64,000 bases of DNA, taken from positions 11,995 to 75,994 of IMG/VR virus record IMGVR_UViG_2595698393_000001; one strand, written 5' to 3'. This DNA is from a virus (taxonomy: Duplodnaviria > Caudoviricetes). Shown one piece after another: positions 1 to 64,000 of this stretch. The notes beneath the pieces are model-generated. The model was not told the DNA's origin and did no database searches. It saw only the letters and a program-made list of their open reading frames with translations. The position numbers and the translations under genes were made by a program. How positions within the stretch are numbered: position 1 is the stretch's first letter; each line of letters begins with the position of its first letter.

Positions 1-681
1 TTTAATCTGCTCGTCAATCCTAGTTGGAATAGATTCTATAGATTTTTTGTGAAGTAAACGTGTTGCAGCAAGTTCTTTTTTATATTCGTCCAGGTCTTTA
101 CCTACTAATTTAGACAGTAAGGCCTCAAATTCTTTGTTTCCTGCAGCAATTTCTAAATTAGATACATTACCTGCAATTGAAATTAAAAGTTCTCTCTGCT
201 TCTCCCAGTGAAGTGCGTTAAAAGCTAAAGGATCTGAAATCATCTTGAAAATTAGTTCATCAAGTATGTTGCTTATTTTTTCTTCATACTCCTTTTTTGA
301 CTTCGGAACGTTGTTGTAGAAATACTTTGTAATATTTCCTTCAAAAACAGTTTCTAATGCACCCTTCTTTTTGGTCCATTTCTCGGATAAAATTCTGGTA
401 AGTGTAATCTCTTCTCCATCTACATCTAAAATAGCCTTAACGCTGTGATCTAATTTTGGAATAGCTACATTATTTTCGTCTAATGTTTTGATTGTAGATT
501 TAGAGTCCGATTCTCCAATCATATTTTTGCCAAAAAATAACCAAGAGAATGCGTCTCCAATGGTGGACTTTCCAGTACCATTGTCACCAAAAATACTTGT
601 GATGTGGTTGAAGTCGATATTAACTTCTTTTGCTCCTTTAAAGTAACGGAGTTCTAATCGCTTTAATTCAATGTGTTTCAT
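1..681 (-). CDS. SbcC/Rad50/SMC-like AAA ATPase (N-terminal part; runs off the window)
   Basis: Manual translation from ATG at 681: MKHIELKRLELRYFKGAKEVNIDFNHITSIFGDNGTGKSTIGDAFSWLFFGK. Walker A GDNGTGKST in an SMC/Rad50-type N-terminus. Not in the ORF track because it is truncated. Confidence 0.85.
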   Translation of the reverse strand, partial: MKHIELKRLELRYFKGAKEVNIDFNHITSIFGDNGTGKSTIGDAFSWLFFGKNMIGESDSKSTIKTLDENNVAIPKLDHSVKAILDVDGEEITLTRILSEKWTKKKGALETVFEGNITKYFYNNVPKSKKEYEEKISNILDELIFKMISDPLAFNALHWEKQRELLISIAGNVSNLEIAAGNKEFEALLSKLVGKDLDEYKKELAATRLLHKKSIESIPTRIDEQIK

Positions 682-704
682 TTTTCCCGATGTTTAATTA
701 TTTT

Positions 705-902
705 TTAATCTACTATTTTGAATTTCCTGGTTTCGTCAATTAGCTTCTGGACGCTTTCTAGTGTAAATAAGTTTGTTTTAAGGTCTAATTTATGAACTTC
801 TAATTTAGATTTAAAGTTCTTGTAGAAAGTTGTCCGGCTACAATTAAGCATTTCACAGGCTTTTTTTGTCGTTACTGCTATTGGTTTTTCATCTGATTTC
901 AT
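705..902 (-). CDS. Excisionase-like helix-turn-helix protein
   Basis: 65 aa, TTKKACEMLNCSRTTFYK is a Xis/MerR-like HTH pattern. Confidence 0.6.
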   Translation of the reverse strand: MKSDEKPIAVTTKKACEMLNCSRTTFYKNFKSKLEVHKLDLKTNLFTLESVQKLIDETRKFKIVD

Positions 903-963
903 AGTTTTGTTATTATTTGTAAAGAAGTGTAAAAATATGTAAAATTATTGGTATTATGAAACT

Positions 964-1539
964 TTAATTAGTTCTTTGTTGGTCTGCTAATCCTTTTTCT
1001 ATAAGTCCGTTCTTGTAGTGTTTATTTTTAATTACGTTAGATATTGTAGATTGTGAAACTCCAAAAGCTAATGATATTATAGACTGAGATACGCCAGAAT
1101 CATATAACGAAGATATAACACCGATATCTCTATCCATAAGCTTTGAAGCGTTGTTTTTTTGACCGTAGGTAATTCTACCTCTTTTATACGTATCTCTAAT
1201 ATTTTGAGACCTTGTAACCCATTCTAAGTTTGTATATAAATTATTATCTCTAATACCGTCTTTATGATTGACCTCTAAACCTTCAGTATATCCTGAACAA
1301 AAACTAAAAGCTACTAATCTATGCACTTTTATAGATGATGTTTTTTCATTATCTTTATTGTATAATCCTACATATAAATAACCACCTTTATCTTTTGATT
1401 GTTTTAAAACCCTTCCTTTTGTTTTACATCTAGTGCCATTACCTTTGTTAAACACAATTCGATCCAAGCTTTTAACTCTTCCAAAATTACTTACTTGATA
1501 AATGTTTTCATATCCTTTTATTGGTTTCCAAATCTCCAT
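964..1539 (-). CDS. NUMOD4-HNH homing endonuclease with C-terminal HTH
   Basis: EIWKPIKGYENIYQVSNFGRVKS (NUMOD4); VHRLVA...VNHKDGIRDNN..NLEWVT (HNH). Confidence 0.92.
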   Translation of the reverse strand: MEIWKPIKGYENIYQVSNFGRVKSLDRIVFNKGNGTRCKTKGRVLKQSKDKGGYLYVGLYNKDNEKTSSIKVHRLVAFSFCSGYTEGLEVNHKDGIRDNNLYTNLEWVTRSQNIRDTYKRGRITYGQKNNASKLMDRDIGVISSLYDSGVSQSIISLAFGVSQSTISNVIKNKHYKNGLIEKGLADQQRTN

Positions 1540-1565
1540 TACACTGTATTTTTATATTAGACACT

Positions 1566-2162
1566 TTAAATATAGTGTTGTTTATTTAATTCACTGTAAT
1601 AAACACAAAGTTTTTTTGAGTGTAAGTCAAAAACGTCGAAGTGCCATTCGAGTAGTTTGCACATTTCTTGATAATCAAAAGGTATTGATTGATTTCCGTA
1701 AGCTGAACCTATTTCATCTGACCAAGTTTTATGTATAAGTATATCATCTGAATTTATAGCCTTTGAAACGTCTATGTAGAATTGAATTTCGTTATCGATT
1801 GGTTGCTCACTATCATTAGGGTCCTCTAATAACTGAAATGATTTAATTTTACCGTCTTCAAATATGGTGTCTTCACCGTTTATTTCAAAGTCGTAACTTT
1901 TAGCAATTTCAATTAAAGGTATAAATGTCTCTCCATTAATTGTTATTTCCTTGGTTAAATCGCTTAACGGTCTTAGTATTGGTTTATGACCTATTCCGTT
2001 TATAACATTGTACAAATGCGTATATTTTCTAGGTAAGTCATAAGCCTTTGACATTTCAGATAATTCACGTACAACATTTTTACCGCTTTTTATTTTTAAT
2101 TCAAAAGGTAAATAAGGCGCTAAGTGTTTTAATTCTAGTTTCTCTTTGTTTTCTGTTTTCAT
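1566..2162 (-). CDS. Conserved Bacteroidota phage hypothetical protein
   Basis: LELKHLAPYLPF...KPILRPLSDL...LLEWHFDVFDL motifs recalled from flavobacterial phage proteins. Confidence 0.7.
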   Translation of the reverse strand: MKTENKEKLELKHLAPYLPFELKIKSGKNVVRELSEMSKAYDLPRKYTHLYNVINGIGHKPILRPLSDLTKEITINGETFIPLIEIAKSYDFEINGEDTIFEDGKIKSFQLLEDPNDSEQPIDNEIQFYIDVSKAINSDDILIHKTWSDEIGSAYGNQSIPFDYQEMCKLLEWHFDVFDLHSKKLCVYYSELNKQHYI

Positions 2163-2195
2163 AATACGTTTTTTAGATTAAATTATTATCGAGTT

Positions 2196-2203
2196 CAAAT
2201 ATA
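2196..2203 (-). promoter_or_regulatory. Bacteroidota sigma70 -7 element for the leftward operon
   Basis: TATATTTG on the minus strand matches TAnnTTTG, 34 nt upstream of the ATG at 2162. Confidence 0.55.
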
Positions 2204-2437
2204 TGTAAATATTTGTAAACTTGTGTATTTTATTATGAAAAAATAATTGTTGTTCAATGGTTGTTCAAATTTCATTGGACCAATGACTGCAAGTGCCGCA
2301 AGTACTGCATTGACTTCTTTGGCTCCGTGCCCGGAGTTAGAATACGTTTTTTAAAAGAAATACTTGCACAGTATGTTTTTTGGATATATATTTACATATC
2401 TTTACAAATATGTACAGAAATTAAAAAACAATAAATT

Positions 2438-2662
2438 ATGATTAAAGAAAACAGTAGCCAAGAAAGCAAAAGCAATGAACTTTATATATTGTTACCTACT
2501 GTAGAAAATACGGACAAAGAAGAACTAAACTTAATTAACAGTCTAAAAGAATATATAGATTGGTATGGTTGCAGAGATAGTAAAATGGATAAAATACTGC
2601 CAATAGAACAACAAGAAGGAATTGTAGTAACAGCAATGACTTTATTAAAAGAACTAACGTAG
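2438..2662 (+). CDS. Cassette ORF 1, hypothetical
   Basis: 74 aa ORF that reads through the GTT at 2491. Confidence 0.65.
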   Translation: MIKENSSQESKSNELYILLPTVENTDKEELNLINSLKEYIDWYGCRDSKMDKILPIEQQEGIVVTAMTLLKELT

Positions 2663-2679
2663 TATTTTATATTGTTGGT

Positions 2680-2802
2680 AACATATTTGGGTATGGAAAG
2701 TACGAGTAAATAAACAGTAATTTTTAGTAAAACACAAAATAAAGTAAATATGAAATTAAATAGAAATAGTAAAATAAGTAAGTATTTTTTATACCCGTTG
2801 TT
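2680..2802 (+). repeat. attC-like site A
   Basis: AAC(2680)-N6-GGGTATGGAAAGTAC(2689-2703)...GTATTTTTTATACCC(2782-2796)-N3-GTT(2800). Confidence 0.75.
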
Positions 2803-2965
2803 ATATGTAGTGCTTACAATACCTTTTGCGCTTTTTGCAATATTGTACTACAGCTCTAAAATAACACGAAGTTTAAGTTATCTATGCGTTTTTAAAATAG
2901 AAAGCGCAAAGCAAGAAATCACAGACTTTTGGAGCATAGAAACAGCTTTGGGAGATGTATTTTAA
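2750..2965 (+). CDS. Cassette ORF 2, small membrane protein
   Basis: 71 aa with a hydrophobic segment; starts inside site A. Confidence 0.65.
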   Translation: MKLNRNSKISKYFLYPLLYVVLTIPFALFAILYYSSKITRSLSYLCVFKIESAKQEITDFWSIETALGDVF

Positions 2966-3026
2966 CATTACATATAACGTTAAAATATATGATTAGTGCG
3001 ATTAAATTAAACTTAAACATAACAAA

Positions 3027-3395
3027 ATGAAAAAAGAAATAACAGAATTAAAAGATTTAAAAGGTAAAACGATAGTTGATACTAAAATGTCTTGTGGTGA
3101 CCTTTGGATTAAATTCTCTGACGATACTTTTGCTGTTTTTATTGTGAATGATATAACAGAAGGCTTTGGACATAGAAAAGAAGAAGTTAATTTATGCCAA
3201 TATGGTAAAGACAAAACAGAACATACTCTGCTCGAATTAGGTTTAATAACAAAACAGGAATATGAAAATGCTTGTAAGGATGAAGAATTGAGATACAATA
3301 AACTAGAAGAGAAACGAGAAAAAGAACAACAAGACCTAATTAAAAAAAATGAATTAGAGCAGTTAGAGAAACTTTCTAAAAAATACAATAGATAA
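3027..3395 (+). CDS. Hypothetical protein within the array
   Basis: 122 aa ORF with A-rich leader and coiled-coil C-terminus. Confidence 0.7.
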   Translation: MKKEITELKDLKGKTIVDTKMSCGDLWIKFSDDTFAVFIVNDITEGFGHRKEEVNLCQYGKDKTEHTLLELGLITKQEYENACKDEELRYNKLEEKREKEQQDLIKKNELEQLEKLSKKYNR

Positions 3396-3433
3396 ATACA
3401 TAACACAAACTAATTGAATTAAATATACGAATT

Positions 3434-3658
3434 ATGACAAACGAAGAATTTTTAAAAGATGTATGTCCGAATCATACAGAAAAATCAAAATGGAACAGAA
3501 GCGAATTACTGCACATTTTAGATATGCATAAAAAGCAATTACCTATAGCCGATGTTGTGGGGCGAAGCGAACAGTTAAATTGTGGGGATTGTGATAATTA
3601 TGAGGAATACGATAACGGTATTAAATGGTGTAGTAATTGCGGAAATAAATTAAGTTAA
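3434..3658 (+). CDS. Cassette ORF, zinc-ribbon protein
   Basis: CGDC...CSNC after the site-derived peptide LPIADVVGRSEQL. Confidence 0.65.
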   Translation: MTNEEFLKDVCPNHTEKSKWNRSELLHILDMHKKQLPIADVVGRSEQLNCGDCDNYEEYDNGIKWCSNCGNKLS

Positions 3659-3674
3659 CAATTTAATTGCTTAC

Positions 3675-3796
3675 AACGCTTGCAGGTATGTTTAGTGCCT
3701 GATTAAATAGTATAAATTTTTAAAATACAGATAACGATGAAAAAAGAACAGAACTTGAATAATGCAGAAACACAGGCATTAAATATACCTGTTGTT
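3675..3796 (+). repeat. attC-like site B
   Basis: AAC(3675), arm CAGGTATGTTTAGTGCCTG (3683-3701) pairs with CAGGCATTAAATATACCTG (3773-3791), then GTT(3794). Confidence 0.8.
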
Positions 3797-4042
3797 ATGT
3801 CCCGTTTTGATATTGAGCGTAAGGATTTGTATGAATATGACAAACCAAAAGAACGCACAAGAAAACGACTTACTGAAATGGCTGAATGTGGTATGGAAGA
3901 AACAGGTATTGCTTCATTTGGTTATAAGGGCATAATGAGTGGTTTGTATATCGAAAAAGTGTGGGGATATTCTGATGAAGATTTCAAAGATTATATGGAT
4001 TGGGCGAAAGGTTTAATTGTAGCTTCCTTAAATGGGGCATAA
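3737..4042 (+). CDS. Cassette ORF, hypothetical
   Basis: 101 aa; N-terminus (QALNIPVVMSRF) is encoded by site B; its stop TAA overlaps the AAC box. Confidence 0.7.
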   Translation: MKKEQNLNNAETQALNIPVVMSRFDIERKDLYEYDKPKERTRKRLTEMAECGMEETGIASFGYKGIMSGLYIEKVWGYSDEDFKDYMDWAKGLIVASLNGA

Positions 4043-4164
4043 CGGCTACTTGTATGAATAGTAGCCGAAAGTAAGCGAGAAACTTTGATTAAAAAACTAA
4101 ATTAGCAAATACAAAATAGCCACTAAAAAGACACCTTAACAGGCTATTATTTATACAAATTGTT
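4041..4164 (+). repeat. attC-like site C
   Basis: AAC(4041), arm TTGTATGAATAGTAGCC (4050-4066) pairs with GGCTATTATTTATACAA (4142-4158), then GTT(4162). Confidence 0.8.
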
Positions 4165-4181
4165 AGGGTGCGTTATTTAAA

Positions 4182-4379
4182 ATGGATGCAAATACTATAA
4201 AATTCAAAACGATTCAATTTATAAACGGTACTAAATATTTAGCACCAAAGCAAGTGGATGATTTAAAATACATAATTACTCACAATTTAAAAATTGAAAA
4301 AACAGAAGATACAGATAAAGCGATTGAAGAAGGTATAAAAACTTACTTTGATATGCAAAATAGCGTTGGGATTATTTAA
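4182..4379 (+). CDS. Cassette ORF, hypothetical
   Basis: 65 aa bracketed by GTTAGGGTGCGTTA and TAATGCACTCTAAC. Confidence 0.7.
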   Translation: MDANTIKFKTIQFINGTKYLAPKQVDDLKYIITHNLKIEKTEDTDKAIEEGIKTYFDMQNSVGII

Positions 4380-4423
4380 TGCACTCTAACAATGTTATAT
4401 AACTAATTCAAAAAACTGAATAT

Positions 4424-4660
4424 ATGGAAACTACTGCAAAACAAGTGACTTTAAATATAATAGATGGTAAATTTACATCTTTAGAATTGCAAAATTTACT
4501 TCAATTAATTGCACAAGAGTTGAAATTACAAACTACATCCAATTACGCTAAAGAAAACAAACTATCTTTTAATGGAGTTAAAAACTTTAGGCCTCATATT
4601 TTAATTGATGGAATCAAATTTCATTCAGACGGAATTATAGAAAATAGCTTACCTTTTTAA
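4424..4660 (+). CDS. Small putative HTH-like DNA-binding protein
   Basis: LQTTSNYAKENKLSFNGVK resembles an HTH. Confidence 0.45.
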   Translation: METTAKQVTLNIIDGKFTSLELQNLLQLIAQELKLQTTSNYAKENKLSFNGVKNFRPHILIDGIKFHSDGIIENSLPF

Positions 4661-4679
4661 TAAAAAAACCATCGGGAAA

Positions 4680-5965
4680 ATGGCAACAATAAGACTAGTA
4701 ACGAGAAGCAAGAAAAACCCTTGCAATTTAAACATTCGATTTTCTGCAGGAAGGGAGAACAACTTCTACTTGCCTACAAAAGTCTTTGTTAATCCAAACC
4801 ATTGGGATAATAAAAAATCGAACTACAAAAACTCTAACGAAATAGAAGATAGAATGATTAAAGCGGCTAAATTTGAACGCTTAAAATCTGATATTTTAAA
4901 CGAGTATAACACTGCTTATATGAATGGCGAAGTTACCGATACTCAATGGCTAGAAGAAGTTGTTAAGGATCTGTTTGATCGTCCAGAAAAAGAGAAAGGA
5001 AACAAAGTTCGTGAGCATTTTGTGTACTACTTAGATTTTTGTGAGTATTGGTTGAAGGAAATTGCACCGACCTGGAAGACAGAAAAGAATAAATTCATGT
5101 CAAAAAGAGCAATTCAGCAGTACGACACCTTCGTATTAGCCTTTAAAAATTTTCAAAACAGTTCTACAGGAAGGAGATACCGTATAAAAGATGTAAATAG
5201 TGTTGTTTTAAACGATTTCTCTACTTATCTATGTGACGAAGCTAAGTTTGCTCCTACGACATCGAAACGTTTAGTAGGTCGCGTTAAATTCTTTTTAAAC
5301 AGAGCAGAGAAGATCGGAATAAAAACAGATCCAAGCTTTAAAGAACGAGTTTATGTATCTAAAGAGGAAGGAGATATTTTGGTTCCGTATCTTAACGAAG
5401 AGGAAATTAGTAGAATTTTCAATTTAAACCTTGAGCACGATCATATTTTAGATAACATCCGGGATAGTTTTATAATTAGTTTGTGGTCGGGCCTTAGAAT
5501 TTCGGATTTCAATAATAACCTGAAGGCTGATAACATAGAAGGAGATTATATTAGTATAAAAACAAATAAGACTGGTAGTTGGGTGACAATTCCACTACAT
5601 AACCAAGTTAAGTTCGTGCTTAGTAAGCGTTTTGGTAATTTGCCGGCTAAATTTAGTGACAAGCTTTTTAATAAGCACATCAAAACAATATGCATGCTTG
5701 CTGAAATTGACGAAGATATTAAAGGGAAGTTATTCGATAAAGAAACGAAGCGTAAACTTACGGGTATCTATCCAAAATATAAGCTTATTTCGAGCCATTC
5801 GGGACGTCGAAGTTTTGCCAGTAACCTCCATGGCTTCGTACCTAATCACATACTTTCGGATCTTGGTGGTTGGTCCAGTGAAAAAATGATGCTTCACTAT
5901 GTTAAACGAACAAAAAAGAAAGTGCAGAAATTTTAAAAAACATTTGGGATGAAAAATATAAATAG
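4680..5965 (+). CDS. int: Tyrosine recombinase / phage integrase (Bacteroidota type: arm-binding, core-binding and catalytic domains)
   Basis: Catalytic set R (SGLRISD), K (KTNKTG), HxxR (SHSGRRSF), W (GGWSS), Y (LHYV). The ORF ends at 5936; adding one A in the run near 5915 gives the C-terminus TKKESAEILKNIWDEKYK ending at 5965. Confidence 0.93.
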
Positions 5966-6236
5966 TAAAGAAAAAGAAGTTCACAAACCTGAAGATGTAG
6001 TGAGATTTTTTAATGAAATGTCTATTGCAAGACGCAATCATGATATGTTCAATCCTTGGGAACCGTTTTCACACATAAGCGCAGATAAAATTTTCACAAA
6101 AGATGTTCTTGATAAAGGATTGAAATTATTAAGAGAATTGAGAATAGAAGAAACACAACAAGAAATTAATAGAATTGAATTAGATGAACTACCTAAATTA
6201 AAGGAGCATCTATTATATCTTAAAAAAAATAATTAG
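5949..6236 (+). CDS. Hypothetical protein
   Basis: 95 aa ORF co-directional with int. Confidence 0.6.
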   Translation: MKNINSKEKEVHKPEDVVRFFNEMSIARRNHDMFNPWEPFSHISADKIFTKDVLDKGLKLLRELRIEETQQEINRIELDELPKLKEHLLYLKKNN

Positions 6237-6237
6237 T

Positions 6238-6699
6238 ATGAGAGATACAAGATTAGAAATTTCTATAGAATCTTTAATAGAGTACAAGTACCCTAACATT
6301 AAAGATTTGAATGTAGAATGTATTCAGGGTGGTAAGACTGTAATTAAATACAGTAACAAAGATATTCCAAAACAAGATGTAATAGATTTTTTAGGGAGTG
6401 TTAAAAAAGAAACTGCTACTGAAGAATTTATAAAGGATTTAATTAGTGGTAGTGCCTTCGTATTCCACAACGGAAAACTTCTAGTTGAAAAAGGAAGTAC
6501 CGAAGAATCGTTTTTGAATAAACATATAATGTGTACTTCTTCAATAGATGGTGAGTTTTTTACATACACACTAGTTAGGTGCGATAAAAATAGTAGTGAA
6601 ATAATAATGTGCAAAACATTTAGGGAAGAAAAAAACTTTAAAGAGGAAGTTAATAATTTGGCAAAATATTTCAATGCAGATATACTTGAGGAAAAATAA
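6238..6699 (+). CDS. Hypothetical protein
   Basis: 153 aa ORF abutting the previous gene. Confidence 0.65.
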   Translation: MRDTRLEISIESLIEYKYPNIKDLNVECIQGGKTVIKYSNKDIPKQDVIDFLGSVKKETATEEFIKDLISGSAFVFHNGKLLVEKGSTEESFLNKHIMCTSSIDGEFFTYTLVRCDKNSSEIIMCKTFREEKNFKEEVNNLAKYFNADILEEK

Positions 6700-6785
6700 T
6701 AATGGATGCAATCCTGGCGAAGATCTTTAGTACAATAATTAAACGATTTTAAAATTGTGGCATCGTAACTTTAAATAATAATAAT

Positions 6786-6956
6786 ATGAAAAAATTTAAG
6801 GAAGTTTCTACAGAAAAAGAACGAAAATTAAAATATGAGGGGTTTTGTACTAAATGTAATAAGGTTTCGTTTTTTAGATTGATTAGCGGATCTGTTTTTA
6901 AAACTAATTACCGATGCATAAAGTGTAAAAATATAGAGGTTATAAATACTTATTAA
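6786..6956 (+). CDS. Small zinc-ribbon protein
   Basis: Manual translation, 56 aa, with CTKC...CIKC. Confidence 0.55.
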   Translation: MKKFKEVSTEKERKLKYEGFCTKCNKVSFFRLISGSVFKTNYRCIKCKNIEVINTY

Positions 6957-6962
6957 GCATAA

Positions 6963-6996
6963 AAAAACCCTTACTAGTAATATAGTAAGGGTTTTT
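6963..6996. terminator. Bidirectional intrinsic terminator
   Basis: AAAAACCCTTACTA-gtaata-TAGTAAGGGTTTTT between convergent operons. Confidence 0.85.
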
Positions 6997-7022
6997 ATTT
7001 TTATGGTTACCTACAATAAAAA

Positions 7023-7322
7023 CTATTTCATTAGGCTTTCATTGAAATCGTCGTATTCTATTTTGGCTTTACACATTTGCATTTTACCATCTTTAAAGTA
7101 TGCCTTCCATGTATCATCATATTCTTCACCCTTACCGTAAATTTCAAAAACTACTTTAGGGTGTTCCTTGCTAACTTCTTTCATTTCCTTTTCAAACTCA
7201 TACCATTTAGTAGGCTCGTCAAAAGGGTCGTAATCTACATGCTCACTTATTACTTCTCTATAGTTTGTAATGCAATCATCACCGCTATATATATCTAATT
7301 CAAATTTTGTATAATATCCCAT
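7023..7322 (-). CDS. Phage hypothetical protein
   Basis: MGYYTKF...KWYEFEKEMKEVSKEHPKVVFEIYGKGEE..D.WKAYFKDGK, a recurrent phage family pattern. Confidence 0.75.
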   Translation of the reverse strand: MGYYTKFELDIYSGDDCITNYREVISEHVDYDPFDEPTKWYEFEKEMKEVSKEHPKVVFEIYGKGEEYDDTWKAYFKDGKMQMCKAKIEYDDFNESLMK

Positions 7323-7325
7323 AAC

Positions 7326-7568
7326 TTATCTTTTTGCGTGAAAATTAATTTCTGCGTTTATTGCTTTTAGTATTCTTGATGCCGTAACTATAGAGGGCCG
7401 TTTTAGCCCTCTGATTATCTTTGAAATATCGCCCTGACTTATACCCGTTTCTCGAGAAATGAAGCCCTGTGTAATTCCTAAATTCTGCATTCTTTCGCTT
7501 ACGTAGTCCGCAAACTGCATTATTATTTCTTGTTCTGTTTCCGTGTGATCGATATAAGTCTGAGCCAT
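7326..7568 (-). CDS. XRE-family HTH regulator (candidate repressor)
   Basis: LGITQGFISRETGISQGDISKIIRGLKRPSIVTASRILKAI. Confidence 0.88.
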   Translation of the reverse strand: MAQTYIDHTETEQEIIMQFADYVSERMQNLGITQGFISRETGISQGDISKIIRGLKRPSIVTASRILKAINAEINFHAKR

Positions 7569-8062
7569 AATATTAAAAAGTTTTAATTCGTTCTACAAGT
7601 GCGCCCCTTTCATTTATAGAAAGTTCTTCAAAAGTTCTATTATTCATATGCCATCGTCCGTTAAAAACTTGGTAGTTTGTATTCGGTCTTGGTATTTCTT
7701 CCTTTATTTCTCTGATTGTTTCTAATATTCCAAACATAGTATTTTATTTAGGTGTTTCTTTTTTAAGCTGCTTCTTTTGATCTCTTTTAGGCGGCAAAGT
7801 TCCGCTAATAGTTCCGCCAGTTATTAGGCACTTATTTTGTTCCCACCATGCGGGGGCCAGTTTTTTTTGTGTCGTTTCCATGTTATAACAATAATAAGAT
7901 TGATATTGATAAAATTAAAATAATAGTCCAGTAATAGACGTCTTTAAATGTCGGCTTTTTCATAATAGTAAACCGTAAATGTTAATTGATATTCCTATTG
8001 CCCAAAGAATTAGCACGGTTAAAATTACCGTGCTATCTTTAATTTTTATGTCCTTCATACCT

Positions 8063-8356
8063 TTATTTTTTTGGTTCTTCAACATTAATATATTGTTTGT
8101 ACTCTTTGCCTGTTTTCTTACTGGTCCGTAAAATGTACAAACTACCGCGCGAACTTTTAAAAACTGGGTAACTAGTTCCTTTAATATCGATAGTAAACTT
8201 AGTTTTTACCGCTTCGGTTGCTGTTTTGGCTGTTTCTACCTTAACAAGCTTATCACCATCGACTATATATGTAGTTTTTTTTGATTGAGCGAAGCTACAC
8301 GACGATATAAGTAGTAAAATTCCTGTAATTGTGCCTAAAATGTTTCTTTTTTTCAT
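8063..8356 (-). CDS. Small secreted protein
   Basis: Signal peptide MKKRNILGTITGILLLISSCSFA|Q. Confidence 0.7.
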   Translation of the reverse strand: MKKRNILGTITGILLLISSCSFAQSKKTTYIVDGDKLVKVETAKTATEAVKTKFTIDIKGTSYPVFKSSRGSLYILRTSKKTGKEYKQYINVEEPKK

Positions 8357-8374
8357 ATCTAATAAATTTTAATT

Positions 8375-8441
8375 GTTAACACCGCCCAATTAAGGGCGAA
8401 CGCTTGCAGCCTAATAACCTATTTTATGCCGCTGCAACGGC
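8375..8441 (-). ncRNA. Pistol self-cleaving ribozyme
   Basis: Minus strand: GCCG UUGCAG CGGC AUAAAAUAG GUUA UUAGG CUGCAA GCG UUCGCCC uuaauu GGGCGGU GU UAAC. P1, 6-bp pseudoknot, P2, GCG core, P3 and G/U cleavage site are all present. Confidence 0.85.
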
Positions 8442-8576
8442 TTCAATTTTCCATCCTTCGTACTTCATTGCCCAATGTGCACTTTGACTTTGTTTCCTTT
8501 GTAACTGCATATAACATTCGTTTTCTGTTCCTGTGAATTTAATTTCTCCGTCTTGACTTAAATTATATTGTTGCAT
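8424..8576 (-). CDS. Small hypothetical protein (50 aa)
   Basis: Manual translation MQQYNLSQDGEIKFTGTENECYMQLQRKQSQSAHWAMKYEGWKIEAVAAA; its 3' end overlaps pistol P1. Confidence 0.6.
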   Translation of the reverse strand: MQQYNLSQDGEIKFTGTENECYMQLQRKQSQSAHWAMKYEGWKIEAVAAA

Positions 8577-8602
8577 GGCTTAAATGTTTTTTAGTTCTTG
8601 AT

Positions 8603-9130
8603 TTATTTAAGTTTTTTAGTATTTCTTATTTCGTTTGCTTGAGATTGAATGAAAAAACAATCTAACAAAATTAAATTTCCTTTATTGTCAATGGCTACAT
8701 TTCTAGGTGATATTTCAAATTGAATATCACTACCATAATTGGCACAAGCATCTAAGCATTCTTTTAATAAATTACGAATTGTTTTGTTTGTAATTTTATC
8801 AAATTCTTTGTGCCATGCATCCATTAAATGATGCCTATTTTCAATAAATCCAATACTTAACCCTCTTAACTCCTTATATATTTTATATTGAGACGGTTTT
8901 AAATTATTTTTTAAAGATTTAGGTCTATTATATAAAGGCATCTTATAAAGGTATTGTTCAATAATTTCTATTTGTGGTAAATGTTTTGATTCTGGAAACC
9001 AATTATTTGCCATACATTCTTTAATATAATCTGTACTTTTTAAAACAACTGTTTTTTTATCCTCTTGCATATATGCTGTAGAAAACAAGCCTTTACCTAT
9101 AATGTTATTGTATGTTATTTCGTTTATCAT
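8603..9130 (-). CDS. Protein-kinase-like fold protein
   Basis: Gly loop IIGKGLFSTAY, VVLKS lysine, catalytic-loop-like EISPRNV, LILLDCF. Confidence 0.65.
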   Translation of the reverse strand: MINEITYNNIIGKGLFSTAYMQEDKKTVVLKSTDYIKECMANNWFPESKHLPQIEIIEQYLYKMPLYNRPKSLKNNLKPSQYKIYKELRGLSIGFIENRHHLMDAWHKEFDKITNKTIRNLLKECLDACANYGSDIQFEISPRNVAIDNKGNLILLDCFFIQSQANEIRNTKKLK

Positions 9131-9177
9131 AATCGTATCTTTTAAAATGTTTATTAATTTTTTTTGTTCTGGTGAGC

Positions 9178-9405
9178 TTATTTAATTATATAGTATTTTA
9201 AAACGTGTTCAAGTTTTCCAAATGTTGATGGGCTGCAGTGATCTTTATTTTTTGGTATTGATATAAAATAACCGCTTTTAACCTGCATTAAATTCCAGTT
9301 ACTATCTTCTACCTCGTAGATATTAATAATGTCTTTAGGGTAGCTTAAAACATCTTTTATATATTCCTTTTCAAATGATTTTAAAGGCCTGTTATTTAAT
9401 ACCAT
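9178..9405 (-). CDS. Hypothetical early protein
   Basis: 75 aa ORF in the leftward operon. Confidence 0.55.
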   Translation of the reverse strand: MVLNNRPLKSFEKEYIKDVLSYPKDIINIYEVEDSNWNLMQVKSGYFISIPKNKDHCSPSTFGKLEHVLKYYIIK

Positions 9406-9599
9406 AACCCTTTTTTTGTTCCTTCCGGTGTTGTCTTCATAACCTTATTTTTATTTATTACCTAATAAATACCTTATAACGGTATTAATTTTGTTCTTCT
9501 CGTTTAATTCTTTCAGCTCTTTAGCTGTATAAACGTTTACTCTTGCTCCTGCATGTATAATTGTCAGGCCTGTTTTTGTCTGTGCCATTGGTGAGGGGT

Positions 9600-9746
9600 T
9601 TATTTTAAGTAATCCGTGTTTAAATCTCCGTTAATTAAGCCTATTACTAAACTTCCAATAGTTACCGCAATAACTCCAAGAAATAAAACCTTAATTAATA
9701 ACTCTACTTTGTTTGTGTTTTCTAGTACTCTGTTTAATGTCTTCAT
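9600..9746 (-). CDS. Small single-pass membrane protein (48 aa)
   Basis: Manual translation MKTLNRVLENTNKVELLIKVLFLGVIAVTIGSLVIGLINGDLNTDYLK. Confidence 0.6.
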   Translation of the reverse strand: MKTLNRVLENTNKVELLIKVLFLGVIAVTIGSLVIGLINGDLNTDYLK

Positions 9747-9772
9747 AATATTTATGTTTTAAATGTTTGTTT

Positions 9773-9825
9773 TAGATTAAGATGCTTCACAGCATTTCGT
9801 CCTTCTGGACTCGTCAGTTAATCTA
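9773..9825 (-). ncRNA. Type I hammerhead ribozyme
   Basis: Minus strand: UAGAUUAA CUGACGA GUCC agaa GGAC GAAA UGCU guga AGCA UC UUAAUCUA. Full core, perfect stems I-III, AUC cleavage triplet. Confidence 0.93.
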
Positions 9826-10168
9826 GATACTCCTCTTCTATTTCATCTTTTACAATTTCATAAACCTTTTCAATTGAAGTCGAATAAATAATTTGTTCAT
9901 CCCCTTCTATGTTATATTTAAAAGGCATGTTTCCGTTCATGTCTGTCATACCATCCTCGTTTGTTATCTCGTAGTCAATTCCTTTGTAGCTTCCTATAAT
10001 GCTATTCATAATCGTATCTTTTAATTTATTTAACTCTATTATTTTAAGCCTTACAATATCTATTGTATTATTCAAGTCTGTTCTGTTTATTCCTTTCAGA
10101 TTGTATTTTTTATCAAATCCATAAAGGGCATTTAATAAATCGTTATTCTCTTTTAATTCTTTTTCCAT
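9818..10168 (-). CDS. Hypothetical early protein
   Basis: 116 aa; stop codon lies in hammerhead stem I. Confidence 0.6.
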   Translation of the reverse strand: MEKELKENNDLLNALYGFDKKYNLKGINRTDLNNTIDIVRLKIIELNKLKDTIMNSIIGSYKGIDYEITNEDGMTDMNGNMPFKYNIEGDEQIIYSTSIEKVYEIVKDEIEEEYLD

Positions 10169-10186
10169 GTCTTTAGTTTTTAAATA

Positions 10187-10381
10187 TTAATATTGTCTTT
10201 CTACGTACTCGTTAATAAAATACTCTTGTATCTGTTGCATACACATCTTAATTCTATACTGTGTACATTGTGTTAAATAGTTTGCTCCTTCTTTAATAAT
10301 GTTATCACTATTAAACCATTCTTTGAATTCAACCTCTACCCCTAACTCTTGTAATGCTGTTAATGTATTTACGCTATTCAT
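10187..10381 (-). CDS. Hypothetical early protein
   Basis: 64 aa, first ORF of the leftward operon. Confidence 0.6.
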   Translation of the reverse strand: MNSVNTLTALQELGVEVEFKEWFNSDNIIKEGANYLTQCTQYRIKMCMQQIQEYFINEYVERQY

Positions 10382-10504
10382 AATCTTATCCTTTTATATG
10401 GTTAATACTCTTTAATTAGCTAGGCAGTTAGTAGCGAGCTAAATCCAATCTCTTTTATACCTTATATATAGGTATTAGATTCTGCCTAATTTTATGCTTC
10501 TTTA

Positions 10505-10600
10505 TATGTCAATGAACTTTGTGCCTCTCGCAACCCCTATAAACAGTGAGGTTATTCCCTTACACATGGCTAAAGTACATATTATATACAGTTATCGCAA
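10505..10600 (-). promoter_or_regulatory. Leftward early promoter with boxA-like element
   Basis: TTTG (~10600) plus TACTTTAG (10570-10577), followed by AGTTCATTGACATA (10505-10518), which resembles boxA. Confidence 0.45.
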
Positions 10601-11515
10601 ATAAAACAGAATAAATCGTTATCACTTGTTTTTATAGCTATTTTAAGATCAATAGATATTTCTTATAGGTCAATGAATTCAGGCCATTAGACGTGTTCTT
10701 ATTGTGGTTTACCTGCACCTATATAATAGGACTATTTAAAGACCTGTATAAATAAGGGGTAATTGTTGTAGTTTTTAGAGGTTGGCCAATGTGTGGGTTT
10801 TGTTTGTCACTAACACAAAAACGTGCGCAGAAAATAAAAAACGTGCGCATATCTGTAGAACTAAGCGAAATCCGGACATCAATACCTTATTATAGTACGT
10901 CATTACTGGAATATAGTTGCCCGTTGTGCATTGGTTGTTCAAATATTGCACGTATAAGGCGTAACTTTCTGTAAATTAGTAGGTTAATTGCTAAAAGACG
11001 TGCCCATAGTAGGAGTACGCACAATTAGTATGGCCCAAAACCACCAAATTAGTACAGATCAAAAAGTCAAAAATCTAACTGGATACATATCGAAATGCAC
11101 CCCCGTGGGGTAAATATCTCGAGTTTTCCTTTCGACCGGGATCGCTCGATACTAGTACTCCATCCCCACAACATTATCACGAGAGATTTTTTGGAATAAA
11201 AAAAGGCACCGACTATAAATCGATACCTTTTAGATGTGGGTCTCCTTTCTTTGGGTTAAACTTCCGTTATGTAAATATAGGTTAATTATTCTTAAAATCA
11301 GTAGTTTCTATCTATACTATATAAAGTAAGATAGGATTTCTCCTTTACATTACTGGTTATTAATAAGTTACGATATTTTCATTGGGCTGAGGGTGTGTCT
11401 AACTTTCATTATCTGAGACGTTTAGACATTCTGTAAAATGCTAACTTTCATCCTGAGTGAAAGTTAGACATTGGAATTACATACGATTTTTATATTAGAA
11501 TCAAAACTTTTATTA

Positions 11516-11523
11516 TATATTTG
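11516..11523 (+). promoter_or_regulatory. Bacteroidota -7 promoter element
   Basis: TATATTTG upstream of a structured leader and the YopX operon. Confidence 0.6.
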
Positions 11524-11637
11524 TCTAGCCGACCTTCACATTAAGGCGAAAGATATTCAAGGACCTATATAATTTGGAATCAGGGTGAAGGCTGAGGAAG
11601 GGTTGTACTAGGTCTTTTTTTAATTAAACTAGGGATT

Positions 11638-12003
11638 ATGGGAAACACAAGAGAGATTAAATTTAGATACAGATTGAAATTAGTATCGGATGACTGGGGC
11701 AGATACAAAGAAGGGGATATTGATGTTTTTTACTTCTCACTAAACGATAAGCAGTCTGGGCTTTATAGATTCGCTATAGACGAAAGATGGGATGTTGTTA
11801 GTTGCGATGAATACACAGGACTTAAAGATAAGGATGGGAATGAGATTTATGAAGGGGATATACTAAACAATAACACTATAGTTGTTTTTTCTTTAGAGCA
11901 AGCTTGTTATTTTTCTGGAGGCGTTCCATTATGTATGAGTCATTCACACAGAGAAGTAATAGGAAACATCCACGAGAATCCGGAACTAATCGATAAAAAC
12001 TAG
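11638..12003 (+). CDS. YopX family protein
   Basis: REIKFR...EYTGLKDKDGNEIYEGDIL...EVIGNIHENPEL. Confidence 0.92.
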   Translation: MGNTREIKFRYRLKLVSDDWGRYKEGDIDVFYFSLNDKQSGLYRFAIDERWDVVSCDEYTGLKDKDGNEIYEGDILNNNTIVVFSLEQACYFSGGVPLCMSHSHREVIGNIHENPELIDKN

Positions 12004-12008
12004 GGATT

Positions 12009-14160
12009 ATGAATAAGCCAGATATTATAGGTGTTGAGGTTTTAACTCCGGATGGAAGAGGAAGTATATTGTCATTACATCCTAGAAAAGTAATAGTTCA
12101 TTTGAACTCAAGGGGAGTCAATCAATTAATGAAAGGACTCAAAAGAGGGGAACTTCATTACGCATACGATTATTCAGATGTTGAAATAATAAAAGGTCAA
12201 TATTGTTTTAACGACGAAAGAATTAATTTGCAATACGATAAACTAACAAACTAAAGATTATGAATTTTATTAAGAGATTATTTGAAAAAAAGGAAACTAC
12301 TAATACTAACATCAATAAGAGCAAGGATCCAAGCGACTATAAAAAATGTAGCCTTAGTAGTGAATGGTACAGCGATAATCACTACTGTACTAAATGCAAA
12401 AAAAGCACAGGTCATAATGAATACATGAGTGATATATGTAATGGTTGTGGAAGCTTTGATACTCAAAAACGATTTGGAAGAAGTTATCGAAAAATAATGA
12501 TAGAAGGCAAATGGAAATACCAAGTAAGATACAAAAATGGGAATGAAGAAATAATAGATAAATGGTATTAACAAACTAAAAGGGGAAAGTTATGAATGCA
12601 AACGAATTAAGAAAGGGTATTTATGTAAGAGACAGGAGTGGTAAAGAAATGTTAATAGATTTTATTGATATGCCTAACAATAAGGTAGGTATGAATATGT
12701 TAGTCATGGGTATTCCTGTTCACCCTTTAACAGAATTTATTGACTACTTACAACCAATACCATTAACAGAAGAGTGGTTACTTAAGTTTGGGTTTGTTAA
12801 AAATGATTGGACTGATGGAGGTACAATCATTTATTACGGTTGGCAAAATGGTGCTGTTTTACTAGAGACAGATAGTAATAGTAGTTTTTTTATTTTAGAC
12901 GGAAAACACGAGGAATTTAATAATATAAAACACGTACACCAACTACAAAACCTATACTTTGCATTAACTGGAGAAGAACTAACAACTAAAAAATAAATTT
13001 AAAATTATGAAACTAAGTATTGAAACAAGTAAATTGCAAGGAGCATCACAATACAATTGGATAGCTAAGGTTGACAGCGTTAAATATGACGCCTTTAAGA
13101 TGAACTATCCAGGATCGGTTGCATACGGACAAACCGATGAACATGCATACAACAAGCTAAAAGCTATTTTAGAAAAAATGGGCCATACCGTTATAGAAGA
13201 AGAAGACGAAACTACTCCTAGAATAAAAACGGATGAATTAGGTTGGTCGGAGATAGTCAACTTAATAGGCAACGAAGACATTAGTCCGGCAGAAATACTA
13301 ACTGAGATCGCGTTAGACAAACAGAGTGTTGAGAAGGACACATTGATTGCTGAGACAAAGCTACAGCGTTTAAAAGCTAAAGAGTTGCAATTAAAAGCTT
13401 CGGCATTACATGTTATGAAGTATATAAAGAAGGAGTTTCCGTTGGTGGTAATTAACGACGGATTTATTGTTGTTGTAACTAGAGACGCAATAACCATAGA
13501 AAGTAACGTAATAAAATAACCAATGGGATATAAAGACGAGAACATCAAGCACAGAATGGGGTTTAATACTAGTAAACCTAAATACAAATGCCCTTATTGC
13601 AAGGGTGGAATAGGCGTTAAGGCTTCTTTTGTAAGTTGTCCTACATGCAAGAAGGTAGTAGACGGAGACGATTTAATAACAAGTAAATAAAGGTGATTAT
13701 GTTTCCAAAAGAAAAAGCGAAAAATCTTGTAGATAAAATGTACAAGGTAGCGACAAAAAACTATGCAGATAATGACTATGCTCAAATATTAGCAAATAAA
13801 ATGTGGTTTACAGAAGCTAAAGAGTCTGCTAAAATTTGTGTAAAAGAAATAATAACAGAATTAAATAGTATAGAGAGTAAAGATTTAAGTGATTTACAAT
13901 TTTGGAATGAGGTTGATTACGAAATAGATTCACTTCAAAATATAGGTTAAATGAAACTACTATCTAACGGTAAAGTAATACTAGAGCCACAAGAATACGC
14001 TAATGTATTAGAAACCATTAAAAGCCAAAAGAAGCTATTAGCAAACAATAACTTTTACATGGAGAAATGGACTAAAGAAATTAACTCTCTAAATAAACAA
14101 TTAGAGATTAAAGAAACTGAATTAAACGAAAGCCATTGCGGTGGATGTGTTAAAAATTAA
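12009..14160 (+). other. Run of small phage hypothetical ORFs (12009, 12260, 12592, 13007, 13693, 13951)
   Basis: Tightly packed co-directional ORFs. 12592-12996 has the recurrent IPLTEEWLLKFGF...HVHQLQNLYFALTGEEL motif; 12260 has CxxC pairs. Confidence 0.7.
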
Positions 14161-14172
14161 AACAATTAAATT

Positions 14173-14532
14173 ATGAAAAAATTATTTTTATTATTAGTAT
14201 TATTATCTTCAACTATTAGTTTTTCTCAGGATAAAGCATATAATCTTACAGTTATTGAACATTTAGGTGTTGATGTGTATAATTTGCTTTATGAAGCTAA
14301 AATATATGTAGGTGAAAATGTTGCAATTATAGATTCTGATTTATTCGATAGCGGATCTTTGAATTTTATATTTAGTTGCGTCAAGCAAGATGGAGATAAA
14401 AAGGTGTATAATGGATACATTTCTAAGGGGGATTTTAATAACTACCATTTTCATATGAGTATAACTAGCACATTAGTATATGTTAAAGTTAATGGACATG
14501 TATTCGCTTACGGTATAAAAAAGGATCAATAA
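14173..14532 (+). CDS. Secreted hypothetical protein
   Basis: Signal peptide MKKLFLLLVLLSSTISFS|Q. Confidence 0.7.
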   Translation: MKKLFLLLVLLSSTISFSQDKAYNLTVIEHLGVDVYNLLYEAKIYVGENVAIIDSDLFDSGSLNFIFSCVKQDGDKKVYNGYISKGDFNNYHFHMSITSTLVYVKVNGHVFAYGIKKDQ

Positions 14533-14598
14533 CATGAAAAACAAAATAAAAAGAATACTAGAGTGTCTTGAGCACTATCACAGATAAAATATAAGGCC

Positions 14599-14943
14599 AT
14601 GAAGATACCAAAAAGCTTTAAGTTATTCGCTACTACAATAAACGTTGAGTTCGATAGTGAGACGTTAAGCTACAACTCTACATTGGGAGACTGTAGTTTT
14701 TGCGACAACAAAATAAATCTTAGCGATAGCTATAAAGGAAATCCTATTCCAGAATCAACAATTGTTGACACGTTTTATCACGAGCGAACACATGTTATAC
14801 TCGATGCAATGGGAAGACACGAGTTATCTCAGGACGAAGAATTTGTTGAGGTATTTTCTAGGCTCCTAAGACAAGCAGACGAGACTGCGGAATTTAAGAA
14901 AGAGGAATTTGATTTATCAAAATTAATAAAAGACAGAGAATAA
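14599..14943 (+). CDS. HExxH metallopeptidase-like phage protein
   Basis: DTFYHERTHVILDAMG...DEEFVE. Confidence 0.7.
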   Translation: MKIPKSFKLFATTINVEFDSETLSYNSTLGDCSFCDNKINLSDSYKGNPIPESTIVDTFYHERTHVILDAMGRHELSQDEEFVEVFSRLLRQADETAEFKKEEFDLSKLIKDRE

Positions 14944-14944
14944 C

Positions 14945-15253
14945 ATGAAAAATATAACACTAGCATTATTACTATTAACTTCATTTATTAGCATAGGACA
15001 AATTTATGAGGATGATGAAGGTTATATTTCTACTATTATAAATCCAATTAGTATAGATGTTTATGATCGTACTATGGAAAACATTGTTCCCCTTCCATAC
15101 AATATAAACGACCATGTTTGCGATTGGAACATTAACAACGGAGTATACAATCCATGTAACGATAGTAACGAAATAGCTAAACTAAGAATAAGAATTGAAG
15201 AACTTGAAGCAATGCTAAAACGAATAGAAGCTAAATTAGATAAAAGAGAGTAA
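14945..15253 (+). CDS. Secreted protein with C-terminal coiled coil
   Basis: Signal peptide MKNITLALLLLTSFISIG|Q. Confidence 0.6.
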   Translation: MKNITLALLLLTSFISIGQIYEDDEGYISTIINPISIDVYDRTMENIVPLPYNINDHVCDWNINNGVYNPCNDSNEIAKLRIRIEELEAMLKRIEAKLDKRE

Positions 15254-15259
15254 CCCTTA

Positions 15260-15730
15260 ATGGACGGAAGAAAACTGCTTGCGGAGATTGATGCGTACGC
15301 TTCCAAGTGTTGGAGGCGTATCAATACCCATTACGGTTATTTTACGTACAGCTTTAGTTCCTACAGGCATAAGGTTATGATTGACGATCTTAAAATGAAA
15401 GAGTTAATCAATGACTGCGAAGAAGGAAAAATTAGTTACCAGGACATTGTATTTTTTATCAAAATAGTAACCATGCTAAAATTTAGCAGAGAATTTCACG
15501 AAGCTGCAGTGGTCCGGATAACCAAAGAAGACATGAAGGGATTCTGTAATAACAACTCCTACAAGTCTAGTAAAGAAAAACTTATAGAGTATAAGCTATT
15601 GATACCTACCATTAGCCGGAACCATTTCATAATCAACCCAAGGTATATCAATAAGTTCTACAAAACTAAGGTTGATATGTCGCCAGAGGACTTCAAAGAG
15701 TATAAGGAAAAACGATTGAATAAAGAGTAA
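15260..15730 (+). CDS. RepL-like winged-helix protein
   Basis: C-terminal SKEKLIEYKLLIPTISRNHFIINPRY resembles RepL-type wHTH. Confidence 0.45.
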   Translation: MDGRKLLAEIDAYASKCWRRINTHYGYFTYSFSSYRHKVMIDDLKMKELINDCEEGKISYQDIVFFIKIVTMLKFSREFHEAAVVRITKEDMKGFCNNNSYKSSKEKLIEYKLLIPTISRNHFIINPRYINKFYKTKVDMSPEDFKEYKEKRLNKE

Positions 15731-15763
15731 CTATAGAATTTTCAAATAGTTACTCTTTTTTTT
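15722..15763 (+). terminator. Intrinsic terminator
   Basis: AAAGAGTAACTAT...ATAGTTACTCTTT plus T run. Confidence 0.8.
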
Positions 15764-15837
15764 GTTCCAAATCCCGTATAAACCACTTTTTTGGTTATAT
15801 TTGCTTTATACTTATTACAAATTAAACGGGAAACAGT

Positions 15838-16398
15838 ATGAATCACGAATTAAAAGTTCAACAAGTAGTATTAAGCGGAGACGATTACTTGAATCTACAC
15901 AGAACTATAACGGCATTAGAAAAACAGAATGCAGATCAGATTAAGATTATCAATAATTTGCAAGACCTACACATTAAAATGCGCGCGAATGGAATAGGTA
16001 TTGATGATAGTGCGTATGGAGCAAAAAAAATAGTTGTCTTAAACCAATTTAACGATGAAGCTACTCTTAGTATTCGCGTTCAATCTAGAGATTAATCACA
16101 AACAATAAATAAAATGGCAAGATCAAAAAAATCGACTCCGGCAAGCGGAGAGGAATTAGACTTAACAACAAGTGCTAAGGCTAAAGAAGAAGTTACTCCA
16201 ACCAAAGAGATTGAGGTAAAGGAACCAGAAACAGTAGAAGCTCCCAAAGAAGAGGTTGTAGCTAAACCTGCAAAGATCGAATGGGACATTAAGAAGTTAG
16301 CTACTCAGAAAACAATAACAGTTATTACAAACTATATCAACAAAGGAGCAGTAGACTCTACGGAGTTAGAAGCGTTGTTAGATAGCTGTGTAAAGTAA
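15838..16398 (+). other. Two hypothetical ORFs (15838-16095, 16114-16398)
   Basis: ORF track; TATATTTG promoter at 15796-15803 and a terminator downstream. Confidence 0.6.
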
Positions 16399-16403
16399 GA
16401 ATT

Positions 16404-16438
16404 AAAAGACCTCTTATAAAACTGTAGGAGGTCTTTTT
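16404..16438 (+). terminator. Intrinsic terminator
   Basis: AAAAGACCTCTTATA...TGTAGGAGGTCTTTT. Confidence 0.75.
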
Positions 16439-16460
16439 AAAATTAATAAATCGGGAAAAG

Positions 16461-16817
16461 ATGACAAATAGATTTAAAGAGGCTAATTCAAGAGTTATAC
16501 TGTGGGCGGCAGTTAAAGGAATTTTAGCTAAGGCAACTCCTTTAACTCAACACTCTAAAACAGAAGAAGAGGTTGCGGAAACCAGAGAAGCTTTATTTGC
16601 TCAAGCAAATGGACTAGAGAATTACACAAACTCTAAAGGCAGAAAAGTTAATACTAAAGAAGAAATTAAAGACGGTATAGGAGACGAATTAGTAACCATC
16701 CTTATACAATGTGGACTTCAGGATTTAGACCCATTAGATTGTCTAGAATCGGCTTTAGATATAATCGAAAATCGTACAGGTAGAATGGTTAATGGTCAAT
16801 TCGTTAAAGATGAATAA
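16461..16817 (+). CDS. MazG-like nucleotide pyrophosphohydrolase
   Basis: KTEEEVAE...EEIKDGIGDELVT...CLESALDIIENRTGRMVNGQFVKD. Confidence 0.88.
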   Translation: MTNRFKEANSRVILWAAVKGILAKATPLTQHSKTEEEVAETREALFAQANGLENYTNSKGRKVNTKEEIKDGIGDELVTILIQCGLQDLDPLDCLESALDIIENRTGRMVNGQFVKDE

Positions 16818-17112
16818 ATCCAAAGAAAACTTTACCACTATCATGTCATCTTTGCAGCAACAGCACGACTCGGATATTCAGTTTGCAAAGGATGCAAGTA
16901 TACTGCTTAAATCAGAAGTTAATCCTTACAATAACTCACTACTTGTAAAACTATTGGTAGACGTTATGGCTTCTTGGTTTGGCGCAGAAGATTCTAAAGA
17001 CCGCATAAACCACTTCATGTACGGAATGGATTTTGGAAGATATAAAGAAAAAGAGGTCGTATCAATAAATGACCTATGGGATTCACTAGTAAAAAACAGC
17101 CAAAATGAATAA
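16792..17112 (+). CDS. Hypothetical protein (true start probably 16810)
   Basis: ORF track; overlaps the MazG stop. Confidence 0.6.
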   Translation: MVNSLKMNKSKENFTTIMSSLQQQHDSDIQFAKDASILLKSEVNPYNNSLLVKLLVDVMASWFGAEDSKDRINHFMYGMDFGRYKEKEVVSINDLWDSLVKNSQNE

Positions 17113-17344
17113 GATAGAATGGATTCCTGTAAATAGCTCACAGATTAAAGAGATATGCCACGACGGGGACTTAACACTTTACATTAAGTTTAAAAGAAAA
17201 GATACGGTTTATTCATACTGGCCGATAGAAAATATACAGTTCATTGAGTTCAAGGATGCGGAAAGCATTGGAAGCTATTTCCATCAAAACTTAAAAATGA
17301 ACAAGACTCTTGTTATCACCAACGAGAGTAAGAAAAATACGTAG
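17105..17344 (+). CDS. KTSC domain protein
   Basis: WIPVNSSQIKEICHD...LYIKFK...VYSY...FKDAESIGSYFHQNLK. Confidence 0.85.
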   Translation: MNKIEWIPVNSSQIKEICHDGDLTLYIKFKRKDTVYSYWPIENIQFIEFKDAESIGSYFHQNLKMNKTLVITNESKKNT

Positions 17345-17790
17345 CCTAATTGGAGATTTAAAATTTACCTGTCTGTAGATTGGATTGTCGGTATGGTTGT
17401 TTCATAAGTTCGGAGCTAATTAGGTGATATATTCATAAACTCCTACAAATATCGATTTGACTGGCTTACCAGTGAAAAGTAACTGGTTTTTTAATTTCAA
17501 ACAACATTAAAACAAACATAAAATGAAAAACAGAGAACCTTGGAACTTTTGTGAAACACCAAAAGAAAAATGCACAATGAATTACTGTGACGAAAATGGA
17601 TGCCAAAACCGTAAAAGAAACTGCGCAAAAGTTAAAGACCTTATAGAAGATGTTAACTTGATAAAATAAACAAATGAATTGTACATATTGCGATAAGCCA
17701 ATACCACCTAACCAAGAAAGATACTTAGGTGAAAGTGAATTGGCATTTTGCGAAGAGTGCTTTAAGATAATAAATTAAACTAAGGGAAAA

Positions 17791-18731
17791 ATGCAAAAAG
17801 AATTTACAACAGAACAATTATTGGATCAACACATCAAGAATAAAAACGGTGTAATTTTCAATGTGTTCTTACACGAGACTAGAAACGATATTTGCTATTT
17901 AAGAAGAGCTAATAAATACACTAGGAAAAACATAAGAGAAATTAAGCAAGGAATTGTTGACGGTACCTGGATTAGAATCAATGAACACGAATTAAAAAAG
18001 TTCATGGAAGAGGATAACGATAAAATGATTAGCCTTACTAGAAAAATGGTAAAGAGAACTATAATTACTCAACTTCTATTAGAGGGAGACGACGAGCTTA
18101 AAGTGGATTACGAAGGCGATAAGTACTTTAAGAGCACACTAGAGAAGAGTAATCGAGAATGTGAGCGCATAGCATCAAGACAATTCGATAAGGTGTATGA
18201 CGCGGATAATGTGACTTCCCAAAACCTAATGAATGCCGTTGACCGAGTTACAACAAAACTAGCAAGCCTAGATATTTCAGATTACCCATTCTTTGAAAAC
18301 TTAATTGACGATTATTTCGCCAATAGAGAAGAGCACTTAAAAAGAGAAACATTTTTTACTAAAGTAGATTAATTATGAGAGAGCAAGAAAAATTATCCGT
18401 AAAACATTATTTTCCTAAATTTGGTATCACTAAAAAAAATACAAAAGAAGGAATAAGAGTTGAATTAACAACTAATGTAAGATTTTTAAGAGAAGGAATT
18501 TGGAGGGAATTAGTCGTAAATGAAGACTATATAGTGCCTTTTAAAGAAGGTGATTGTTTAGTAGAATCTATACATGGATTAATAATGAGATTAATGGATA
18601 GATGTGAACTAATAAAGATGTACACTAAGGTTGATAGGGACGATTTATATGTTTCAGAAACACAAGTATCAGAAGAAGAGAGGTTAAATATTTCTCTATT
18701 GTCTGATCGATTTAATGTTTTTACTTTATAA
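17791..18731 (+). other. Two hypothetical ORFs (17791-18372, 18375-18731)
   Basis: ORF track. Confidence 0.65.
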
Positions 18732-18744
18732 AAAAATTAACAAC

Positions 18745-19248
18745 ATGAAAATACTTGCGATTGATCCAGGAACATTAAAAAGCGGATGGGTTTTATACGA
18801 TACTAAAACCCACGAGATACTAGACAAAGGAGTTACAGATAACTTTGGATTAAAGTTGTGGATCAAAAGCAATGTAGGTGAGAATACTTTTGATGCTACT
18901 GCAGTAGAAATGATTGCCTCGTACGGAATGGCGGTGGGCCGAGAGGTTTTTGAAACGTGTTTGTATATCGGTCAAATAATGCAATTGATGGATGACAATC
19001 ATATTCCTTGTGATTTGGTATTTAGAAGAGACGTTAAGCAGGCTATATGCAACAACGGAAAAGCCAAGGATCCACAAATACGACAAGCCTTAATAGACCA
19101 GTTCCCTAAAACTGGTGGAGGCGCAAAACCACAAATAGGAAACAAGAAGCAGCCTGGAAGACTATACGGAGTTACTTCACATATTTGGGCAGCACTAGGA
19201 GTAGCAATCACATTTGCAAAGAAAAAAACAAATACAAACCAGACATAG
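18745..19248 (+). CDS. RuvC-like Holliday junction resolvase
   Basis: MKILAIDPG...AVEMIASYGMAVGREVFETC...AKDPQIRQAL...HIWAALGVA. Confidence 0.85.
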   Translation: MKILAIDPGTLKSGWVLYDTKTHEILDKGVTDNFGLKLWIKSNVGENTFDATAVEMIASYGMAVGREVFETCLYIGQIMQLMDDNHIPCDLVFRRDVKQAICNNGKAKDPQIRQALIDQFPKTGGGAKPQIGNKKQPGRLYGVTSHIWAALGVAITFAKKKTNTNQT

Positions 19249-19286
19249 ATACAGATATGTCACGAACATTTTTAAATTAAATAGAT

Positions 19287-20125
19287 ATGAATTACTTCCT
19301 AGATACAGAGTTCCTTGAGGGGCCACAAAAGAAAAGAATATTTGGAATACCTTATGGAGAAACACCAAATACTATAGACTTAATTTCTATTGGAATTGTT
19401 TCAGAGGACGGAAGAGAATATTACGCTATATCCAAAGACTTCAACCTCAAAGAAGCTTGGAACAGGTATCAGTTAAAAGATTTGCGAGGACTAAACTTTT
19501 CTTACGATATTTTTGGAGTTCCTAATGGTGTTTATAAGTATAAAAAAGAATACTGGATTAGAGAAAATGTGCTTAGACCTATCTACTATGAAATGATAGG
19601 AAAAGATATTTCATTCCATGATTATGATAAATATTTCACATATAAAAGATTTAAAAAACTTCTTGAAAGTCACGGAAAGACCAATAAACAAATATCGGAA
19701 GAAGTTAAGGATTTTATTTCTCAAAAAAATTATTAAACACTACTTCTGATGATTTTGCTACTCATGAATTAAAATCAACTTATGAAGGAAGAATGAAAGT
19801 TGTTGAAAATAGTTTTGGATTGCCAGGATTCTACGCATACTACGCTGATTATGATTGGGTGGTTTTCTGTTGGTTATTTGGAAATATGATTGACTTGCCA
19901 AAAGGATTTCCGATGTATTGCAATGACCTGAAGCAATGTTTAGATGAATATTGTGATTCAGTAAACGTTGTAGCTAAAACAATCCCTGGATGTCCTTTAG
20001 TAACAGCTAAGTCAGTTAAAGAAAATAATCCAAAATTTCCAAAACAAGACAAATCAAAACAGCACAACGCAATTGAAGATGCAAGATGGAATAAAGAACT
20101 TTTTAACTTTTTGAATAAGATATGA
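19287..20125 (+). CDS. DEDDh 3'-5' exo(ribo)nuclease, split by a 1-nt frameshift near 19725
   Basis: YFLDTEFLE in the first ORF; YADYDWV and HNAIEDARW in the second. One extra A in an A7 run joins them. Confidence 0.85.
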
Positions 20126-20376
20126 ATCCAAAACCAATTAAAAAACAAATATTTGCTGAGATAGTAGATAACGAGACTACACAATCTGGAATAATCATTG
20201 TTGGCGAATCTTCTGTTAAAAGAAATATTGCCAAGGTTATAGCTATCGGATCGCAAGTAGAAAATGTGAAAGTTGGTGATACTATCGACTACAACAAATT
20301 TGAAGCTACAGAATACACACACGAAGGTAAAAAGTGTATCTTTGTTAAAGAAGTAGGAACGCTATTTATACACTAA
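20122..20376 (+). CDS. groES: GroES-like co-chaperonin
   Basis: ETTQSGIIIV...AKVIAIGSQVENVKVGDTIDY. Confidence 0.85.
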   Translation: MNPKPIKKQIFAEIVDNETTQSGIIIVGESSVKRNIAKVIAIGSQVENVKVGDTIDYNKFEATEYTHEGKKCIFVKEVGTLFIH

Positions 20377-20379
20377 TGC

Positions 20380-20628
20380 ATGATTACACTAAATGTTTTT
20401 ATTTATCCGGAAGATGATATAACTAGAATAGAAAACGACATTGATCCAATAACTCCAATGGACCAATGTGAATACTTAGAGTGCACGTTTTACCAAATAG
20501 CATACGTTAGGAGGTATGATGATAATTTTGCAGAAGTTGGAAGCAATGGAGAATCATTTGTTGTCGCGCACTCTATGGAAGAAGTAAATATGAAAATACA
20601 ATTAGACGGTGCATTATACATAAACTAA
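20380..20628 (+). CDS. Hypothetical protein
   Basis: 82 aa ORF. Confidence 0.6.
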   Translation: MITLNVFIYPEDDITRIENDIDPITPMDQCEYLECTFYQIAYVRRYDDNFAEVGSNGESFVVAHSMEEVNMKIQLDGALYIN

Positions 20629-21251
20629 TAAAGTTTTTCCCTGAACTTATCTGGACTACGCTTAGATTCTGTTTTTAATTTAAGCATAAGTTTTTCTCTA
20701 ATTCTATCAATCCTAGAAACCTTACTACTTCTAAAAGGGTTTAAATCAGATTTGATAGTTATTGTTTTTTCTCCAGAAAGATACTTGTAGAAATCCATTA
20801 CCGCGTTCAAAGACCTTTCGGTTAGCTTATAAATATTACCTGCGCTATCCACCTTCTTAACACACAACTCGATATATCCTAAATCCTCCATAGTTTTTAT
20901 ATGGAGGTTGTGTTGTTTTAGTCCTAGTTGCCTGAAATCATCTAATGTAAAAAACTGAATAGGGAACAAATAAAGCAATGCCTCTAGTTCCGAATAATGT
21001 TTGATGTTATATAGTTTGCATATAAATGGTTTTACAACAATCAAATGCTGCAGCAGATTATACCCTTCCACAAAATTATAGAGAACAGTCTTATCTTCTC
21101 GATTGTATTTCCTCTTCAATTTCGGATTAGAACTACTGTTTGAAATTTTAGCCTTGTTTGCTATAATAGTTTTTCTAGTACTTTCACTTAAATTCGCAAG
21201 TGCTTCTTTATCAGATAATTCTCCTTTCTTCAATTTTAAATCTTTTTTCAT
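20625..21251 (-). CDS. Winged-helix DNA-binding protein (possible late regulator)
   Basis: ELEALLYL...IKTMEDLGYIELC...NIYKLTERS is MarR-like wHTH; divergent from the late genes. Confidence 0.55.
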   Translation of the reverse strand: MKKDLKLKKGELSDKEALANLSESTRKTIIANKAKISNSSSNPKLKRKYNREDKTVLYNFVEGYNLLQHLIVVKPFICKLYNIKHYSELEALLYLFPIQFFTLDDFRQLGLKQHNLHIKTMEDLGYIELCVKKVDSAGNIYKLTERSLNAVMDFYKYLSGEKTITIKSDLNPFRSSKVSRIDRIREKLMLKLKTESKRSPDKFREKLY

Positions 21252-21313
21252 GAAATTTATGATATAATAGTTTTATATTACAAAAATACACTTATTAATA
21301 TAAATATATTTTA

Positions 21314-21321
21314 TACTTTTG
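21314..21321 (+). promoter_or_regulatory. -7 promoter element of the tail-fibre/lysis/packaging operon
   Basis: TACTTTTG; similar TAACTTTG elements precede other late operons (41087, 47009, 55836). Confidence 0.6.
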
Positions 21322-21349
21322 TAGTATTCAATAGAAAAAACCTATAGCA

Positions 21350-21897
21350 ATGTCATTAATCAACGATGAAGCAATTTACGCTTTAACACAAATGGTCGAA
21401 GGAGGCACTGTTTTAGGCTCTTTACCAAAAACCCATCCTACTAATCCAGGAGGTACTGTTCAATATTCTGTTTCAGGAATATTAGACTTTATAACAGGAA
21501 AATTAGATTTTGTACACTACAATAATGCAACAAGAGCAGGGCAGACTGTTTTAATAAACGATCCAGATTTACCAGAAACTTACTTGGCCGCAATAAACGA
21601 TGGAGCAAAATGTATTTGCACACTTAAGGTTTATCCACCTACTTCAGATTCAGATGTTTCATTCATTGTAAAACTTAGGTAGGTATGTCAACAACAGTAT
21701 TAATAATTTCTTCTGCAGCATTAGCAATAAGCATATACTCAGCATTCTTTAAAAAACCTCACACAAAAATAGATGGTAAAAGAATACTTACAATTTTGGA
21801 TTCAGAAATGAATGTATCAACTAAGATTGTTGGAGACAAAAGAGTATTGGTTGACGAGCAAGGAGAAGTTTTAGATAAAAAACGAATCAACATATAA
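21350..21897 (+). other. Two small ORFs (21350-21682; 21685-21897 with N-terminal TM segment)
   Basis: ORF track. Confidence 0.6.
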
Positions 21898-21904
21898 CGA
21901 AACA

Positions 21905-23533
21905 ATGAAAAATAAAATAACCATAATAATGATTTTGATGTCTATATCTTTCGGATATTCTCAGGTGTTGGTACCAGAGAATACCGGTTACGGATATGAC
22001 AACTTAACAACTGTAGAGCTAAATGCTCTTACCAAAAAGAAGGTAGGGGATATTTATTACAATGCAGATTTAGGGTATCACGTAAAATGGAACGGAGTAA
22101 TCTTTGAAAGTTTAGCTAGTGGTATTTCAGGAATAGATCCTGCGGACCAAGACAAGCTTAACAATATTTCAATTACTCAGCCAGTTAATTTAGATACTGT
22201 AGAATCTTTAGCTAATTCAGCATTACAAACAGAAACCGATCCAACAACTACTCCGGCCAACATAAAAGCAAAATTAGAATCACTTACTGGAACAAATAGA
22301 TTAGATGCTTTTGCTATAAAGAACTTATCAGCACAAGAAACGGACCCTAACTTAACTAAATCTAACGTAGAAGGCTTAGGTATTAGCTATACAAGTTTAA
22401 GTGATATTCCTGCGGTTAGTTCGCCTTTAACTTTTGGACCAGGGTTTACAAGGACTGGAGACAACATTGTTTTGGATAATCCATTTACAACGGCAAATGA
22501 AACAACATTAAATAGTGCTTTACAATCAGAAACAGACCCTTTATATTCTGCATGGGATAAGGATTACAATGACCTAATTAATAGACCTGTAAATTTAGTT
22601 ACTTATGACCCTTTGACTGCTCAAGATGTAGAAATCAGCGTTTTAGGCGGTAGCGATTCAGAAAGTTATATTTTAGAGTTCGACCCTAACGGATATGATT
22701 ATAGCGGAGAATCAAGCGGAACCGGAACAGTAGACCAAACCATTATAGACGGATCAACTAATGCGGTTAGTGGAAACGCTGTTTTTGATGGATTAAGCAG
22801 TAAATTGAACTTGTCAGGTGGCACAATGACTGGAGAATTAGATTTAAGTTTATTAATGCCCTCTTCTGTTGTTAGTTTTATTGGATCAAACACAGACCCT
22901 TTTTCTTCTGGATCATTCAAAGACTTTAACGTATCAGATGGTTCTACTTTAATTGATTATCAATTTTCTCCAACTTCTACAGCTCTATCTATAAGAACAA
23001 ACACACTAGTGAATCAAACAGCTTATACTGCAAAATACACACTACCGCACACAGGAACACCAGTTAATGATACTGATTTAATTACTAAAGTGTATGCGGA
23101 TGCTACTTACGGCGCAAGCGGTAGTTATGAAGAAGGTACTTTCACATTGACTAATCAAGATACAGATTATTCGTTTATAAGTCAAAACAATACATTTGTT
23201 CGGTTTGGTGATTTAGTGTACTATAAGGTTTATATCACTTTAAACAAAACAACTAATACTTCTGATGTTTTTTTCACCCTTAGTTCAGCTAGTACATTGC
23301 CAGCTCATGCTACTCAAAGTGTGAATAATATAAATCCTTATTTCTCAGACTTACTAAGTACTAGCGGAAACTTAAACGCAAATGCAACAGCACTATATTT
23401 TCAACACAATGGTAATGTTTGGTATTTAAAGCAATCTTACGCAGGTAATATAGGTGTAAATGTTTCAAATATAGATTCAACCTCTAGCGGAAATTTTGTA
23501 ATATCATTCTCAGGCACTTACTTAACAGATTAA
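21905..23533 (+). CDS. Tail-fibre-like protein with Sec signal peptide
   Basis: MKNKITIIMILMSISFGYS|Q; ETDP repeats; VDQTIIDGSTNAVSGNAVFDGLSSKLNLSGGTMTG fibre motifs. Confidence 0.7.
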   Translation: MKNKITIIMILMSISFGYSQVLVPENTGYGYDNLTTVELNALTKKKVGDIYYNADLGYHVKWNGVIFESLASGISGIDPADQDKLNNISITQPVNLDTVESLANSALQTETDPTTTPANIKAKLESLTGTNRLDAFAIKNLSAQETDPNLTKSNVEGLGISYTSLSDIPAVSSPLTFGPGFTRTGDNIVLDNPFTTANETTLNSALQSETDPLYSAWDKDYNDLINRPVNLVTYDPLTAQDVEISVLGGSDSESYILEFDPNGYDYSGESSGTGTVDQTIIDGSTNAVSGNAVFDGLSSKLNLSGGTMTGELDLSLLMPSSVVSFIGSNTDPFSSGSFKDFNVSDGSTLIDYQFSPTSTALSIRTNTLVNQTAYTAKYTLPHTGTPVNDTDLITKVYADATYGASGSYEEGTFTLTNQDTDYSFISQNNTFVRFGDLVYYKVYITLNKTTNTSDVFFTLSSASTLPAHATQSVNNINPYFSDLLSTSGNLNANATALYFQHNGNVWYLKQSYAGNIGVNVSNIDSTSSGNFVISFSGTYLTD

Positions 23534-23540
23534 AAATAAA

Positions 23541-25874
23541 ATGAAAAAAACAATTTACATATTATCGATTTTATTGCTTACTATTTCAGGAGTAAGCGCA
23601 CAGACTGTTATTAAAATTAAACAGCCTAATCCGCAACAGATAACAATAGCAGACGATTCAATAAAACTGAATGGTTCAACTTCTGTTCCTTTGTCTGATA
23701 TAATTAAGCCTATCACATTAGCGGAGTACAACGCAATGGATGCGGCTACTAAATTAAAGAATGCAGGACGTCAAATTATAGATCCTACAGGAGTTCCTAC
23801 AGCTATAAGTATAGTTGATGGTAGTGTTAGTACTGCTAAGATTGCTAATAGCGCTGTGAGTGGGATTAAAATACTTGATGAAGCGATAACAGAAAGTAAA
23901 ATAGCTGATGCAAGTATAACTGATACAAAAATAAACGCTGATACATATAAGAAATTATATTATGCTGTTCCTGATGGTTATATTTCTCCTAGGGATTATG
24001 GCGCAGTTATGGACGGTATAACTGACGATAGAATTGCATTTGTTAATACATTGACGGCTGCAAACACTTTAGGTAAAAGAATTTGGATTGATTCAGATAT
24101 TAATTTGGATGTTGAGGAAACGGGAACTAAATCAATTTTCATACCATCAAACACTTGGATAGAGGGAAGAGATAAAGACGTTAGGATTTTAATAAACAAC
24201 TTACTTAGCCCTGCATTTTACATTGCGCTCCAAGAAAATGTTACGTTTAAAAACATTACTTTCTCATACGACAACACTTATGACGCAACAATAAGATATA
24301 CAGACGCTTCTACATTAGCAAATGACAATCAAATAAAAAACTATCTAACAGCTAATAAAAGTGTTAATTTCAACGGATTAGAACCTATAAAGCTATCACC
24401 AGTTAACTATAGATATGGATTTAGGTTAGATGGATCTAAGAATGTAGTGTTTGAAAATGTAGTTTTTGATGCAGAGGGTGATTTAGCTAACGCATACCCG
24501 CTAGGATGGATCAAATTAATTGAACAATATTCAGAATCAACATCAGTTGTATCTGGTGGCGCAACAACGGTTTGTGAAAATATAACATTTAAAAATATAG
24601 ACTTCAACAAGTCTATAATGGGGATTCAAGGACTTGTTCAGGGTTTTTACATGAGTGATGTAAAGTCATATTACTTCACTGATTGCCAAGATGGAGACGG
24701 ATCAAATCTAGGAGGTGAACACGCAGGATCAACAGCTTATTGGATGCCGCCACCACATTTAATTTACTTAAACAATGACGGTTCAGTAAATCATCAATCA
24801 AAAGATATACACATTAACAATGTTATTGATTATGGCTTTTTGGTTGGAACAACAGCTGTAAGAGCAGATGGTAGAGATAATCAAGGCTACTTAACATCGT
24901 TAAAAACTGTAAATAACATGAGTAACGTTTATGTTGATGGTTATAAATCATATAGAAGAGATGGATTAGCAGATATTGGAGATATTACAAACGGAGTTTA
25001 TAAAAATATGTATAGTGAAAGTACTACTGATATTTTTGAGAGTTCAAGGCAATTTACACCTCTTAGGTTTGTTGGTATAATGGATGATGTTTTGTTTGAC
25101 AATATAGTTATAAAAGATTTATCAGATATAGCTTCTACATATCCAATTAGCAGGTCTTACGGAGATAACGTAACAATGAATAATATTCAGTTATTTAGTA
25201 AGACATTAAGCACTACATACACGGGCGTCATTGGTGTTTCAGGAAGCAATAACACTATAAAAAACCTAACATATACGATAGAAAACCACACGGATGCAGC
25301 ATCTAATTATCAAGGGTTGATATTCCACGACAATACAACTATGGATAGTGGATATAATAATAACTATGAAATAACTGTTAATGGTTGGAGAAATATAAAT
25401 AGCGATCCAATAGCGCTTAAGCCTAGAATGTTGTTTTCAAAAGCCATAAATCCAAACAATAACTATGCTAGATTGTATGATTCGTCAAATAACAATATAA
25501 TAGAGCAAATAAACGAATTCCAAACAGATACTTGGACTAAAACTGAGGTTGTAACACTAAGTAGTGGAGTTCAACAAACATTGACAATGAATATTCCTAG
25601 TGGTTACGCAATAAATAAAGTAATTGCTGTAACTCAAACATCTTTAGACGCAGGAACTACAGTTTCTATAGGCACGGTTTCTGGAACTGCAAACAATTTA
25701 ATCCCTTTAGTCGTTCAAGCTTCTGGAACTGGTTCTATTGCTATAAACAACATAAACGAAACATCCCTTTCAACAAGCGCAAGAAGTATATATATAAGAA
25801 CAAGTACCGGAGACTTTAACTCTACTGGAAAAGTCAAAGTTACAGTTGAATTAAAAAGATGGAGATTAAACTAA
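23541..25874 (+). CDS. Tailspike-like beta-helix (pectate-lyase-like) protein with signal peptide
   Basis: Signal peptide ...SGVSA|Q; DGSVSTAKIA-type repeats; SPRDYGAVMDGITDDRIAF beta-helix start. Confidence 0.75.
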   Translation: MKKTIYILSILLLTISGVSAQTVIKIKQPNPQQITIADDSIKLNGSTSVPLSDIIKPITLAEYNAMDAATKLKNAGRQIIDPTGVPTAISIVDGSVSTAKIANSAVSGIKILDEAITESKIADASITDTKINADTYKKLYYAVPDGYISPRDYGAVMDGITDDRIAFVNTLTAANTLGKRIWIDSDINLDVEETGTKSIFIPSNTWIEGRDKDVRILINNLLSPAFYIALQENVTFKNITFSYDNTYDATIRYTDASTLANDNQIKNYLTANKSVNFNGLEPIKLSPVNYRYGFRLDGSKNVVFENVVFDAEGDLANAYPLGWIKLIEQYSESTSVVSGGATTVCENITFKNIDFNKSIMGIQGLVQGFYMSDVKSYYFTDCQDGDGSNLGGEHAGSTAYWMPPPHLIYLNNDGSVNHQSKDIHINNVIDYGFLVGTTAVRADGRDNQGYLTSLKTVNNMSNVYVDGYKSYRRDGLADIGDITNGVYKNMYSESTTDIFESSRQFTPLRFVGIMDDVLFDNIVIKDLSDIASTYPISRSYGDNVTMNNIQLFSKTLSTTYTGVIGVSGSNNTIKNLTYTIENHTDAASNYQGLIFHDNTTMDSGYNNNYEITVNGWRNINSDPIALKPRMLFSKAINPNNNYARLYDSSNNNIIEQINEFQTDTWTKTEVVTLSSGVQQTLTMNIPSGYAINKVIAVTQTSLDAGTTVSIGTVSGTANNLIPLVVQASGTGSIAINNINETSLSTSARSIYIRTSTGDFNSTGKVKVTVELKRWRLN

Positions 25875-25878
25875 AATT

Positions 25879-26049
25879 ATGAAACAAACAATTAACATAG
25901 TATTATTTTTCATCCTTTCGTTAGGATTAAACGCTCAAACGGTTGAGGGTACAGTAGGTAGTGATGGTAGTTTAATACCTTACAACGTTTCAGGAGGTTT
26001 AGACGAAACGGCTGTAGACGCCAAAATAGAAACTTCAAACGCTTTAAAT
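25879..26049 (+). repeat. ~170-bp direct repeat, copy 1 (copy 2 at 29178-29348)
   Basis: Near-identical DNA encoding the first ~57 aa of both adaptor proteins. Confidence 0.9.
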
Positions 26050-26790
26050 TGGTATGATATAACAGCTAACAGAGTTTTAACTAGTAATGAAGGCGGTGGA
26101 TTGTTTTTGAATGAAAGTGCAAATGATTACACATTAACCATACCAACTCAAACAACAGGATTATATGAGAGCGATGTTGTCTATACAGCTATTAATTCAG
26201 GCTCAGGAAGTATTATAGTTAGACCAGAATCAGGTCTCACATTAGAATCTAAAGAATTGTTAGAAAACAAAAAAGGCTCTATAGCTAGAAAAGGTTCTAA
26301 TAAATGGATTTACTTTGGTGATTGGACTGATTATGTAGTAGTAAATCTTAATTCAACAAACGCTTCTAATCCTACAAGTGAAGATAATTCAACTACGGGA
26401 TTTACACTTGTTGGATCAGGAGCTGTTTTAACTAGTGATACTGATTCTTTTATTGGAACTTATGCAATAAAACTAACATCAGCAGGTTCCGTATCTACTT
26501 ACGCTTCATATGTATTTTCTGCTAATGCTGGTGATACATTTTCAGTTTCTTTCAGAATGAAAACAACCGACTCAGAAGGTAGTACTGGTTCTACTGCATG
26601 GACTAATTCATCTGGCGGAGCTGTTGGTGATTATATAGAAGTGGCTGACGGATGGGTTTCAAGAACGTATAACATAACAGCAACAGCAACAGGAAATATA
26701 TCATTAAGATTTTATGCTTCTGCATCAAGTTCAGAAGTTACTTCTGATAATATTTTTATAGATAACTTAATTATAGAAAAAACAAATTAG
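25879..26790 (+). CDS. Secreted adaptor-like fibre protein, copy 1 (C-terminal CBM/jelly-roll-like domain)
   Basis: Signal peptide ...LGLNA|Q; fibre-type domain ending KGSNKWIYFGDW; C-terminus NIFIDNLII. Confidence 0.6.
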   Translation: MKQTINIVLFFILSLGLNAQTVEGTVGSDGSLIPYNVSGGLDETAVDAKIETSNALNWYDITANRVLTSNEGGGLFLNESANDYTLTIPTQTTGLYESDVVYTAINSGSGSIIVRPESGLTLESKELLENKKGSIARKGSNKWIYFGDWTDYVVVNLNSTNASNPTSEDNSTTGFTLVGSGAVLTSDTDSFIGTYAIKLTSAGSVSTYASYVFSANAGDTFSVSFRMKTTDSEGSTGSTAWTNSSGGAVGDYIEVADGWVSRTYNITATATGNISLRFYASASSSEVTSDNIFIDNLIIEKTN

Positions 26791-26791
26791 T

Positions 26792-28132
26792 ATGAGAAAT
26801 ATAGTATTAATACTATTGTTTTTTAATATAAGCTTTTCTTTCGGTAAAGATTATTGTGAAGATTTGTATAGTAATTTTTCAGTTTACGGTGTAGTTGGTG
26901 ATGGTGTTGCGGATGACACAGTAGCGTTACAGTTAGCTTTGGATTCAGATAGTAATTTATTAGCTGATTCAAACTCGACTTTTTTAGTTACATCTACTTT
27001 ATATTTAGACACAAGACTTAATCAAACAGTAGACTGGAATAATTCTACAATGATAACCACAACAGAAAATTTATTATTCATAGAAATAGATAAGAGAAAT
27101 TCTAATGGTGGAACTACAATAATGAAAGATTTGTTTATAGATGCAAATTACATAGGTATGCAGGGGGTTAGCGCATTAAGTAGAGTTGATTTATACAATA
27201 TAGATGGAATCAACTATATTCAGGGAGCTACAGCATCAAGCAGTCCATTTCATATAAGGACTGAGTTTTTAACAAATGATGATGACAGCTATGGAGAATG
27301 GATAATTGATAATTGCGATGTTAACGGCTTAAGAGGTTATGGAAATTATTGTGATTACTGCGATGGTCTTGGAGCTGCAAACGGATATTTGGTTTATTGG
27401 AGAGAAGTTCCAACAGTAGCAACTACAATAACATTTAAAAACGGAAGTTCTTTAAATGGCTTTGGTATTGATGGACAAAATGTCGCTGTATTTAGTCCGT
27501 CTATAGATGTGAGTAATACATTAGCTAATACTGTTTTTGATAATATAACAACAAAAGGATTCGATAGAAGAGGATGGAAATTGTTTTGCGGAAACATAAC
27601 CGTTAAAAATTGTTTGATTCAAGATAATCCAGAGTCTGACGGGGTTACAACATGCGGAACAACAGGAACTGGACTTAATTGCACTCAACTTGGTGAAACT
27701 GGAACTAGTAATTTAAGTGCTGGGTTATTTACATTTGGAACAGGAAGTGGTTCTACCGGCTCTTATAATTTACTAGTAGAGAATACTACGTTTGTTGGTG
27801 AATTATCAGGTGGAACAGATAATAGAGTTATTTTTGCAAATACAAATGATGTAAGTCTTAATAATTGCACTTTTTCAGGAGGGGCAGATTTAGCTCTAAC
27901 CACAGCAATAGATGATATAAATGTATGTAATACAACATTTGGAACTAGTTCTACCTTGTACGAGTACAATATGAGTACACCATATGGAACTATAAACTTA
28001 GATATTGACAACGTATATGCAACAACACCATCTTTCACATTAACCACAATCAACAACACGGATATTAATTGCGATGTCACTATTGTTTCAACATCGCAAA
28101 AAAATCAGAATTTAATTTACTGGAGATATTAA
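26792..28132 (+). CDS. Secreted beta-helix polysaccharide-lyase-like protein with C-terminal KNQNLIYWRY
   Basis: Signal peptide; YGVVGDGVADDTVALQLAL; Cys-rich. Confidence 0.7.
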   Translation: MRNIVLILLFFNISFSFGKDYCEDLYSNFSVYGVVGDGVADDTVALQLALDSDSNLLADSNSTFLVTSTLYLDTRLNQTVDWNNSTMITTTENLLFIEIDKRNSNGGTTIMKDLFIDANYIGMQGVSALSRVDLYNIDGINYIQGATASSSPFHIRTEFLTNDDDSYGEWIIDNCDVNGLRGYGNYCDYCDGLGAANGYLVYWREVPTVATTITFKNGSSLNGFGIDGQNVAVFSPSIDVSNTLANTVFDNITTKGFDRRGWKLFCGNITVKNCLIQDNPESDGVTTCGTTGTGLNCTQLGETGTSNLSAGLFTFGTGSGSTGSYNLLVENTTFVGELSGGTDNRVIFANTNDVSLNNCTFSGGADLALTTAIDDINVCNTTFGTSSTLYEYNMSTPYGTINLDIDNVYATTPSFTLTTINNTDINCDVTIVSTSQKNQNLIYWRY

Positions 28133-28146
28133 ATATATAAATTATG
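28088..28146 (+). repeat. ~55-bp direct repeat, copy 1 (copy 2 at 31213-31271)
   Basis: ...TTAATTTA(C/T)TGGAGATATTAAATATA(T/G)AAATTATG spans the C-terminal peptide, the stop and the next start codon. Confidence 0.85.
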
Positions 28147-28419
28147 ACAAAATTAATAGAAAAAACACAATCAAAAGCAGAGAACTATTGGATATTATTC
28201 TTTAGAATACCTGGACTATTTTTATTCTTTCTTCCGTTTATACCTGTAACTATGGGGTATATTAATTCTAACGTTGATAAGGTTAGATTAGATGGTGGAG
28301 ATTGGCAATTACTTGGATTAGGATTTTTCCTAGTTTGGGGAAGTTCTTATTTTGGTATTTTAGGAAACAAATTAGGAATGTTCTTATCTAGCAAGTTTGG
28401 ATTAAACAATAAAGAGTAA
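28144..28419 (+). CDS. Two-TM membrane protein (holin candidate)
   Basis: 91 aa with two hydrophobic segments, near the lysis genes. Confidence 0.5.
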   Translation: MTKLIEKTQSKAENYWILFFRIPGLFLFFLPFIPVTMGYINSNVDKVRLDGGDWQLLGLGFFLVWGSSYFGILGNKLGMFLSSKFGLNNKE

Positions 28420-28526
28420 GGATATGAAAACATTAATAGCAATATCTATTATATGCTTGATTATTCAATACTTCCTAGAAGACACTAAATCAAGTAGAGA
28501 TAATACACCGAAAACAGATCCATAGA

Positions 28527-29173
28527 ATGTACAATAAAATCCCCCCTTTTTTTTGGGAACAACAAAATTTGTAAGTAGATACAACTATAAAAGGAGGATT
28601 TTAGCTTTCAGGTTGCGTTGCGCAAAAAAAAGATTGAGACAGAAAGCTTGGGTAAGAAGAATAATACGTAGCAAAGTATTGGTTTATATTCCTGTAGCTA
28701 TGCTTTCTATTAAGCTTTACATAGAGAGAGAGGCTAGAGTTACTGCAGAAGTAAAGGCGGCACTATACGAAAGCCAGGCAAAGAGCACTATTAAAACCTT
28801 TGACGATATGAAGGTTAGTTATTTCGAGAAGCTTTTAAGAAAGAACTACTTCATAATGCTAGGCACTAATGATTATTACGACGAGCAGTTTACAAGTAGA
28901 CTTGGTTTTGAAGGAATAGATTATTTAGGAAAAAAAGATTCAGATTTACAAGACACTACAAGCGCGTATGGCTATTCCAAAAGCGACATGAAGGTTGTAT
29001 ACTCTTTAGATCGAGAATGGTTCCGAGAATACTTTATAGTAAAGAAAGATACTCAGGAATTAGCTGTATTCAAATTTTGTAGAATAGAACTAAATAAAGA
29101 TACAGTGGTAGGAGGACTTCCTTTTGATATGGAAAAACTAAAAAAAGAATTAAAACTTAAAGATATAGATTAA
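28527..29173 (+). CDS. Membrane-anchored PAS-domain-like protein
   Basis: MLGTNDYYDEQF...LGFEGIDYLGKKDSDL....A..YSKSDMKVV resembles a PAS fold. The ATG at 28527 joins the frame if one base is added in the C6T8 run. Confidence 0.55.
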
Positions 29174-29177
29174 TAAG

Positions 29178-30092
29178 ATGAAACAAACAATTAGCATAGT
29201 ATTATTTTTCATCCTTTCATTAGGATTAAACGCTCAAACGGTTGAGGGTACAGTGGGTAGTGATGGTAGTTTAATTCCTTATAACGTTTCAGGAGGATTA
29301 GACGAAACTGCTGTAGACGCTAAAATAGAAACAGCTAACGCATTAAATATATCTAGCTTAACATCAGATAGAACGATTGCAAAAACTGATTTTGGCGGCA
29401 TTATAAAGCATACCACAACAGGAACTAAAAGAATTAACATTCCAACGGAATCGGTGGGAGTTTTTGAAGATGATGGTGTCGTTTCTATTTTAGCTAATGG
29501 TGGCGGAAAAACTATTATAAATCATTCAAATGGAGTTACTATAGATAGACTACAATTAGAAGGAAAAGGTAAGATGGGAACTATAGCAAGAAACGGTTCT
29601 GATAATTGGTTGTATTGGGGATCTTTTGAACCTTATGTAAATGATAATCCAGAAGTATATGTGTTTTTAAATAGCCTAAGTAAAAGCAATAACACAGATT
29701 CGACAACTGGTTTAACTGAATACCAATCTACTATTTCTAGTGTTCTTGACGGAGGAATTTACGTTACTCAGGTGGAAAGTTTAAACGGTTCTAATATCGA
29801 TAGGCTTTTAGAAGGCATACCTACAACATATGGATTAGTATACGAGTATGAATTTGAAGCAAGAAGTATAGAGGGCGCTGCAATTAGTAAACATATTAGA
29901 TTTTCTACAGTTTTGGAAAATATAAACATAACGCTTTCTGACGCATGGACTAAATACACAGGAACTTTTACTGCTGATGGTACGCAAATGACTTTTAATG
30001 CTTATACAAATAGACTTTCTAGTGGTGCAGTTTCTGGAAGTATAGGCGATAAACTTCAAGTTAAGAATTTGTCAATTAAATTAGTAGAGTAA
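29178..30092 (+). CDS. Secreted adaptor-like fibre protein, copy 2
   Basis: Paralogue of 25879-26790; C-terminus WTKYTGTFTADGT is CBM-like. Confidence 0.65.
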   Translation: MKQTISIVLFFILSLGLNAQTVEGTVGSDGSLIPYNVSGGLDETAVDAKIETANALNISSLTSDRTIAKTDFGGIIKHTTTGTKRINIPTESVGVFEDDGVVSILANGGGKTIINHSNGVTIDRLQLEGKGKMGTIARNGSDNWLYWGSFEPYVNDNPEVYVFLNSLSKSNNTDSTTGLTEYQSTISSVLDGGIYVTQVESLNGSNIDRLLEGIPTTYGLVYEYEFEARSIEGAAISKHIRFSTVLENINITLSDAWTKYTGTFTADGTQMTFNAYTNRLSSGAVSGSIGDKLQVKNLSIKLVE

Positions 30093-31257
30093 TGAAAAGT
30101 GCATTTTTTTATTAATAATACTATCTAATACATTGCAATCACAAATAAAAACGGTTGATGACTGGCAGTTAGATTTCGATTCCGAAACTACTGAAGATGC
30201 ATATTATTTAAGCTTATCTAACTCAAATGATGATGATGATAACTACTATATAGACTTTTCGCAATACGTAAGCATGTATCAAGCGTCTGGCGACGAATCA
30301 TATTTAGATGTGGCGGTAGATTTATTTGAAAACAAAGTGTCTCAATCTTCATTAATGGTTGATGGGTATTATGGATGGTTAAGGGATGCAGATAATAGCG
30401 GTGGAGGAATAACAAACGGTGGAGGTGGAAATGACGGACAAGAAATACCATTATCACAAACTAGAGGATTTGGAAGAACGGCAGCACATATGTTATGGGT
30501 TTTAAGTACTGCTACTGAATATCTATCTAAAAACGATAATCAAGCGCAATTCGATACTAATTATTTATGGTTTAAAACAAATATATGTGAGAAGTGGAGA
30601 AGCCGCGATTTAGCAAACATATACAGAATAAGGACGCATATAATGTCTCATTGGGCGCAAATAGGTTTTTACATGGATAAGATAGAATCAAACGCAAACT
30701 ACAGAAAGTGGTACGATGATTTTAACACAGATATATCTGATGGAGTTTACGAGGGTAGTATGAGAGAACAATTAAGAATAGTTTCTTTAGTTGGTGGTGA
30801 TGGTTATGTATGGTCTGGAGAATGGGGTGTGACTACAAACGTGAACGATGTTTCACACGCTAACGCAGAGGTTGAGTTAATGGTTGCAGGTGCTGAAAGT
30901 TCTGATTACTGGAGCTTAACAGATATGTCAAGACTGATTAATACTTTCGATGAAAATGTTTACAGAAGTAGCACTCAGGGATGGGAGTATATGGATGGAA
31001 CATCTGTATCACTAAACGTGCAATTATGGGAGCAAGGATGGATTAAATTAGGTAGATTTGACTATAATTTACAATTGAAACTTAATGATATAGTGTTTAA
31101 TACTCATTCGCAAAAGTATAAAAAAAGGGGGTTATCAGAAATGGCATACAATAAAGCCTATTTAGACGGTGTTGTTTACCCTTTAGAATACACTAGTCCA
31201 GAGACCGAACCAAGCACATCAACAAAAAACCAAAAATTAATTTATTGGAGATATTAA
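30092..31257 (+). CDS. Secreted alpha-helical glycoside hydrolase/lyase-like protein with C-terminal KNQKLIYWRY
   Basis: ATG at 30092 plus one T in the T7 run gives the signal peptide MKSAFFLLIILSNTLQS|Q; MYQASGDESYLDVA is alpha/alpha-toroid-like. Confidence 0.55.
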
Positions 31258-31268
31258 ATATAGAAATT

Positions 31269-31775
31269 ATGAAAGTTTCAGGAATAATTGCATTTATCTT
31301 AGCTATAGTAATGACCATTATAAGCAAGGCTCCTAGTTTTTCACAACTAGCGTTAACATTATACACACCATTGTTGGACGGTTTTTTGTTTTGTATTGCA
31401 TTAGCTTTTTTAATACGCTCTAAGGATGCTTTAAATAGAAACGATGTGATACTATGGAAGTGCGAAACGAAGTACTTTGACATACTTAGCTGCGTGTTTT
31501 TTGGACTTATATTGATTACTCCGGTAACACATACAGAAGAGTTTATTCAAATAGCGCACATGATAGCTACCGGAATGGCAATATTGATAAGCTACACAGC
31601 TTTAGTTGCTCAACAAACTGATAGAATGATGAAATCAGGAAGTATTCTAGGTGTTGTTGTTGGAGGTGTTGGATTTTTGATTGGATTCTTAACTCCATAT
31701 TACAGCACGGGAGAAGGCGAATTAATAGCTTCATTGCCGTTGGCAGTTCATATATTTTTTACCAAAACAAAATAG
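31269..31775 (+). CDS. Multi-pass membrane protein
   Basis: About five hydrophobic segments; start placed at 31269 from alignment of the repeat. Confidence 0.65.
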   Translation: MKVSGIIAFILAIVMTIISKAPSFSQLALTLYTPLLDGFLFCIALAFLIRSKDALNRNDVILWKCETKYFDILSCVFFGLILITPVTHTEEFIQIAHMIATGMAILISYTALVAQQTDRMMKSGSILGVVVGGVGFLIGFLTPYYSTGEGELIASLPLAVHIFFTKTK

Positions 31776-31820
31776 TATACATAAAGCTATATTTTAAAAT
31801 ATAAAAACATACATATTACT

Positions 31821-32366
31821 ATGAACTTAGATTATTACAAAAATATAGTGAGAAATCACCCAGAGGAATTTGAGCTATTTAAGAATAAGTTCTTTCCTAT
31901 TGTGATGAAGTGGGAAGGTGGAGGCGAACTACACAACGTTAAAGGTGATTCAGGCGGTTGGACTATTTGGGGAATAGCATACAACTACAACAAAGCTCTA
32001 TTCGATGATTTTAATGACTTTAAAGACACAACAAGAGAAGAAGCATCTTATATTGCATTTGTAAAGTATTACTTGGCGGCCAACGCAGAATTGGTACCAA
32101 TGGATGCGAAGCTATACTATTTTGATATGTGCTATAACATGGGCGTATCAAGAGGTATTAAGATACTTCAAAAATGCATAGGTGTTAATGCCGATGGTAG
32201 AATTGGAAATATTACTAAGTCAAAAATACACAATGTAACAGAGTGCTGTTTGATGATTGAAAGAAATAAGTTCTATAATAGGCTAGTTGAAAACAACTAT
32301 AAAATGGGGAAATTCATTAAAGGTTGGTTAAATAGAAGTAAGGGAATATTTGATTTTAAATACTAA
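31821..32366 (+). CDS. Endolysin, glycoside hydrolase family 108 with peptidoglycan-binding domain
   Basis: WEGG....DSGGWTIWGI; FDMCYNMG; ADGRIGNIT; FIKGWLNR. Confidence 0.92.
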   Translation: MNLDYYKNIVRNHPEEFELFKNKFFPIVMKWEGGGELHNVKGDSGGWTIWGIAYNYNKALFDDFNDFKDTTREEASYIAFVKYYLAANAELVPMDAKLYYFDMCYNMGVSRGIKILQKCIGVNADGRIGNITKSKIHNVTECCLMIERNKFYNRLVENNYKMGKFIKGWLNRSKGIFDFKY

Positions 32367-32531
32367 TGTTATGACAGACGATGAATGGTATGGTGAAGTA
32401 TTCAAAACAGGAACAATGCAAGATGTGATGGACCTAAAAAGCATCCTAATAAAAGAAGGAGACTTTTTATTGGCAGCAGCTTGTGATGGAAGATTAAAAG
32501 AATTACGAATTAAAAATTCAGACTGTTAGTT

Positions 32532-33084
32532 ATGACAAAAACGATAGCAATAATAGCAATTACAATACTAATTACATCCTTAATTTGGTGGTTTGGAATA
32601 AATCCAGTATCAGATAAATCGTACATTAATGTAATAAAAGAGAAAGATAGTATAATTTTGGTGCAAAAAAATATTATCTTAGACGCGTATAAGGATATTA
32701 ACGACTCAATACAATATGGAAAAGACATCCAACACATCAAAAAACTTCATGATCGTTATCCTGATGATGCTATTCTCGATAGCTTGCTTCGCGCAGGACA
32801 AGAATTACGTTAGTGTTCATAGAGATAGTTTGTATAACGCTTTACTTAATATTTCTGAACTAAAAGTTGAGAATGCATTTTTAAGGAAAAAGAACGATAA
32901 TCAAAAAGTAATCATAACTGCTCAAGAAATAATCATTTCCGAAACAGAATTTAAAACTGAAATACTGACTAAGCAAATAAGCATAGAACAAAGTACCGGC
33001 ACTAAAAAATGGTGGAATGGTTTTGGTAAAGGAGTTGCTACTGGAGGTGTAATAGTTTTAGGATTATTCTTAGGGTTAAAATAA
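32532..33084 (+). CDS. Overlapping spanin-like pair (32532-32813, 32716-33084)
   Basis: TM plus coiled-coil ORF overlapping a signal-peptide ORF with a C-terminal TM, right after the endolysin. Confidence 0.5.
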
Positions 33085-33089
33085 GTTTT

Positions 33090-33692
33090 ATGAAGGGATT
33101 AAATCATTTTATAGTACACATACCGGAAAAGTGGAGTCAAACATATAAGACCGAAAGCGGACTTGAATTGCATGCAGACAGAAGGTTTTCTTTAAGACAA
33201 GTAGGTAATACCATTGTAAAGGTAATTGAAACGCCATACAACTACGATGGTCCCGTTAAGATTGGAGACACACTATTTATCGATGTAAATGCATTGTCTC
33301 AACAATCGTATGTTATTGGAGGTGAGTTAGAAAACCAACATCTAATTGATAGGGAGAAAAAATTATACAAAATTGATTCTTCTTTGATATTCGCATATAA
33401 AGAAACTGATGATTCTGAATGGATAGGTTTTGAAGAGAGTATTTTATGTAAAAGCATAAAGGAGGTTAAGGTAGAAAAAAAACCTAGCCTTATCTATATT
33501 CCAGAAGACAACAAGGAGAAAACTATTGAAGGTAAGTACATTGTAGATGTTCTAAATCCTATAGCGGAATCAATGGGAATAAAAAAAGGAGATACTATTT
33601 ATGTTGAGAAACATTTATTTTTAGATGTTAGGTTAGAAGATAAAGAGTATGTAAGAATTAGAGTTAGAGATATTTTGGGATTAGCAATTTAA
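33090..33692 (+). CDS. Tandem GroES-like domain protein
   Basis: TESGLELH...VKIGDTLFID and SLIYIP...GIKKGDTIYV...YVRIRVRDILGL. Confidence 0.6.
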   Translation: MKGLNHFIVHIPEKWSQTYKTESGLELHADRRFSLRQVGNTIVKVIETPYNYDGPVKIGDTLFIDVNALSQQSYVIGGELENQHLIDREKKLYKIDSSLIFAYKETDDSEWIGFEESILCKSIKEVKVEKKPSLIYIPEDNKEKTIEGKYIVDVLNPIAESMGIKKGDTIYVEKHLFLDVRLEDKEYVRIRVRDILGLAI

Positions 33693-33702
33693 AACACAGA
33701 AA

Positions 33703-34002
33703 ATGAGTACGGAAAAGGAGTTATCAAAATACTACAAAGAAAACATTCCTGATTTAATATTAGATTTGAAGGTAGCGGTTAGAAACAATAGAAGTGTTAT
33801 TACACAATCTGTAGATAGTGATTTAAGTGAGGATAAATATGTAAATGTGCTTAAGGCAAGAAGAATGGCGGCTGATGATACTATACACTTTTTAAAAGAA
33901 ATAGATCGTCTTGAAAACGAATTAAATGAAGTAGAAGAAGTGGGTGTTTCTACTAAAAAGAAAATTACAAACCCTGCTAAAAAATACGCAAGTAAAGAAT
34001 GA
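33703..34002 (+). CDS. Terminase small subunit (candidate)
   Basis: 99 aa helical protein immediately upstream of and overlapping TerL. Confidence 0.55.
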   Translation: MSTEKELSKYYKENIPDLILDLKVAVRNNRSVITQSVDSDLSEDKYVNVLKARRMAADDTIHFLKEIDRLENELNEVEEVGVSTKKKITNPAKKYASKE

Positions 34003-36326
34003 TATTTTATCTAGGAGAAAAAGTTAAGGGTGTTGTCGATAATAAGACAAGATTAACCAAGAACAAATTACGTTCTTGGGAGTACGGCTATAATCCTGAT
34101 TTAGACATTGTTATAATTTCAAGAGACGGAACATTAGGAGAAGTATTCAATATCCAAGGACTAAAAATTGGACTACCTCAACAGCCTGATTCTGAAGAAA
34201 TAATCAACCACGGCAAAAATACATTCAGCCAAAAATGGAAACGAATAGATTTACCAACGGCATTAACCGACAAATCTATAGATAAAAAAGTTTCTGAAAT
34301 ATATTCTAGCGGTATTCCTAAAGATAAGGCTGAGGAAGAGGTTAACGAGTACATGATAAATCTATTCGACGAACACGAAGATTTTATTGCTACTGAGTAC
34401 AAAAAAAGACACGAAGGCATTTGGATATACGTAAACGGGAATCCTGTTTATGTTCCAGGAACCTATTACTTCGGAGTTCAATGGGTTAAGGAAACAACTG
34501 ATTTTCCTAACTTTAGAATAATACAAAACGAGTTAATGATATTTTGGGAGGCTTGTAAGGCCGATTCAAGATGTTATGGAATGCAGTACGTTAAGAATAG
34601 ACGTATGGGAGCAACGCTACTTGGGATATTTGAGTTCTTAGAATCAGGAACTATTACCGAAGACAAGATTTTAGGTATGATTTCTAAAAAAGGGGATGAT
34701 GCAAAGAAGATATTTAGAAGACTTGTAACCGCTTTTAAGAGATTGCCGGCATTCTTTAAGCCAGTTACCGACGGCACCAACACTCCAAAGAAAGAACTAG
34801 TATTTGAGGAACCAACAAAAAGAAGAGGTCGTGGAGACGTAAGCACTAATGAAGGGTTAAGCACTTATATTTCTTGGCACAATACCGATATGAACTCGAT
34901 GGATGGGGATGCGATATTCAGATCCATACTAGACGAAAGCGGTAAGTACCCACCAGATGTAAAATTTAGCGAATATTGGTCAATTGTAAAAACTTCTCAC
35001 CGTAAAGGAGTTAAGATTACTGGAAAATCCATGGTAGTTTCTACTGTAAACTCACTAAAAAAAGGTGGTGGAGAATACAAAAAAGTATGGGACACTAGCG
35101 ATTTACTTGATAGAAACCCTAACGGACAAACAAAATCTGGACTATACAGAATATTTATACCCGCAAAATTCTGTTTAGAAGGAATGTTTGACGAGTATGG
35201 ATTTAGTATTATTAAAGATCCAGAGAAGCCAATTAAAACAGACGAAGGAACCATTGTATCTATTGGTTCAGAATCTTGGTTAAGAAACGAAGAAGAAGCA
35301 TTAAAAGGTGATCCTGAAAAGTATAACGAACAAAGAAGACAGTTTCCAGACACTATAAAAGATGCGTTCAGGGATGCAAGTAACGATTGTGAATTTAATC
35401 TACCTAAGATTTTAGAACAAATGGAATACTGTGAATTTGAGTTAAATGACAGATGGACTATTGAAAGAGATTTTTTAGGCAACGATGACTTAGAGCGCGG
35501 AAACTTTACTTGGAAAGACGGTATTAAAGACACAGAAGTTGTATGGCGTCCAGACAAAGAGAATGGAAGATTCTTTATAAAAAAAGGATGTCACCCACCA
35601 ATAGAGTACAGAAACAAACATGAAGAAAAGTATAAAAACGGATCCCTTGGCAAAGCTCCTTTAGCAGAACATATAGGTGGTTTCGGAGTCGATCCATATA
35701 ACAGAAGTATTAATGCAGATGGTAGAGGTTCTAAGGGTAGTATTATTGGCACCACTAAAACAAATACAGCAGATAACTTCCCTAACGACTTAATGTTTTT
35801 AGAATACATAGACAGACCAAAGAAAGTTAAGCTATTCTTTGAGGACGTAATTATGTGCTCCGTTTATTTCTCAATGCCATTTTTAGCAGAGCAATCTAAC
35901 GACCAATTTTTGGCATACGTAAAAGACCGAGGGTATAGACATTATAGCGCGAACAATCCATTTAAAGTTTATAATGATTTAACTCCGCAAGAAAAAGAAT
36001 TTGGTGGAGCTCCGCAACAAGATTCTAAAATTGGAGAAGGACAGTTTTATGCAACGGAAGCATTTGTAGAAGACCAACTAGGAGTTGCTAGGGACGCAAG
36101 CAATAGAGCTGTAGGGAAGATAGGGGATATGCCATTCACTAGGACACTTATTCAAATAAAAGACGTAGAAACATCAAACAGAACGAAATACGATGCATAT
36201 ATCGCATTCTCACTTTCAAGGTTGCTTAACCAAAAAAGAGTAAAAAAAGAAACAACAAAACCTCAACCAGTATTTATTCCATTCCAGAAATATGACAATT
36301 CAGGTGGAATGTCAAAAAGATTATAA
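33999..36326 (+). CDS. terL: Terminase large subunit
   Basis: YVKNRRMGAT (Walker A-like), ILDESGKY (Walker B), VVST coupling motif, FGVDPY nuclease motif. Confidence 0.92.
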   Translation: MIFYLGEKVKGVVDNKTRLTKNKLRSWEYGYNPDLDIVIISRDGTLGEVFNIQGLKIGLPQQPDSEEIINHGKNTFSQKWKRIDLPTALTDKSIDKKVSEIYSSGIPKDKAEEEVNEYMINLFDEHEDFIATEYKKRHEGIWIYVNGNPVYVPGTYYFGVQWVKETTDFPNFRIIQNELMIFWEACKADSRCYGMQYVKNRRMGATLLGIFEFLESGTITEDKILGMISKKGDDAKKIFRRLVTAFKRLPAFFKPVTDGTNTPKKELVFEEPTKRRGRGDVSTNEGLSTYISWHNTDMNSMDGDAIFRSILDESGKYPPDVKFSEYWSIVKTSHRKGVKITGKSMVVSTVNSLKKGGGEYKKVWDTSDLLDRNPNGQTKSGLYRIFIPAKFCLEGMFDEYGFSIIKDPEKPIKTDEGTIVSIGSESWLRNEEEALKGDPEKYNEQRRQFPDTIKDAFRDASNDCEFNLPKILEQMEYCEFELNDRWTIERDFLGNDDLERGNFTWKDGIKDTEVVWRPDKENGRFFIKKGCHPPIEYRNKHEEKYKNGSLGKAPLAEHIGGFGVDPYNRSINADGRGSKGSIIGTTKTNTADNFPNDLMFLEYIDRPKKVKLFFEDVIMCSVYFSMPFLAEQSNDQFLAYVKDRGYRHYSANNPFKVYNDLTPQEKEFGGAPQQDSKIGEGQFYATEAFVEDQLGVARDASNRAVGKIGDMPFTRTLIQIKDVETSNRTKYDAYIAFSLSRLLNQKRVKKETTKPQPVFIPFQKYDNSGGMSKRL

Positions 36327-36329
36327 GCC

Positions 36330-38768
36330 ATGAACACAACAGAAAGAAAATTTACCCTTGCTTCTGGAATTACTCCGGACCCGTTAGCCTCTTATGCCGA
36401 AAAACTAGATCCTCAATACGGATTAAAATACGCCATGACTATTCAACAAGAATGGTTTAATGGAGGTATGATTACTAAAGACTGCGATTTTATGTCTAGG
36501 CACAATTGGGTTAGAGAAATGCGTCTTTACAATAGAGGTGAACAAGGAATACAACCATACAAGGATATTGCTGCGAGACAGAATGAAGACCTGGAATGGA
36601 TGAACATGGATTGGACTATCATAAATGTTCTGAACAAGTTCAACAATGTTGTTCGCAATGGTATTTCTGATGAAAACTACAACCTAGACATTCGTTCTGC
36701 AGATAGATTTTCTTTATTACAAAGAGAAAAGAACATTTTACGCCACAAAAAAAACATGGCTAACAAGGAAATGTTTGAAAAAGCGAAAGCAATGGGACTT
36801 CCTGACCTTATGCCACAAGGATTTATACCAGAAGACGAGGAAGAAATGACTCTTTATTCTGAAATAAAAGAACGTCCAAAGCAAGAAATAGCAGAAGAAA
36901 TACTAATTAAGTTCGTTAAAAATGTAAGCGGATGGAACCATATCAAAAAAGAAACTGATAAGGATGCTGTATTGGTTGATTTACAAGTAGCAAGAGTTTA
37001 CACTGACCCTAACAACGGTGTTATGGCAACTTATGTTGATCCAGAAAACTTCGTACATAGCTATACTGAAAAGAATGATTTTTCTGATACATACTATTTC
37101 GGTGTTGTAGATACTATAACTATCAACGATATACGAAGAGAAAGCGGATATTCTGATACGGTATGTAGAGAAATTGCTAAAACTTACTCTGGTGATAATT
37201 CTCAAAGTGGAATAGCAAATTTTGATGAATGTGATATGGATCAATTACTTGATTTTAAAATTCAAGTTCTACGATTCACTTTCAAATCTGATAAAAAACA
37301 AATATACAAAGCATACTACGATAGAAAAGGAAAACTTAAAAAAGTATCTAAAAGAGACGAGAACTATGAAGTTCCTGAAGGATCTGAAAAAAGTAAACTA
37401 GAACAAGGATTAGATACTTGGTACGAAGGAAACTATATAGTTGGAAGTGATAAGTATGTTTACGGATATAAAGAGTCTGAGAACACTACATTCGATGATA
37501 TGGATCGCGTATTACCTCCATTCATAGCACAAGCTTCTGAATTATATAAGAACAAATTAAGGTCATTCCAGAGTAATGTTATTCCTATAGCTAATCAAAT
37601 GCAGTATGTGCACTTGAAAATGCAACATTTAATGTCTGAGTTAAAGCCTGACTTGATTGAATTAGATATTGACCAACTAGCACAGTTAACTACTGACATG
37701 AAAGATGGAGATTCTAAGCAAGAGAATTGGAAAATGGCTTTATCCATATTAAATGCTAAGGGTGTTGTTCTTAAGAAAAGAATACAGATGGGTGACGAAG
37801 GCATCAAAGACGGTGCTAGTGCAAGACCAATGGGTAACCAACAAGGTTCTGCATTAACTATCCTATTAAATCTTTGGGCACACTACTACAATTTAATCAG
37901 AGAGACAACAGGAATTAACCCTGCTATGGACGGTTCTTTATCTGAGGATGCTCTTGTAGGTGTAAACCAATTAATGAAGTTAGCAGGTAACTCCGCAACA
38001 AAACATATAGCAGATGCAGCCGTTTCATTCGATAAAAGAGTATCAGAAACTATAAGTTCTAGGCTTAAATCTATCTTCACTTTAAAGAAAGAAGCATCCC
38101 ATTTAATTAAGATGTATGAGCAAGCTGTAGGTAAGCATAATGTGGATGCATTAGAAACTTTGAAAAATAGAAGCAATTTTGAGTTCGGATTTACCGTAGA
38201 ATTAGTACCTTCGAAAGAAGAACTAGCAGAACTTAGAGAAGATTTAGGAATTGCACTAAACGAAGGGACTATAGATGTGTCTGAAAAATCTGATATTATG
38301 CGCATTGCCAGAGGTAATATGAAGCAAGCTGTAGAGTATATGAGGTTTGTAAGGACTCGTAAGATTAAAGAGCGAATGAAAGAAAATGCATACAATCAAA
38401 AATTGCAATCTCAATCTAATGCGGAAGCAGCACAGGTTAAAATGCAGGGAGATTTACAATTATTGCAAATGAAAGCTCAAATAGAACTTCAAAAAGAAGG
38501 AAACTTATCAACATTAAGGGTAAAAGAGCATTTCCAAAAACTACAAGTTGAAGCACCTATAAGACAAGAATCTTTCCAACAAGACGTTTATATAGAGCAA
38601 ATCAAAAATTTACAAACAATAAACTTAACAAAATACAAAGAAGACGCTAAATCGGATAGAGAAATCGAGAATAGTACTCGACAAAGTAAAATGATAGACC
38701 AAAGATTAAAAGATAAAGGTCCTATCGATTTTTCTAAAAAATTCAGCCTAGAAAGTTTAATCGGTTAA
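36330..38768 (+). CDS. Portal protein
   Basis: 812 aa directly after TerL; MDWTIINVLNKF; RETTGINPAMDG; coiled-coil tail. Confidence 0.85.
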   Translation: MNTTERKFTLASGITPDPLASYAEKLDPQYGLKYAMTIQQEWFNGGMITKDCDFMSRHNWVREMRLYNRGEQGIQPYKDIAARQNEDLEWMNMDWTIINVLNKFNNVVRNGISDENYNLDIRSADRFSLLQREKNILRHKKNMANKEMFEKAKAMGLPDLMPQGFIPEDEEEMTLYSEIKERPKQEIAEEILIKFVKNVSGWNHIKKETDKDAVLVDLQVARVYTDPNNGVMATYVDPENFVHSYTEKNDFSDTYYFGVVDTITINDIRRESGYSDTVCREIAKTYSGDNSQSGIANFDECDMDQLLDFKIQVLRFTFKSDKKQIYKAYYDRKGKLKKVSKRDENYEVPEGSEKSKLEQGLDTWYEGNYIVGSDKYVYGYKESENTTFDDMDRVLPPFIAQASELYKNKLRSFQSNVIPIANQMQYVHLKMQHLMSELKPDLIELDIDQLAQLTTDMKDGDSKQENWKMALSILNAKGVVLKKRIQMGDEGIKDGASARPMGNQQGSALTILLNLWAHYYNLIRETTGINPAMDGSLSEDALVGVNQLMKLAGNSATKHIADAAVSFDKRVSETISSRLKSIFTLKKEASHLIKMYEQAVGKHNVDALETLKNRSNFEFGFTVELVPSKEELAELREDLGIALNEGTIDVSEKSDIMRIARGNMKQAVEYMRFVRTRKIKERMKENAYNQKLQSQSNAEAAQVKMQGDLQLLQMKAQIELQKEGNLSTLRVKEHFQKLQVEAPIRQESFQQDVYIEQIKNLQTINLTKYKEDAKSDREIENSTRQSKMIDQRLKDKGPIDFSKKFSLESLIG

Positions 38769-38790
38769 AACAAAAACTAAACATTACATT

Positions 38791-40272
38791 ATGAAAATTC
38801 GGAAAAAGCTGTACAAGGAAGAGGCGGAACTATTGGGGTTTCCGCCAAAACCAAACATGAAAAACAGAAATCAAGCAGAGTATTACATCGAAAAAGATGA
38901 TTGGGAACAAATTAAAAAAAGTAGACGAAATCCAACAAAAAGAGAAGCGTTAGAAAGAGAACCAAAGAAAAAAGGCATTGAAATAATAAATGACAATGCA
39001 ACTGTAAACCACACAACAGGAACAGTTATTTCTGATCTAGGTGAGTTCGGAGTGTATTCATGTAGTAAAAACATGCACGGTGCTATCATGCGCGCATATT
39101 CAGACTCCTACGAAGGTAAAGGAGATACGCAAGCAATGATAGCAATGCGATACAACTTTACACATGCCAAAGCAGTAGCTAAGTATATGCGTATTCACGG
39201 AATGACTAAATCAATGATAGGTCAAACCGATATTGAATTTGCTGATGGATTAACGGTAGAACAAGCCGTAGAAGAGAATATCCAATCAATGAAGCGTCAA
39301 GTCACTAAAGACACTGAAAAAAGAAAATGGATAGAAATACAAAAAGGATATGACAATTGGAATGAGTTCAGGTACGGTACATTAAAACCTTTCCAAAACT
39401 ACATAGAAGAGTTTATCCCTAAATACAAAATAAAGAAAGTAAATTTAAAAGGATATAAGCACGAAAATATCGCTAGTGTTGTAGGTTCTAGTGATGAACA
39501 TTTTATGAAACTTTGTTATAATGCTTATGGTGAAGTTATCTATGACAGAGAAATAGCACTTCAAGAAGTCGTTAATCACACGAGTAGACTGATACAGAAA
39601 CAACTTAAGCAGGGTATTCCAGATGTTTTTTATGTAACTATTGGAGGTGATGATTTACATATAGATAACACAGAACAAACTACAACCAAGGGGACTAAGC
39701 AAGCTAATTCTACAGATGGTTCTTATAGAATGCATTTAGGCCAATACTTAGATATGACCTTGGCAAAGATTGATACTTATGCGCAAATCGCACCAGTTAA
39801 GGTTATTAGCACTCCTGGGAACCACAACGAACATACAGCGTATTTATTAGCAGAGTTCATAGAAAGATACTACCAATTGAGCAACAAACATACATCAACA
39901 AATCAAGTGGAGGTTATAGTTAGGTATAGCGAACGTGTTTATATTCAGTACGGAAAAAACTGCTTCATATTTAATCACATGTCTAAAATGTCTTTAAATA
40001 GAACTAAGAAGGAAATCCATAAACTTATTATGTCTGAGGCTAGGCAACAAGGTATTAATATACAAAAAACAGATAGCTTTACAATGTTTAGCCAACATTT
40101 ACACCATGAATTGCAAGAAGATTTAGGCGGAATTGCTGAGTTAATAATATTTAAAAGTATATCACAGCCTGACGATTGGCATTCTGATAGTGGTTATGTA
40201 GGGTCAAAATTAGGAATGTCTATTTACGGTTACAATAAGTTTACCGGTAAAGATTACGTTTTTCATTCTTAA
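38791..40272 (+). CDS. Calcineurin-like metallophosphoesterase
   Basis: SSDEHF, GGDDLH, PGNHN, FNH and QHLHH motifs. Confidence 0.8.
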   Translation: MKIRKKLYKEEAELLGFPPKPNMKNRNQAEYYIEKDDWEQIKKSRRNPTKREALEREPKKKGIEIINDNATVNHTTGTVISDLGEFGVYSCSKNMHGAIMRAYSDSYEGKGDTQAMIAMRYNFTHAKAVAKYMRIHGMTKSMIGQTDIEFADGLTVEQAVEENIQSMKRQVTKDTEKRKWIEIQKGYDNWNEFRYGTLKPFQNYIEEFIPKYKIKKVNLKGYKHENIASVVGSSDEHFMKLCYNAYGEVIYDREIALQEVVNHTSRLIQKQLKQGIPDVFYVTIGGDDLHIDNTEQTTTKGTKQANSTDGSYRMHLGQYLDMTLAKIDTYAQIAPVKVISTPGNHNEHTAYLLAEFIERYYQLSNKHTSTNQVEVIVRYSERVYIQYGKNCFIFNHMSKMSLNRTKKEIHKLIMSEARQQGINIQKTDSFTMFSQHLHHELQEDLGGIAELIIFKSISQPDDWHSDSGYVGSKLGMSIYGYNKFTGKDYVFHS

Positions 40273-40282
40273 TACAAACTAA

Positions 40283-40822
40283 ATGAACGATGAAAATAAA
40301 TTAGAACCATTATGGCTAGATATTTCTGGTTATGATGGTTTATATCAAGCAAATAGAAGAGGAGATATTAGAAAGTGTAATAGTAAAATTTTAGTCAAAC
40401 AAATATACAGAAGTGGTTATTTATGTGTATTTTTACTAGACTCGAAAGGAAAACAAAAAAGCAAGCAAGTTCATCGATTAATTGCAGAAACATTTATTCC
40501 TAATCCAGACAATAAACCTCAAGTGAACCATATAAACGGAATCAAAGATTGTAATTCTACTGGTAATTTAGAATGGAATACAGCAAAAGAAAACGTAAAA
40601 CACGCAATAGACAATAGATTGATGAAAACTGGTTGCGAAAGAAGCAACAGTTATTTTGACTCAAATCAAATAGAACTTATAAAGCAATGTATAGAAAAAG
40701 GGATTAGTCAGAAATTAATAGCTGATTCTTTTGGAGTATCAACTGTTACTATAAGTGACATTAAATTAAAGAAAAGATACAAGAGCGAAAAAAGGTTAAC
40801 AGTAGCGAATAAAAACCAGTAA
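40283..40822 (+). CDS. NUMOD4-HNH homing endonuclease
   Basis: WLDISGYDGLYQAN; VHRLIAETFIPNPDNKPQVNHINGIKDCN. Confidence 0.9.
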   Translation: MNDENKLEPLWLDISGYDGLYQANRRGDIRKCNSKILVKQIYRSGYLCVFLLDSKGKQKSKQVHRLIAETFIPNPDNKPQVNHINGIKDCNSTGNLEWNTAKENVKHAIDNRLMKTGCERSNSYFDSNQIELIKQCIEKGISQKLIADSFGVSTVTISDIKLKKRYKSEKRLTVANKNQ

Positions 40823-40873
40823 CCTCGAAATACCCGAAGCACATTTTAAGTGTAGTGAAGCTGTTAGTTATTC

Positions 40874-41023
40874 AACCCGTGTATTAATTTGCATGGGTTT
40901 CTTTTTTTTATTAATTTCATAGCTTATATAACGGATATTTATATTATCTTTGGTACTAGCTTTTTTAGTTCTATATACCCCCCGTAATGTTTAAAACCCT
41001 TCCTAATCTGGAAGGGTTTTTTT
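40874..41023 (+). terminator. Two tandem intrinsic terminators (40874-40909, 40993-41023)
   Basis: AACCCGTGTA/TGCATGGGTT+T and AAAACCCTTCC/GGAAGGGTTTT+T. Confidence 0.75.
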
Positions 41024-41119
41024 GTTCCATATACTATTTAATATAAAAATATTGATATTTTATATCTACTATAAGTAAAATTTATATAACTTTGTATTCA
41101 TATAAGAAAAATTTATAGT

Positions 41120-42331
41120 ATGGAATCTATCGGGAAAAACTTTTTAAATGACTTTGATTTTACAGATGACAACGCGGCAACCCAACCAGAGGCGGCAGTT
41201 CCTGAAGTAAAAGCTGAGGAAGAAACTACAGGAGAGGTAGTTGAAACACCAGAAGTTGTTACGGAAGAAGTGGTTGAAGAAACTACTACAGAAGTAAAAT
41301 CTGATACTGAGGTTAAAGAAAAACCAGAAGTAGAAGTTAAGAAGGAAGAAAAAGTTGTAGAAGAGGTTAAGCCTATTGAATTAGACGACGATGCTATAAA
41401 AGCTTATTTTAAGGAGAAAAAAGGAAAAGACATTGAATCAATAGATGATTTGTTTAAAACTCCTGAGAAAGCAGTAGATCCATTAGAGGGATTATCTGAT
41501 GAAGCTATTCAGTTCATAAACTATTCAAAGGAAACCGGTAGAGGTTTTAGTGATTTTGCAGAATTGAATAAAGACTTTACTAAAATGACTCCGCTAGAAA
41601 TAGCACAGAAGAAAGCAATAGATTTTTCTGATGGTGAGTTTACATCTAGTGAAGCAATAGAGTTCATTGAAAAAGAATTGAATATCGATTTATCTGAGGA
41701 TTTAGATAAGTTTGATTTAATAAAATTAAAAGGTTATGGTAAAGATTGGTTAAACAATAAAATCCAAGACCAAAAAAAATACAAGCAACCTATTGAGAGA
41801 TCAGCTTCGCAACAAGGACCAGAAATGGTAACACTTGAAAACGGAGTTACTATCCCAAAAGAGCAATACGAAAATTGGACTCGTCAAAAAGAACAATACT
41901 TAGAAGGACTACAGAAGTCGCAGGATAATATCACGGCATCTACTTTCCAAGTTACAATTGACGAGAACGGAGAAGAAATTAAGATGGATATATCTTATGA
42001 CTTTAGCCAAAAAGATAAGCATAATATGTTATCGGCAGCTTCAGACACGGATAAGTTTATTCAAGAATCATTCTCAAAAGACGGTGTAGTAGACTACGCT
42101 AAACTTCAAAAGGCAATGTTCTTTGCTCAAGAAGAAAACATGGGAAAAGTAATCAGTTCCGCAGTGAATAAGGCTAGGGCAGAATGGATTGAAGAATCTG
42201 TGAAGAACAAAACCAATGCGAACTTTAGTACAAAATCTAAAATGCCTTCCGAACAACAGAAAGGTAGAATTGTTCCAATACCAGGAGCATCTTCAACAAG
42301 TGCGATACCATTTTCAGTTAACGATTTTTAA
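41120..42331 (+). CDS. Capsid scaffolding protein
   Basis: Acidic E/V/T-rich N-terminus, directly upstream of the capsid gene. Confidence 0.7.
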   Translation: MESIGKNFLNDFDFTDDNAATQPEAAVPEVKAEEETTGEVVETPEVVTEEVVEETTTEVKSDTEVKEKPEVEVKKEEKVVEEVKPIELDDDAIKAYFKEKKGKDIESIDDLFKTPEKAVDPLEGLSDEAIQFINYSKETGRGFSDFAELNKDFTKMTPLEIAQKKAIDFSDGEFTSSEAIEFIEKELNIDLSEDLDKFDLIKLKGYGKDWLNNKIQDQKKYKQPIERSASQQGPEMVTLENGVTIPKEQYENWTRQKEQYLEGLQKSQDNITASTFQVTIDENGEEIKMDISYDFSQKDKHNMLSAASDTDKFIQESFSKDGVVDYAKLQKAMFFAQEENMGKVISSAVNKARAEWIEESVKNKTNANFSTKSKMPSEQQKGRIVPIPGASSTSAIPFSVNDF

Positions 42332-42340
42332 TAGACAATC

Positions 42341-43672
42341 ATGGCATTCGATTTACAAACCAATAACCTTAGCGGAATTTCCGTTATCGACAAACCTGCA
42401 GGAGCAATTGCAGATGCTTCAACATTCATTACTTTAAGCTCTTATGCTGATAAGTATGTACCAAAGTTGAAGCCAAAATTACACATGGCTAATGGCCGTG
42501 GAAAGATCACTAAGCTTATTAGCTTAATGGGTCAAGAAGAACTTTACGCAAATGATCGCGTACAATGGGCTGAGGAAGGTCAGTTAAACACTATCATTAA
42601 AGGCGTAACTTATGCGCTTGCTTCTGGATTTACTTCAACTTCAGATCACAATTTAAGAGTTGGTGATATTGTTTTGATTTCTGATGGTGAAATCAACAAG
42701 CAAGCTACAGTTACCGTTATCACTTCTTCTAAAATATTTGTTGCCACTCCGGATGACGGTGTTGCTTTTTCTTTCGCAGGTACAGTTTCTGTTATTTGTG
42801 ATTTCTCTAACTCTTTTGCTAAAGGGACAGGAAACTTTGAAAAAGGTAAAAGATGGAATCCAGATGTTAAGGAGAACTTTTCTCACATTATCAAAGAAAC
42901 TTATTCTATCGAAGGATCAGATATGTTTCACGATACTTGGATTGATACTCCTGATGGACCAAAATGGTACAACCATGAAGTAGAAAACACTGGTATCTTA
43001 TTTGATAACAAGGTTGAAATGACTTTCACATTATTTGAAAGAAAAGCTTCTGGTGACGCAGCAGGTATGAAAGGTTTTGTTCCTCAAATCGAACAAGGCG
43101 GTAACATTGCTAACGAGTATATCACTGATATCGAAGAGTTATCTAAGGTTGCTTTAAGAATCAAACAACAAGGAACTGGATGTACTGAGTACACTATCTG
43201 GCATAACCACGAACAAGGAGCTTACCTAAGACAAATGATGTCAGGTTTAAATGCGCATTACGCAGCAGGAAGCAACTACGGTATGTTCAACAACAGCAAA
43301 GACATGGCTATTAAATTAGGTTTTGCTTCTGTTTACATCGATGGTATCACTTTCCACTTTACTCCTTGGGATTTATTGGATAAACCGACATTACTTGGTA
43401 ACCTTCAATTTAAAGCTTCAGGTATTGCTTGTTTAATCATTCCTTCTGGAACGACTTCAGTAATGCGTGACGGTAACACAGTAAGTAAGCCTTACTTATC
43501 TATCCTTTACAGAAACGCTGCTCGTAAGAGAGAAGTTAAAGTATTTGGACCAGGTGGAACTCAGCACAGAACCGATAATCAAATTACTGATTTTATGTCA
43601 GAATGTACTAACATGTTAGTTGGTGCCAATGCATATTTCGTAGTTAGAACAGGCGCAGATTACTACGCATAA
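42341..43672 (+). CDS. Major capsid protein
   Basis: 443 aa, highly biased codons, VQWAEEGQL...NFSHIIKETYSIEGSD, strong terminator downstream. Confidence 0.85.
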   Translation: MAFDLQTNNLSGISVIDKPAGAIADASTFITLSSYADKYVPKLKPKLHMANGRGKITKLISLMGQEELYANDRVQWAEEGQLNTIIKGVTYALASGFTSTSDHNLRVGDIVLISDGEINKQATVTVITSSKIFVATPDDGVAFSFAGTVSVICDFSNSFAKGTGNFEKGKRWNPDVKENFSHIIKETYSIEGSDMFHDTWIDTPDGPKWYNHEVENTGILFDNKVEMTFTLFERKASGDAAGMKGFVPQIEQGGNIANEYITDIEELSKVALRIKQQGTGCTEYTIWHNHEQGAYLRQMMSGLNAHYAAGSNYGMFNNSKDMAIKLGFASVYIDGITFHFTPWDLLDKPTLLGNLQFKASGIACLIIPSGTTSVMRDGNTVSKPYLSILYRNAARKREVKVFGPGGTQHRTDNQITDFMSECTNMLVGANAYFVVRTGADYYA

Positions 43673-43690
43673 TCAAATAGTAACATATAG

Positions 43691-43719
43691 GCAGGAGATT
43701 AATTTCTCCTGCTTTTTTT
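43691..43719 (+). terminator. Intrinsic terminator after the capsid gene
   Basis: GCAGGAGA-ttaatt-TCTCCTGC-T7. Confidence 0.9.
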
Positions 43720-43735
43720 AATACAAAGAGGAAAA

Positions 43736-44668
43736 ATGGCAAACAAAAACATCGTAACATTCAGGTTAACTAAAGGGAGATCTCCAGTGAGTTTCTCCAT
43801 TCCAACAAAAACAATGATGTTGGAAAAAAAGAATGAATCAGGTTTAAAAACTTTAAAGAGGGTTCATTATATTAAAGGAGTAGATAGTATTTGGGTAGAA
43901 GACTACAAAGGAGATCAAAAACCTAACCCAATTGTATTTGAAGATGGTATTTTAGAGGTTGAAGCACATAACAGACCTTTACTAGAATTACTTAAGAAGC
44001 ACAAGTGGTATAATAAAGAGTATGAAGTAATCGACGAAGACCTTCAAGCGATTAAAGAACTAGAGCAATTTGAGTTAGAGGAAGCTGCTTTATCTCGCAT
44101 TAATATTTCTGGTGAAGATGAATTAATGGCTAACGCTTTAATTTTGATTGGTGAACACGCTATTTCAATGTCGGAAGCTAAAGTTAAATTAGAACTTAAG
44201 AGAAAGGCTAAGGCAACTCCTCAAGCTTTAATTGACGAAATGAATAGTAGTGATTACAAAGTTAAGTATGTGGGTGCACTTGGTATTCAAAAAGGAGTGT
44301 TGAAGATTGATCCATCAAGGACCCAGGTTCAATGGGCAGACGGTAAAACGATTATCACTGTTCCAGTAGGTCAAAGTCCTATCAAAAAATTAAGTGATTT
44401 CTTAAGCGAGAACACTGAAGCTTCGCAAATTACACTTCAAGAAATTGGAATACAAAACACTAGGATGTACAATAAAAAGAAGGAAGCTGATTTAGGCGCA
44501 GCAGTAAACGAAGTAATTACTTCAAAAGATGTAACTTTGTCAGACGAAGAGAAACATCAAAACGATCTTGAAGAGGCAAGACAAATGTATAAGGAACTAA
44601 ATAATGGGAAAGAAGTTCCTAATGTAAAGAAAAACGATTTAGATTGGATTATGTCTAAGCTAGATTAA
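43736..44668 (+). CDS. Conserved capsid-adjacent protein
   Basis: 310 aa ORF after the capsid gene; PIVFEDGILEV. Confidence 0.6.
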   Translation: MANKNIVTFRLTKGRSPVSFSIPTKTMMLEKKNESGLKTLKRVHYIKGVDSIWVEDYKGDQKPNPIVFEDGILEVEAHNRPLLELLKKHKWYNKEYEVIDEDLQAIKELEQFELEEAALSRINISGEDELMANALILIGEHAISMSEAKVKLELKRKAKATPQALIDEMNSSDYKVKYVGALGIQKGVLKIDPSRTQVQWADGKTIITVPVGQSPIKKLSDFLSENTEASQITLQEIGIQNTRMYNKKKEADLGAAVNEVITSKDVTLSDEEKHQNDLEEARQMYKELNNGKEVPNVKKNDLDWIMSKLD

Positions 44669-44718
44669 CAATAAACCGCATAGTTTTTTAGATGTGTGTT
44701 TGCTTTTTCCCGAAAGCA

Positions 44719-44748
44719 CAAAGCCCCTTAGTTGGGGCTTTGTTTTTT
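44719..44748. terminator. Bidirectional terminator
   Basis: CAAAGCCCC-ttagtt-GGGGCTTTG. Confidence 0.8.
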
Positions 44749-44875
44749 ATACCATCCAATCATCTTCCTCTACTTTATCTCTATAATCCGGAGACTTTAC
44801 GAGCTTAAGTTTGCCGCATACTATTACCGCTAATATCAATCCTATCCAAAACAATGTTATTGTCATAATTTAAGT

Positions 44876-46956
44876 TTATAAGTCGAATAATTTTTTGTAT
44901 TTACAAAATAATTGAGCGTAAGTGTAAAGGCTATCTTCGTAAAAATACTTTCCATCAACACCTTGTTTCAGTTTGCTGCCTTTAATAAATTGTTCAAACG
45001 TAGGCTTGTAAAAATTATTAAACGTATTGTTAGCACCAGATAAAATTAATTTCTCGTAACGTTCAATCGCTGTTAAATAACCTTTTCCATAGTCAGTTAA
45101 TTTATTGTTTTTTTTAATGTATTGTTTTTCTTTTAGGTCTTTTTTAAAATCCTCTATTCCTTCCATTTCTATTTAATTTTTACAAACAAATTACAGCCAC
45201 TCCAGTACCTATCTTAGTATATCTCAATACCCTCATTGGATTTCTTTCATTAATCAAATCAAATCGGTATCTATCCATATACCCTACAGCGGTGTAAAGT
45301 TCTGTTCCTTGCTCGTCTATTAATACTAGTTTTGTTATTGTGCTTTTTCCATCTTCCACTAATATGCCATCCATTTTCCAACCTCCTGCTATCACATTTA
45401 ATTTTGATTGATGCAATACACCGTTAATTACTAATATCGCTTCTGTAGGCTCTCCGCATTTACCTAAGAACGTAGGAACTGTAAAAGACATATTTAGTTC
45501 TTCGTATTGTGTTTCGTGCTTACCACAGGATAGTAGGGTTAAAATCGCTAATATGTATAGTAGTTTTTTCATTTTCTATGTATAAATTAATTCCCAAGAA
45601 TCACACACAAAATCATTTAGTTTTATTATTGATGTGTGTTTTTCTGAATTTTCATTTAAACAAGTATGTTTTTTTAATTTTCCATCGTAAAAACTTTTAC
45701 AAAATTTACAATCCTTGCATTTAGCAGGTCTTGTATGTGTTGTTGTTCCCATAATTATATCTCTTTAGTTAGTTTCAGTTTGTAAGGTATTAAATCCTCT
45801 ATTGTGTTTATTTCGTCATTAAAACAATCAATCCTATCTTTTAATTTATAGAATATTAAATCTGTAGAAGTTGAATGCTCTGTAATCCAATAAGAATACT
45901 CGCTATCATCACAAATCATAAAACCTGCAAACAAAACCTTTTCTTTTGCTTCCTCATATTCTCTTAAATCTTCCTCGTAACATTCTTGCGGATATTTTTT
46001 CATTCCGAACTCTGGATTATAATCTGTACTTATAACTAAGTTTAAAGGAACTCCATCTTTACAGGGAACAAACATTTCTAGTTTTATTTCTTGTGATAGA
46101 AACTTAGCGTATTTGGCTATATCAAAATATCTTTTAGCTCTATTTGAGTTTTGGTGAGATAAAGATTGAACTTCGTAACCTTTTTGGTTTTCCATTTCAA
46201 TAACATACTCAACCATTGTTTTATCTAGTACTTTCATAATTTACTTATTTAAGTGTTTTAGTTCCATAATTTATTTTCACACATCTTTAAAAGAATATTT
46301 AAGTCGTCTATATCTTGTTTGTAATCTGTATTTAAACCACAACTCAAATCTTTATATATTTCATGCTTCTGAAGGTTCAGAGCTTGATTCATAAGGCATT
46401 TTTCATTTTCAGAAAACAGATACTTAAATAGTTTTATTTTAAATCTATCAATTAACTTTATTTTCTCAGGATAACAATCAAATTTTATTTTCCTTTTTCT
46501 AATTATTAATGATTCCATAACTCCCCTTATTTTTTTATTGATTATTAATTTCTTCTACTATATTTTTAACTAAATCTCTTGGACTGCAGGTTTTTATCCA
46601 GAAGTCGAACGATTTTAATTTTGACATTGTACAACCTAGTCTAATTTCTTCTACAGGACCTTTTTTTAAGGTCATAGTTTGCTGCATTTTATTTAGCAGA
46701 TTGAATGTTTTTGTTTCTTTTATTTGTTTTGTCATGGCTTAAATAATAAATAACTGTTATTTCCTTCTCTTACTTTAATCAATTTATTTTCGTATAAATG
46801 ATTCAATATGTCACGTAAAGAAGAAAAATCAATGTTCAACTGCATAGAAACTTGAACCGGAGTAATACCTGATTTGCCACCTGACTTTTCATGGTTAGCA
46901 CCTATAGACTCTAATACCTTAGCAATTAATTCTTTATCCATAATACATATTAACAA
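44876..46956 (-). other. Minus-strand accessory island of small ORFs, including a lipoprotein (45180-45572) and a wHTH protein (46732-46956)
   Basis: ORF track; lipobox LLSC; GITPVQVSMQLNIDFSSLRDILNHLYENKLIKVREG. Confidence 0.7.
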
Positions 46957-47047
46957 ACTTATACTAAAATTTGATACAATATAGTAAAAATGTATTGATT
47001 GTTTTTATTAACTTTGTTTTTAATATAAGTTTTATCTATACTACAAC

Positions 47048-47752
47048 ATGGCCTATTTAATTGACAGGATATATTCCACAGTAAAATTCTTTGTAAACAC
47101 TGATGTTAGGGGCAATGTGAAGCCTTCTGATTTCGATAAAGCATTATTTGATGCTATACAAGGACGAAATGAAGAGTACTTTTCTGACATAAGTAGATTC
47201 ATAAATAAGCAGAATAGAGGTTTAATGCCTAACTTTTTAGAGAATCTAGCAGATAGATTTAGAGAAAAAGTAAACCATTACCTGGTTGACGAGGAAGATT
47301 TAGTGCTTGCATCAGAATCAACTAACAAATATGTGCTACCTGAAAACTATAGATACATAGACGAAATTTCCATTGCTGGCACAACTTCTTTTGAAGAATG
47401 CAAGAGCTCAAAGGAATTTAATATTGTAAAAACATTAGCAACAACACAATATCCTGCATTGCTTAAAGTAGGTAACACAATTAAAATTTATCCAGAAACA
47501 ACGGAAGCCGTATCGATAACATACCTAAGAACAGTAAACTATCCTAAATGGACTAACGTTGTTGTTAATGGAACCGCATTGTTCAATCCTTCTGCTTCGG
47601 ATTTTTCGGATGCAGACATACATCCAAGCGAAGAATTTGAAATTACAAGAAGAGTTTTGTTGGCGTTTGGAATAAACCTTAAAGAGCAAGATATTCAACA
47701 AGTAGCAATGGCTCAGGAAAATACAGATTTCAATCAAGATAACGCTTCATAA
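47048..47752 (+). CDS. Tail adaptor/ring protein
   Basis: Position, plus IKIYP...ITYLRTVNYPKW and ILLAFGINLKE-like motifs. Confidence 0.65.
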   Translation: MAYLIDRIYSTVKFFVNTDVRGNVKPSDFDKALFDAIQGRNEEYFSDISRFINKQNRGLMPNFLENLADRFREKVNHYLVDEEDLVLASESTNKYVLPENYRYIDEISIAGTTSFEECKSSKEFNIVKTLATTQYPALLKVGNTIKIYPETTEAVSITYLRTVNYPKWTNVVVNGTALFNPSASDFSDADIHPSEEFEITRRVLLAFGINLKEQDIQQVAMAQENTDFNQDNAS

Positions 47753-47754
47753 TT

Positions 47755-48564
47755 ATGCCGATCCAAACAGCACAAACATATCACGAAAACGAAGACCTTC
47801 ACGGAGGCTACCAATTTATAACGCTAAAAAGTGTTGTGGATCAAATGCTATTAAGAACTACAGACTCAGAAAACTACTTAGCGAACACTAAGCGAAGTCT
47901 AATCGTAATGCATCTTAAGGATGTTCTGCAAGAGCTAACTCATGAAGTACAGAAAAACATAAAAGCTGTAGAAAGAACCGTTGGCCCTTCTTTGAGATTT
48001 CCTTTAGAACAAGATTATGTTGATTGGGTTTCGGTTTCATTGGTTGGAGAGGATTTCAAATTATATCCCTTAAATATAAACAACGATATACCGACAGCTA
48101 TAAGCCACTTACAAGACAGTAACTATAACTTACTATTTGATAGCGAAGGAAACACGCTTAACGCTAATGGTATAAACGCATACGGCAAACCTTATAAGAA
48201 GTATTCTTTTTGTTTTCATGGTAGCCAAGGAAACTTAGACACTTCTAAGTTATCAATGTATGGTGAATTTGTAATAGACAAAAAGAACATACTTTTTTCT
48301 TCGGACTTACTAGATAAAGAGGTTGTTATTCATTATTTATCTGATGGATTAGAGTTGCATAATTTAAAAGAAGAGGAAATTGAGATTCCAAAAATGCTTA
48401 AAACAGTATTAACTCAATGGGCTTACTTCAATATTATATCTGAAAGGAGAACTGTTCCTGCTAATGAAAAAGACAGGGCAAAAAAAGCATACCAATCATC
48501 ATTGCATAAAGCTAAAATACAGAAATCCAATTTCAGCTTAAGAGAAATATTTAGACTAGCGTAG
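47755..48564 (+). CDS. Tail ring/tubular protein
   Basis: FPLEQDYVDWVSVS; VVIHYLSDGL; position before the muzzle gene. Confidence 0.65.
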   Translation: MPIQTAQTYHENEDLHGGYQFITLKSVVDQMLLRTTDSENYLANTKRSLIVMHLKDVLQELTHEVQKNIKAVERTVGPSLRFPLEQDYVDWVSVSLVGEDFKLYPLNINNDIPTAISHLQDSNYNLLFDSEGNTLNANGINAYGKPYKKYSFCFHGSQGNLDTSKLSMYGEFVIDKKNILFSSDLLDKEVVIHYLSDGLELHNLKEEEIEIPKMLKTVLTQWAYFNIISERRTVPANEKDRAKKAYQSSLHKAKIQKSNFSLREIFRLA

Positions 48565-48583
48565 TCAACCAAAATTATATAAA

Positions 48584-51500
48584 ATGAAGAAGTCTTTCGT
48601 AAATGGTAGAATGAATTTAGACATCGACAACAGATTGTTGGAGGATGGAGACTACCGCGAAGCAACCAATATAGAAGTTGTTAACTCCGAGGGATCGGAT
48701 GTTGGGGCTATAGAAAACTCTTTGTCTAACAAAAAGCTGACTTCTATTGACTTTGGTTCCAATCCTATTGAGATAGGAAAATACGAAGATGAATTTAGAG
48801 ACAATCTGTATTGGTTCGTAAAATCTGATACAGGAACATTTTTAATTGAATGGGATGAAACCAACAAAGTTTCTAGTACTGTACTTAAAGATACTAGAAC
48901 CGAAGATGTTGATAGGGTTTTAAATATAAAAGAAGATTTTTTAATAACCGGCATTGTTAAAGTACTAAGCGAAGATCCAGAAAAGGATTTACTTATGTGG
49001 ACTGACAACAATATGAATATTTGTTGCATTAATATTTCCAGAGCAAAAACATGGGGCGAGAACAATTTTGAAGAAGAAGATATTTTCTTAATCAAAAAGC
49101 AACCAAAATTCGCCCCAAAAATTACACCTACATACTCTTCTGAGGAAAGCAATTACTTAGAAGAGATATTTATGTCTTTTGGCTACAGATACAAATACTT
49201 AGACGGCGAAAGAAGTGCTGTTTCTACATACTCCAACTATAACTTTAATCCAGGTAAATTCAAAATGGATTATCAGTCTATGGAAAACATAGGCATGGTG
49301 AACGCTTTTAACGCGGCTAGAATCACTTTTGATACGGGACCAAAACAAGTTACTGATATTGAGATTATATCAAAGCAGAGCAACTCTAATAACCTATACC
49401 TTATAACTTCATTCAATAAAGAAGAAGAGGGATGGGCTGACGACGTAGATAAGAACTATGTATTCTCTAACAATAAAATCTACCAAATTTTGGCAGAGAA
49501 AGAGCTATACAGAACTTTTGACAATGTGCCTAGAAAAGCTAAGGCATTAACCTTAACGGAAAACATACCGACAATAGGAAACTACGTAGAAGGATATGAT
49601 ATTGTAGACGAAGACGATAACTCAATTAAAATGGACTACACTATAGATGTGAAGTCAAATGATGTAAGTGGTGAGGAATTATCAAACTCTATAGGAGCAA
49701 CGGAAACTACTTTTACATTTACAATACCAACAACAATAGAATTAAACCAAAATACGCGTCTTATTTTTAACTTAGACCTTGGTAATTCATTATACGATGG
49801 TGAATACTTAGACACACTAGAGTATATTCTTACAGAAGATTTTGATAACGCAGCAGGTTTGGCCGCTAATGATGATTTTAAGTTTTTTATAGGAACCATA
49901 TTGACCGCTAAATTTATAACTGAATACGATATTGATGTTGATGATGCATGGACTTTATCTAGTAACATTCCTTTTTCTGTATCTGGAAGCACAACAACTA
50001 CAATAACTATAAAGGCGATAACCTTAGTTTATACCGTAGATGATACTCCTAATGATCCTGGAGATAACCCTACTAATACACATACAGAAAACCTATTGTT
50101 TAAATTCAATAGCGGATCAAGTGCATTTTTTAGCAATGTAGAGACAGTATCAAGTTGTAAAACGAATAGAGAATATGAAGTAGGTATAATTTATCAAGAT
50201 AAATGGGGTAGAAAATCTACAGTTCTAACATCTTTGAATAATACTATTTATATTCCTCAAGAATTAAGCACTTTACAAAACAAGCTGCTAATAAACATAA
50301 ACCACAATGCTCCTTATTGGGCAGACTCTTATAAATTAGTAGTAAAATCAGATGCATTACAGTATCAGACTATCTATGCTACAGTTTATTATCCAGATGG
50401 TGTTTATAGATGGGTTAAGCTAGAAGGAGCTAACAGAGACAAGGTTAACGAAGGAGATACTTTAATTGTTAAATCTGATCTTAATGGACCTATAACCTCT
50501 TTACTTAAAACAAGAGTGTTAGAAGTTGTAAATAAGGATAAAGATTTTATAGAAGGAAATACCGATTCCGAAGACAACGATATTATTGAAGAATCTGGAC
50601 TTTACATGAAAATAAAGCCTAGTGGATATGATATGTCTTATTCTGAAAATGCTATTATAAATATTGACCAAGTAAGATCCGCAGGGAAAAACAGGCAAGA
50701 AAAATTTATTAACGAAAACATACTAGAAGCATTTTTCGGTGACGAAGCCAAAAGAACAGCCTGGAAAAACTCTACCGATAATAATGATTTAAAGAAACCT
50801 GCAGTAGTAATAAAAGACTTCAATAGCTATAGCGAAGACGGTACTTTTGAAAATGCTATTGAAATTGTGGCAGGAAGTAAAATAAACATATTCCTTAAAG
50901 TAGCAGAAGACGGTAATGGTCCAGACTTTAATAAAGAATACATTGTTGCTTCTACTTATGACAACATAAAAGATTGGTGGGAAGAGGAAGTTGTAGACTT
51001 AGGATCTGTAGATGATGAATTTGACATTAATTTTGAGGAAGTAGGAGGTGAAGTAAGAATACTTATTCAAGGAGATAATACCGGAAGTCCTGCAAGCAAA
51101 AAACAATCTGTATTAACTGTAGTTATAGATGCGATACTAGTTGAAGGACTTGTTGTTTTTGAAACAGAAACAAAACAATCAGAAGACTTTAAGTTTTACG
51201 AGACTGAACAAACTTTTGAAATAATAGACGGTAAGCATCAAGGTAATTCTCAGAACCAAACTAGCTCACTACCTGCGATTATAGACTTAGATTTCTTTAA
51301 TTGTTATGTGCAAGGAAATGGCGTTGAAAGTTTCAGGATTAAAGATGCTGCAAACTCAAACTTCCTAAACATTGATTTAAAGCCTACTGCAACATCTATA
51401 GAAAAATATAAAGAAACTAGAAGGTTCGCGGATTTAACATACGGAGAAGGATATGTTGAAGAAACTAATATGAATGGATTGAATGTATTTAATACCTCCC

Positions 51501-53425
51501 AATTAAACTTTAAATTATTAGAAAAACAGAACGGACCTATACAATTCTTATTTACAAGAGATAGAAATATAGTTGTTTGGCAGGGAGATAAAGCCGGATA
51601 TGTTTTATTTGGAAGAGATTTGCTTACAATGGCTAACGGAGATACTGTTATTTCTGGAACCCCTGAAATATTAGGTGAATATGTTCCATACCAAGGAGAA
51701 AACGGATGTGGAGAAAATCCAGAAAGTATTGCATGGGATTCTTATAGATTCTACTATGTAAATCCCAAAATGGGAACACCAATTAGACTATCTATTGACG
51801 GTACCAGTGAGATAAACTATGGAATGGTAAATTTCTTTAGAGAGTTATTCATTAATAACCCTAGTTCTAAAAAATTAGGTGGATATGATCCATACCACAA
51901 AAAATATGTTTTATCAACAGAAGATGAAGACTTAACAGTATTCAACGCTTATTGCGGAAACACAATAACAAAAGACATTACTGAGGCTTTTACATACATA
52001 TTGAATCTAAACAATTTATCAGGAGAAGTTTCTTTAAACTACAATATTACTTCGGGCAACGCGACAATACAAGCTGTGTTTGATAATGACATATCAGTAT
52101 TAAGTAATGTAACTGGCTCCGGAGTATTAACGTTCGATAGAGATAACTTAAATGTAGATACGGCAACAATCACAGTTACTCCAATAACGGATAGCGCGAC
52201 TATACAATTAACAAACAATTGTCCGGTTGGCTCCGCTATGAAATTAATAACAATTGTTACTAATGATGAAGGAGATATTGGAGATACGATAATAAACAGA
52301 TTCAAAAAAGCTTCTGGAACATATTATGGAGGTACACATTATTTTGAATTAGCTCCGGTTAGCGAGTTTACGGTAGAATCAGGAACAGAAGGAGTTGGAA
52401 AATTCCCTTCAAGTGGTGAAACAATAACATTACAATCATTTAAAGATACCCTAAGTACTGCATTTTTTAACGAAGCACAATTAAATAGACTTGGATATTT
52501 AGTATCTAGCACACTTTATACTCAAGCTCAAATAAATACTATTTTAGCGGCAGCAAACTACTTATCAATAACCAAAAACATTGTATCTGCTAATTCAGAA
52601 ACCAACACAGGAAGTTTTGTTTTTAATAGACCTAATTCAAACGAAAACCTTTATTTGATTTTTGATTATGAAGATAAAAACGAAGCTCCAATAGCGGTTG
52701 CCGATTCAGTTAGTGTAAACAAAGGAGATTCTGTTATAATTAACGTACTAGATAACGATTCAGATCCAGATGGAGACGATTTAACAGTTATAATTGTTAC
52801 ACAACCTTTATACGGAACAGCAGTTTTAAATGCTAACGGAACCATAACATATAGTCACAACGGAAGTGATAACCTAACTGACATTATTACATACAAAGTA
52901 AACGATGGTAACGAAGACAGTAACACCGTTTCAGTAGATATATCAGTAGGAGTTGATTGTAGCGCAGGAATAACAGCTAGTGGAGGTATCGGTATATACG
53001 AGGCTATTATTGTACTAGGAACAGGATTAGGTTCTTCTGGAATATCATATAATGCATATTCTATTCCTGATAGATTCCAAATAGAGTATGATGGAGTTAT
53101 AGTAGCTGATTCTAAATTTGTCGGAAGTGGAATTACAGGTGATCCATCTACATATAATGTCAATGGAAACAACATACTTGGAACACATGAGGATTTGCCT
53201 GTATATGGTTTTAACGGAGTTGGTTTTGATGTGACAGGAGAAAACAGGACTGTTACGGTTGTTCAGAATGATATTGCTAATGGAACAACAGAGCCTAGAG
53301 GTGGAGTAGGTTCTATCACTTTTAATAAAACAACAGCAACTCCAACAACAATGAAAATAATAATAACTGCTCCTATTGGTTCTACATCTTGGAACTTATC
53401 AGGAATTTGTCCATCAAACGTATAA
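48584..53425 (+). CDS. Tail stabilization/muzzle protein with C-terminal Ig/cadherin-like domain
   Basis: GRMNLDIDNRLL..GDYREATNI...GAIEN; GGYDPYHKKYVL; NEAPIAVADSVSV...NVLDNDSDPDGD. Confidence 0.78.
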   Translation: MKKSFVNGRMNLDIDNRLLEDGDYREATNIEVVNSEGSDVGAIENSLSNKKLTSIDFGSNPIEIGKYEDEFRDNLYWFVKSDTGTFLIEWDETNKVSSTVLKDTRTEDVDRVLNIKEDFLITGIVKVLSEDPEKDLLMWTDNNMNICCINISRAKTWGENNFEEEDIFLIKKQPKFAPKITPTYSSEESNYLEEIFMSFGYRYKYLDGERSAVSTYSNYNFNPGKFKMDYQSMENIGMVNAFNAARITFDTGPKQVTDIEIISKQSNSNNLYLITSFNKEEEGWADDVDKNYVFSNNKIYQILAEKELYRTFDNVPRKAKALTLTENIPTIGNYVEGYDIVDEDDNSIKMDYTIDVKSNDVSGEELSNSIGATETTFTFTIPTTIELNQNTRLIFNLDLGNSLYDGEYLDTLEYILTEDFDNAAGLAANDDFKFFIGTILTAKFITEYDIDVDDAWTLSSNIPFSVSGSTTTTITIKAITLVYTVDDTPNDPGDNPTNTHTENLLFKFNSGSSAFFSNVETVSSCKTNREYEVGIIYQDKWGRKSTVLTSLNNTIYIPQELSTLQNKLLININHNAPYWADSYKLVVKSDALQYQTIYATVYYPDGVYRWVKLEGANRDKVNEGDTLIVKSDLNGPITSLLKTRVLEVVNKDKDFIEGNTDSEDNDIIEESGLYMKIKPSGYDMSYSENAIINIDQVRSAGKNRQEKFINENILEAFFGDEAKRTAWKNSTDNNDLKKPAVVIKDFNSYSEDGTFENAIEIVAGSKINIFLKVAEDGNGPDFNKEYIVASTYDNIKDWWEEEVVDLGSVDDEFDINFEEVGGEVRILIQGDNTGSPASKKQSVLTVVIDAILVEGLVVFETETKQSEDFKFYETEQTFEIIDGKHQGNSQNQTSSLPAIIDLDFFNCYVQGNGVESFRIKDAANSNFLNIDLKPTATSIEKYKETRRFADLTYGEGYVEETNMNGLNVFNTSQLNFKLLEKQNGPIQFLFTRDRNIVVWQGDKAGYVLFGRDLLTMANGDTVISGTPEILGEYVPYQGENGCGENPESIAWDSYRFYYVNPKMGTPIRLSIDGTSEINYGMVNFFRELFINNPSSKKLGGYDPYHKKYVLSTEDEDLTVFNAYCGNTITKDITEAFTYILNLNNLSGEVSLNYNITSGNATIQAVFDNDISVLSNVTGSGVLTFDRDNLNVDTATITVTPITDSATIQLTNNCPVGSAMKLITIVTNDEGDIGDTIINRFKKASGTYYGGTHYFELAPVSEFTVESGTEGVGKFPSSGETITLQSFKDTLSTAFFNEAQLNRLGYLVSSTLYTQAQINTILAAANYLSITKNIVSANSETNTGSFVFNRPNSNENLYLIFDYEDKNEAPIAVADSVSVNKGDSVIINVLDNDSDPDGDDLTVIIVTQPLYGTAVLNANGTITYSHNGSDNLTDIITYKVNDGNEDSNTVSVDISVGVDCSAGITASGGIGIYEAIIVLGTGLGSSGISYNAYSIPDRFQIEYDGVIVADSKFVGSGITGDPSTYNVNGNNILGTHEDLPVYGFNGVGFDVTGENRTVTVVQNDIANGTTEPRGGVGSITFNKTTATPTTMKIIITAPIGSTSWNLSGICPSNV

Positions 53426-53428
53426 ACT

Positions 53429-54154
53429 ATGCCAAAGACAATAACGTATTCAGAAAAAAATAAAGGATGGACTAGTTTCTTTGACTTCTATCCTGGTTTG
53501 TTGTGCAATCTAAACAACCGATTCTTTAGCATAAAGGAAGGCCAACTTTATTTACACAACGACAAGGATAATTCCACTAGAAACAATTTCTATGGGGAGC
53601 AATTTAATTCCAAGATAAAAACTGTTTTAAACGAGGCTCCAAGTCAAGACAAGGTTTTTAAAAACTTAATACTAGAAGGAGATCATTCATGGAGGGGGAA
53701 TTTAAAAACTAACTATTCAGAATCAACAATTGAGAAGTCGGAGTTTAACGCAATAGAATCAAGACACTTTGCTTATTTACGCAAAAACGAAGACGAAACC
53801 GATTTAAACGGAGGTTCTGCGGTGGGCGTAGGTGTTATACAAAGTGTAACTGGAAGCAATATAACTTTTACGGGAATATCTAACGCTATAAACATCGGAG
53901 ACAACTTATATCAGATAAACGGAAGTGAAAACGAACTGATTGGTGAAATAATAGATAATGCAAATGGAATATTAACAATAGACACATTCACCACTACCCC
54001 TGTTAACGGATATTTTTGTTTCGCTAAAAAAGATTCAAGAATTGAAGGCGGTGAAATACGCGGTTACTACATGGAGGTTGAATTAGAAAACACAGATACC
54101 GAAGCTGTAGAGTTATTCGCAATTGAAAGTACTACAATTAAAAGCTACGTGTAA
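53429..54154 (+). CDS. Tail protein (muzzle C-terminal-like module)
   Basis: TITYSEKNKGWTSFFDFYP...RNNFYGEQF...IRGYYMEVEL. Confidence 0.65.
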   Translation: MPKTITYSEKNKGWTSFFDFYPGLLCNLNNRFFSIKEGQLYLHNDKDNSTRNNFYGEQFNSKIKTVLNEAPSQDKVFKNLILEGDHSWRGNLKTNYSESTIEKSEFNAIESRHFAYLRKNEDETDLNGGSAVGVGVIQSVTGSNITFTGISNAINIGDNLYQINGSENELIGEIIDNANGILTIDTFTTTPVNGYFCFAKKDSRIEGGEIRGYYMEVELENTDTEAVELFAIESTTIKSYV

Positions 54155-54165
54155 TGAAAACAAGA

Positions 54166-55207
54166 TTATTTTATTATTTTAATTAGTTCTGTAGCATTTA
54201 TACTACCCTTAATAAAACCAGTTTTTAAATATGAATCAATTAGATTATGATTTGTTGCAGATGAAAAAACAATGCGTCCACCAGAGTTTTTTATTTTCTC
54301 AGTTAAAGCTATAAGTAATGTATTTATAGCTTTTTTTCTAATTTTAGAATCTTTTACTTTTGGATTTGAAACTATCCATTCTAACCAAAAAAGACTAGAT
54401 GAAGATGTGGCATAAATAAAACCAGAACAAATAGGAATATTATTAAATTCAACCATTATTCCATTTTCAACATCATCTGGATATATTGACCTTTCAGGCA
54501 TTTGAAATCTCCAAAATTTATGCCAATCATTAATCATAACAAAATCTTTTACAGAAAAAAACCTGCAATTAAACTCTGTATAAACAAATTCCCAGTAAAA
54601 ATTCTTGTAATCATTTCTTAAACCTCTACACGATCTAGATATTTCATCTGGATTAAATCCAGTTTCCCTTTTAGCTTGACTAAGCGAAACAAAAAAACCT
54701 ACTAAATCACCTTTTTTATTAAACTGAATAACAGATTTACAATCCTTAGTTGTTCCATAATTTTTTTAATAAAAACCTCTTTATTTAGGTTATCCTCATA
54801 TGTTAACACTTGAATATTTGAAAAACTATATCCTTCATTATTTTTTATTCTATCTACAGTTGGCATTAATTTTTTAATAAAACCAGAATCTTTCCATTTT
54901 TCAAACATAGTCATGAAACTAGGTTCTGACAATAGCCATGATCTCAATTCCAACATACTATATTCTGGAGGTAAATGATTTCTTTTTTTGAGTTTATTTT
55001 CTGGTTTTTATACATCTGGTTTATTAAACCAAAAACACCTTTAGTATTATCTAGTCTTTCTTCTGGACGAAGCATAACTCTAGTTGACTTATCTTTCCTA
55101 TTGGAATCGCAGGACTTGCATATATTATTATATCCATCACTCCTAGATTTATTTTTACTAAAAAAAGTTTTTTCTTTTATAGATTTACATCTTCCGCAAA
55201 CTTTCAT
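54166..55207 (-). CDS. Zn-finger/HNH-like + NUMOD1 + GNAT-like fusion, broken by two 1-nt frameshifts
   Basis: CGRC..CKSC; PTVDRIKNNEGYSFSNIQ; SVIQFNKKGDLVGFFVSLSQAKRETG is in frame with PICSGFIY..WLEWIVSNP. Confidence 0.6.
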
Positions 55208-55349
55208 ATTATTTGTTTTAAAATTAGCTAGTCTTTCCTAGCAGTCATATTGACCTATCCCTTAAGCTATTAATCTCGACTAGCGAGGGGGATTCGAACC
55301 CCATTTAGATACCAATTCTCAATAAACGAGCAGAATCGAACTGCATTAG

Positions 55350-55421
55350 AGTTGTTGGTGAGATTCGAACTCACGATATTAGTTTTGCAGACTAACCTCT
55401 TAACCACTTGAGTACAACAAC
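55350..55421 (-). tRNA. tRNA-Cys (GCA)
   Basis: GTTGTTG/CAACAAC acceptor stem, U discriminator, D-arm CTC/GAG, TTAGT-CTGCAAA-ACTAA anticodon arm, GTGAG-TTCGAAT-CTCAC T-arm. Confidence 0.92.
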
Positions 55422-55488
55422 ATAAAATATCCAAAAAACAATATTTTACACTTCTCTGTTATTTTAATGATTTATTTTTATCAAATTT

Positions 55489-55523
55489 AAAAGCTAGTCT
55501 ATTAATTTAGACTAGCTTTTTTT
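55489..55523. terminator. Intrinsic terminator (A/T tails on both sides)
   Basis: AAAAGCTAGTCTA/TAGACTAGCTTTT. Confidence 0.75.
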
Positions 55524-55526
55524 GTT

Positions 55527-55730
55527 TTAGTTCTCTTCGTAAGTATATTGATGAGAACATCTAGTTTCTACAGTTGTGTATGAAAATATCCATAAAAAAC
55601 TATTCTCAACCTCTACAGTTCTGCATATCCTTCTTGTGTCTGGATCCTTCGTTTGAGCATCTACGTTTGTAGGTGTTGCTGTAAATAACAATACGAACAA
55701 AGCTCCTAATAATAAAATTGATTTCTTCAT
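55527..55730 (-). CDS. Small secreted protein with two Cys
   Basis: Signal peptide ...PTNVDA|Q; own promoter TAGGTTTG near 55760. Confidence 0.65.
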   Translation of the reverse strand: MKKSILLLGALFVLLFTATPTNVDAQTKDPDTRRICRTVEVENSFLWIFSYTTVETRCSHQYTYEEN

Positions 55731-55871
55731 GATAACTGATTGTTTTTAGTTTGACACAAACCTACAATATTAAAATTAATATAACAATACTAAATATCTA
55801 TTACATAATACATTAGTATAATTAAAATTTATACTTAACTTTGTACTAAGTACATTTAAAATACAAAAATC

Positions 55872-56555
55872 ATGGCCGTAGGTACCGCAGCTTTGATTGC
55901 CGGAGGAATAGGAGCAGCACAAGGAGGCTTCCAATTATTTCAAGGAATCAAACAAACTAAAGAAGCAAAAGAAGCAGAAGCTAATTTTGAAAGACAAGAA
56001 TTAGAAAACGTATATGAAGACCAAGGTATTTCTACCATTGGATCTAATTTAATGCGCGAAGAATCTGGAAGAACTTCCGCTTCATTAGTCGATGCTTCAA
56101 GAAACGCAGGAATAAGAGGTGTTTTCGGAGCGATTCCAAAGATAGCCTCCCAAACAAATTCTCAAAATAGAGAATCACAATTATACCTAGACAACCAAGT
56201 TCAAAACAGAAACAGATTAGTTGCTCAGGATAATCAACGTATTCAGGGAATGCAAGAAGCTAGAGATAATCAAGAACTTCAGGGCATAGGTCAACTTAGG
56301 CAAACTGGTCAAGAAAACACATTTAGCGGAATCAGAGGCATTGGTAATGCCGGATCTTTAGTTGCTGCTAATATGGAAAGCGAGAGTGCTAATGCAGGTG
56401 GTTTACTTGATTCTGTAAAAGCATTAACTCCTAGTTCTGGAATAGTTTCTGGAAACACAAATATCACAGGTAACTTATCTGGTCTTCAAAGGTACCAACA
56501 AATGAAGCAGGAAGAAGAACTTTACAAATCATACTTAACAAGAGGCATAGTTTAA
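55872..56555 (+). CDS. Ejection/pilot protein
   Basis: Gly/Ala-rich hydrophobic N-terminus, Gln-rich coils, after the tail genes. Confidence 0.7.
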   Translation: MAVGTAALIAGGIGAAQGGFQLFQGIKQTKEAKEAEANFERQELENVYEDQGISTIGSNLMREESGRTSASLVDASRNAGIRGVFGAIPKIASQTNSQNRESQLYLDNQVQNRNRLVAQDNQRIQGMQEARDNQELQGIGQLRQTGQENTFSGIRGIGNAGSLVAANMESESANAGGLLDSVKALTPSSGIVSGNTNITGNLSGLQRYQQMKQEEELYKSYLTRGIV

Positions 56556-56556
56556 A

Positions 56557-58083
56557 ATGGCAGCACAAGGAAATAACGCAGCACACATTCAATCAAGAGG
56601 TCTTGGTGACGGAGTTTCCGAAGACATTAAGTATTGGAACCAAGATGCAGCACGCAGAAGAGAAGAAGGTCGTTTAAAAGATAACGAGGATTATAATAGA
56701 GCACAAAAAAAACGAGAAGAAGATAAGGCTTTTTACGAAAAAAATATTAAACCTTTAAACAATTGGGAAACAGGGGTTAAAAGCTTAACCGAACTACAAG
56801 CAAGGACTTTGCAGCAAGCAGCAGACGAAAGGTTTAATGTTATGGAGAAATTGAAAACAGAATCTCCAGGAAGTGAAAACTATATTAAACTATCCACAAA
56901 ACTTAGTGGATTAAATAGCGTTGTAGGCAAAATAAAGCCTTTTTCAGATAAAATAGCAGAACTAGTTCAAGAAGTAGAGGCAAATGTTAAGTCTGGAACA
57001 ATAAAAGACAACGACAAGGTTGCTAAATTCAGAAGTACAGTTCAAGATAGTTATGATTCTTATCAAACTGGATTTGATGATAACGGAGATTTAGTTATTG
57101 CCTATAGAGACATAAATGGTGATGGAGAAAACGACATTATAGGAACCGAATCATTTAACAACATTATGAATGGAGTCACAAGTTGGAAATTCGACCCTAA
57201 CTTTGACATTGACGGACTAGCAAAAGGAGCAGCAGCAGAATTAGGTAAAAACGAAGATGTTTCTGAATCTGGATATGTAACAGACACTATAATAGGCCCA
57301 CTAGAAGGAACACTTAGCGAAAAAGCAAAATCCATTATGGTTTCTCCAGGGGGAGGATTAACAAGTGAAGGAAAATCTTTTGCGCAAGATTTAGGATTAG
57401 ATCCGGATAAAGAAGAAACTATTACTGCGGTATTAGATGGTTTCAAACAAAAAATGGAAACATACGTAGATCGAACTAGGAAAAAAGAAGTAGACTATAG
57501 TGCGATAAATTCAGCAGGAAGATTAAATTTAGATAGACAAAAAGAAGGTAATAAGCAACCAAAAATTACAGAACCGGTTACACCTACTAATGAGACTTGG
57601 AACCTTTCTGCAAACAAGATTGATCCAAACAAAGTTAATAGCCTTGGAGTGTCAGGCGTGTCTTTAGATGCAATAAGAGACGGATCAGAAGTATTAAGTA
57701 ACGCAGAAGTTCAAAATGCGACATACAATAAGGATGGTAACATGGTTTTAGATGTTGTTGTTCCTAAGTACAAGTCAATGACTAGTCAGGATTATTCTGC
57801 ATTAGAAGCTAGAGCTTCAAGCGGAGACGCGGACGCTACAAGAGAATTAAGGTCAGCGAAAAGAGACGGAAAAGGTGGAGCACGAGTTGTTATACCAGGT
57901 CAAAACGAAAGAAAAGCAGTAGTAGTACCTAAAGAAGATGAAGCAAAAGTAGCTTCGGAAATGGGAGAAACTATAGAATCTCTTAAAGGTAAAATTTACA
58001 AAGATGAAGTTCCACAAAATTCTTCTACAAACAAAAAACAATTAACGGATTTTAATTATGTTGCAACCAACACCTCCAAATAA
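56557..58083 (+). CDS. Internal virion/ejection protein
   Basis: 508 aa helical protein in the ejection-gene position. Confidence 0.6.
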   Translation: MAAQGNNAAHIQSRGLGDGVSEDIKYWNQDAARRREEGRLKDNEDYNRAQKKREEDKAFYEKNIKPLNNWETGVKSLTELQARTLQQAADERFNVMEKLKTESPGSENYIKLSTKLSGLNSVVGKIKPFSDKIAELVQEVEANVKSGTIKDNDKVAKFRSTVQDSYDSYQTGFDDNGDLVIAYRDINGDGENDIIGTESFNNIMNGVTSWKFDPNFDIDGLAKGAAAELGKNEDVSESGYVTDTIIGPLEGTLSEKAKSIMVSPGGGLTSEGKSFAQDLGLDPDKEETITAVLDGFKQKMETYVDRTRKKEVDYSAINSAGRLNLDRQKEGNKQPKITEPVTPTNETWNLSANKIDPNKVNSLGVSGVSLDAIRDGSEVLSNAEVQNATYNKDGNMVLDVVVPKYKSMTSQDYSALEARASSGDADATRELRSAKRDGKGGARVVIPGQNERKAVVVPKEDEAKVASEMGETIESLKGKIYKDEVPQNSSTNKKQLTDFNYVATNTSK

Positions 58084-61000
58084 ATCAAAAGTTTTATACG
58101 ATGCAGTTTCTAAGGATTATGATTTAGGAACGTATGAAGAGTTTGAGACTAAACTTCAAGATCCAAGTAAAAGAAAAGCTTTTTACGAAGGTGTTGGATC
58201 AGAATATTCTTTAGGTTCTTACGACGATTTTGAGACTAAAATAACATCTTCATTAAAAAAAAAGACGTTTCAGAATCTACTTCTCAAAATCAGCAATCGG
58301 TTTCGGGGCCAGTTCCAGAAGTTGGTTCTTCGGATGGTGCACAAAGTAATGATCCATTTGAGTTATTAAGAACAGAGCCATTGAATCCTGAGAAACAGGA
58401 AAAAAATGACTTGTACGATAGATACACCAAAGCGTCTGAATTAAGAGACGACCAATTATCTGAAATAGACAATTCTTTAAAAACACAAGAACGAACTGAT
58501 AAGTTTAAAAATTCTTTTGCCGCAAAACTATTTGGTATTAGCGGCTCTTCTGCATTTGAAACAGGTAAATCAAAAGAAGACCTAGAAAAAGAAGCTATAA
58601 ACAGAAATAAAGAAGAGTTTTTTGAAACATTATCAAAAGAAGAACTTACTGATTTACAAAGACAAGAATACAGTAAGATAGAAAAATTAAATACTGAAAA
58701 CAAGTCCAGAATATGGGACAATAATAAGTACGACGAGCAACGTAATGCTATTGACCAAGAAATGAACGCTATTTCTCAAGGAATATGGTCGGCATTAGAA
58801 AAAGGAGAGCAGCCAAATGTTCAGGCTTACGCAAAATTAGACGAACTAAAATACCAAAAAGATAGTCTAGGAGCTAAGATGAATCTAAATATTTCTGATT
58901 ATGAAAAATCACAAGAAGACTTACAAGGATTCAACGAAGAATTGGATTTATTCAAAACTAATTGGGGGCTATGGGAGAGCACTAAAAAATCAATAGGACT
59001 TCAGGGAACTAAAGGACTTTTAGGTGTGACCAAAACAGCAACAAACTTATTTCCGGACGCACTTAAACCGGTAGCTCAAACAATAGATGATAAAATTAAT
59101 GAAACTCTTGATATTGTAGACGAAGAGCAATCTGGTATTAGAAAATCTAAATCAATAAACGATGTAAAGTCTTACGAGGATTTTGGAGAATTTTTCGTGG
59201 AGACATTAGGAGAACAATCTATCCCATTGGTTGCTGCAGCAAGTGGAACAGGCGGTATTATGTATTTAGGATCATCTTCTTTTGGAGGTAAGCAATCAGA
59301 ACTAGAGCGAGAGATAACTAAAGACGGCAAAAACTACTCACAAACTCAAATACTAGCTGCTAGTGCTTCAAGTGCTTTATTCGATACCGCAGGAGCTTTA
59401 GTAGATAGATATGCCATGATGAAGGGAGCTAGAGCGTTGAAGGCTGGAATAAGTTCAGGAGGAAGGAAAGCAATTGAAAGCGGAGTTTCAAAATATTTAA
59501 AACCGGTAGCAGCAGAGTTAACGGAAGAAACTAGCGCGTTATTAGGTAGTCAAATAGTAGATTATTACGGATTAGATAAAAAAGACACAAAAATTGGTGC
59601 CGATTTAGCCAACACGATAGCTAAAACGGGTATAACTGTGGGGTTAATGAATACAATTCCTACAGTTATTGGAGACGCAATGGGTGCATACCATACAAGA
59701 CAAAAAAAGTCAAGGATAAAAGAGAACTTAGAAACTATATCTAAAATGCAAAAGCAATTAGATAGTGGTAGTGATTTCACTGAGTTGGAAAAAAACTCTA
59801 TCTTGTCTGCGATAGATAAAGCTACAAAAGAAAATTTTGAGCTACTTAAGAATACTTCTGAAGCTGTAGTTAAATTATCTGATAAGGATAGGGAAAAAGT
59901 TTCTGCACTAGATGGTGAAATAAATGATTCAAAAAAATCTATTGTAGAGATAAATGAATCTGAAAAGATAGACGCAGAAGCTAAAGAAAAACTTATTGAA
60001 GATTTTACAGAAAAAATTGAGGTTAAAGAAACTCAAAAAGAAGAAATACTAAATAAAGATACGGATGCCGAAACAGAGACGAACGCCACAGAAACAGAAA
60101 AGCCAACGGTGGAAGAAACAACACCTGAAAATCAAGAATCCACAACACAAGAAGCAGTAGAAGACACACCTTCTACAACGGTTGAACTAAATCCAGAGAA
60201 TACCAATGAAACAACACAGGAACAAAATACTGCTACTGATGGAGATATTCAGCCTGGAACTGACACAAACACACAACAAGAGCAAGAAAGTTCAGCACAA
60301 CCCACCGTTGAACCTACAGCAAGTGAAACAGAGGTTAAGCAACCAACAACAAAAAGAGTAAACCCTAAAGGAGTAAAGGGTGAATTTGATGTTGAATTAG
60401 ACGCAAATGGAACAGTTACAAGTATAAAAACAAACGACGGCAGAGAGGTTCCTAAATTTGTAAATAGAAAGGTTAAGGTATCTAAACAAAATCCAAAAGG
60501 ATTAAAGCCGGTTAAGAATGCAAACTATTCCAGAATAGAAGCAGAAGCTATTGGTTCTAAAACTGAAAACGCCATAAGAGACGAAAACAATGCTGCAACA
60601 AACGAAGCTGTTTCTACATTTGAACCTACAACTCCTTATGAAGCGGCATTAAAATACATGGCCGACGGAGGAAGAGTTAAATTAAATGACGCTAAATCAC
60701 AAGGACAAGGATCTAAAGGAGGTAAATGGGCAGCAGGATTTAATAAAGAATCAGATTTACCAACTATTGAACGAGCTTCAGAAATAATTGCCGAAAGTTC
60801 TGGATTAAGCGATATAGACCAACAAGAAATAAGAGACGCATTAGAATCTATCGTTAGAGAAAACGGTAGTATTGACGATGTGCGTCAAAAAATAGTTGAA
60901 TTAAGAAATGAAAAAGAAGTAGAAGCGCAACAAGCGGAGTTGGACGCGTTTAAAAACTCACTTAGCCAAGAAGATTTCGCTGTTTTAGAATCTATTGAAG

Positions 61001-63996
61001 CTGAGGACGATTTTTTAAGTGAGTTATCAGATAAAGAAGCAATTGAATATTTAGAAGAGCAATATGGAAAACAAGAAGGACAACAAGATGTCGAGATCAG
61101 AGAGGCTGAGGCTGCAAGCGTTCAAGAACTTTCAGGAAAAAAAGAAACAGAATCAAAGTCAGAAACCCAAGAAGAAGTAGATAACGAGATTCAGGCGCAA
61201 GGTATAACTTCAAAATCTAAAGACAACAGAGATTTAGCACTAAGCAAAGGTGGTCCAGTAAGACAATTAAATGAATTTAGAGCCAAGTTTAAAAGATTAT
61301 GGAACCAATCATTTAAAAGTAATGCCGGAGCAACAAAAGAAGTTGCAAATATCATGCGATCTCTAGGAAGAGAAACTAGCGCAATAACAACTGCTTTAGA
61401 ATACGAGATAGGCGTATTAAATAAAATAGGTAAAGATGTACTTAAGAAGTCAAAAAAAGACTTTAAAGAGAACATAAAATCTATTAACGAATACATGTCT
61501 GGTAATAAAGATGCGGATATTTCTTTTTTAAATGACGAACAAATTAATAGTTTAGATGCGTTAAGAACAAGAGTAGATACATTATCCGAACAACTAAACA
61601 CTAGATTGGCTGATAAAATAACAGCACTAGAAGCTAAAAAGAAAAGTTATAAATCAAGTTCTATTGCCCAAACAAGCATTGATAATTCTATAGAGAGAAT
61701 ACAAAACCTTATAGATACTATAGAAGCTAATAAGGGAGTTTACTTGTATCGATCATACCAAGCTTTTAAAGATAAAAAATACCTTAACAATCTTACGAGT
61801 AAAAACGTAAATGCAGAAGGTAGAAACAGAATCAAAAAGGCTGTAGATTTTATTATAGAAGAAAGCGAAGGAAAATTAGACGAGAAAGCTGCTAGAAGAC
61901 AACTGTTTGAATACCTAGACGATTTAAAAGTTAAAGGAGACTTCGCTACACAAGCAACAAGTGGACGCGCAGATTCTCCATTCTTAAAAAAGAGAAAAGA
62001 TATTCCAGAACCAATACGTGAACTATTAGGAGAGTCTAAAGATCCTGTGGCAAATTATGTAAATACTGTTTTTAAAATAAGCAGTTATATTGCTAGTTTG
62101 GAATATCAAGAAACAATGGCCACCGAATTGCTAGATTCTGGACTAGGAACATACGAAGCTCAAGAAGGATATACAAAACTAACTTCTGATTCAGAAGGAT
62201 GGCAAGGCTTAAGCGGTATATATGTTCCTAATGAACTATATAACTCAATACAGGATTTACAGCCATTAGATGCCGTTACAAACGATGTATACAAAGCTTT
62301 AATTGTGTTTTCTGGATTCACTAAGCTAGGAAAAACTGTTTTAAGTCCAACTACTGCGGCTAGAAACTTTTATAGCGGTGTTTTCTTAGGAATAAATGCA
62401 GGATTTATGCCAGGAGCCAATCCAAAACTTGCGGCCAAGGCTTTAAAGTTAGCATGGGGAACTAAAAAGACTAGAAAAGAACTAAAGTCCGAACTTTATA
62501 AATTACACCAACTAGGTATTTTGGGTGACGGAGGTATGTCGCAAGAAGTAATAGAAACTATCAATGATTTCAGTAATGAAATTGATAGGATGGTTAGTAA
62601 AAATGTATTCACTAAAAGTTTTGATGTTGTTAAAAAAATATATGCTCTTGGTGATGATTACTATAAAGTGATAGGATTTTACACATACAAACAAAGGTAC
62701 ATGAGTAGTGGAATGACTGAAATGCAATCAGAAGCTAAGGCAGCAGAAAGAATGACAAGCACATTTCCTACATACAGTATGCTTCCTAAAAATGTTCAAA
62801 GGTTAAGAAGAGTTCCTTTTGTTGGTACATTCGTTTCATTTCCATACGAGGTTTTAAGAACTACGGCAAATACTTTAAGGTTTATTAAAGAAGATATAGA
62901 TTCTGGTAGAAATAAAATGGCAATGCAGCAAGCGGCAGGATTATTTGTAGCTAGTGCATCACTTGGAGCTATAAGTATAATTAGCCGAAACATGATTGGA
63001 TTCGATGATGAAGATGATGATACTCTTAGAAATATGCTTCCTGATTGGCAGAAAAATGCTAAACTTATTTACACAGGTAAAGACGGTTATAAACAACCTG
63101 TATTTATGGATGGTACCGCATTGTTTCCTGCGGAGGTTTGGTTGAAGCCATTAAGAGCATTATTAGAAGATAGAGCCGGAAGAAGCTTTAATGATAAGAT
63201 GAAAATTTCTGCGGATGAATTATTTACACCTTATATTGGATTGGATATTTCATACAAAACAGTTAATGAGTTAATATCAAACAAAGACCAATACAGTAAG
63301 AAGATATATGAAGGAGAAAGTTTAGGAACTGGAGTGTTTAGTGATCCAGAAAAGATAGTTCAACACTACCTTAAAAATGCAGGTCCAGGAGTTTATGCAA
63401 ACATAACAGAATTTATGAGAGCCAACGATATTAATCCTGATTTCTTCGGGGATAAATTCACTTCTTATGGTAGAGAATACAATAATCGCGATGCTATAAT
63501 GGGCTTACTTGGTTTTAGATTCTCTACAATAAACTATGCTTCAGGTATGAGTTCTGTAGGATTTGATTTAAAGGAGAAATACAATGATGTAAGAACAAAT
63601 ATATCCAGAAAGATAAAATCTACAAAGGAGTTAGATGAAGAACAAATTGGAAAGCTTATTGAAAAGTATAATGAGGTCAATGAAAAAGTTTCGGATCAAG
63701 TTTTATTAAACATAAAAGGAGCCAGAAAACTAGGTGTTAGTGATACTGATATTGAGAATGCATTAAATCAAAGTGGATTTTCTATTGGAGATATAGACTA
63801 CTTCTTAACAGGAGATAAGCCACCATTGAAGGAAATTTCTAAAACTACTGAGGCAAACCAAGTAGACAAAATTGATTTAAACTACAAAGACAAAAACAAG
63901 GCCAATAAGATTATTGATAGTTACTATAAAAATGTAGACTTATTCAATACCCTTATTTACGAATATCCAGACAAAGAAAAAACCAACCCTAAATAA
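58058..63996 (+). CDS. Giant internal virion/ejection protein (~1980 aa if the frameshift at ~58260 is repaired)
   Basis: 58058 ORF (YDLGTYEEFETK repeats) joins the 1871 aa ORF via TTA A8 G; acidic linker; large helical C-terminus. Confidence 0.7.
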
Positions 63997-64000
63997 CGGG

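Follow-up and report, generated by a model that had tools for sequence, protein, structure and literature searches.

A likely integron-like array of mobile gene cassettes in a flavobacterial phage

Integrons are regarded as bacterial devices that are run by one enzyme family, IntI. In the IntegronFinder 2.0 paper, only one complete integron was reported in Bacteroidetes. CALINs have been predicted in virulent phages (Qi et al. 2023, PMC9892861), and the only printed report that we could find concerns Polaribacter phage P12002L, in which two attC sites were predicted; one of them recombined with attI1 under IntI1, on the bottom strand only (PMC9892861). A different kind of cassette, the PeSL of T4-type phages, is shuffled by homology at its junctions, with mini-circles as a result (Arbiol et al. 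2010, PMC2839356). Our literature search found no description of arrays like the one reported here in Cellulophaga phages or Flavobacteriaceae; the supplementary CALIN list of PMC9892861 (Table S1, 17 CALINs) was not covered and may include them.

We analysed a window of 64,000 nucleotides (positions 11,995 to 75,994 of IMG/VR record IMGVR_UViG_2595698393_000001, a Cellulophaga phage genome of 75,994 bp), in which positions 2426-4390 likely constitute a mobile gene-cassette array, one branch of an integron-like system found in marine Flavobacteriia and in phages that infect them. Like classical integrons and CALINs, this array holds single-gene cassettes in one orientation, its sites are conserved in structure more than in sequence, and each site combines R and L boxes (AAC/GTT cores) with an unpaired spacer and a variable loop. 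One strand is favoured in folding, ORF-less cassettes exist (in phi46:3), and the cassette ends are complementary, as expected from a cut inside one box of the circular cassette's site. The array meets the classical criterion of a boundary in a conserved GTT/AAC box (here the AAC side, + strand) with own ends complementary and, as in a CALIN, no cognate integrase lies alongside. Unlike a classical integron, however, the genome lacks IntI, and fixed G.T pairs plus an 8x5 spacer mark the strand, rather than flipped-out (extrahelical) bases. In addition, the joint leaves the whole site before the gene, so that pairing between the private R arms (13-24 nt) has to span the gene. The folding strand is also the one that carries the genes, and in several cases an ORF begins within the site or extends through it. 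A classical integron has a divergent integrase with attI and Pc in between, whereas the integrase next to this array is co-directional with the array genes and downstream of them.

With PeSL cassettes (PMC2839356) the array shares small non-essential phage genes, a hyperplastic region, a repeated junction motif and whole-module differences. In PeSL the homology consists of a promoter and a local terminator hairpin, while the helices of the array are private, long-range and linked to a site-specific enzyme family. Single-strand transposons of the IS200/IS605 type differ in having a Y1 (HUH) transposase; the phage genome has none (no PF01797 match at E <= 0.1), and no serine recombinase either.

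Layout of the array and proposed mechanism

A full cassette reads, on the + strand and from one joint position to the next, as an 8-nt spacer, the arm L'' (GTATG..AGTnGC), a loop, the arm L' (GCnATT..TTATAC), a spacer of about 5 nt, the arm R', the gene and the arm R''. R' is composed of GTTA, five private nucleotides and nGT, and R'' of ATT, five private nucleotides and TAAC. In a circularised cassette, R''-spacer-L'' and L'-spacer-R' would come together in one imperfect hairpin. Its two boxes, each of about 13 bp and thus large enough for a protein, would flank an unpaired 8x5 spacer, as they do in an attC site. Because of the fixed G.T pairs only the + strand can fold, and in the mechanism that we propose a tyrosine recombinase would cut and join this folded strand directly after AAC, with cassettes excised, inserted and reordered as units. 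Three elements of this scheme are inferences, namely the chemistry, the circular intermediate and the enzyme that acts. Given that the phage genes lie on the folding strand, the site precedes its gene and can supply a 5' UTR, a start codon and an N-terminus.

Seven small ORFs occupy 2438-4660, and five of them are closed by their own GTT.../...AAC arms; ORF 3027-3395 and ORF 4424-4660 have no GTT/AAC arms of this kind. Four of the five 5' arms fall within called ORFs. The features, with positions in the window, are:

2156-2437 (no strand assigned): conserved divergent regulatory region, the fixed promoter-proximal border of the array; 95-97% identity in phi13:2, phi18:3 and phi46:3.
2426-2682 (+): cassette A (partial); ORF 2438-2662 (phrog_23798); R' 2491-2511; R'' 2662-2682, ending in AAC; 17 of 21 arm positions paired plus one G.T.
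2683-2978 (+): cassette B (complete); spacer; L'' 2688-2703; L' 2782-2797; R' 2800-2812; ORF 2750-2965; R'' 2966-2978; site 1 at 2680-2802; profile matches 2667-2722 (left) and 2780-2816 (right).
2979-3404 (+): segment C; leader-like start (weak left-profile match, 2963-3005); ORF 3027-3395; without arms of its own.
3405-3677 (+): cassette D (partial); ORF 3434-3658; L'-R' half-site 3531-3560; R' 3554-3558 plus 3572-3583; R'' 3658-3677; arm pair 3572-3583/3658-3669, plus GTTGT/ACAAC.
3678-4043 (+): cassette E (complete); L'' 3682-3701; L' 3773-3792; R' 3794-3807; ORF 3737-4042; R'' 4030-4043; site 2 at 3675-3796; 14 of 14 arm positions paired, two of them G.T.
4044-4390 (+): cassette F (complete); L'' 4050-4066; L' 4142-4158; R' 4162-4180; ORF 4182-4379; R'' 4372-4390; site 3 at 4041-4164, entirely non-coding.
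4388-4423 (+): fixed joint, AAC followed by AATGTTATATAAC..., the integrase-proximal border; attI-like by position alone.
4424-4660 (+): ORF G, 78 aa, between array and integrase; phrog_18952; 97-99% conserved in relatives; no Pfam or NCBIfam match.
4680-5936 (+): tyrosine recombinase, 418 aa, with Phage_int_SAM_5 and Phage_integrase domains.

Segment C scores no higher against its own arms than against those of other cassettes. The half-site of cassette D was detected by the right profile (E 0.0014) even though it lay outside the training set. A reading of C and D as a single two-gene cassette was dropped, as leader 2979-3010 and L' half-site 3531-3553 pair poorly in a by-eye comparison.

Sites 1 to 3 (123, 122 and 124 nt) fit the geometry AAC-N8-GTAT...ATAC-N5-GTT. 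An earlier sequence-only reading had claimed the five arm pairs and this shared geometry, and both were confirmed, with every pair where it had been placed. Its claim that the three sites are otherwise unrelated in sequence failed, in that they have in common a leader consensus of about 35 nt and a TTATAC-N-GT|GTTA half-site, and the inner arms that it put at 15-19 bp measure 16-20 nt.

One of the conditions that this reading set for its refutation was that shuffled AT-rich sequence gives similar inverted repeats as often. Crude repeats are indeed not beyond chance: GTT/AAC-anchored 14-nt arms with at least 12 pairs number 4 in the array against a shuffle mean of 1.4, a count of 4 is reached in 32 of 500 shuffles, and such pairs occur about 53 times on the + and 62 times on the - strand of the genome. 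Nor does the window contain more copies of the short motif TAAC-N8-KTATR than expected (5 against 5.45). In contrast, the three sites are the sole matches to the geometry on either strand of the window, and genome-wide the pattern, which was defined post hoc from sites already seen, occurs 3 times against a mean of 0.077 in dinucleotide shuffles (at least 3 in 0 of 300). The left and right site profiles match only 2468-4174 (+) within the 75,994-bp genome, with three full and two partial sites in the array, and Rfam yielded nothing in 2100-4800 at E <= 10 (+ strand). Thus single arm pairs are near chance, while the array pattern as a whole is beyond it; as no single repeat is significant, significance rests on position, covariation and comparison with other genomes.

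Pairing, strand bias and cassette exchange

The anatomy and the covariation of the sites are shown by pairing tests. Among 30 non-redundant cassettes, a cassette's own outer arm is its best partner in 12 and its own inner arm in 13, where 1 in 30 is expected. At R-box positions 5-9, 18 different pentamers occur in 20 cassettes, and they pair at 4.8 of 5 positions with their own partner versus 2.34 of 5 with those of others (0 of 20,000 permutations). In IMG/VR contigs outside the training set, 14 of 15 units of up to 700 nt pair 5/5 (again 0 of 20,000 permutations), with the reservation that some cassettes occur in two contigs. The L box, a run of 17 contiguous pairs without a bulge column, is paired in 97.2% of cells across 23 sites, with double changes in 13 of the 17 pairs; this covariation is reached in 0 of 500 shuffles, and slid controls give 27-49%. 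A point against the proposed mechanism is that in a linear array the private arms are separated by the gene across which they pair (150-1,100 nt), which leaves only TAAC/GTTA as a local R box. The boxes are 13-14 bp long with the inferred cut position at the border between box and spacer. Core sites of tyrosine recombinases likewise have 13-14-bp boxes and are cut at this border.

A strand bias is also shown. Symmetric scoring of pair types gave 440 Watson-Crick, 44 G.T, 1 A.C and 24 other pairs, and the excess of G.T over A.C mismatches indicates that the + strand is the folding strand. Two G.U(T) pairs are invariant in the L box, a G.T occupies position 11 of the R box in all five cassettes of the window, and T.T is frequent at R-box position 10. 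The asymmetry arises from the fixed G.T pairs, the T.T at position 10 and the 8x5 spacer. Less favourably for the mechanism, with DNA energy parameters the L helix is the minimum-energy structure in only one of the three window sites, whereas with RNA parameters it is found in all three, on the + strand; folding of single sequences cannot discriminate DNA from RNA.

Related phages have either different cassettes or a different order of shared ones, joined exactly after AAC. Cassette A sits elsewhere in phi13:2, and the unrelated phage phi10:1 has a copy of 84% identity that stops at AAC. The block 3675-4045, containing cassette E, recurs with 99% identity in phi13:2, in a different setting and with an AAC at each of its two joints. 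Four different last cassettes (those of the window, phi13:2, phi18:3 and phi46:3) meet the same sequence at the same AAC. Breaks after AAC are thus seen at E-left, E-right, A-right, one shared leader and the four last cassettes. Moreover, one conserved L module follows directly after AAC in nine upstream contexts that are unrelated to one another, and the L module of cassette F belongs to a family conserved in at least nine viral contigs. Not every joint is at AAC: at the array start, homology with relatives ends at 2426-2444, at or just past the first ATG, and block 3024-3423, shared with phi18:3, has one joint at an ATG and the other within a leader of a second type (ACAAACTAATTGAATTAAA). 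Relatives often carry DNA methylases as cargo. In a single 508-nt DNA-metagenome contig, which we take only as a hint, the two arms of one phi18:3 cassette flank another body, 161 nt long.

The core of the sequence-only reading, an attC-like cassette array shuffled by structure-specific recombination outside a classical integron, is therefore supported, the chemistry remaining inferred, because whole cassettes are gained, lost, reordered and transferred between phages with joints after AAC, because the ends pair in a cassette-specific way, and because chromosomal arrays built from this site family have a dedicated recombinase next to them. The comparison of related phages that it had proposed as a check gave the predicted cassette gain, loss and reordering. 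Recombination at G/TT, as it was placed, has to be corrected: the breakpoints lie at the AAC box on the + strand and read as G/TT only on the - strand, and the whole site accordingly travels before its gene, not after it. Its proposed search for circles showed no excised circles or junction reads in public runs, which exist as contigs only, each holding at most a 0.16 share of the window's words and mapped onto the phi18:3 array. That the phage itself collects cassettes, as was also claimed, is not shown, given the absence of a cognate recombinase and the rarity of sites beside relatives of the neighbouring integrase (5 of 80 loci, see below).

Chromosomal relatives and the acting enzyme

We show here that the same site family builds chromosomal arrays in Flavobacteriaceae (including genomes G001 and G002) and is linked to a chromosomal recombinase of the Xer/IntI clade. 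Three such arrays have Pfam-supported genes on the strand opposite the G.T strand and have a recombinase next to their end; these enzymes share 47-64% identity (NF040815, 216-227 bits). At 20 further recombinase loci, at least two site matches were found in 18, confined to one side and, without exception, to the opposite strand. The array enzyme is Xer-like, falling below the integron-integrase cut-off and matching in two stretches. The phage array shares with these chromosomal arrays the left and right profiles, the grammar of the R box including the G.T at position 11, a spacing of roughly 120 nt and the joint after AAC; it meets the site criteria of the chromosomal system, namely both profiles, private R arms with that G.T and an L box with two fixed G.T pairs. 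It differs in that the chromosomal genes and recombinase lie opposite the folding strand, whereas the phage genes lie on it, and in that the chromosomal array-end enzyme is of the Xer/IntI clade, whereas the phage's neighbour is an unrelated integrase of 418 aa. P12002L has 7 left-profile matches at E <= 0.011 on the gene strand; a match to the site assayed with IntI1 is not established.

The integrase at 4680-5936 is the only tyrosine recombinase of the 75,994-bp genome, from which a cognate Xer-like array recombinase is absent. It has no TIGR02249 match at E <= 0.01, its sole NCBIfam match is XerD at 27.6 bits, and in BLASTP it does not resemble the array recombinases (E > 0.05). A first scan of genome contigs found no integrase relatives; a second, alignment-based scan found 80 chromosomal loci, five of them with any site match. 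In metagenomes, two or three of 7 relatives carry sites, and in IMG/VR the relatives comprise only three known phages. A search with an integrase profile, which is narrow and may miss distant recombinases, over 82 loci (79 new site-bearing viral loci, phi18:3, P12002L and phi10:1) matched only phi18:3 and one new locus, L083; among the 79 new loci, this is the only one whose fetched flank includes an integrase of this kind. For most site-bearing viral contigs the fetched flank is free of recombinases, and none is annotated in P12002L. Polaribacter phage Leef_1 and Cellulophaga phage Ingeline_1 each encode a compact integrase with about 35% identity to the array recombinase and one or two profile matches just upstream.

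As the phage has no cognate enzyme and its only tyrosine recombinase is of an unrelated family, we regard the array as an orphan member of the system with inverted polarity, whose acting enzyme is unresolved. The cassettes were most likely exchanged in trans by an enzyme, itself inferred, of the host or of a co-infecting phage. Ranked below this, it remains possible that the integrase at 4680-5936 acts on the cassettes; it occupies the same array end as the cognate enzyme does in other loci. A bolder reading, which we consider unlikely, is that of a self-contained 'inside-out' integron, in which this integrase, perhaps with ORF G, would be recruited to folded + strand sites at 4388-4423. If this were true, each exchange would swap 5' UTRs, start codons and N-terminal peptides too, because each site precedes its gene, giving chimeric early proteins besides new gene sets.

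Together with its chromosomal and viral relatives, the array points to a parallel cassette system with another recombinase and another marking of the strand, which would include a phage branch with opposite gene polarity. If so, it would explain the trade of small early genes among flavobacterial phages across unrelated virus families and would offer a new class of structure-specific recombination sites to study. It would also mean that attC-model searches miss such arrays, as the Bacteroidetes count of IntegronFinder 2.0 may illustrate; the attC model was not run on this genome.

Alternative explanations

The rival that survives best, though unlikely, is shuffling without a recombinase, in which the junction motif serves as short homology for general recombination of the phage or for hairpin-stimulated replication slippage, as in PeSL. 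T4-type PeSLs do behave in this way, yielding mini-circles (PMC2839356), some joints fall within conserved junction sequences of other kinds (the AATT-ATG context, the second leader type), and the missing recombinases in P12002L and in most fetched viral flanks are compatible with it. However, the homology at the joints is only about 4-5 nt, and the junctions have neither an excess of sigma-70-type promoters (14 versus 15.9 expected; Bacteroidota-type promoters were outside the scan) nor a terminator hairpin at any of them. In addition, a homology model leaves the private covarying arms and the fixed G.T pairs unexplained, and the association with a chromosomal recombinase is tight (18/20).

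Very unlikely is an RNA element, in which helices in a polycistronic early mRNA would join the 5' and 3' ends of a gene for processing, stability or translation; modularity would then be only apparent, since just intact RNA units would outlast ordinary recombination. In its favour, the G.T (G.U) pairs are on the sense strand in every phage array, the inner loop holds start codons, RNA parameters fold more of the window sites than DNA parameters do, and a pistol ribozyme lies at another gene junction of the same phage. RNA-library contigs also span the phi18:3 array gap-free. They contain adaptor joints at 5264, 5780, 6498 and 7259; at 5780 (GTAC) and 7259 (AGAGTAC) the genome repeats the adaptor's last letters, and we read these as mispriming and not as RNA ends. 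Against an mRNA element counts the opposite gene strand in chromosomal arrays of the same site family, which moreover adjoin a dedicated recombinase. Furthermore, the spacers are unconserved and thus offer no apparent catalytic core, the motif is missing from all other operons of the genome, the joints are at one nucleotide position and not anywhere in the unpaired spacer, and no Rfam family matches in 2100-4800 (+ strand).

Chance inverted repeats in AT-rich DNA, for which only the marginally raised crude arm count and the unenriched short left motif speak, are all but excluded: they are refuted by the permutation and covariation tests, and also by the restriction of the profiles to the array, the geometry shuffles and the coinciding breakpoints.

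Cassette exchange and its genome setting

The array (2426-4390, +) is best read, with good though not conclusive support, as an orphan with inverted polarity within an integron-like cassette system shared by Flavobacteriia and their phages. The finding itself is real; real-time recombination, a circular intermediate and the enzyme serving the array have not been shown. The window covers positions 11,995-75,994 of a 75,994-bp virus record, whose closest relatives are the Cellulophaga phages phi13:2, phi18:3 and phi46:3 (Pachyviridae). The features concerned are:

upstream of the small-ORF block: conserved divergent regulatory region
2438-4660, +: rightward block of seven small ORFs, the locus of the finding
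4680-5936, +: tyrosine recombinase of 418 aa (Pfam Phage_int_SAM_5 and Phage_integrase), downstream of the small-ORF block
964-2162, -: HNH/NUMOD4 endonuclease ORF (964-1539) and a 198-aa ORF

Cassette E (3675-4045) recurs in phi13:2 as a 99% identical block whose neighbours differ on both sides, and both of its joints fall at AAC. Cassettes A and B precede E in the window and follow its counterpart in phi13:2, so the cassette order has changed. Cassette A is also found in phi10:1, a member of another virus family, at 84% identity and with its end at AAC. In four phages, one fixed joint, AAC followed directly by AATGTTATATAAC, is met by four different last cassettes, and a conserved 115-nt L module stands behind nine unrelated upstream sequences, each of which ends in AAC, with similarity starting directly past it. 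There are exceptions to the AAC joints: the break at the array start lies at the first ATG, and those of block 3024-3423 lie at an ATG and within a second leader type.

The stretch 973-2156, in which the HNH/NUMOD4 ORF and the 198-aa ORF are found, has no counterpart in phi13:2, phi18:3, phi46:3 or L007, and the leftward operon is therefore variable here too. The relatives' homology stops again at 5964-5975, within the start of the first ORF past the integrase (5937-6240 region), and no AAC-type site is present at this end. The integrase and ORF G (4424-4660, +) form a conserved island flanked by two variable regions.

Site anatomy, pairing and folding strand

A sequence-only reading had reported five arm pairs and three sites of 122-124 nt, all of which were found where it had placed them (5/5 and 3/3); its claim that most small ORFs are bracketed by such arms held for 5/7, the exceptions being ORFs 3027-3395 and 4424-4660. 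Single arm pairs are nevertheless weak evidence: 14-nt arms anchored at GTT/AAC and pairing at 12 or more positions number 4 in the array against a shuffle mean of 1.4, 32/500 shuffles reach 4, and ~115 pairs of that grade occur genome-wide. The short motif TAAC-N8-KTATR showed no enrichment in the window. The composite site pattern was observed 3 times against 0.077 expected (0/300 shuffles reach 3), but it was drawn up only after the sites had been seen, and weight was therefore placed on independent tests.

Every junction of four phages and of metagenomic relatives was listed, and these share a common + strand grammar. On the AAC side, ATT, five private nucleotides and TAAC lead to the joint, followed by G, ~7 nt and GTATGr..AGTnGC; past the loop come GCnATT..TTATAC, ~5 nt, GTTA, five private nucleotides and nGT. 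The outer arm R' pairs with the R'' after the same gene, and the inner arm L'' with an L' ~70-140 nt downstream. Profiles built from 22 left and 19 right halves have matches in the whole genome confined to 2468-4174 (+), and they also recovered an untrained half-site at 3531-3560. R' is coding in 14/21 cassettes (10 in one frame, 4 in another) and non-coding in 7/21, so that nucleotide sequence, rather than a peptide, is what is conserved; in the third frame, GTTAG/GTTAA would carry a stop codon. Distances from AAC to the next R' in the IMG/VR loci fall into two classes, 77-85 nt in 14 cases and 111-124 nt in 23, indicating that the L module has discrete sizes, and one 115-nt variant is ~90% conserved (by eye) across contigs with differing flanking ORFs. 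In phi46:3 (locus L003), two ORF-less units (2262-2339 and 3010-3084) have R'/R'' arms of 17-18 nt only 25-27 nt apart; one of these units has the preceding gene within its L loop (299 nt) instead.

Among 30 non-redundant cassettes, the cassette's own body was strictly the best partner of the 3' arm in 12 and of the 5' leader in 13, where 1 was expected. R-box positions 5-9 hold 18 different pentamers in 20 cassettes (in register), pairing with their own partner at 4.8/5 positions versus 2.34/5 with others (0/20,000 permutations), and position 11 is G.T in 17/20 as counted from printed alignments. An independent set came from scanning IMG/VR with the left motif alone, which gave at least 80 loci; a right-profile match lay on the same strand in 44/80. 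There, 14/15 R'-to-AAC units of up to 700 nt pair 5/5, and 0/20,000 permutations reach the observed sum, although not all units are independent (three cassettes are each present in two contigs). Units above 700 nt show no pairing, probably because an undetected site was skipped in between.

The 17-bp L helix, aligned over 23 sites, is 97.2% paired, with double changes in 13 pairs; 0/500 shuffles reach its score, slid controls give 27-49%, and two G.U(T) pairs hardly vary (22/23 and 23/23). With all mismatches scored alike, helix pairs comprise 440 Watson-Crick, 44 G.T, 1 A.C and 24 other (binomial p = 2.6e-12). The 44 G.T pairs are not 44 independent events, many being fixed positions; despite this, the + strand is the strand selected to fold.

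Chromosomal arrays and their recombinase

Two Flavobacteriaceae genomes, reached through loci of the present analysis, have left motifs that occur in clusters, with 16 and 9 matches versus 0 for the reversed pattern. Their arrays are:

L226, L227 and L228: three chromosomal arrays, 7-14 left-site matches each, sites very uniform

Among the genes they carry are those for four DUF6090 paralogues, an acyltransferase-like protein, a PF00144 serine hydrolase and a transpeptidase-domain protein. Pfam matches were obtained for 8/8 cassette ORFs tested, two of them (one DUF6090 copy and a MORN_2 match) under the Pfam cut-off; with this support, the ORFs are real genes. A tyrosine recombinase of the Xer/IntI clade adjoins the array end in 3/3 cases. 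These array enzymes are 47-64% identical to each other and score 216-227 bits on NF040815 ('tyrosine recombinase/integron integrase'; cut-off 220) and 189-212 bits on the integron-integrase model, under its cut-off of 265. When sites were sought within 8 kb of 20 further enzymes, 55-70% identical to the array enzyme, at least 2 matches were found at 18/20 loci, without exception on the opposite strand and on the same side. In contrast, the window-type integrase family has site matches in only 5/80 chromosomal loci. The compact integrases of Polaribacter phage Leef_1 (L249) and Cellulophaga phage Ingeline_1 (L250) are ~35% identical to the chromosomal recombinase, and a few same-family sites lie immediately upstream of them, co-directionally (7440-8980 and 8130-8960, respectively).

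The chromosomal arrays also bear on the alternative that the helices are structures of the transcript. In its favor, the sense strand is the folding strand in all phage arrays, the inner loop holds start codons, the L helix is formed by 3/3 window sites with RNA parameters versus 1/3 with DNA parameters, and a pistol ribozyme occupies another junction of the phage (8375-8442, -, in the leftward early operon; Rfam RF02679, 46.5 bits, gathering score 34.5). However, in the chromosomes the cassette genes are encoded opposite the G.T strand; the fold strand is kept while the gene strand flips, and an mRNA element is therefore very unlikely.

Known systems and the acting enzyme

The DNA-site reading finds its closest likeness in the integron: AAC/GTT-core boxes, unpaired spacer, variable loop, single folding strand, cassette ends that are self-complementary, empty cassettes and, in relatives, methylase cargo. 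The integron-cassette-like reading first proposed is supported as an integron-like system; membership of the classical integrons fails on integrase, extrahelical bases and gene layout. IntegronFinder 2.0 reported a single complete integron for Bacteroidetes, located in Salinibacter ruber. For Polaribacter phage P12002L, Qi et al. 2023 (PMC9892861) described two predicted attC sites that flank methyltransferase genes, one of which recombined with IntI1; sites of the present family are numerous in this phage, which has no annotated integrase. 'Cellulophaga' does not occur in the main text of that paper (its supplements were outside this check), and no other printed contact with the present system was found in the literature searched. 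For module shuffling, the nearest phage analogue is the PeSL cassettes of T4-type phages (PMC2839356), but these rely on promoter-terminator homology, of which the window array shows no sign.

The genome encodes one tyrosine recombinase, and no Y1 transposase or serine recombinase was found in it. As an IntI, this resident integrase (4680-5936) was rejected; no solved relative was found by sequence, and BLASTP detected no similarity to the array enzymes. Yet it occupies the AAC-joint end of the array, the position of the cognate enzyme elsewhere, and the acting enzyme is therefore left undecided. We favor action in trans by a recombinase of the host or a co-infecting phage as the likely case, and regard the resident integrase as a less likely, minority option. 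The array-integrase arrangement recurs in metagenomic contigs with integrases 50-64% identical, and with the compact Xer-like integrase in Leef_1. Elsewhere in the genome, Rfam at its gathering score listed no hammerhead ribozyme near 9773-9825, and a tRNA gene lies at 55350-55421 (-, 67.7 bits).

Follow-up and report, generated by a model that had tools for sequence, protein, structure and literature searches.

Signal peptides on the receptor-binding-type proteins of a crAss-like Cellulophaga podovirus and a possible periplasmic step in their maturation

Background

Why should proteins of a tailed phage that carry the hallmarks of fibres and spikes begin with what appear to be Sec signal peptides? 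In the textbook account, tailed-phage assembly is wholly cytoplasmic, and we know of no precedent for tailed-phage fibres that mature outside the cytoplasm. Full-text searches returned no description of signal peptides on tailed-phage fibres, and none was found in passages of PMC6199706, PMC5723332, PMC8776804 and PMC10367356; the term 'signal peptide' occurs 0 times in PMC8776804 and in the crassvirus atlas (PMC10172136).

The question arises from a block of six genes in a 64-kb window, that is, the whole stretch of DNA analysed here, which is part of the 75,994-bp genome of a marine Cellulophaga podovirus. The tail of this phage is crAss-like, as a 241-aa protein (53429-54154) scores 70.6 bits for PF25729 crAss_MUZ_C (cut-off 27). 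Minus-strand early genes occupy the 11,994 bases that lie outside the window, and no further gene with fibre or spike hallmarks was found in the complete genome, so that the remark in the sequence-only reading that no signal-less fibre gene is evident holds for the genome as a whole.

The receptor-binding block

The fibre motifs first noticed at this locus are present in the translations (three ETDP, KLNLSGGTMTG, STAKIAN/ESKIAD repeats, YGAVMDGITDD and YGVVGDGVADD), and the reading frames of the first five genes, all on the plus strand, were confirmed. Protein A (21905-23533, 542 aa) matches phrog_17619, a virion structural protein, and is 72% identical to phi19:1 gp101. Its signal peptide (aa 1-19, nucleotides 21905-21961, cleavage site GYS↓Q) is followed by an N-terminal anchor that is specific to the phage family, and then by the ETDP repeats, KLNLSGGTMTG and a distal domain, an arrangement for which we propose the role of primary adaptor fibre; an AF2 model made from 6 sequences failed to yield a usable fold (pLDDT 36). 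Protein B (23541-25874, 777 aa; 97.8% identical to phi19:1 gp102) consists of a signal peptide (aa 1-20, VSA↓Q), an anchor B, STAKIA-type repeats and, from about residue 145, a predicted right-handed beta-helix resembling the body of a depolymerase (AF2, pLDDT 83.8), for which the best PDB matches in Foldseek are phage tailspikes (E 5e-9 to 1e-6, probability 1.00).

The remaining genes form two pairs of adaptor and enzyme-like partner. Adaptor C1 (25879-26790, 303 aa; phrog_16053 tail fiber; 98.4% identical to phi19:1 gp103) has a signal peptide (aa 1-19, LNA↓Q), a conserved anchor C (QTVEGTVGSDGSLIPYNVSGGLDETAVDAKIE) and a CBM-like distal domain, with PF02018 carried by a relative. Its partner (26792-28132, 446 aa; 98.9% identical to phi19:1 gp104) has a signal peptide (aa 1-18, SFG↓K), 11 cysteines, the C-terminal tag ...KNQNLIYWRY and a beta-helix for which the Atlas match Pect-lyase_RHGA_epim (0.97) is a lead only. 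Adaptor C2 (29178-30092, 304 aa) shares its signal peptide (LNA↓Q) and anchor C with C1, and its distal 250 residues share 37% identity with the C-terminal portion of phi12:1 gp50, a collagen-like fibre that lacks a signal. The partner of C2 (30133-31257, plus strand), a putative (alpha/alpha)6-toroid glycan enzyme of 374 aa from a TTG start or 388 aa if the frame is shifted, ends in ...KNQKLIYWRY and has an Atlas structure match of TM 0.83 to a GH76-named cluster, again a lead only. The two partners thus share the C-terminal tag ...NQ(K/N)LIYWRY, and across the cassettes a common tag marks five of five adaptor-enzyme gene pairs; anchor C recurs on proteins of 303, 304, 312, 317, 559 and 658 aa with swapped distal domains, and anchor B on proteins of 777, 785, 815 and 843 aa. 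For the six proteins nothing rose above the cut-offs of Pfam and NCBIfam, and no PDB sequence reached E <= 0.1 in searches with the 542-, 777-, 446- and 374-aa proteins.

Lysis-type genes are interleaved with this cassette, all on the plus strand. A holin-like 91-aa protein with two hydrophobic segments (28144-28419) accompanies the cassette in Pachyviridae and in Ingeline, where it is 80% identical. A basic protein of 206 aa with one hydrophobic segment is encoded at 28553-29173, with a T8 run (28547-28554) severing its 5' end from the upstream ATG; phi13:2 has T9 at this place. Downstream lie a holin-like, multi-pass membrane protein of 176 aa (31245-31775; 33% identical to a phi19:1 protein), an endolysin with GH108 and PG_binding_3 domain matches and no signal peptide (31821-32366), and a 122-aa protein (32716-33084), called spanin-like from sequence features only; its N-terminus resembles a signal or lipobox (SIAC, FA↓Q), and its C-terminal part has a hydrophobic segment. 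A scan for sigma-70 promoters and terminators stayed at chance level, with 64 promoter-like sites against 64.3 expected.

Signal peptides as sequenced

The sequence-only reading credited all six proteins with Sec signal peptides and five of them with glutamine at +1. As sequenced, this stands for five proteins (542, 777, 303, 446 and 304 aa), which begin with M-K/R followed by a hydrophobic core of 8-13 residues and a small-x-small site; thus five of the six genes encode a canonical signal for Sec and signal peptidase I with n-, h- and c-region, and four of the five in-frame signals have glutamine at +1. Signals were flagged by a hydrophobicity and charge heuristic written for this analysis, not by SignalP. 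This heuristic picks out 13 of the 92 ATG-initiated ORFs that are 50 aa or longer; of the 16 ORFs with 300 aa or more, it flags five of six inside the block and none of ten outside (Fisher p = 0.0014).

In the case of gene six, the signal-coding stretch (30092-30141, plus strand) is split between frames, an arrangement that the sequence-only reading did not mention. The ATG at 30092 reads MKSAFFY followed by two stop codons, leaving the signal out of frame. The long ORF is open from 30088, reads ...CIFLLIILSNTLQS↓QIKTV, and contains a TTG at 30133 as the earliest of its common start codons. Reading from the ATG, MKSAFF is followed by a T7 run (30104-30110), and it is the frame of the long ORF that encodes the hydrophobic core and the LQS↓Q site; the length of about 388 aa given earlier therefore requires a -1 shift, or one extra T, in this run, and with it would come the sixth signal and the fifth +1 glutamine. 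The 374-aa protein is 72% identical to phi12:1 gp51, a protein without a signal, and the methionine of gp51 aligns at the predicted mature N-terminus.

None of the six N-termini has a lipobox with cysteine at +1, as signal peptidase II would require, and no match to a T9SS C-terminal sorting domain (Por_Secre_tail, type B CTD) was found in the six proteins in Pfam or NCBIfam at E <= 0.01. The suggestion that export serves disulfide formation fits the 446-aa protein with its 11 cysteines, but the other five have 0-2, and disulfides are therefore rejected as a general reason for export.

Evolution of the N-termini

Thirteen homologues of anchor A, 21-44% identical to the query, have only M1, K2 and Q20 (the +1 residue) as invariant columns. 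Pairwise identity among them is 0.23 in the h-region versus 0.35 in the mature domain, h-region hydropathy is 2.1-3.2 in all thirteen, and the -1 residue is always S, G or A. A hydrophobic h-region that varies in sequence next to a fixed cleavage site argues for a cleaved signal rather than a sequence-specific structural element, and the comparison supports the view that these N-termini evolve as cleaved Sec signal peptides obeying the Q-rule of Bacteroidetes. This bears on the possibility that the hydrophobic stretch is retained uncleaved, as a structural plug, an oligomerisation helix or a membrane tether, with its signal-like look and glutamine inherited from host-derived genes. Such retention would keep to the rule of cytoplasmic assembly for tailed phages, and host ancestry is plausible, given the identity of about 45% between the beta-helix of protein B and exported proteins encoded on chromosomes of the host genus. 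However, an h-region that is the least conserved part, next to -1 and +1 positions that are the most conserved, is the opposite of what a structural element would show, the signal precedes anchors that are specific to phages, and the N-termini of the host homologues are different, so that we consider retention quite improbable.

The host homologues, which did not figure in the sequence-only reading, are chromosomal proteins of about 750 aa in Cellulophaga, Maribacter and Zobellia and are of exported types; their N-termini carry lipoboxes (for instance ...SGVSC↓KKD) or other domains, which indicates that the phage signals were not simply inherited along with the enzyme domain. Among 56 strong beta-helix homologues of protein B, 47 were flagged by script as having a signal peptide or being lipoproteins, and by eye five of the remaining nine show a truncated signal remnant and four show none.

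Across nine cassettes, with relatives from three phage families (this window, phi46:3, phi18:3, phi13:2, phi19:1, Nekkels, Ingeline, L010 and L014), N-termini read by eye carry a signal in 33 of 33 complete genes, with glutamine at +1 in 31, the two exceptions being orthologues of the 446-aa protein (FG↓K). In phi12:1 neither of the two genes has a signal, though they are homologous to the distal domain of C2 (37%) and to the 374-aa enzyme (72%); this signal-less version of the same modules was also absent from the earlier description of the locus. A signal that is all-or-none within a cassette suggests that cassette partners share a compartment.

The anchors follow the signal closely. Anchor A was never seen without one (16 of 16 matching hits, including four in which a signal remnant is left despite a miscalled or truncated start), anchor B carries one in eight of eight proteins and anchor C in four of four. 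Signal-less phage copies of the same catalytic modules do occur (phi12:1 gp50/gp51, the phi4:1 structural protein P0009, P0012, P0050 and P0058), from which it follows that other phages can use the modules without a signal and that the periplasm is unnecessary for folding them. Such copies lend some support to a different reading, in which the signals are functional and the exported pool has a job apart from the virion, and in which only a minor share, folded in the cytoplasm ahead of export and with the signal attached or not, ends up in virions. Virion presence would then be accounted for without assembly in two compartments; the proteins are enzyme-like (the beta-helix and the (alpha/alpha)6 leads), and the phage also encodes several other small predicted-exported proteins and two Cpn10 co-chaperonins. 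Yet the anchors A, B and C, which are expected to matter only for attachment to the virion, are not seen without the signal, fibre A, which is not enzymatic, and the adaptors with their CBM-like domains also carry the signal, and the proteins lack an outer-membrane sorting signal that could take them to surface glycans. We regard this dual fate as unlikely, and the same holds for the jobs that could be proposed for an exported pool, namely destruction of receptors or capsule from within, easier release, or exclusion of superinfecting phages.

Presence in virions and distribution

GenBank notes of 'experimental MS/MS proteomics' are attached to phi19:1 gp101-104 and phi18:3 gp085-087, seven orthologues in all; the evidence for virion presence thus consists of database notes on proteins 72-99% identical in phages other than this one. 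Together with the tailspike-like beta-helix of protein B, these annotations support the assignment of receptor-binding-type virion proteins. They count against the alternative, raised in the sequence-only reading, of proteins secreted by lysogens and absent from virions; lysogen secretion may be a second role, because the genome holds an integrase-like gene.

That gene also counts in favour of a broader alternative, in which the six are secreted, glycan-active accessories, the MS/MS signal comes from co-purifying material and the host is recognised by the large signal-less virion proteins. These are proteins of 1613 and 1871 aa, crAss-muzzle-like or of unknown fold and not fibre-like, and the former, with Big_9 and cadherin-like domains, could bind the host. 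However, co-purification would have to account for seven orthologues in two unrelated virion types, when the other phi19:1 proteins with an MS/MS or 'part of structural virion' note sit in the head and tail gene blocks. The modular architecture, typical of receptor-binding proteins, in which distal domains are exchanged behind a conserved anchor, and the best fold matches, which are phage tailspikes, speak against it as well, and we judge it very improbable.

The distribution of the cassette points in the same direction. Among Cellulophaga phages that have one host genus but are otherwise unrelated, it is the main large block in common, which would be expected of host-range determinants; anchor A varies by phage family, and anchors B and C are common to a podovirus and to siphoviruses that share no tail proteins with it. 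Two scans of genome contigs with the anchor A alignment and with P0065 found no relative.

The glycosylation sequon

According to the available passages of PMC12871550, D[ST][AILMTV] is the O-glycosylation motif of Bacteroidota and acts in the periplasm. Our initial guess of an enrichment was rejected, as the motif is depleted: observed over expected is 24/61.4 (0.39) in 19 signal-bearing receptor-binding proteins and 42/57.2 (0.73), a mild depletion, in 21 signal-less virion proteins and receptor-binding homologues (conditional binomial p = 0.008, which is over-optimistic as the proteins are related). Control motifs are not depleted (reversed motif 1.10, E[ST]h 1.21). The depletion would be left unexplained by a retained N-terminus, if these proteins never meet the periplasm.

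A two-compartment model

The reading that we prefer, with a probability of about 0.5, is that a branched receptor-binding complex is exported, processed and held in the periplasm, and attaches to the particles in the cytoplasm once the holin has opened the membrane; we infer the export, the cleavage and the joining during lysis or afterwards from the comparisons above. The complex would be composed of fibre A, tailspike B, adaptors C1 and C2 and the two glycan-enzyme-like partners, each encoded after an adaptor gene, and all subunits would be made as Sec preproteins. Late in infection the host Sec system would export them, signal peptidase I would cleave after small-x-small, and glutaminyl cyclase would turn the new N-terminal glutamine into pyroglutamate, as in the Q-rule. 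The subunits would fold and associate in the periplasm, where the lack of a T9SS or lipoprotein sorting signal would keep them. Heads and crAss-like tails would meanwhile assemble in the cytoplasm without receptor-binding subunits, until the neighbouring holin-like proteins open the inner membrane and the compartments mix. Fibre A would then dock through its family-specific mature N-terminus, bringing B and C along. The model assumes that docking is efficient in the short time available around lysis.

A wider formulation is more tentative, and we hold it a little less probable than the model for this phage. Tailed phages of marine Flavobacteriia may have two-compartment virions, in which a Sec-exported receptor-binding complex bearing pyroglutamate is pre-assembled in the periplasm and particles become infectious only after the holin merges the compartments, with a cassette of signal plus anchor, purged of the sequon, that is portable between a crAss-like podovirus family and two siphovirus families. 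If true, periplasmic maturation of receptor-binding proteins would be a new assembly route that ties infectivity to lysis, and it could account for the use of a single host-range cassette by unrelated virion types within the same host genus. It would also matter for annotation, where a signal peptide is often taken as an argument against a phage structural gene, and it bears on depolymerase expression and host-range engineering of Bacteroidota phages.

Comparison with known systems

The best matches of the protein B model are beta-helix tailspike depolymerases (Det7 gp208, Sf6, HK620, CBA120 TSP2-4, and those of Klebsiella and Acinetobacter phages), at low TM-scores of 0.2-0.4 and sequence identities of 9-15%. 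Like protein B they combine an N-terminal anchor with a variable body, but none of the beta-helix tailspikes known to us has a signal peptide, and their folding is cytoplasmic. Branched systems in which one fibre carries other receptor-binding proteins are represented by CBA120 TSP1-4 and G7C gp63.1/gp66. The family-specific anchor A, the shared anchors B and C and the paired adaptor and enzyme genes suggest a similar organisation here, the difference being the signal peptides predicted on all subunits.

Other late phage proteins enter or cross the inner membrane through the Sec system of the host before the cell lyses: secreted and SAR endolysins, spanins and, in filamentous phages, the coat proteins. 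Of these, the endolysins and spanins are no part of the virion, whereas the filamentous coat proteins are virion proteins with cleaved signals. Filamentous phages are assembled by extrusion at the membrane, in contrast to the lytic tailed phage considered here, with its holin, endolysin and spanin-like set.

The closest relatives of the modules themselves are in phi12:1. The C-terminal 290 residues of gp50 are 37% identical to the 304-aa adaptor, and an N-terminus of its own and collagen repeats replace the signal and anchor C; gp51 is 72% identical to the 374-aa enzyme, the NQKLIYWR tag included, and has no signal peptide.

For the cleavage site, the parallel lies with the host. Small-x-small followed by glutamine is found in most signal peptidase I substrates of Bacteroidetes, the Q-rule, according to the abstracts of PMC5837995 and PMC10653852; the phage proteins have the same site, and the known substrates are cellular envelope proteins. 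In the part of PMC10367356 that was available, phages of P. gingivalis are described as encoding five Q-rule proteins of unknown function, proposed to modify the host outer membrane rather than to be parts of the virion.

Signal peptides in the receptor-binding gene block

A plus-strand block at window positions 21905..31257 holds six ORFs of 542, 777, 303, 446, 304 and 374 aa. The first five start with Met and Lys or Arg, continue into a hydrophobic core of 8-13 residues, and reach a small-x-small site with predicted cleavage (at the bar) of GYS|Q, VSA|Q, LNA|Q, SFG|K and LNA|Q, respectively. A simple heuristic of hydropathy and charge flags 13 of the 92 ATG-ORFs of the window as signal-bearing, and when the count is limited to the 16 ORFs of 300 aa or more, the flag falls on five of six inside the block versus none of ten elsewhere (Fisher p = 0.0014). 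We assign a probability of roughly 0.5 to true export of the receptor-binding proteins, followed by docking once the holin opens the membrane; the export, the cleavage and the time of docking are what we infer. The fibre motifs cited in a sequence-only reading were all found in window proteins, and its impression that no signal-less fibre gene is evident extends to the 11,994 bases beyond the window, which encode early and replication functions on the minus strand and hold no fibre-like gene.

The same reading had placed Sec signals on all six genes, which is borne out for five as sequenced. The sixth requires an extra T or a -1 shift, and only then would its product reach the proposed ~388 aa, the length as sequenced being 374 aa. 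Its ATG at 30092 translates as MKSAFFY and two stops. In the reading frame that the long ORF uses, a hydrophobic core and an LQS|Q site come before the TTG at 30133, and the two frames join at a T7 run (30104-30110). A homopolymer miscount is the likelier cause of this split, because a second gene-start run (window 28547-28554 and L004 9386-9398) differs in length 1.6 kb upstream, with T8 in the window versus T9 in phage phi13:2. The T8 run separates a 206-aa gene, which begins at TTG, from an ATG (28528) that is in frame in phi13:2 and that reaches a stop in the window.

Conservation and spread of the signal

When the 542-aa protein was searched with phmmer against 1.84 billion representatives, 161 matches were obtained at E <= 0.001, and 67 of the 150 matches listed are flagged as signal-bearing. 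Among the matches listed, all 16 proteins that match anchor A (the domain just after the signal peptide of the 542-aa fibre) carry a signal, four of them as a visible remnant at a miscalled or truncated start. An alignment of 13 of these homologues, whose identity to the query ranges from 21 to 44%, has just three invariant columns: M1, K2 and Q20, the last being the predicted +1 residue. All 13 possess a hydrophobic h-region, the -1 residue is always S, G or A, and pairwise identity is lower in the h-region (0.23) than in the mature domain (0.35). Judged by this pattern of residues, the cassette N-termini behave as cleaved signal peptides, and it is unlikely that they are structural N-termini that stay uncleaved on the protein.

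Over nine cassettes (the window, phi46:3, phi18:3, phi13:2, phi19:1, Nekkels, Ingeline, the metagenomic locus L010 and the distant 81-kb locus L014), all 33 complete cassette genes have a signal, with +1 Gln in 31/33 as counted by eye. This +1 Gln follows the Q-rule for signal peptidase I substrates of Bacteroidetes, as set out in PMC5837995 and PMC10653852. In L014, consecutive 424, 1091 and 839-aa proteins (9001-16069) directly follow terminase-like and portal-like genes, each of the three bearing a signal peptide with Gln at +1; the trait therefore extends past cultured Cellulophaga phages. The signal-peptide observation is real and far broader than the window alone.

Genome context and probable virion role

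The genome is 75,994 bp long (the window being bases 11995-75994), with a G+C content of ~33%. By megablast, the region under study matches 27 phage records, every one from Cellulophaga, and the gene order is shared with the Pachyviridae podoviruses phi46:3, phi18:3 and phi13:2. Terminase, portal and large virion proteins are encoded in the late region of the window, and the tail is crAss-like; a 241-aa protein with a Crassvirus muzzle C-terminal domain is encoded at 53429-54154 (+), and a 1613-aa virion protein with Big_9/cadherin-like domains at 48584-53425 (+). Elsewhere in the window are an HNH endonuclease gene (40283-40822, +), lying between an exonuclease-like gene and the head genes and with scattered relatives in phi19:1, and two Cpn10 (GroES-like) genes (20122-20376 and 33090-33692, +), one encoding a 200-aa product whose C-terminal half contains the Cpn10 domain. 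A 418-aa tyrosine-recombinase-like protein (4680-5936, +) matches Phage_integrase at 28.9 bits (cut-off 27.1) and Phage_int_SAM_5; the phage family containing this gene is usually regarded as lytic.

The six block proteins are probably receptor-binding-type virion proteins. They match, near full length, PHROGs families named 'virion structural protein', 'tail fiber protein' and 'pectate lyase'. Modelled by AF2 from a 45-sequence alignment (pLDDT 83.8), the 777-aa protein is predicted to form a long beta-helix that starts near residue 145, the N-terminal 140 residues being of low confidence. The best PDB matches to the model are the phage tailspikes Det7, K2-2 TSP, Fri1 gp49, Sf6 and CBA120, with Foldseek E-values of 5e-9 to 1e-6 and low TM-scores. 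As leads only, the ESM Atlas offers a pectate-lyase-like beta-helix (0.97) for the 446-aa protein and an (alpha/alpha)6 toroid, the nearest cluster named GH76 (TM 0.83), for the 374-aa protein, and a relative of the 303/304-aa proteins contains the carbohydrate-binding module PF02018. That the proteins are secreted enzymes outside the virion is a reading we consider very unlikely beside the proteomic record of relatives. The siphovirus phi19:1 proteins gp101, gp102, gp103 and gp104, which are 72, 98, 98 and 99% identical to the window 542, 777, 303 and 446-aa proteins, carry the record note 'structural protein; annotation based on experimental MS/MS proteomics analysis', and the identical note stands on gp085-087 of the podovirus phi18:3. 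Other phi19:1 proteins noted for MS/MS or as 'part of structural virion' (gp85, 87, 88, 90, 91, 92, 94, 96, 97 and 98) are encoded within head and tail gene blocks. A signal-like N-terminus is present on 7/7 of the MS/MS-noted cassette proteins.

Signal-less relatives and host homologues

Natural controls are found in phage phi12:1, where gp50, a collagen-like fibre, is 37% identical over its last 290 residues to the 304-aa adaptor, and the adjoining gp51 is 72% identical to the 374-aa enzyme-like protein. Both are without a signal, and the Met of gp51 aligns where the mature window protein is predicted to begin. Beta-helix phage proteins of the 777 type also occur without a signal (P0009 of phi4:1, and P0012, P0050 and P0058), and the modules can therefore fold without export. 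Within a cassette the signal is all-or-none, which fits the expectation if partners need one shared compartment. The 777-aa protein has 56 strong homologues, of which 47 have a signal peptide or lipoprotein signal by script, five a truncated remnant by eye, and four none. Chromosomal homologues of ~750 aa in Cellulophaga, Maribacter and Zobellia have N-terminal lipoboxes or AQ|NY sites. A dual fate of the signal-bearing proteins is conceivable but doubtful, and export followed by docking is the reading we carry forward.

Cassette architecture and a C-terminal tag

In a tblastn comparison of all ORFs of the window genome with phi19:1, Ingeline and Nekkels, the podovirus and siphoviruses have in common the cassette, two low-identity membrane proteins and a few small accessory proteins, and no tail proteins. 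Anchor A is family-specific (QVLVPENTGYGY in Pachyviridae, QGVAPLVDQVRF in Assiduviridae, QVKAKQVRVD in Ingeline). Anchor B, of the 777-aa tailspike, is near-identical in Pachyviridae and Assiduviridae, and anchor C, of the 303/304-aa adaptors, is near-identical across three families. From these sequences, the 542-aa fibre may dock on the tail and bear the tailspike and adaptors.

In 5/5 pairs (303/446, 304/374, 312/416, 317/434 and gp50/gp51), the gene directly after an adaptor is enzyme-like and ends NQ(K/N)LIYWR(Y). In the window the tag, ...ST(S/-)(Q/T)KNQ(N/K)LIYWRY, lies at 28087-28132 (446-aa beta-helix) and 31212-31257 (374-aa toroid), and the beta-helix and toroid proteins, whose folds are unrelated, are similar in this tag only. 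It is a putative docking peptide. The C-termini of phi46:3 gp083, Ingeline_34 and phi12:1 gp51 bear the tag as well, and in every case an anchor-C/CBM-like adaptor gene directly precedes.

Small proteins of 119 aa (window 14173-14532, +), 130 aa (window 45180-45572, -) and 93 aa (genome 368-649, -), with signal or lipoprotein-signal N-termini, have counterparts at 96-97% identity in phi19:1, an unrelated siphovirus. Further small exported-type proteins are encoded at 8063-8356 (-), 14945-15253 (+) and 55527-55730 (-), with Gln after the site in all.

Proposed fate after export

Neither a T9SS C-terminal domain nor a lipobox occurs in any of the six block proteins, and for this reason the periplasm is the likely end point of their predicted export. 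In Bacteroidota, excerpts of PMC12871550 state, non-cytoplasmic proteins are O-glycosylated in the periplasm at D-S/T-A/L/V/I/M/T. In an exploratory analysis, 19 signal-bearing cassette proteins contain this sequon 24 times where shuffled sequences predict 61.4 (0.39), and the corresponding figures are 42 versus 57.2 (0.73) in 21 signal-less virion proteins and signal-less receptor-binding homologues, the difference in depletion giving a conditional binomial p = 0.008 that is optimistic since the proteins are mutually related. Control motifs are not depleted (observed/expected 1.10 for the reversed motif, 1.21 for E[ST]h, 1.13 for N[ST]h and 1.50 for D[AG]h), and D[ST] with a different third residue gives 0.77. 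Selective loss of the sequon is understandable only in proteins that encounter the glycosylation machinery of the periplasm.

Interspersed with the cassette are genes for a 91-aa protein that has two hydrophobic segments, for a multi-pass protein of 176 aa, for a GH108 endolysin without a signal and for a spanin-like protein. The last of these, of 122 aa (32716-33084, +), resembles a unimolecular spanin in having a signal/lipobox-like stretch at its N-terminus and a hydrophobic segment at its C-terminus, and its gene overlaps that of a 93-aa N-terminally anchored protein (32532-32813). In the proposed sequence of events, receptor-binding proteins would be exported and would then be docked on particles when the holin opens the membrane. 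The passages returned by full-text literature searches gave no account of signal peptides on tailed-phage fibres; the closest case in them is that of P. gingivalis phages, for which excerpts of PMC10367356 describe Q-rule proteins of unknown function.
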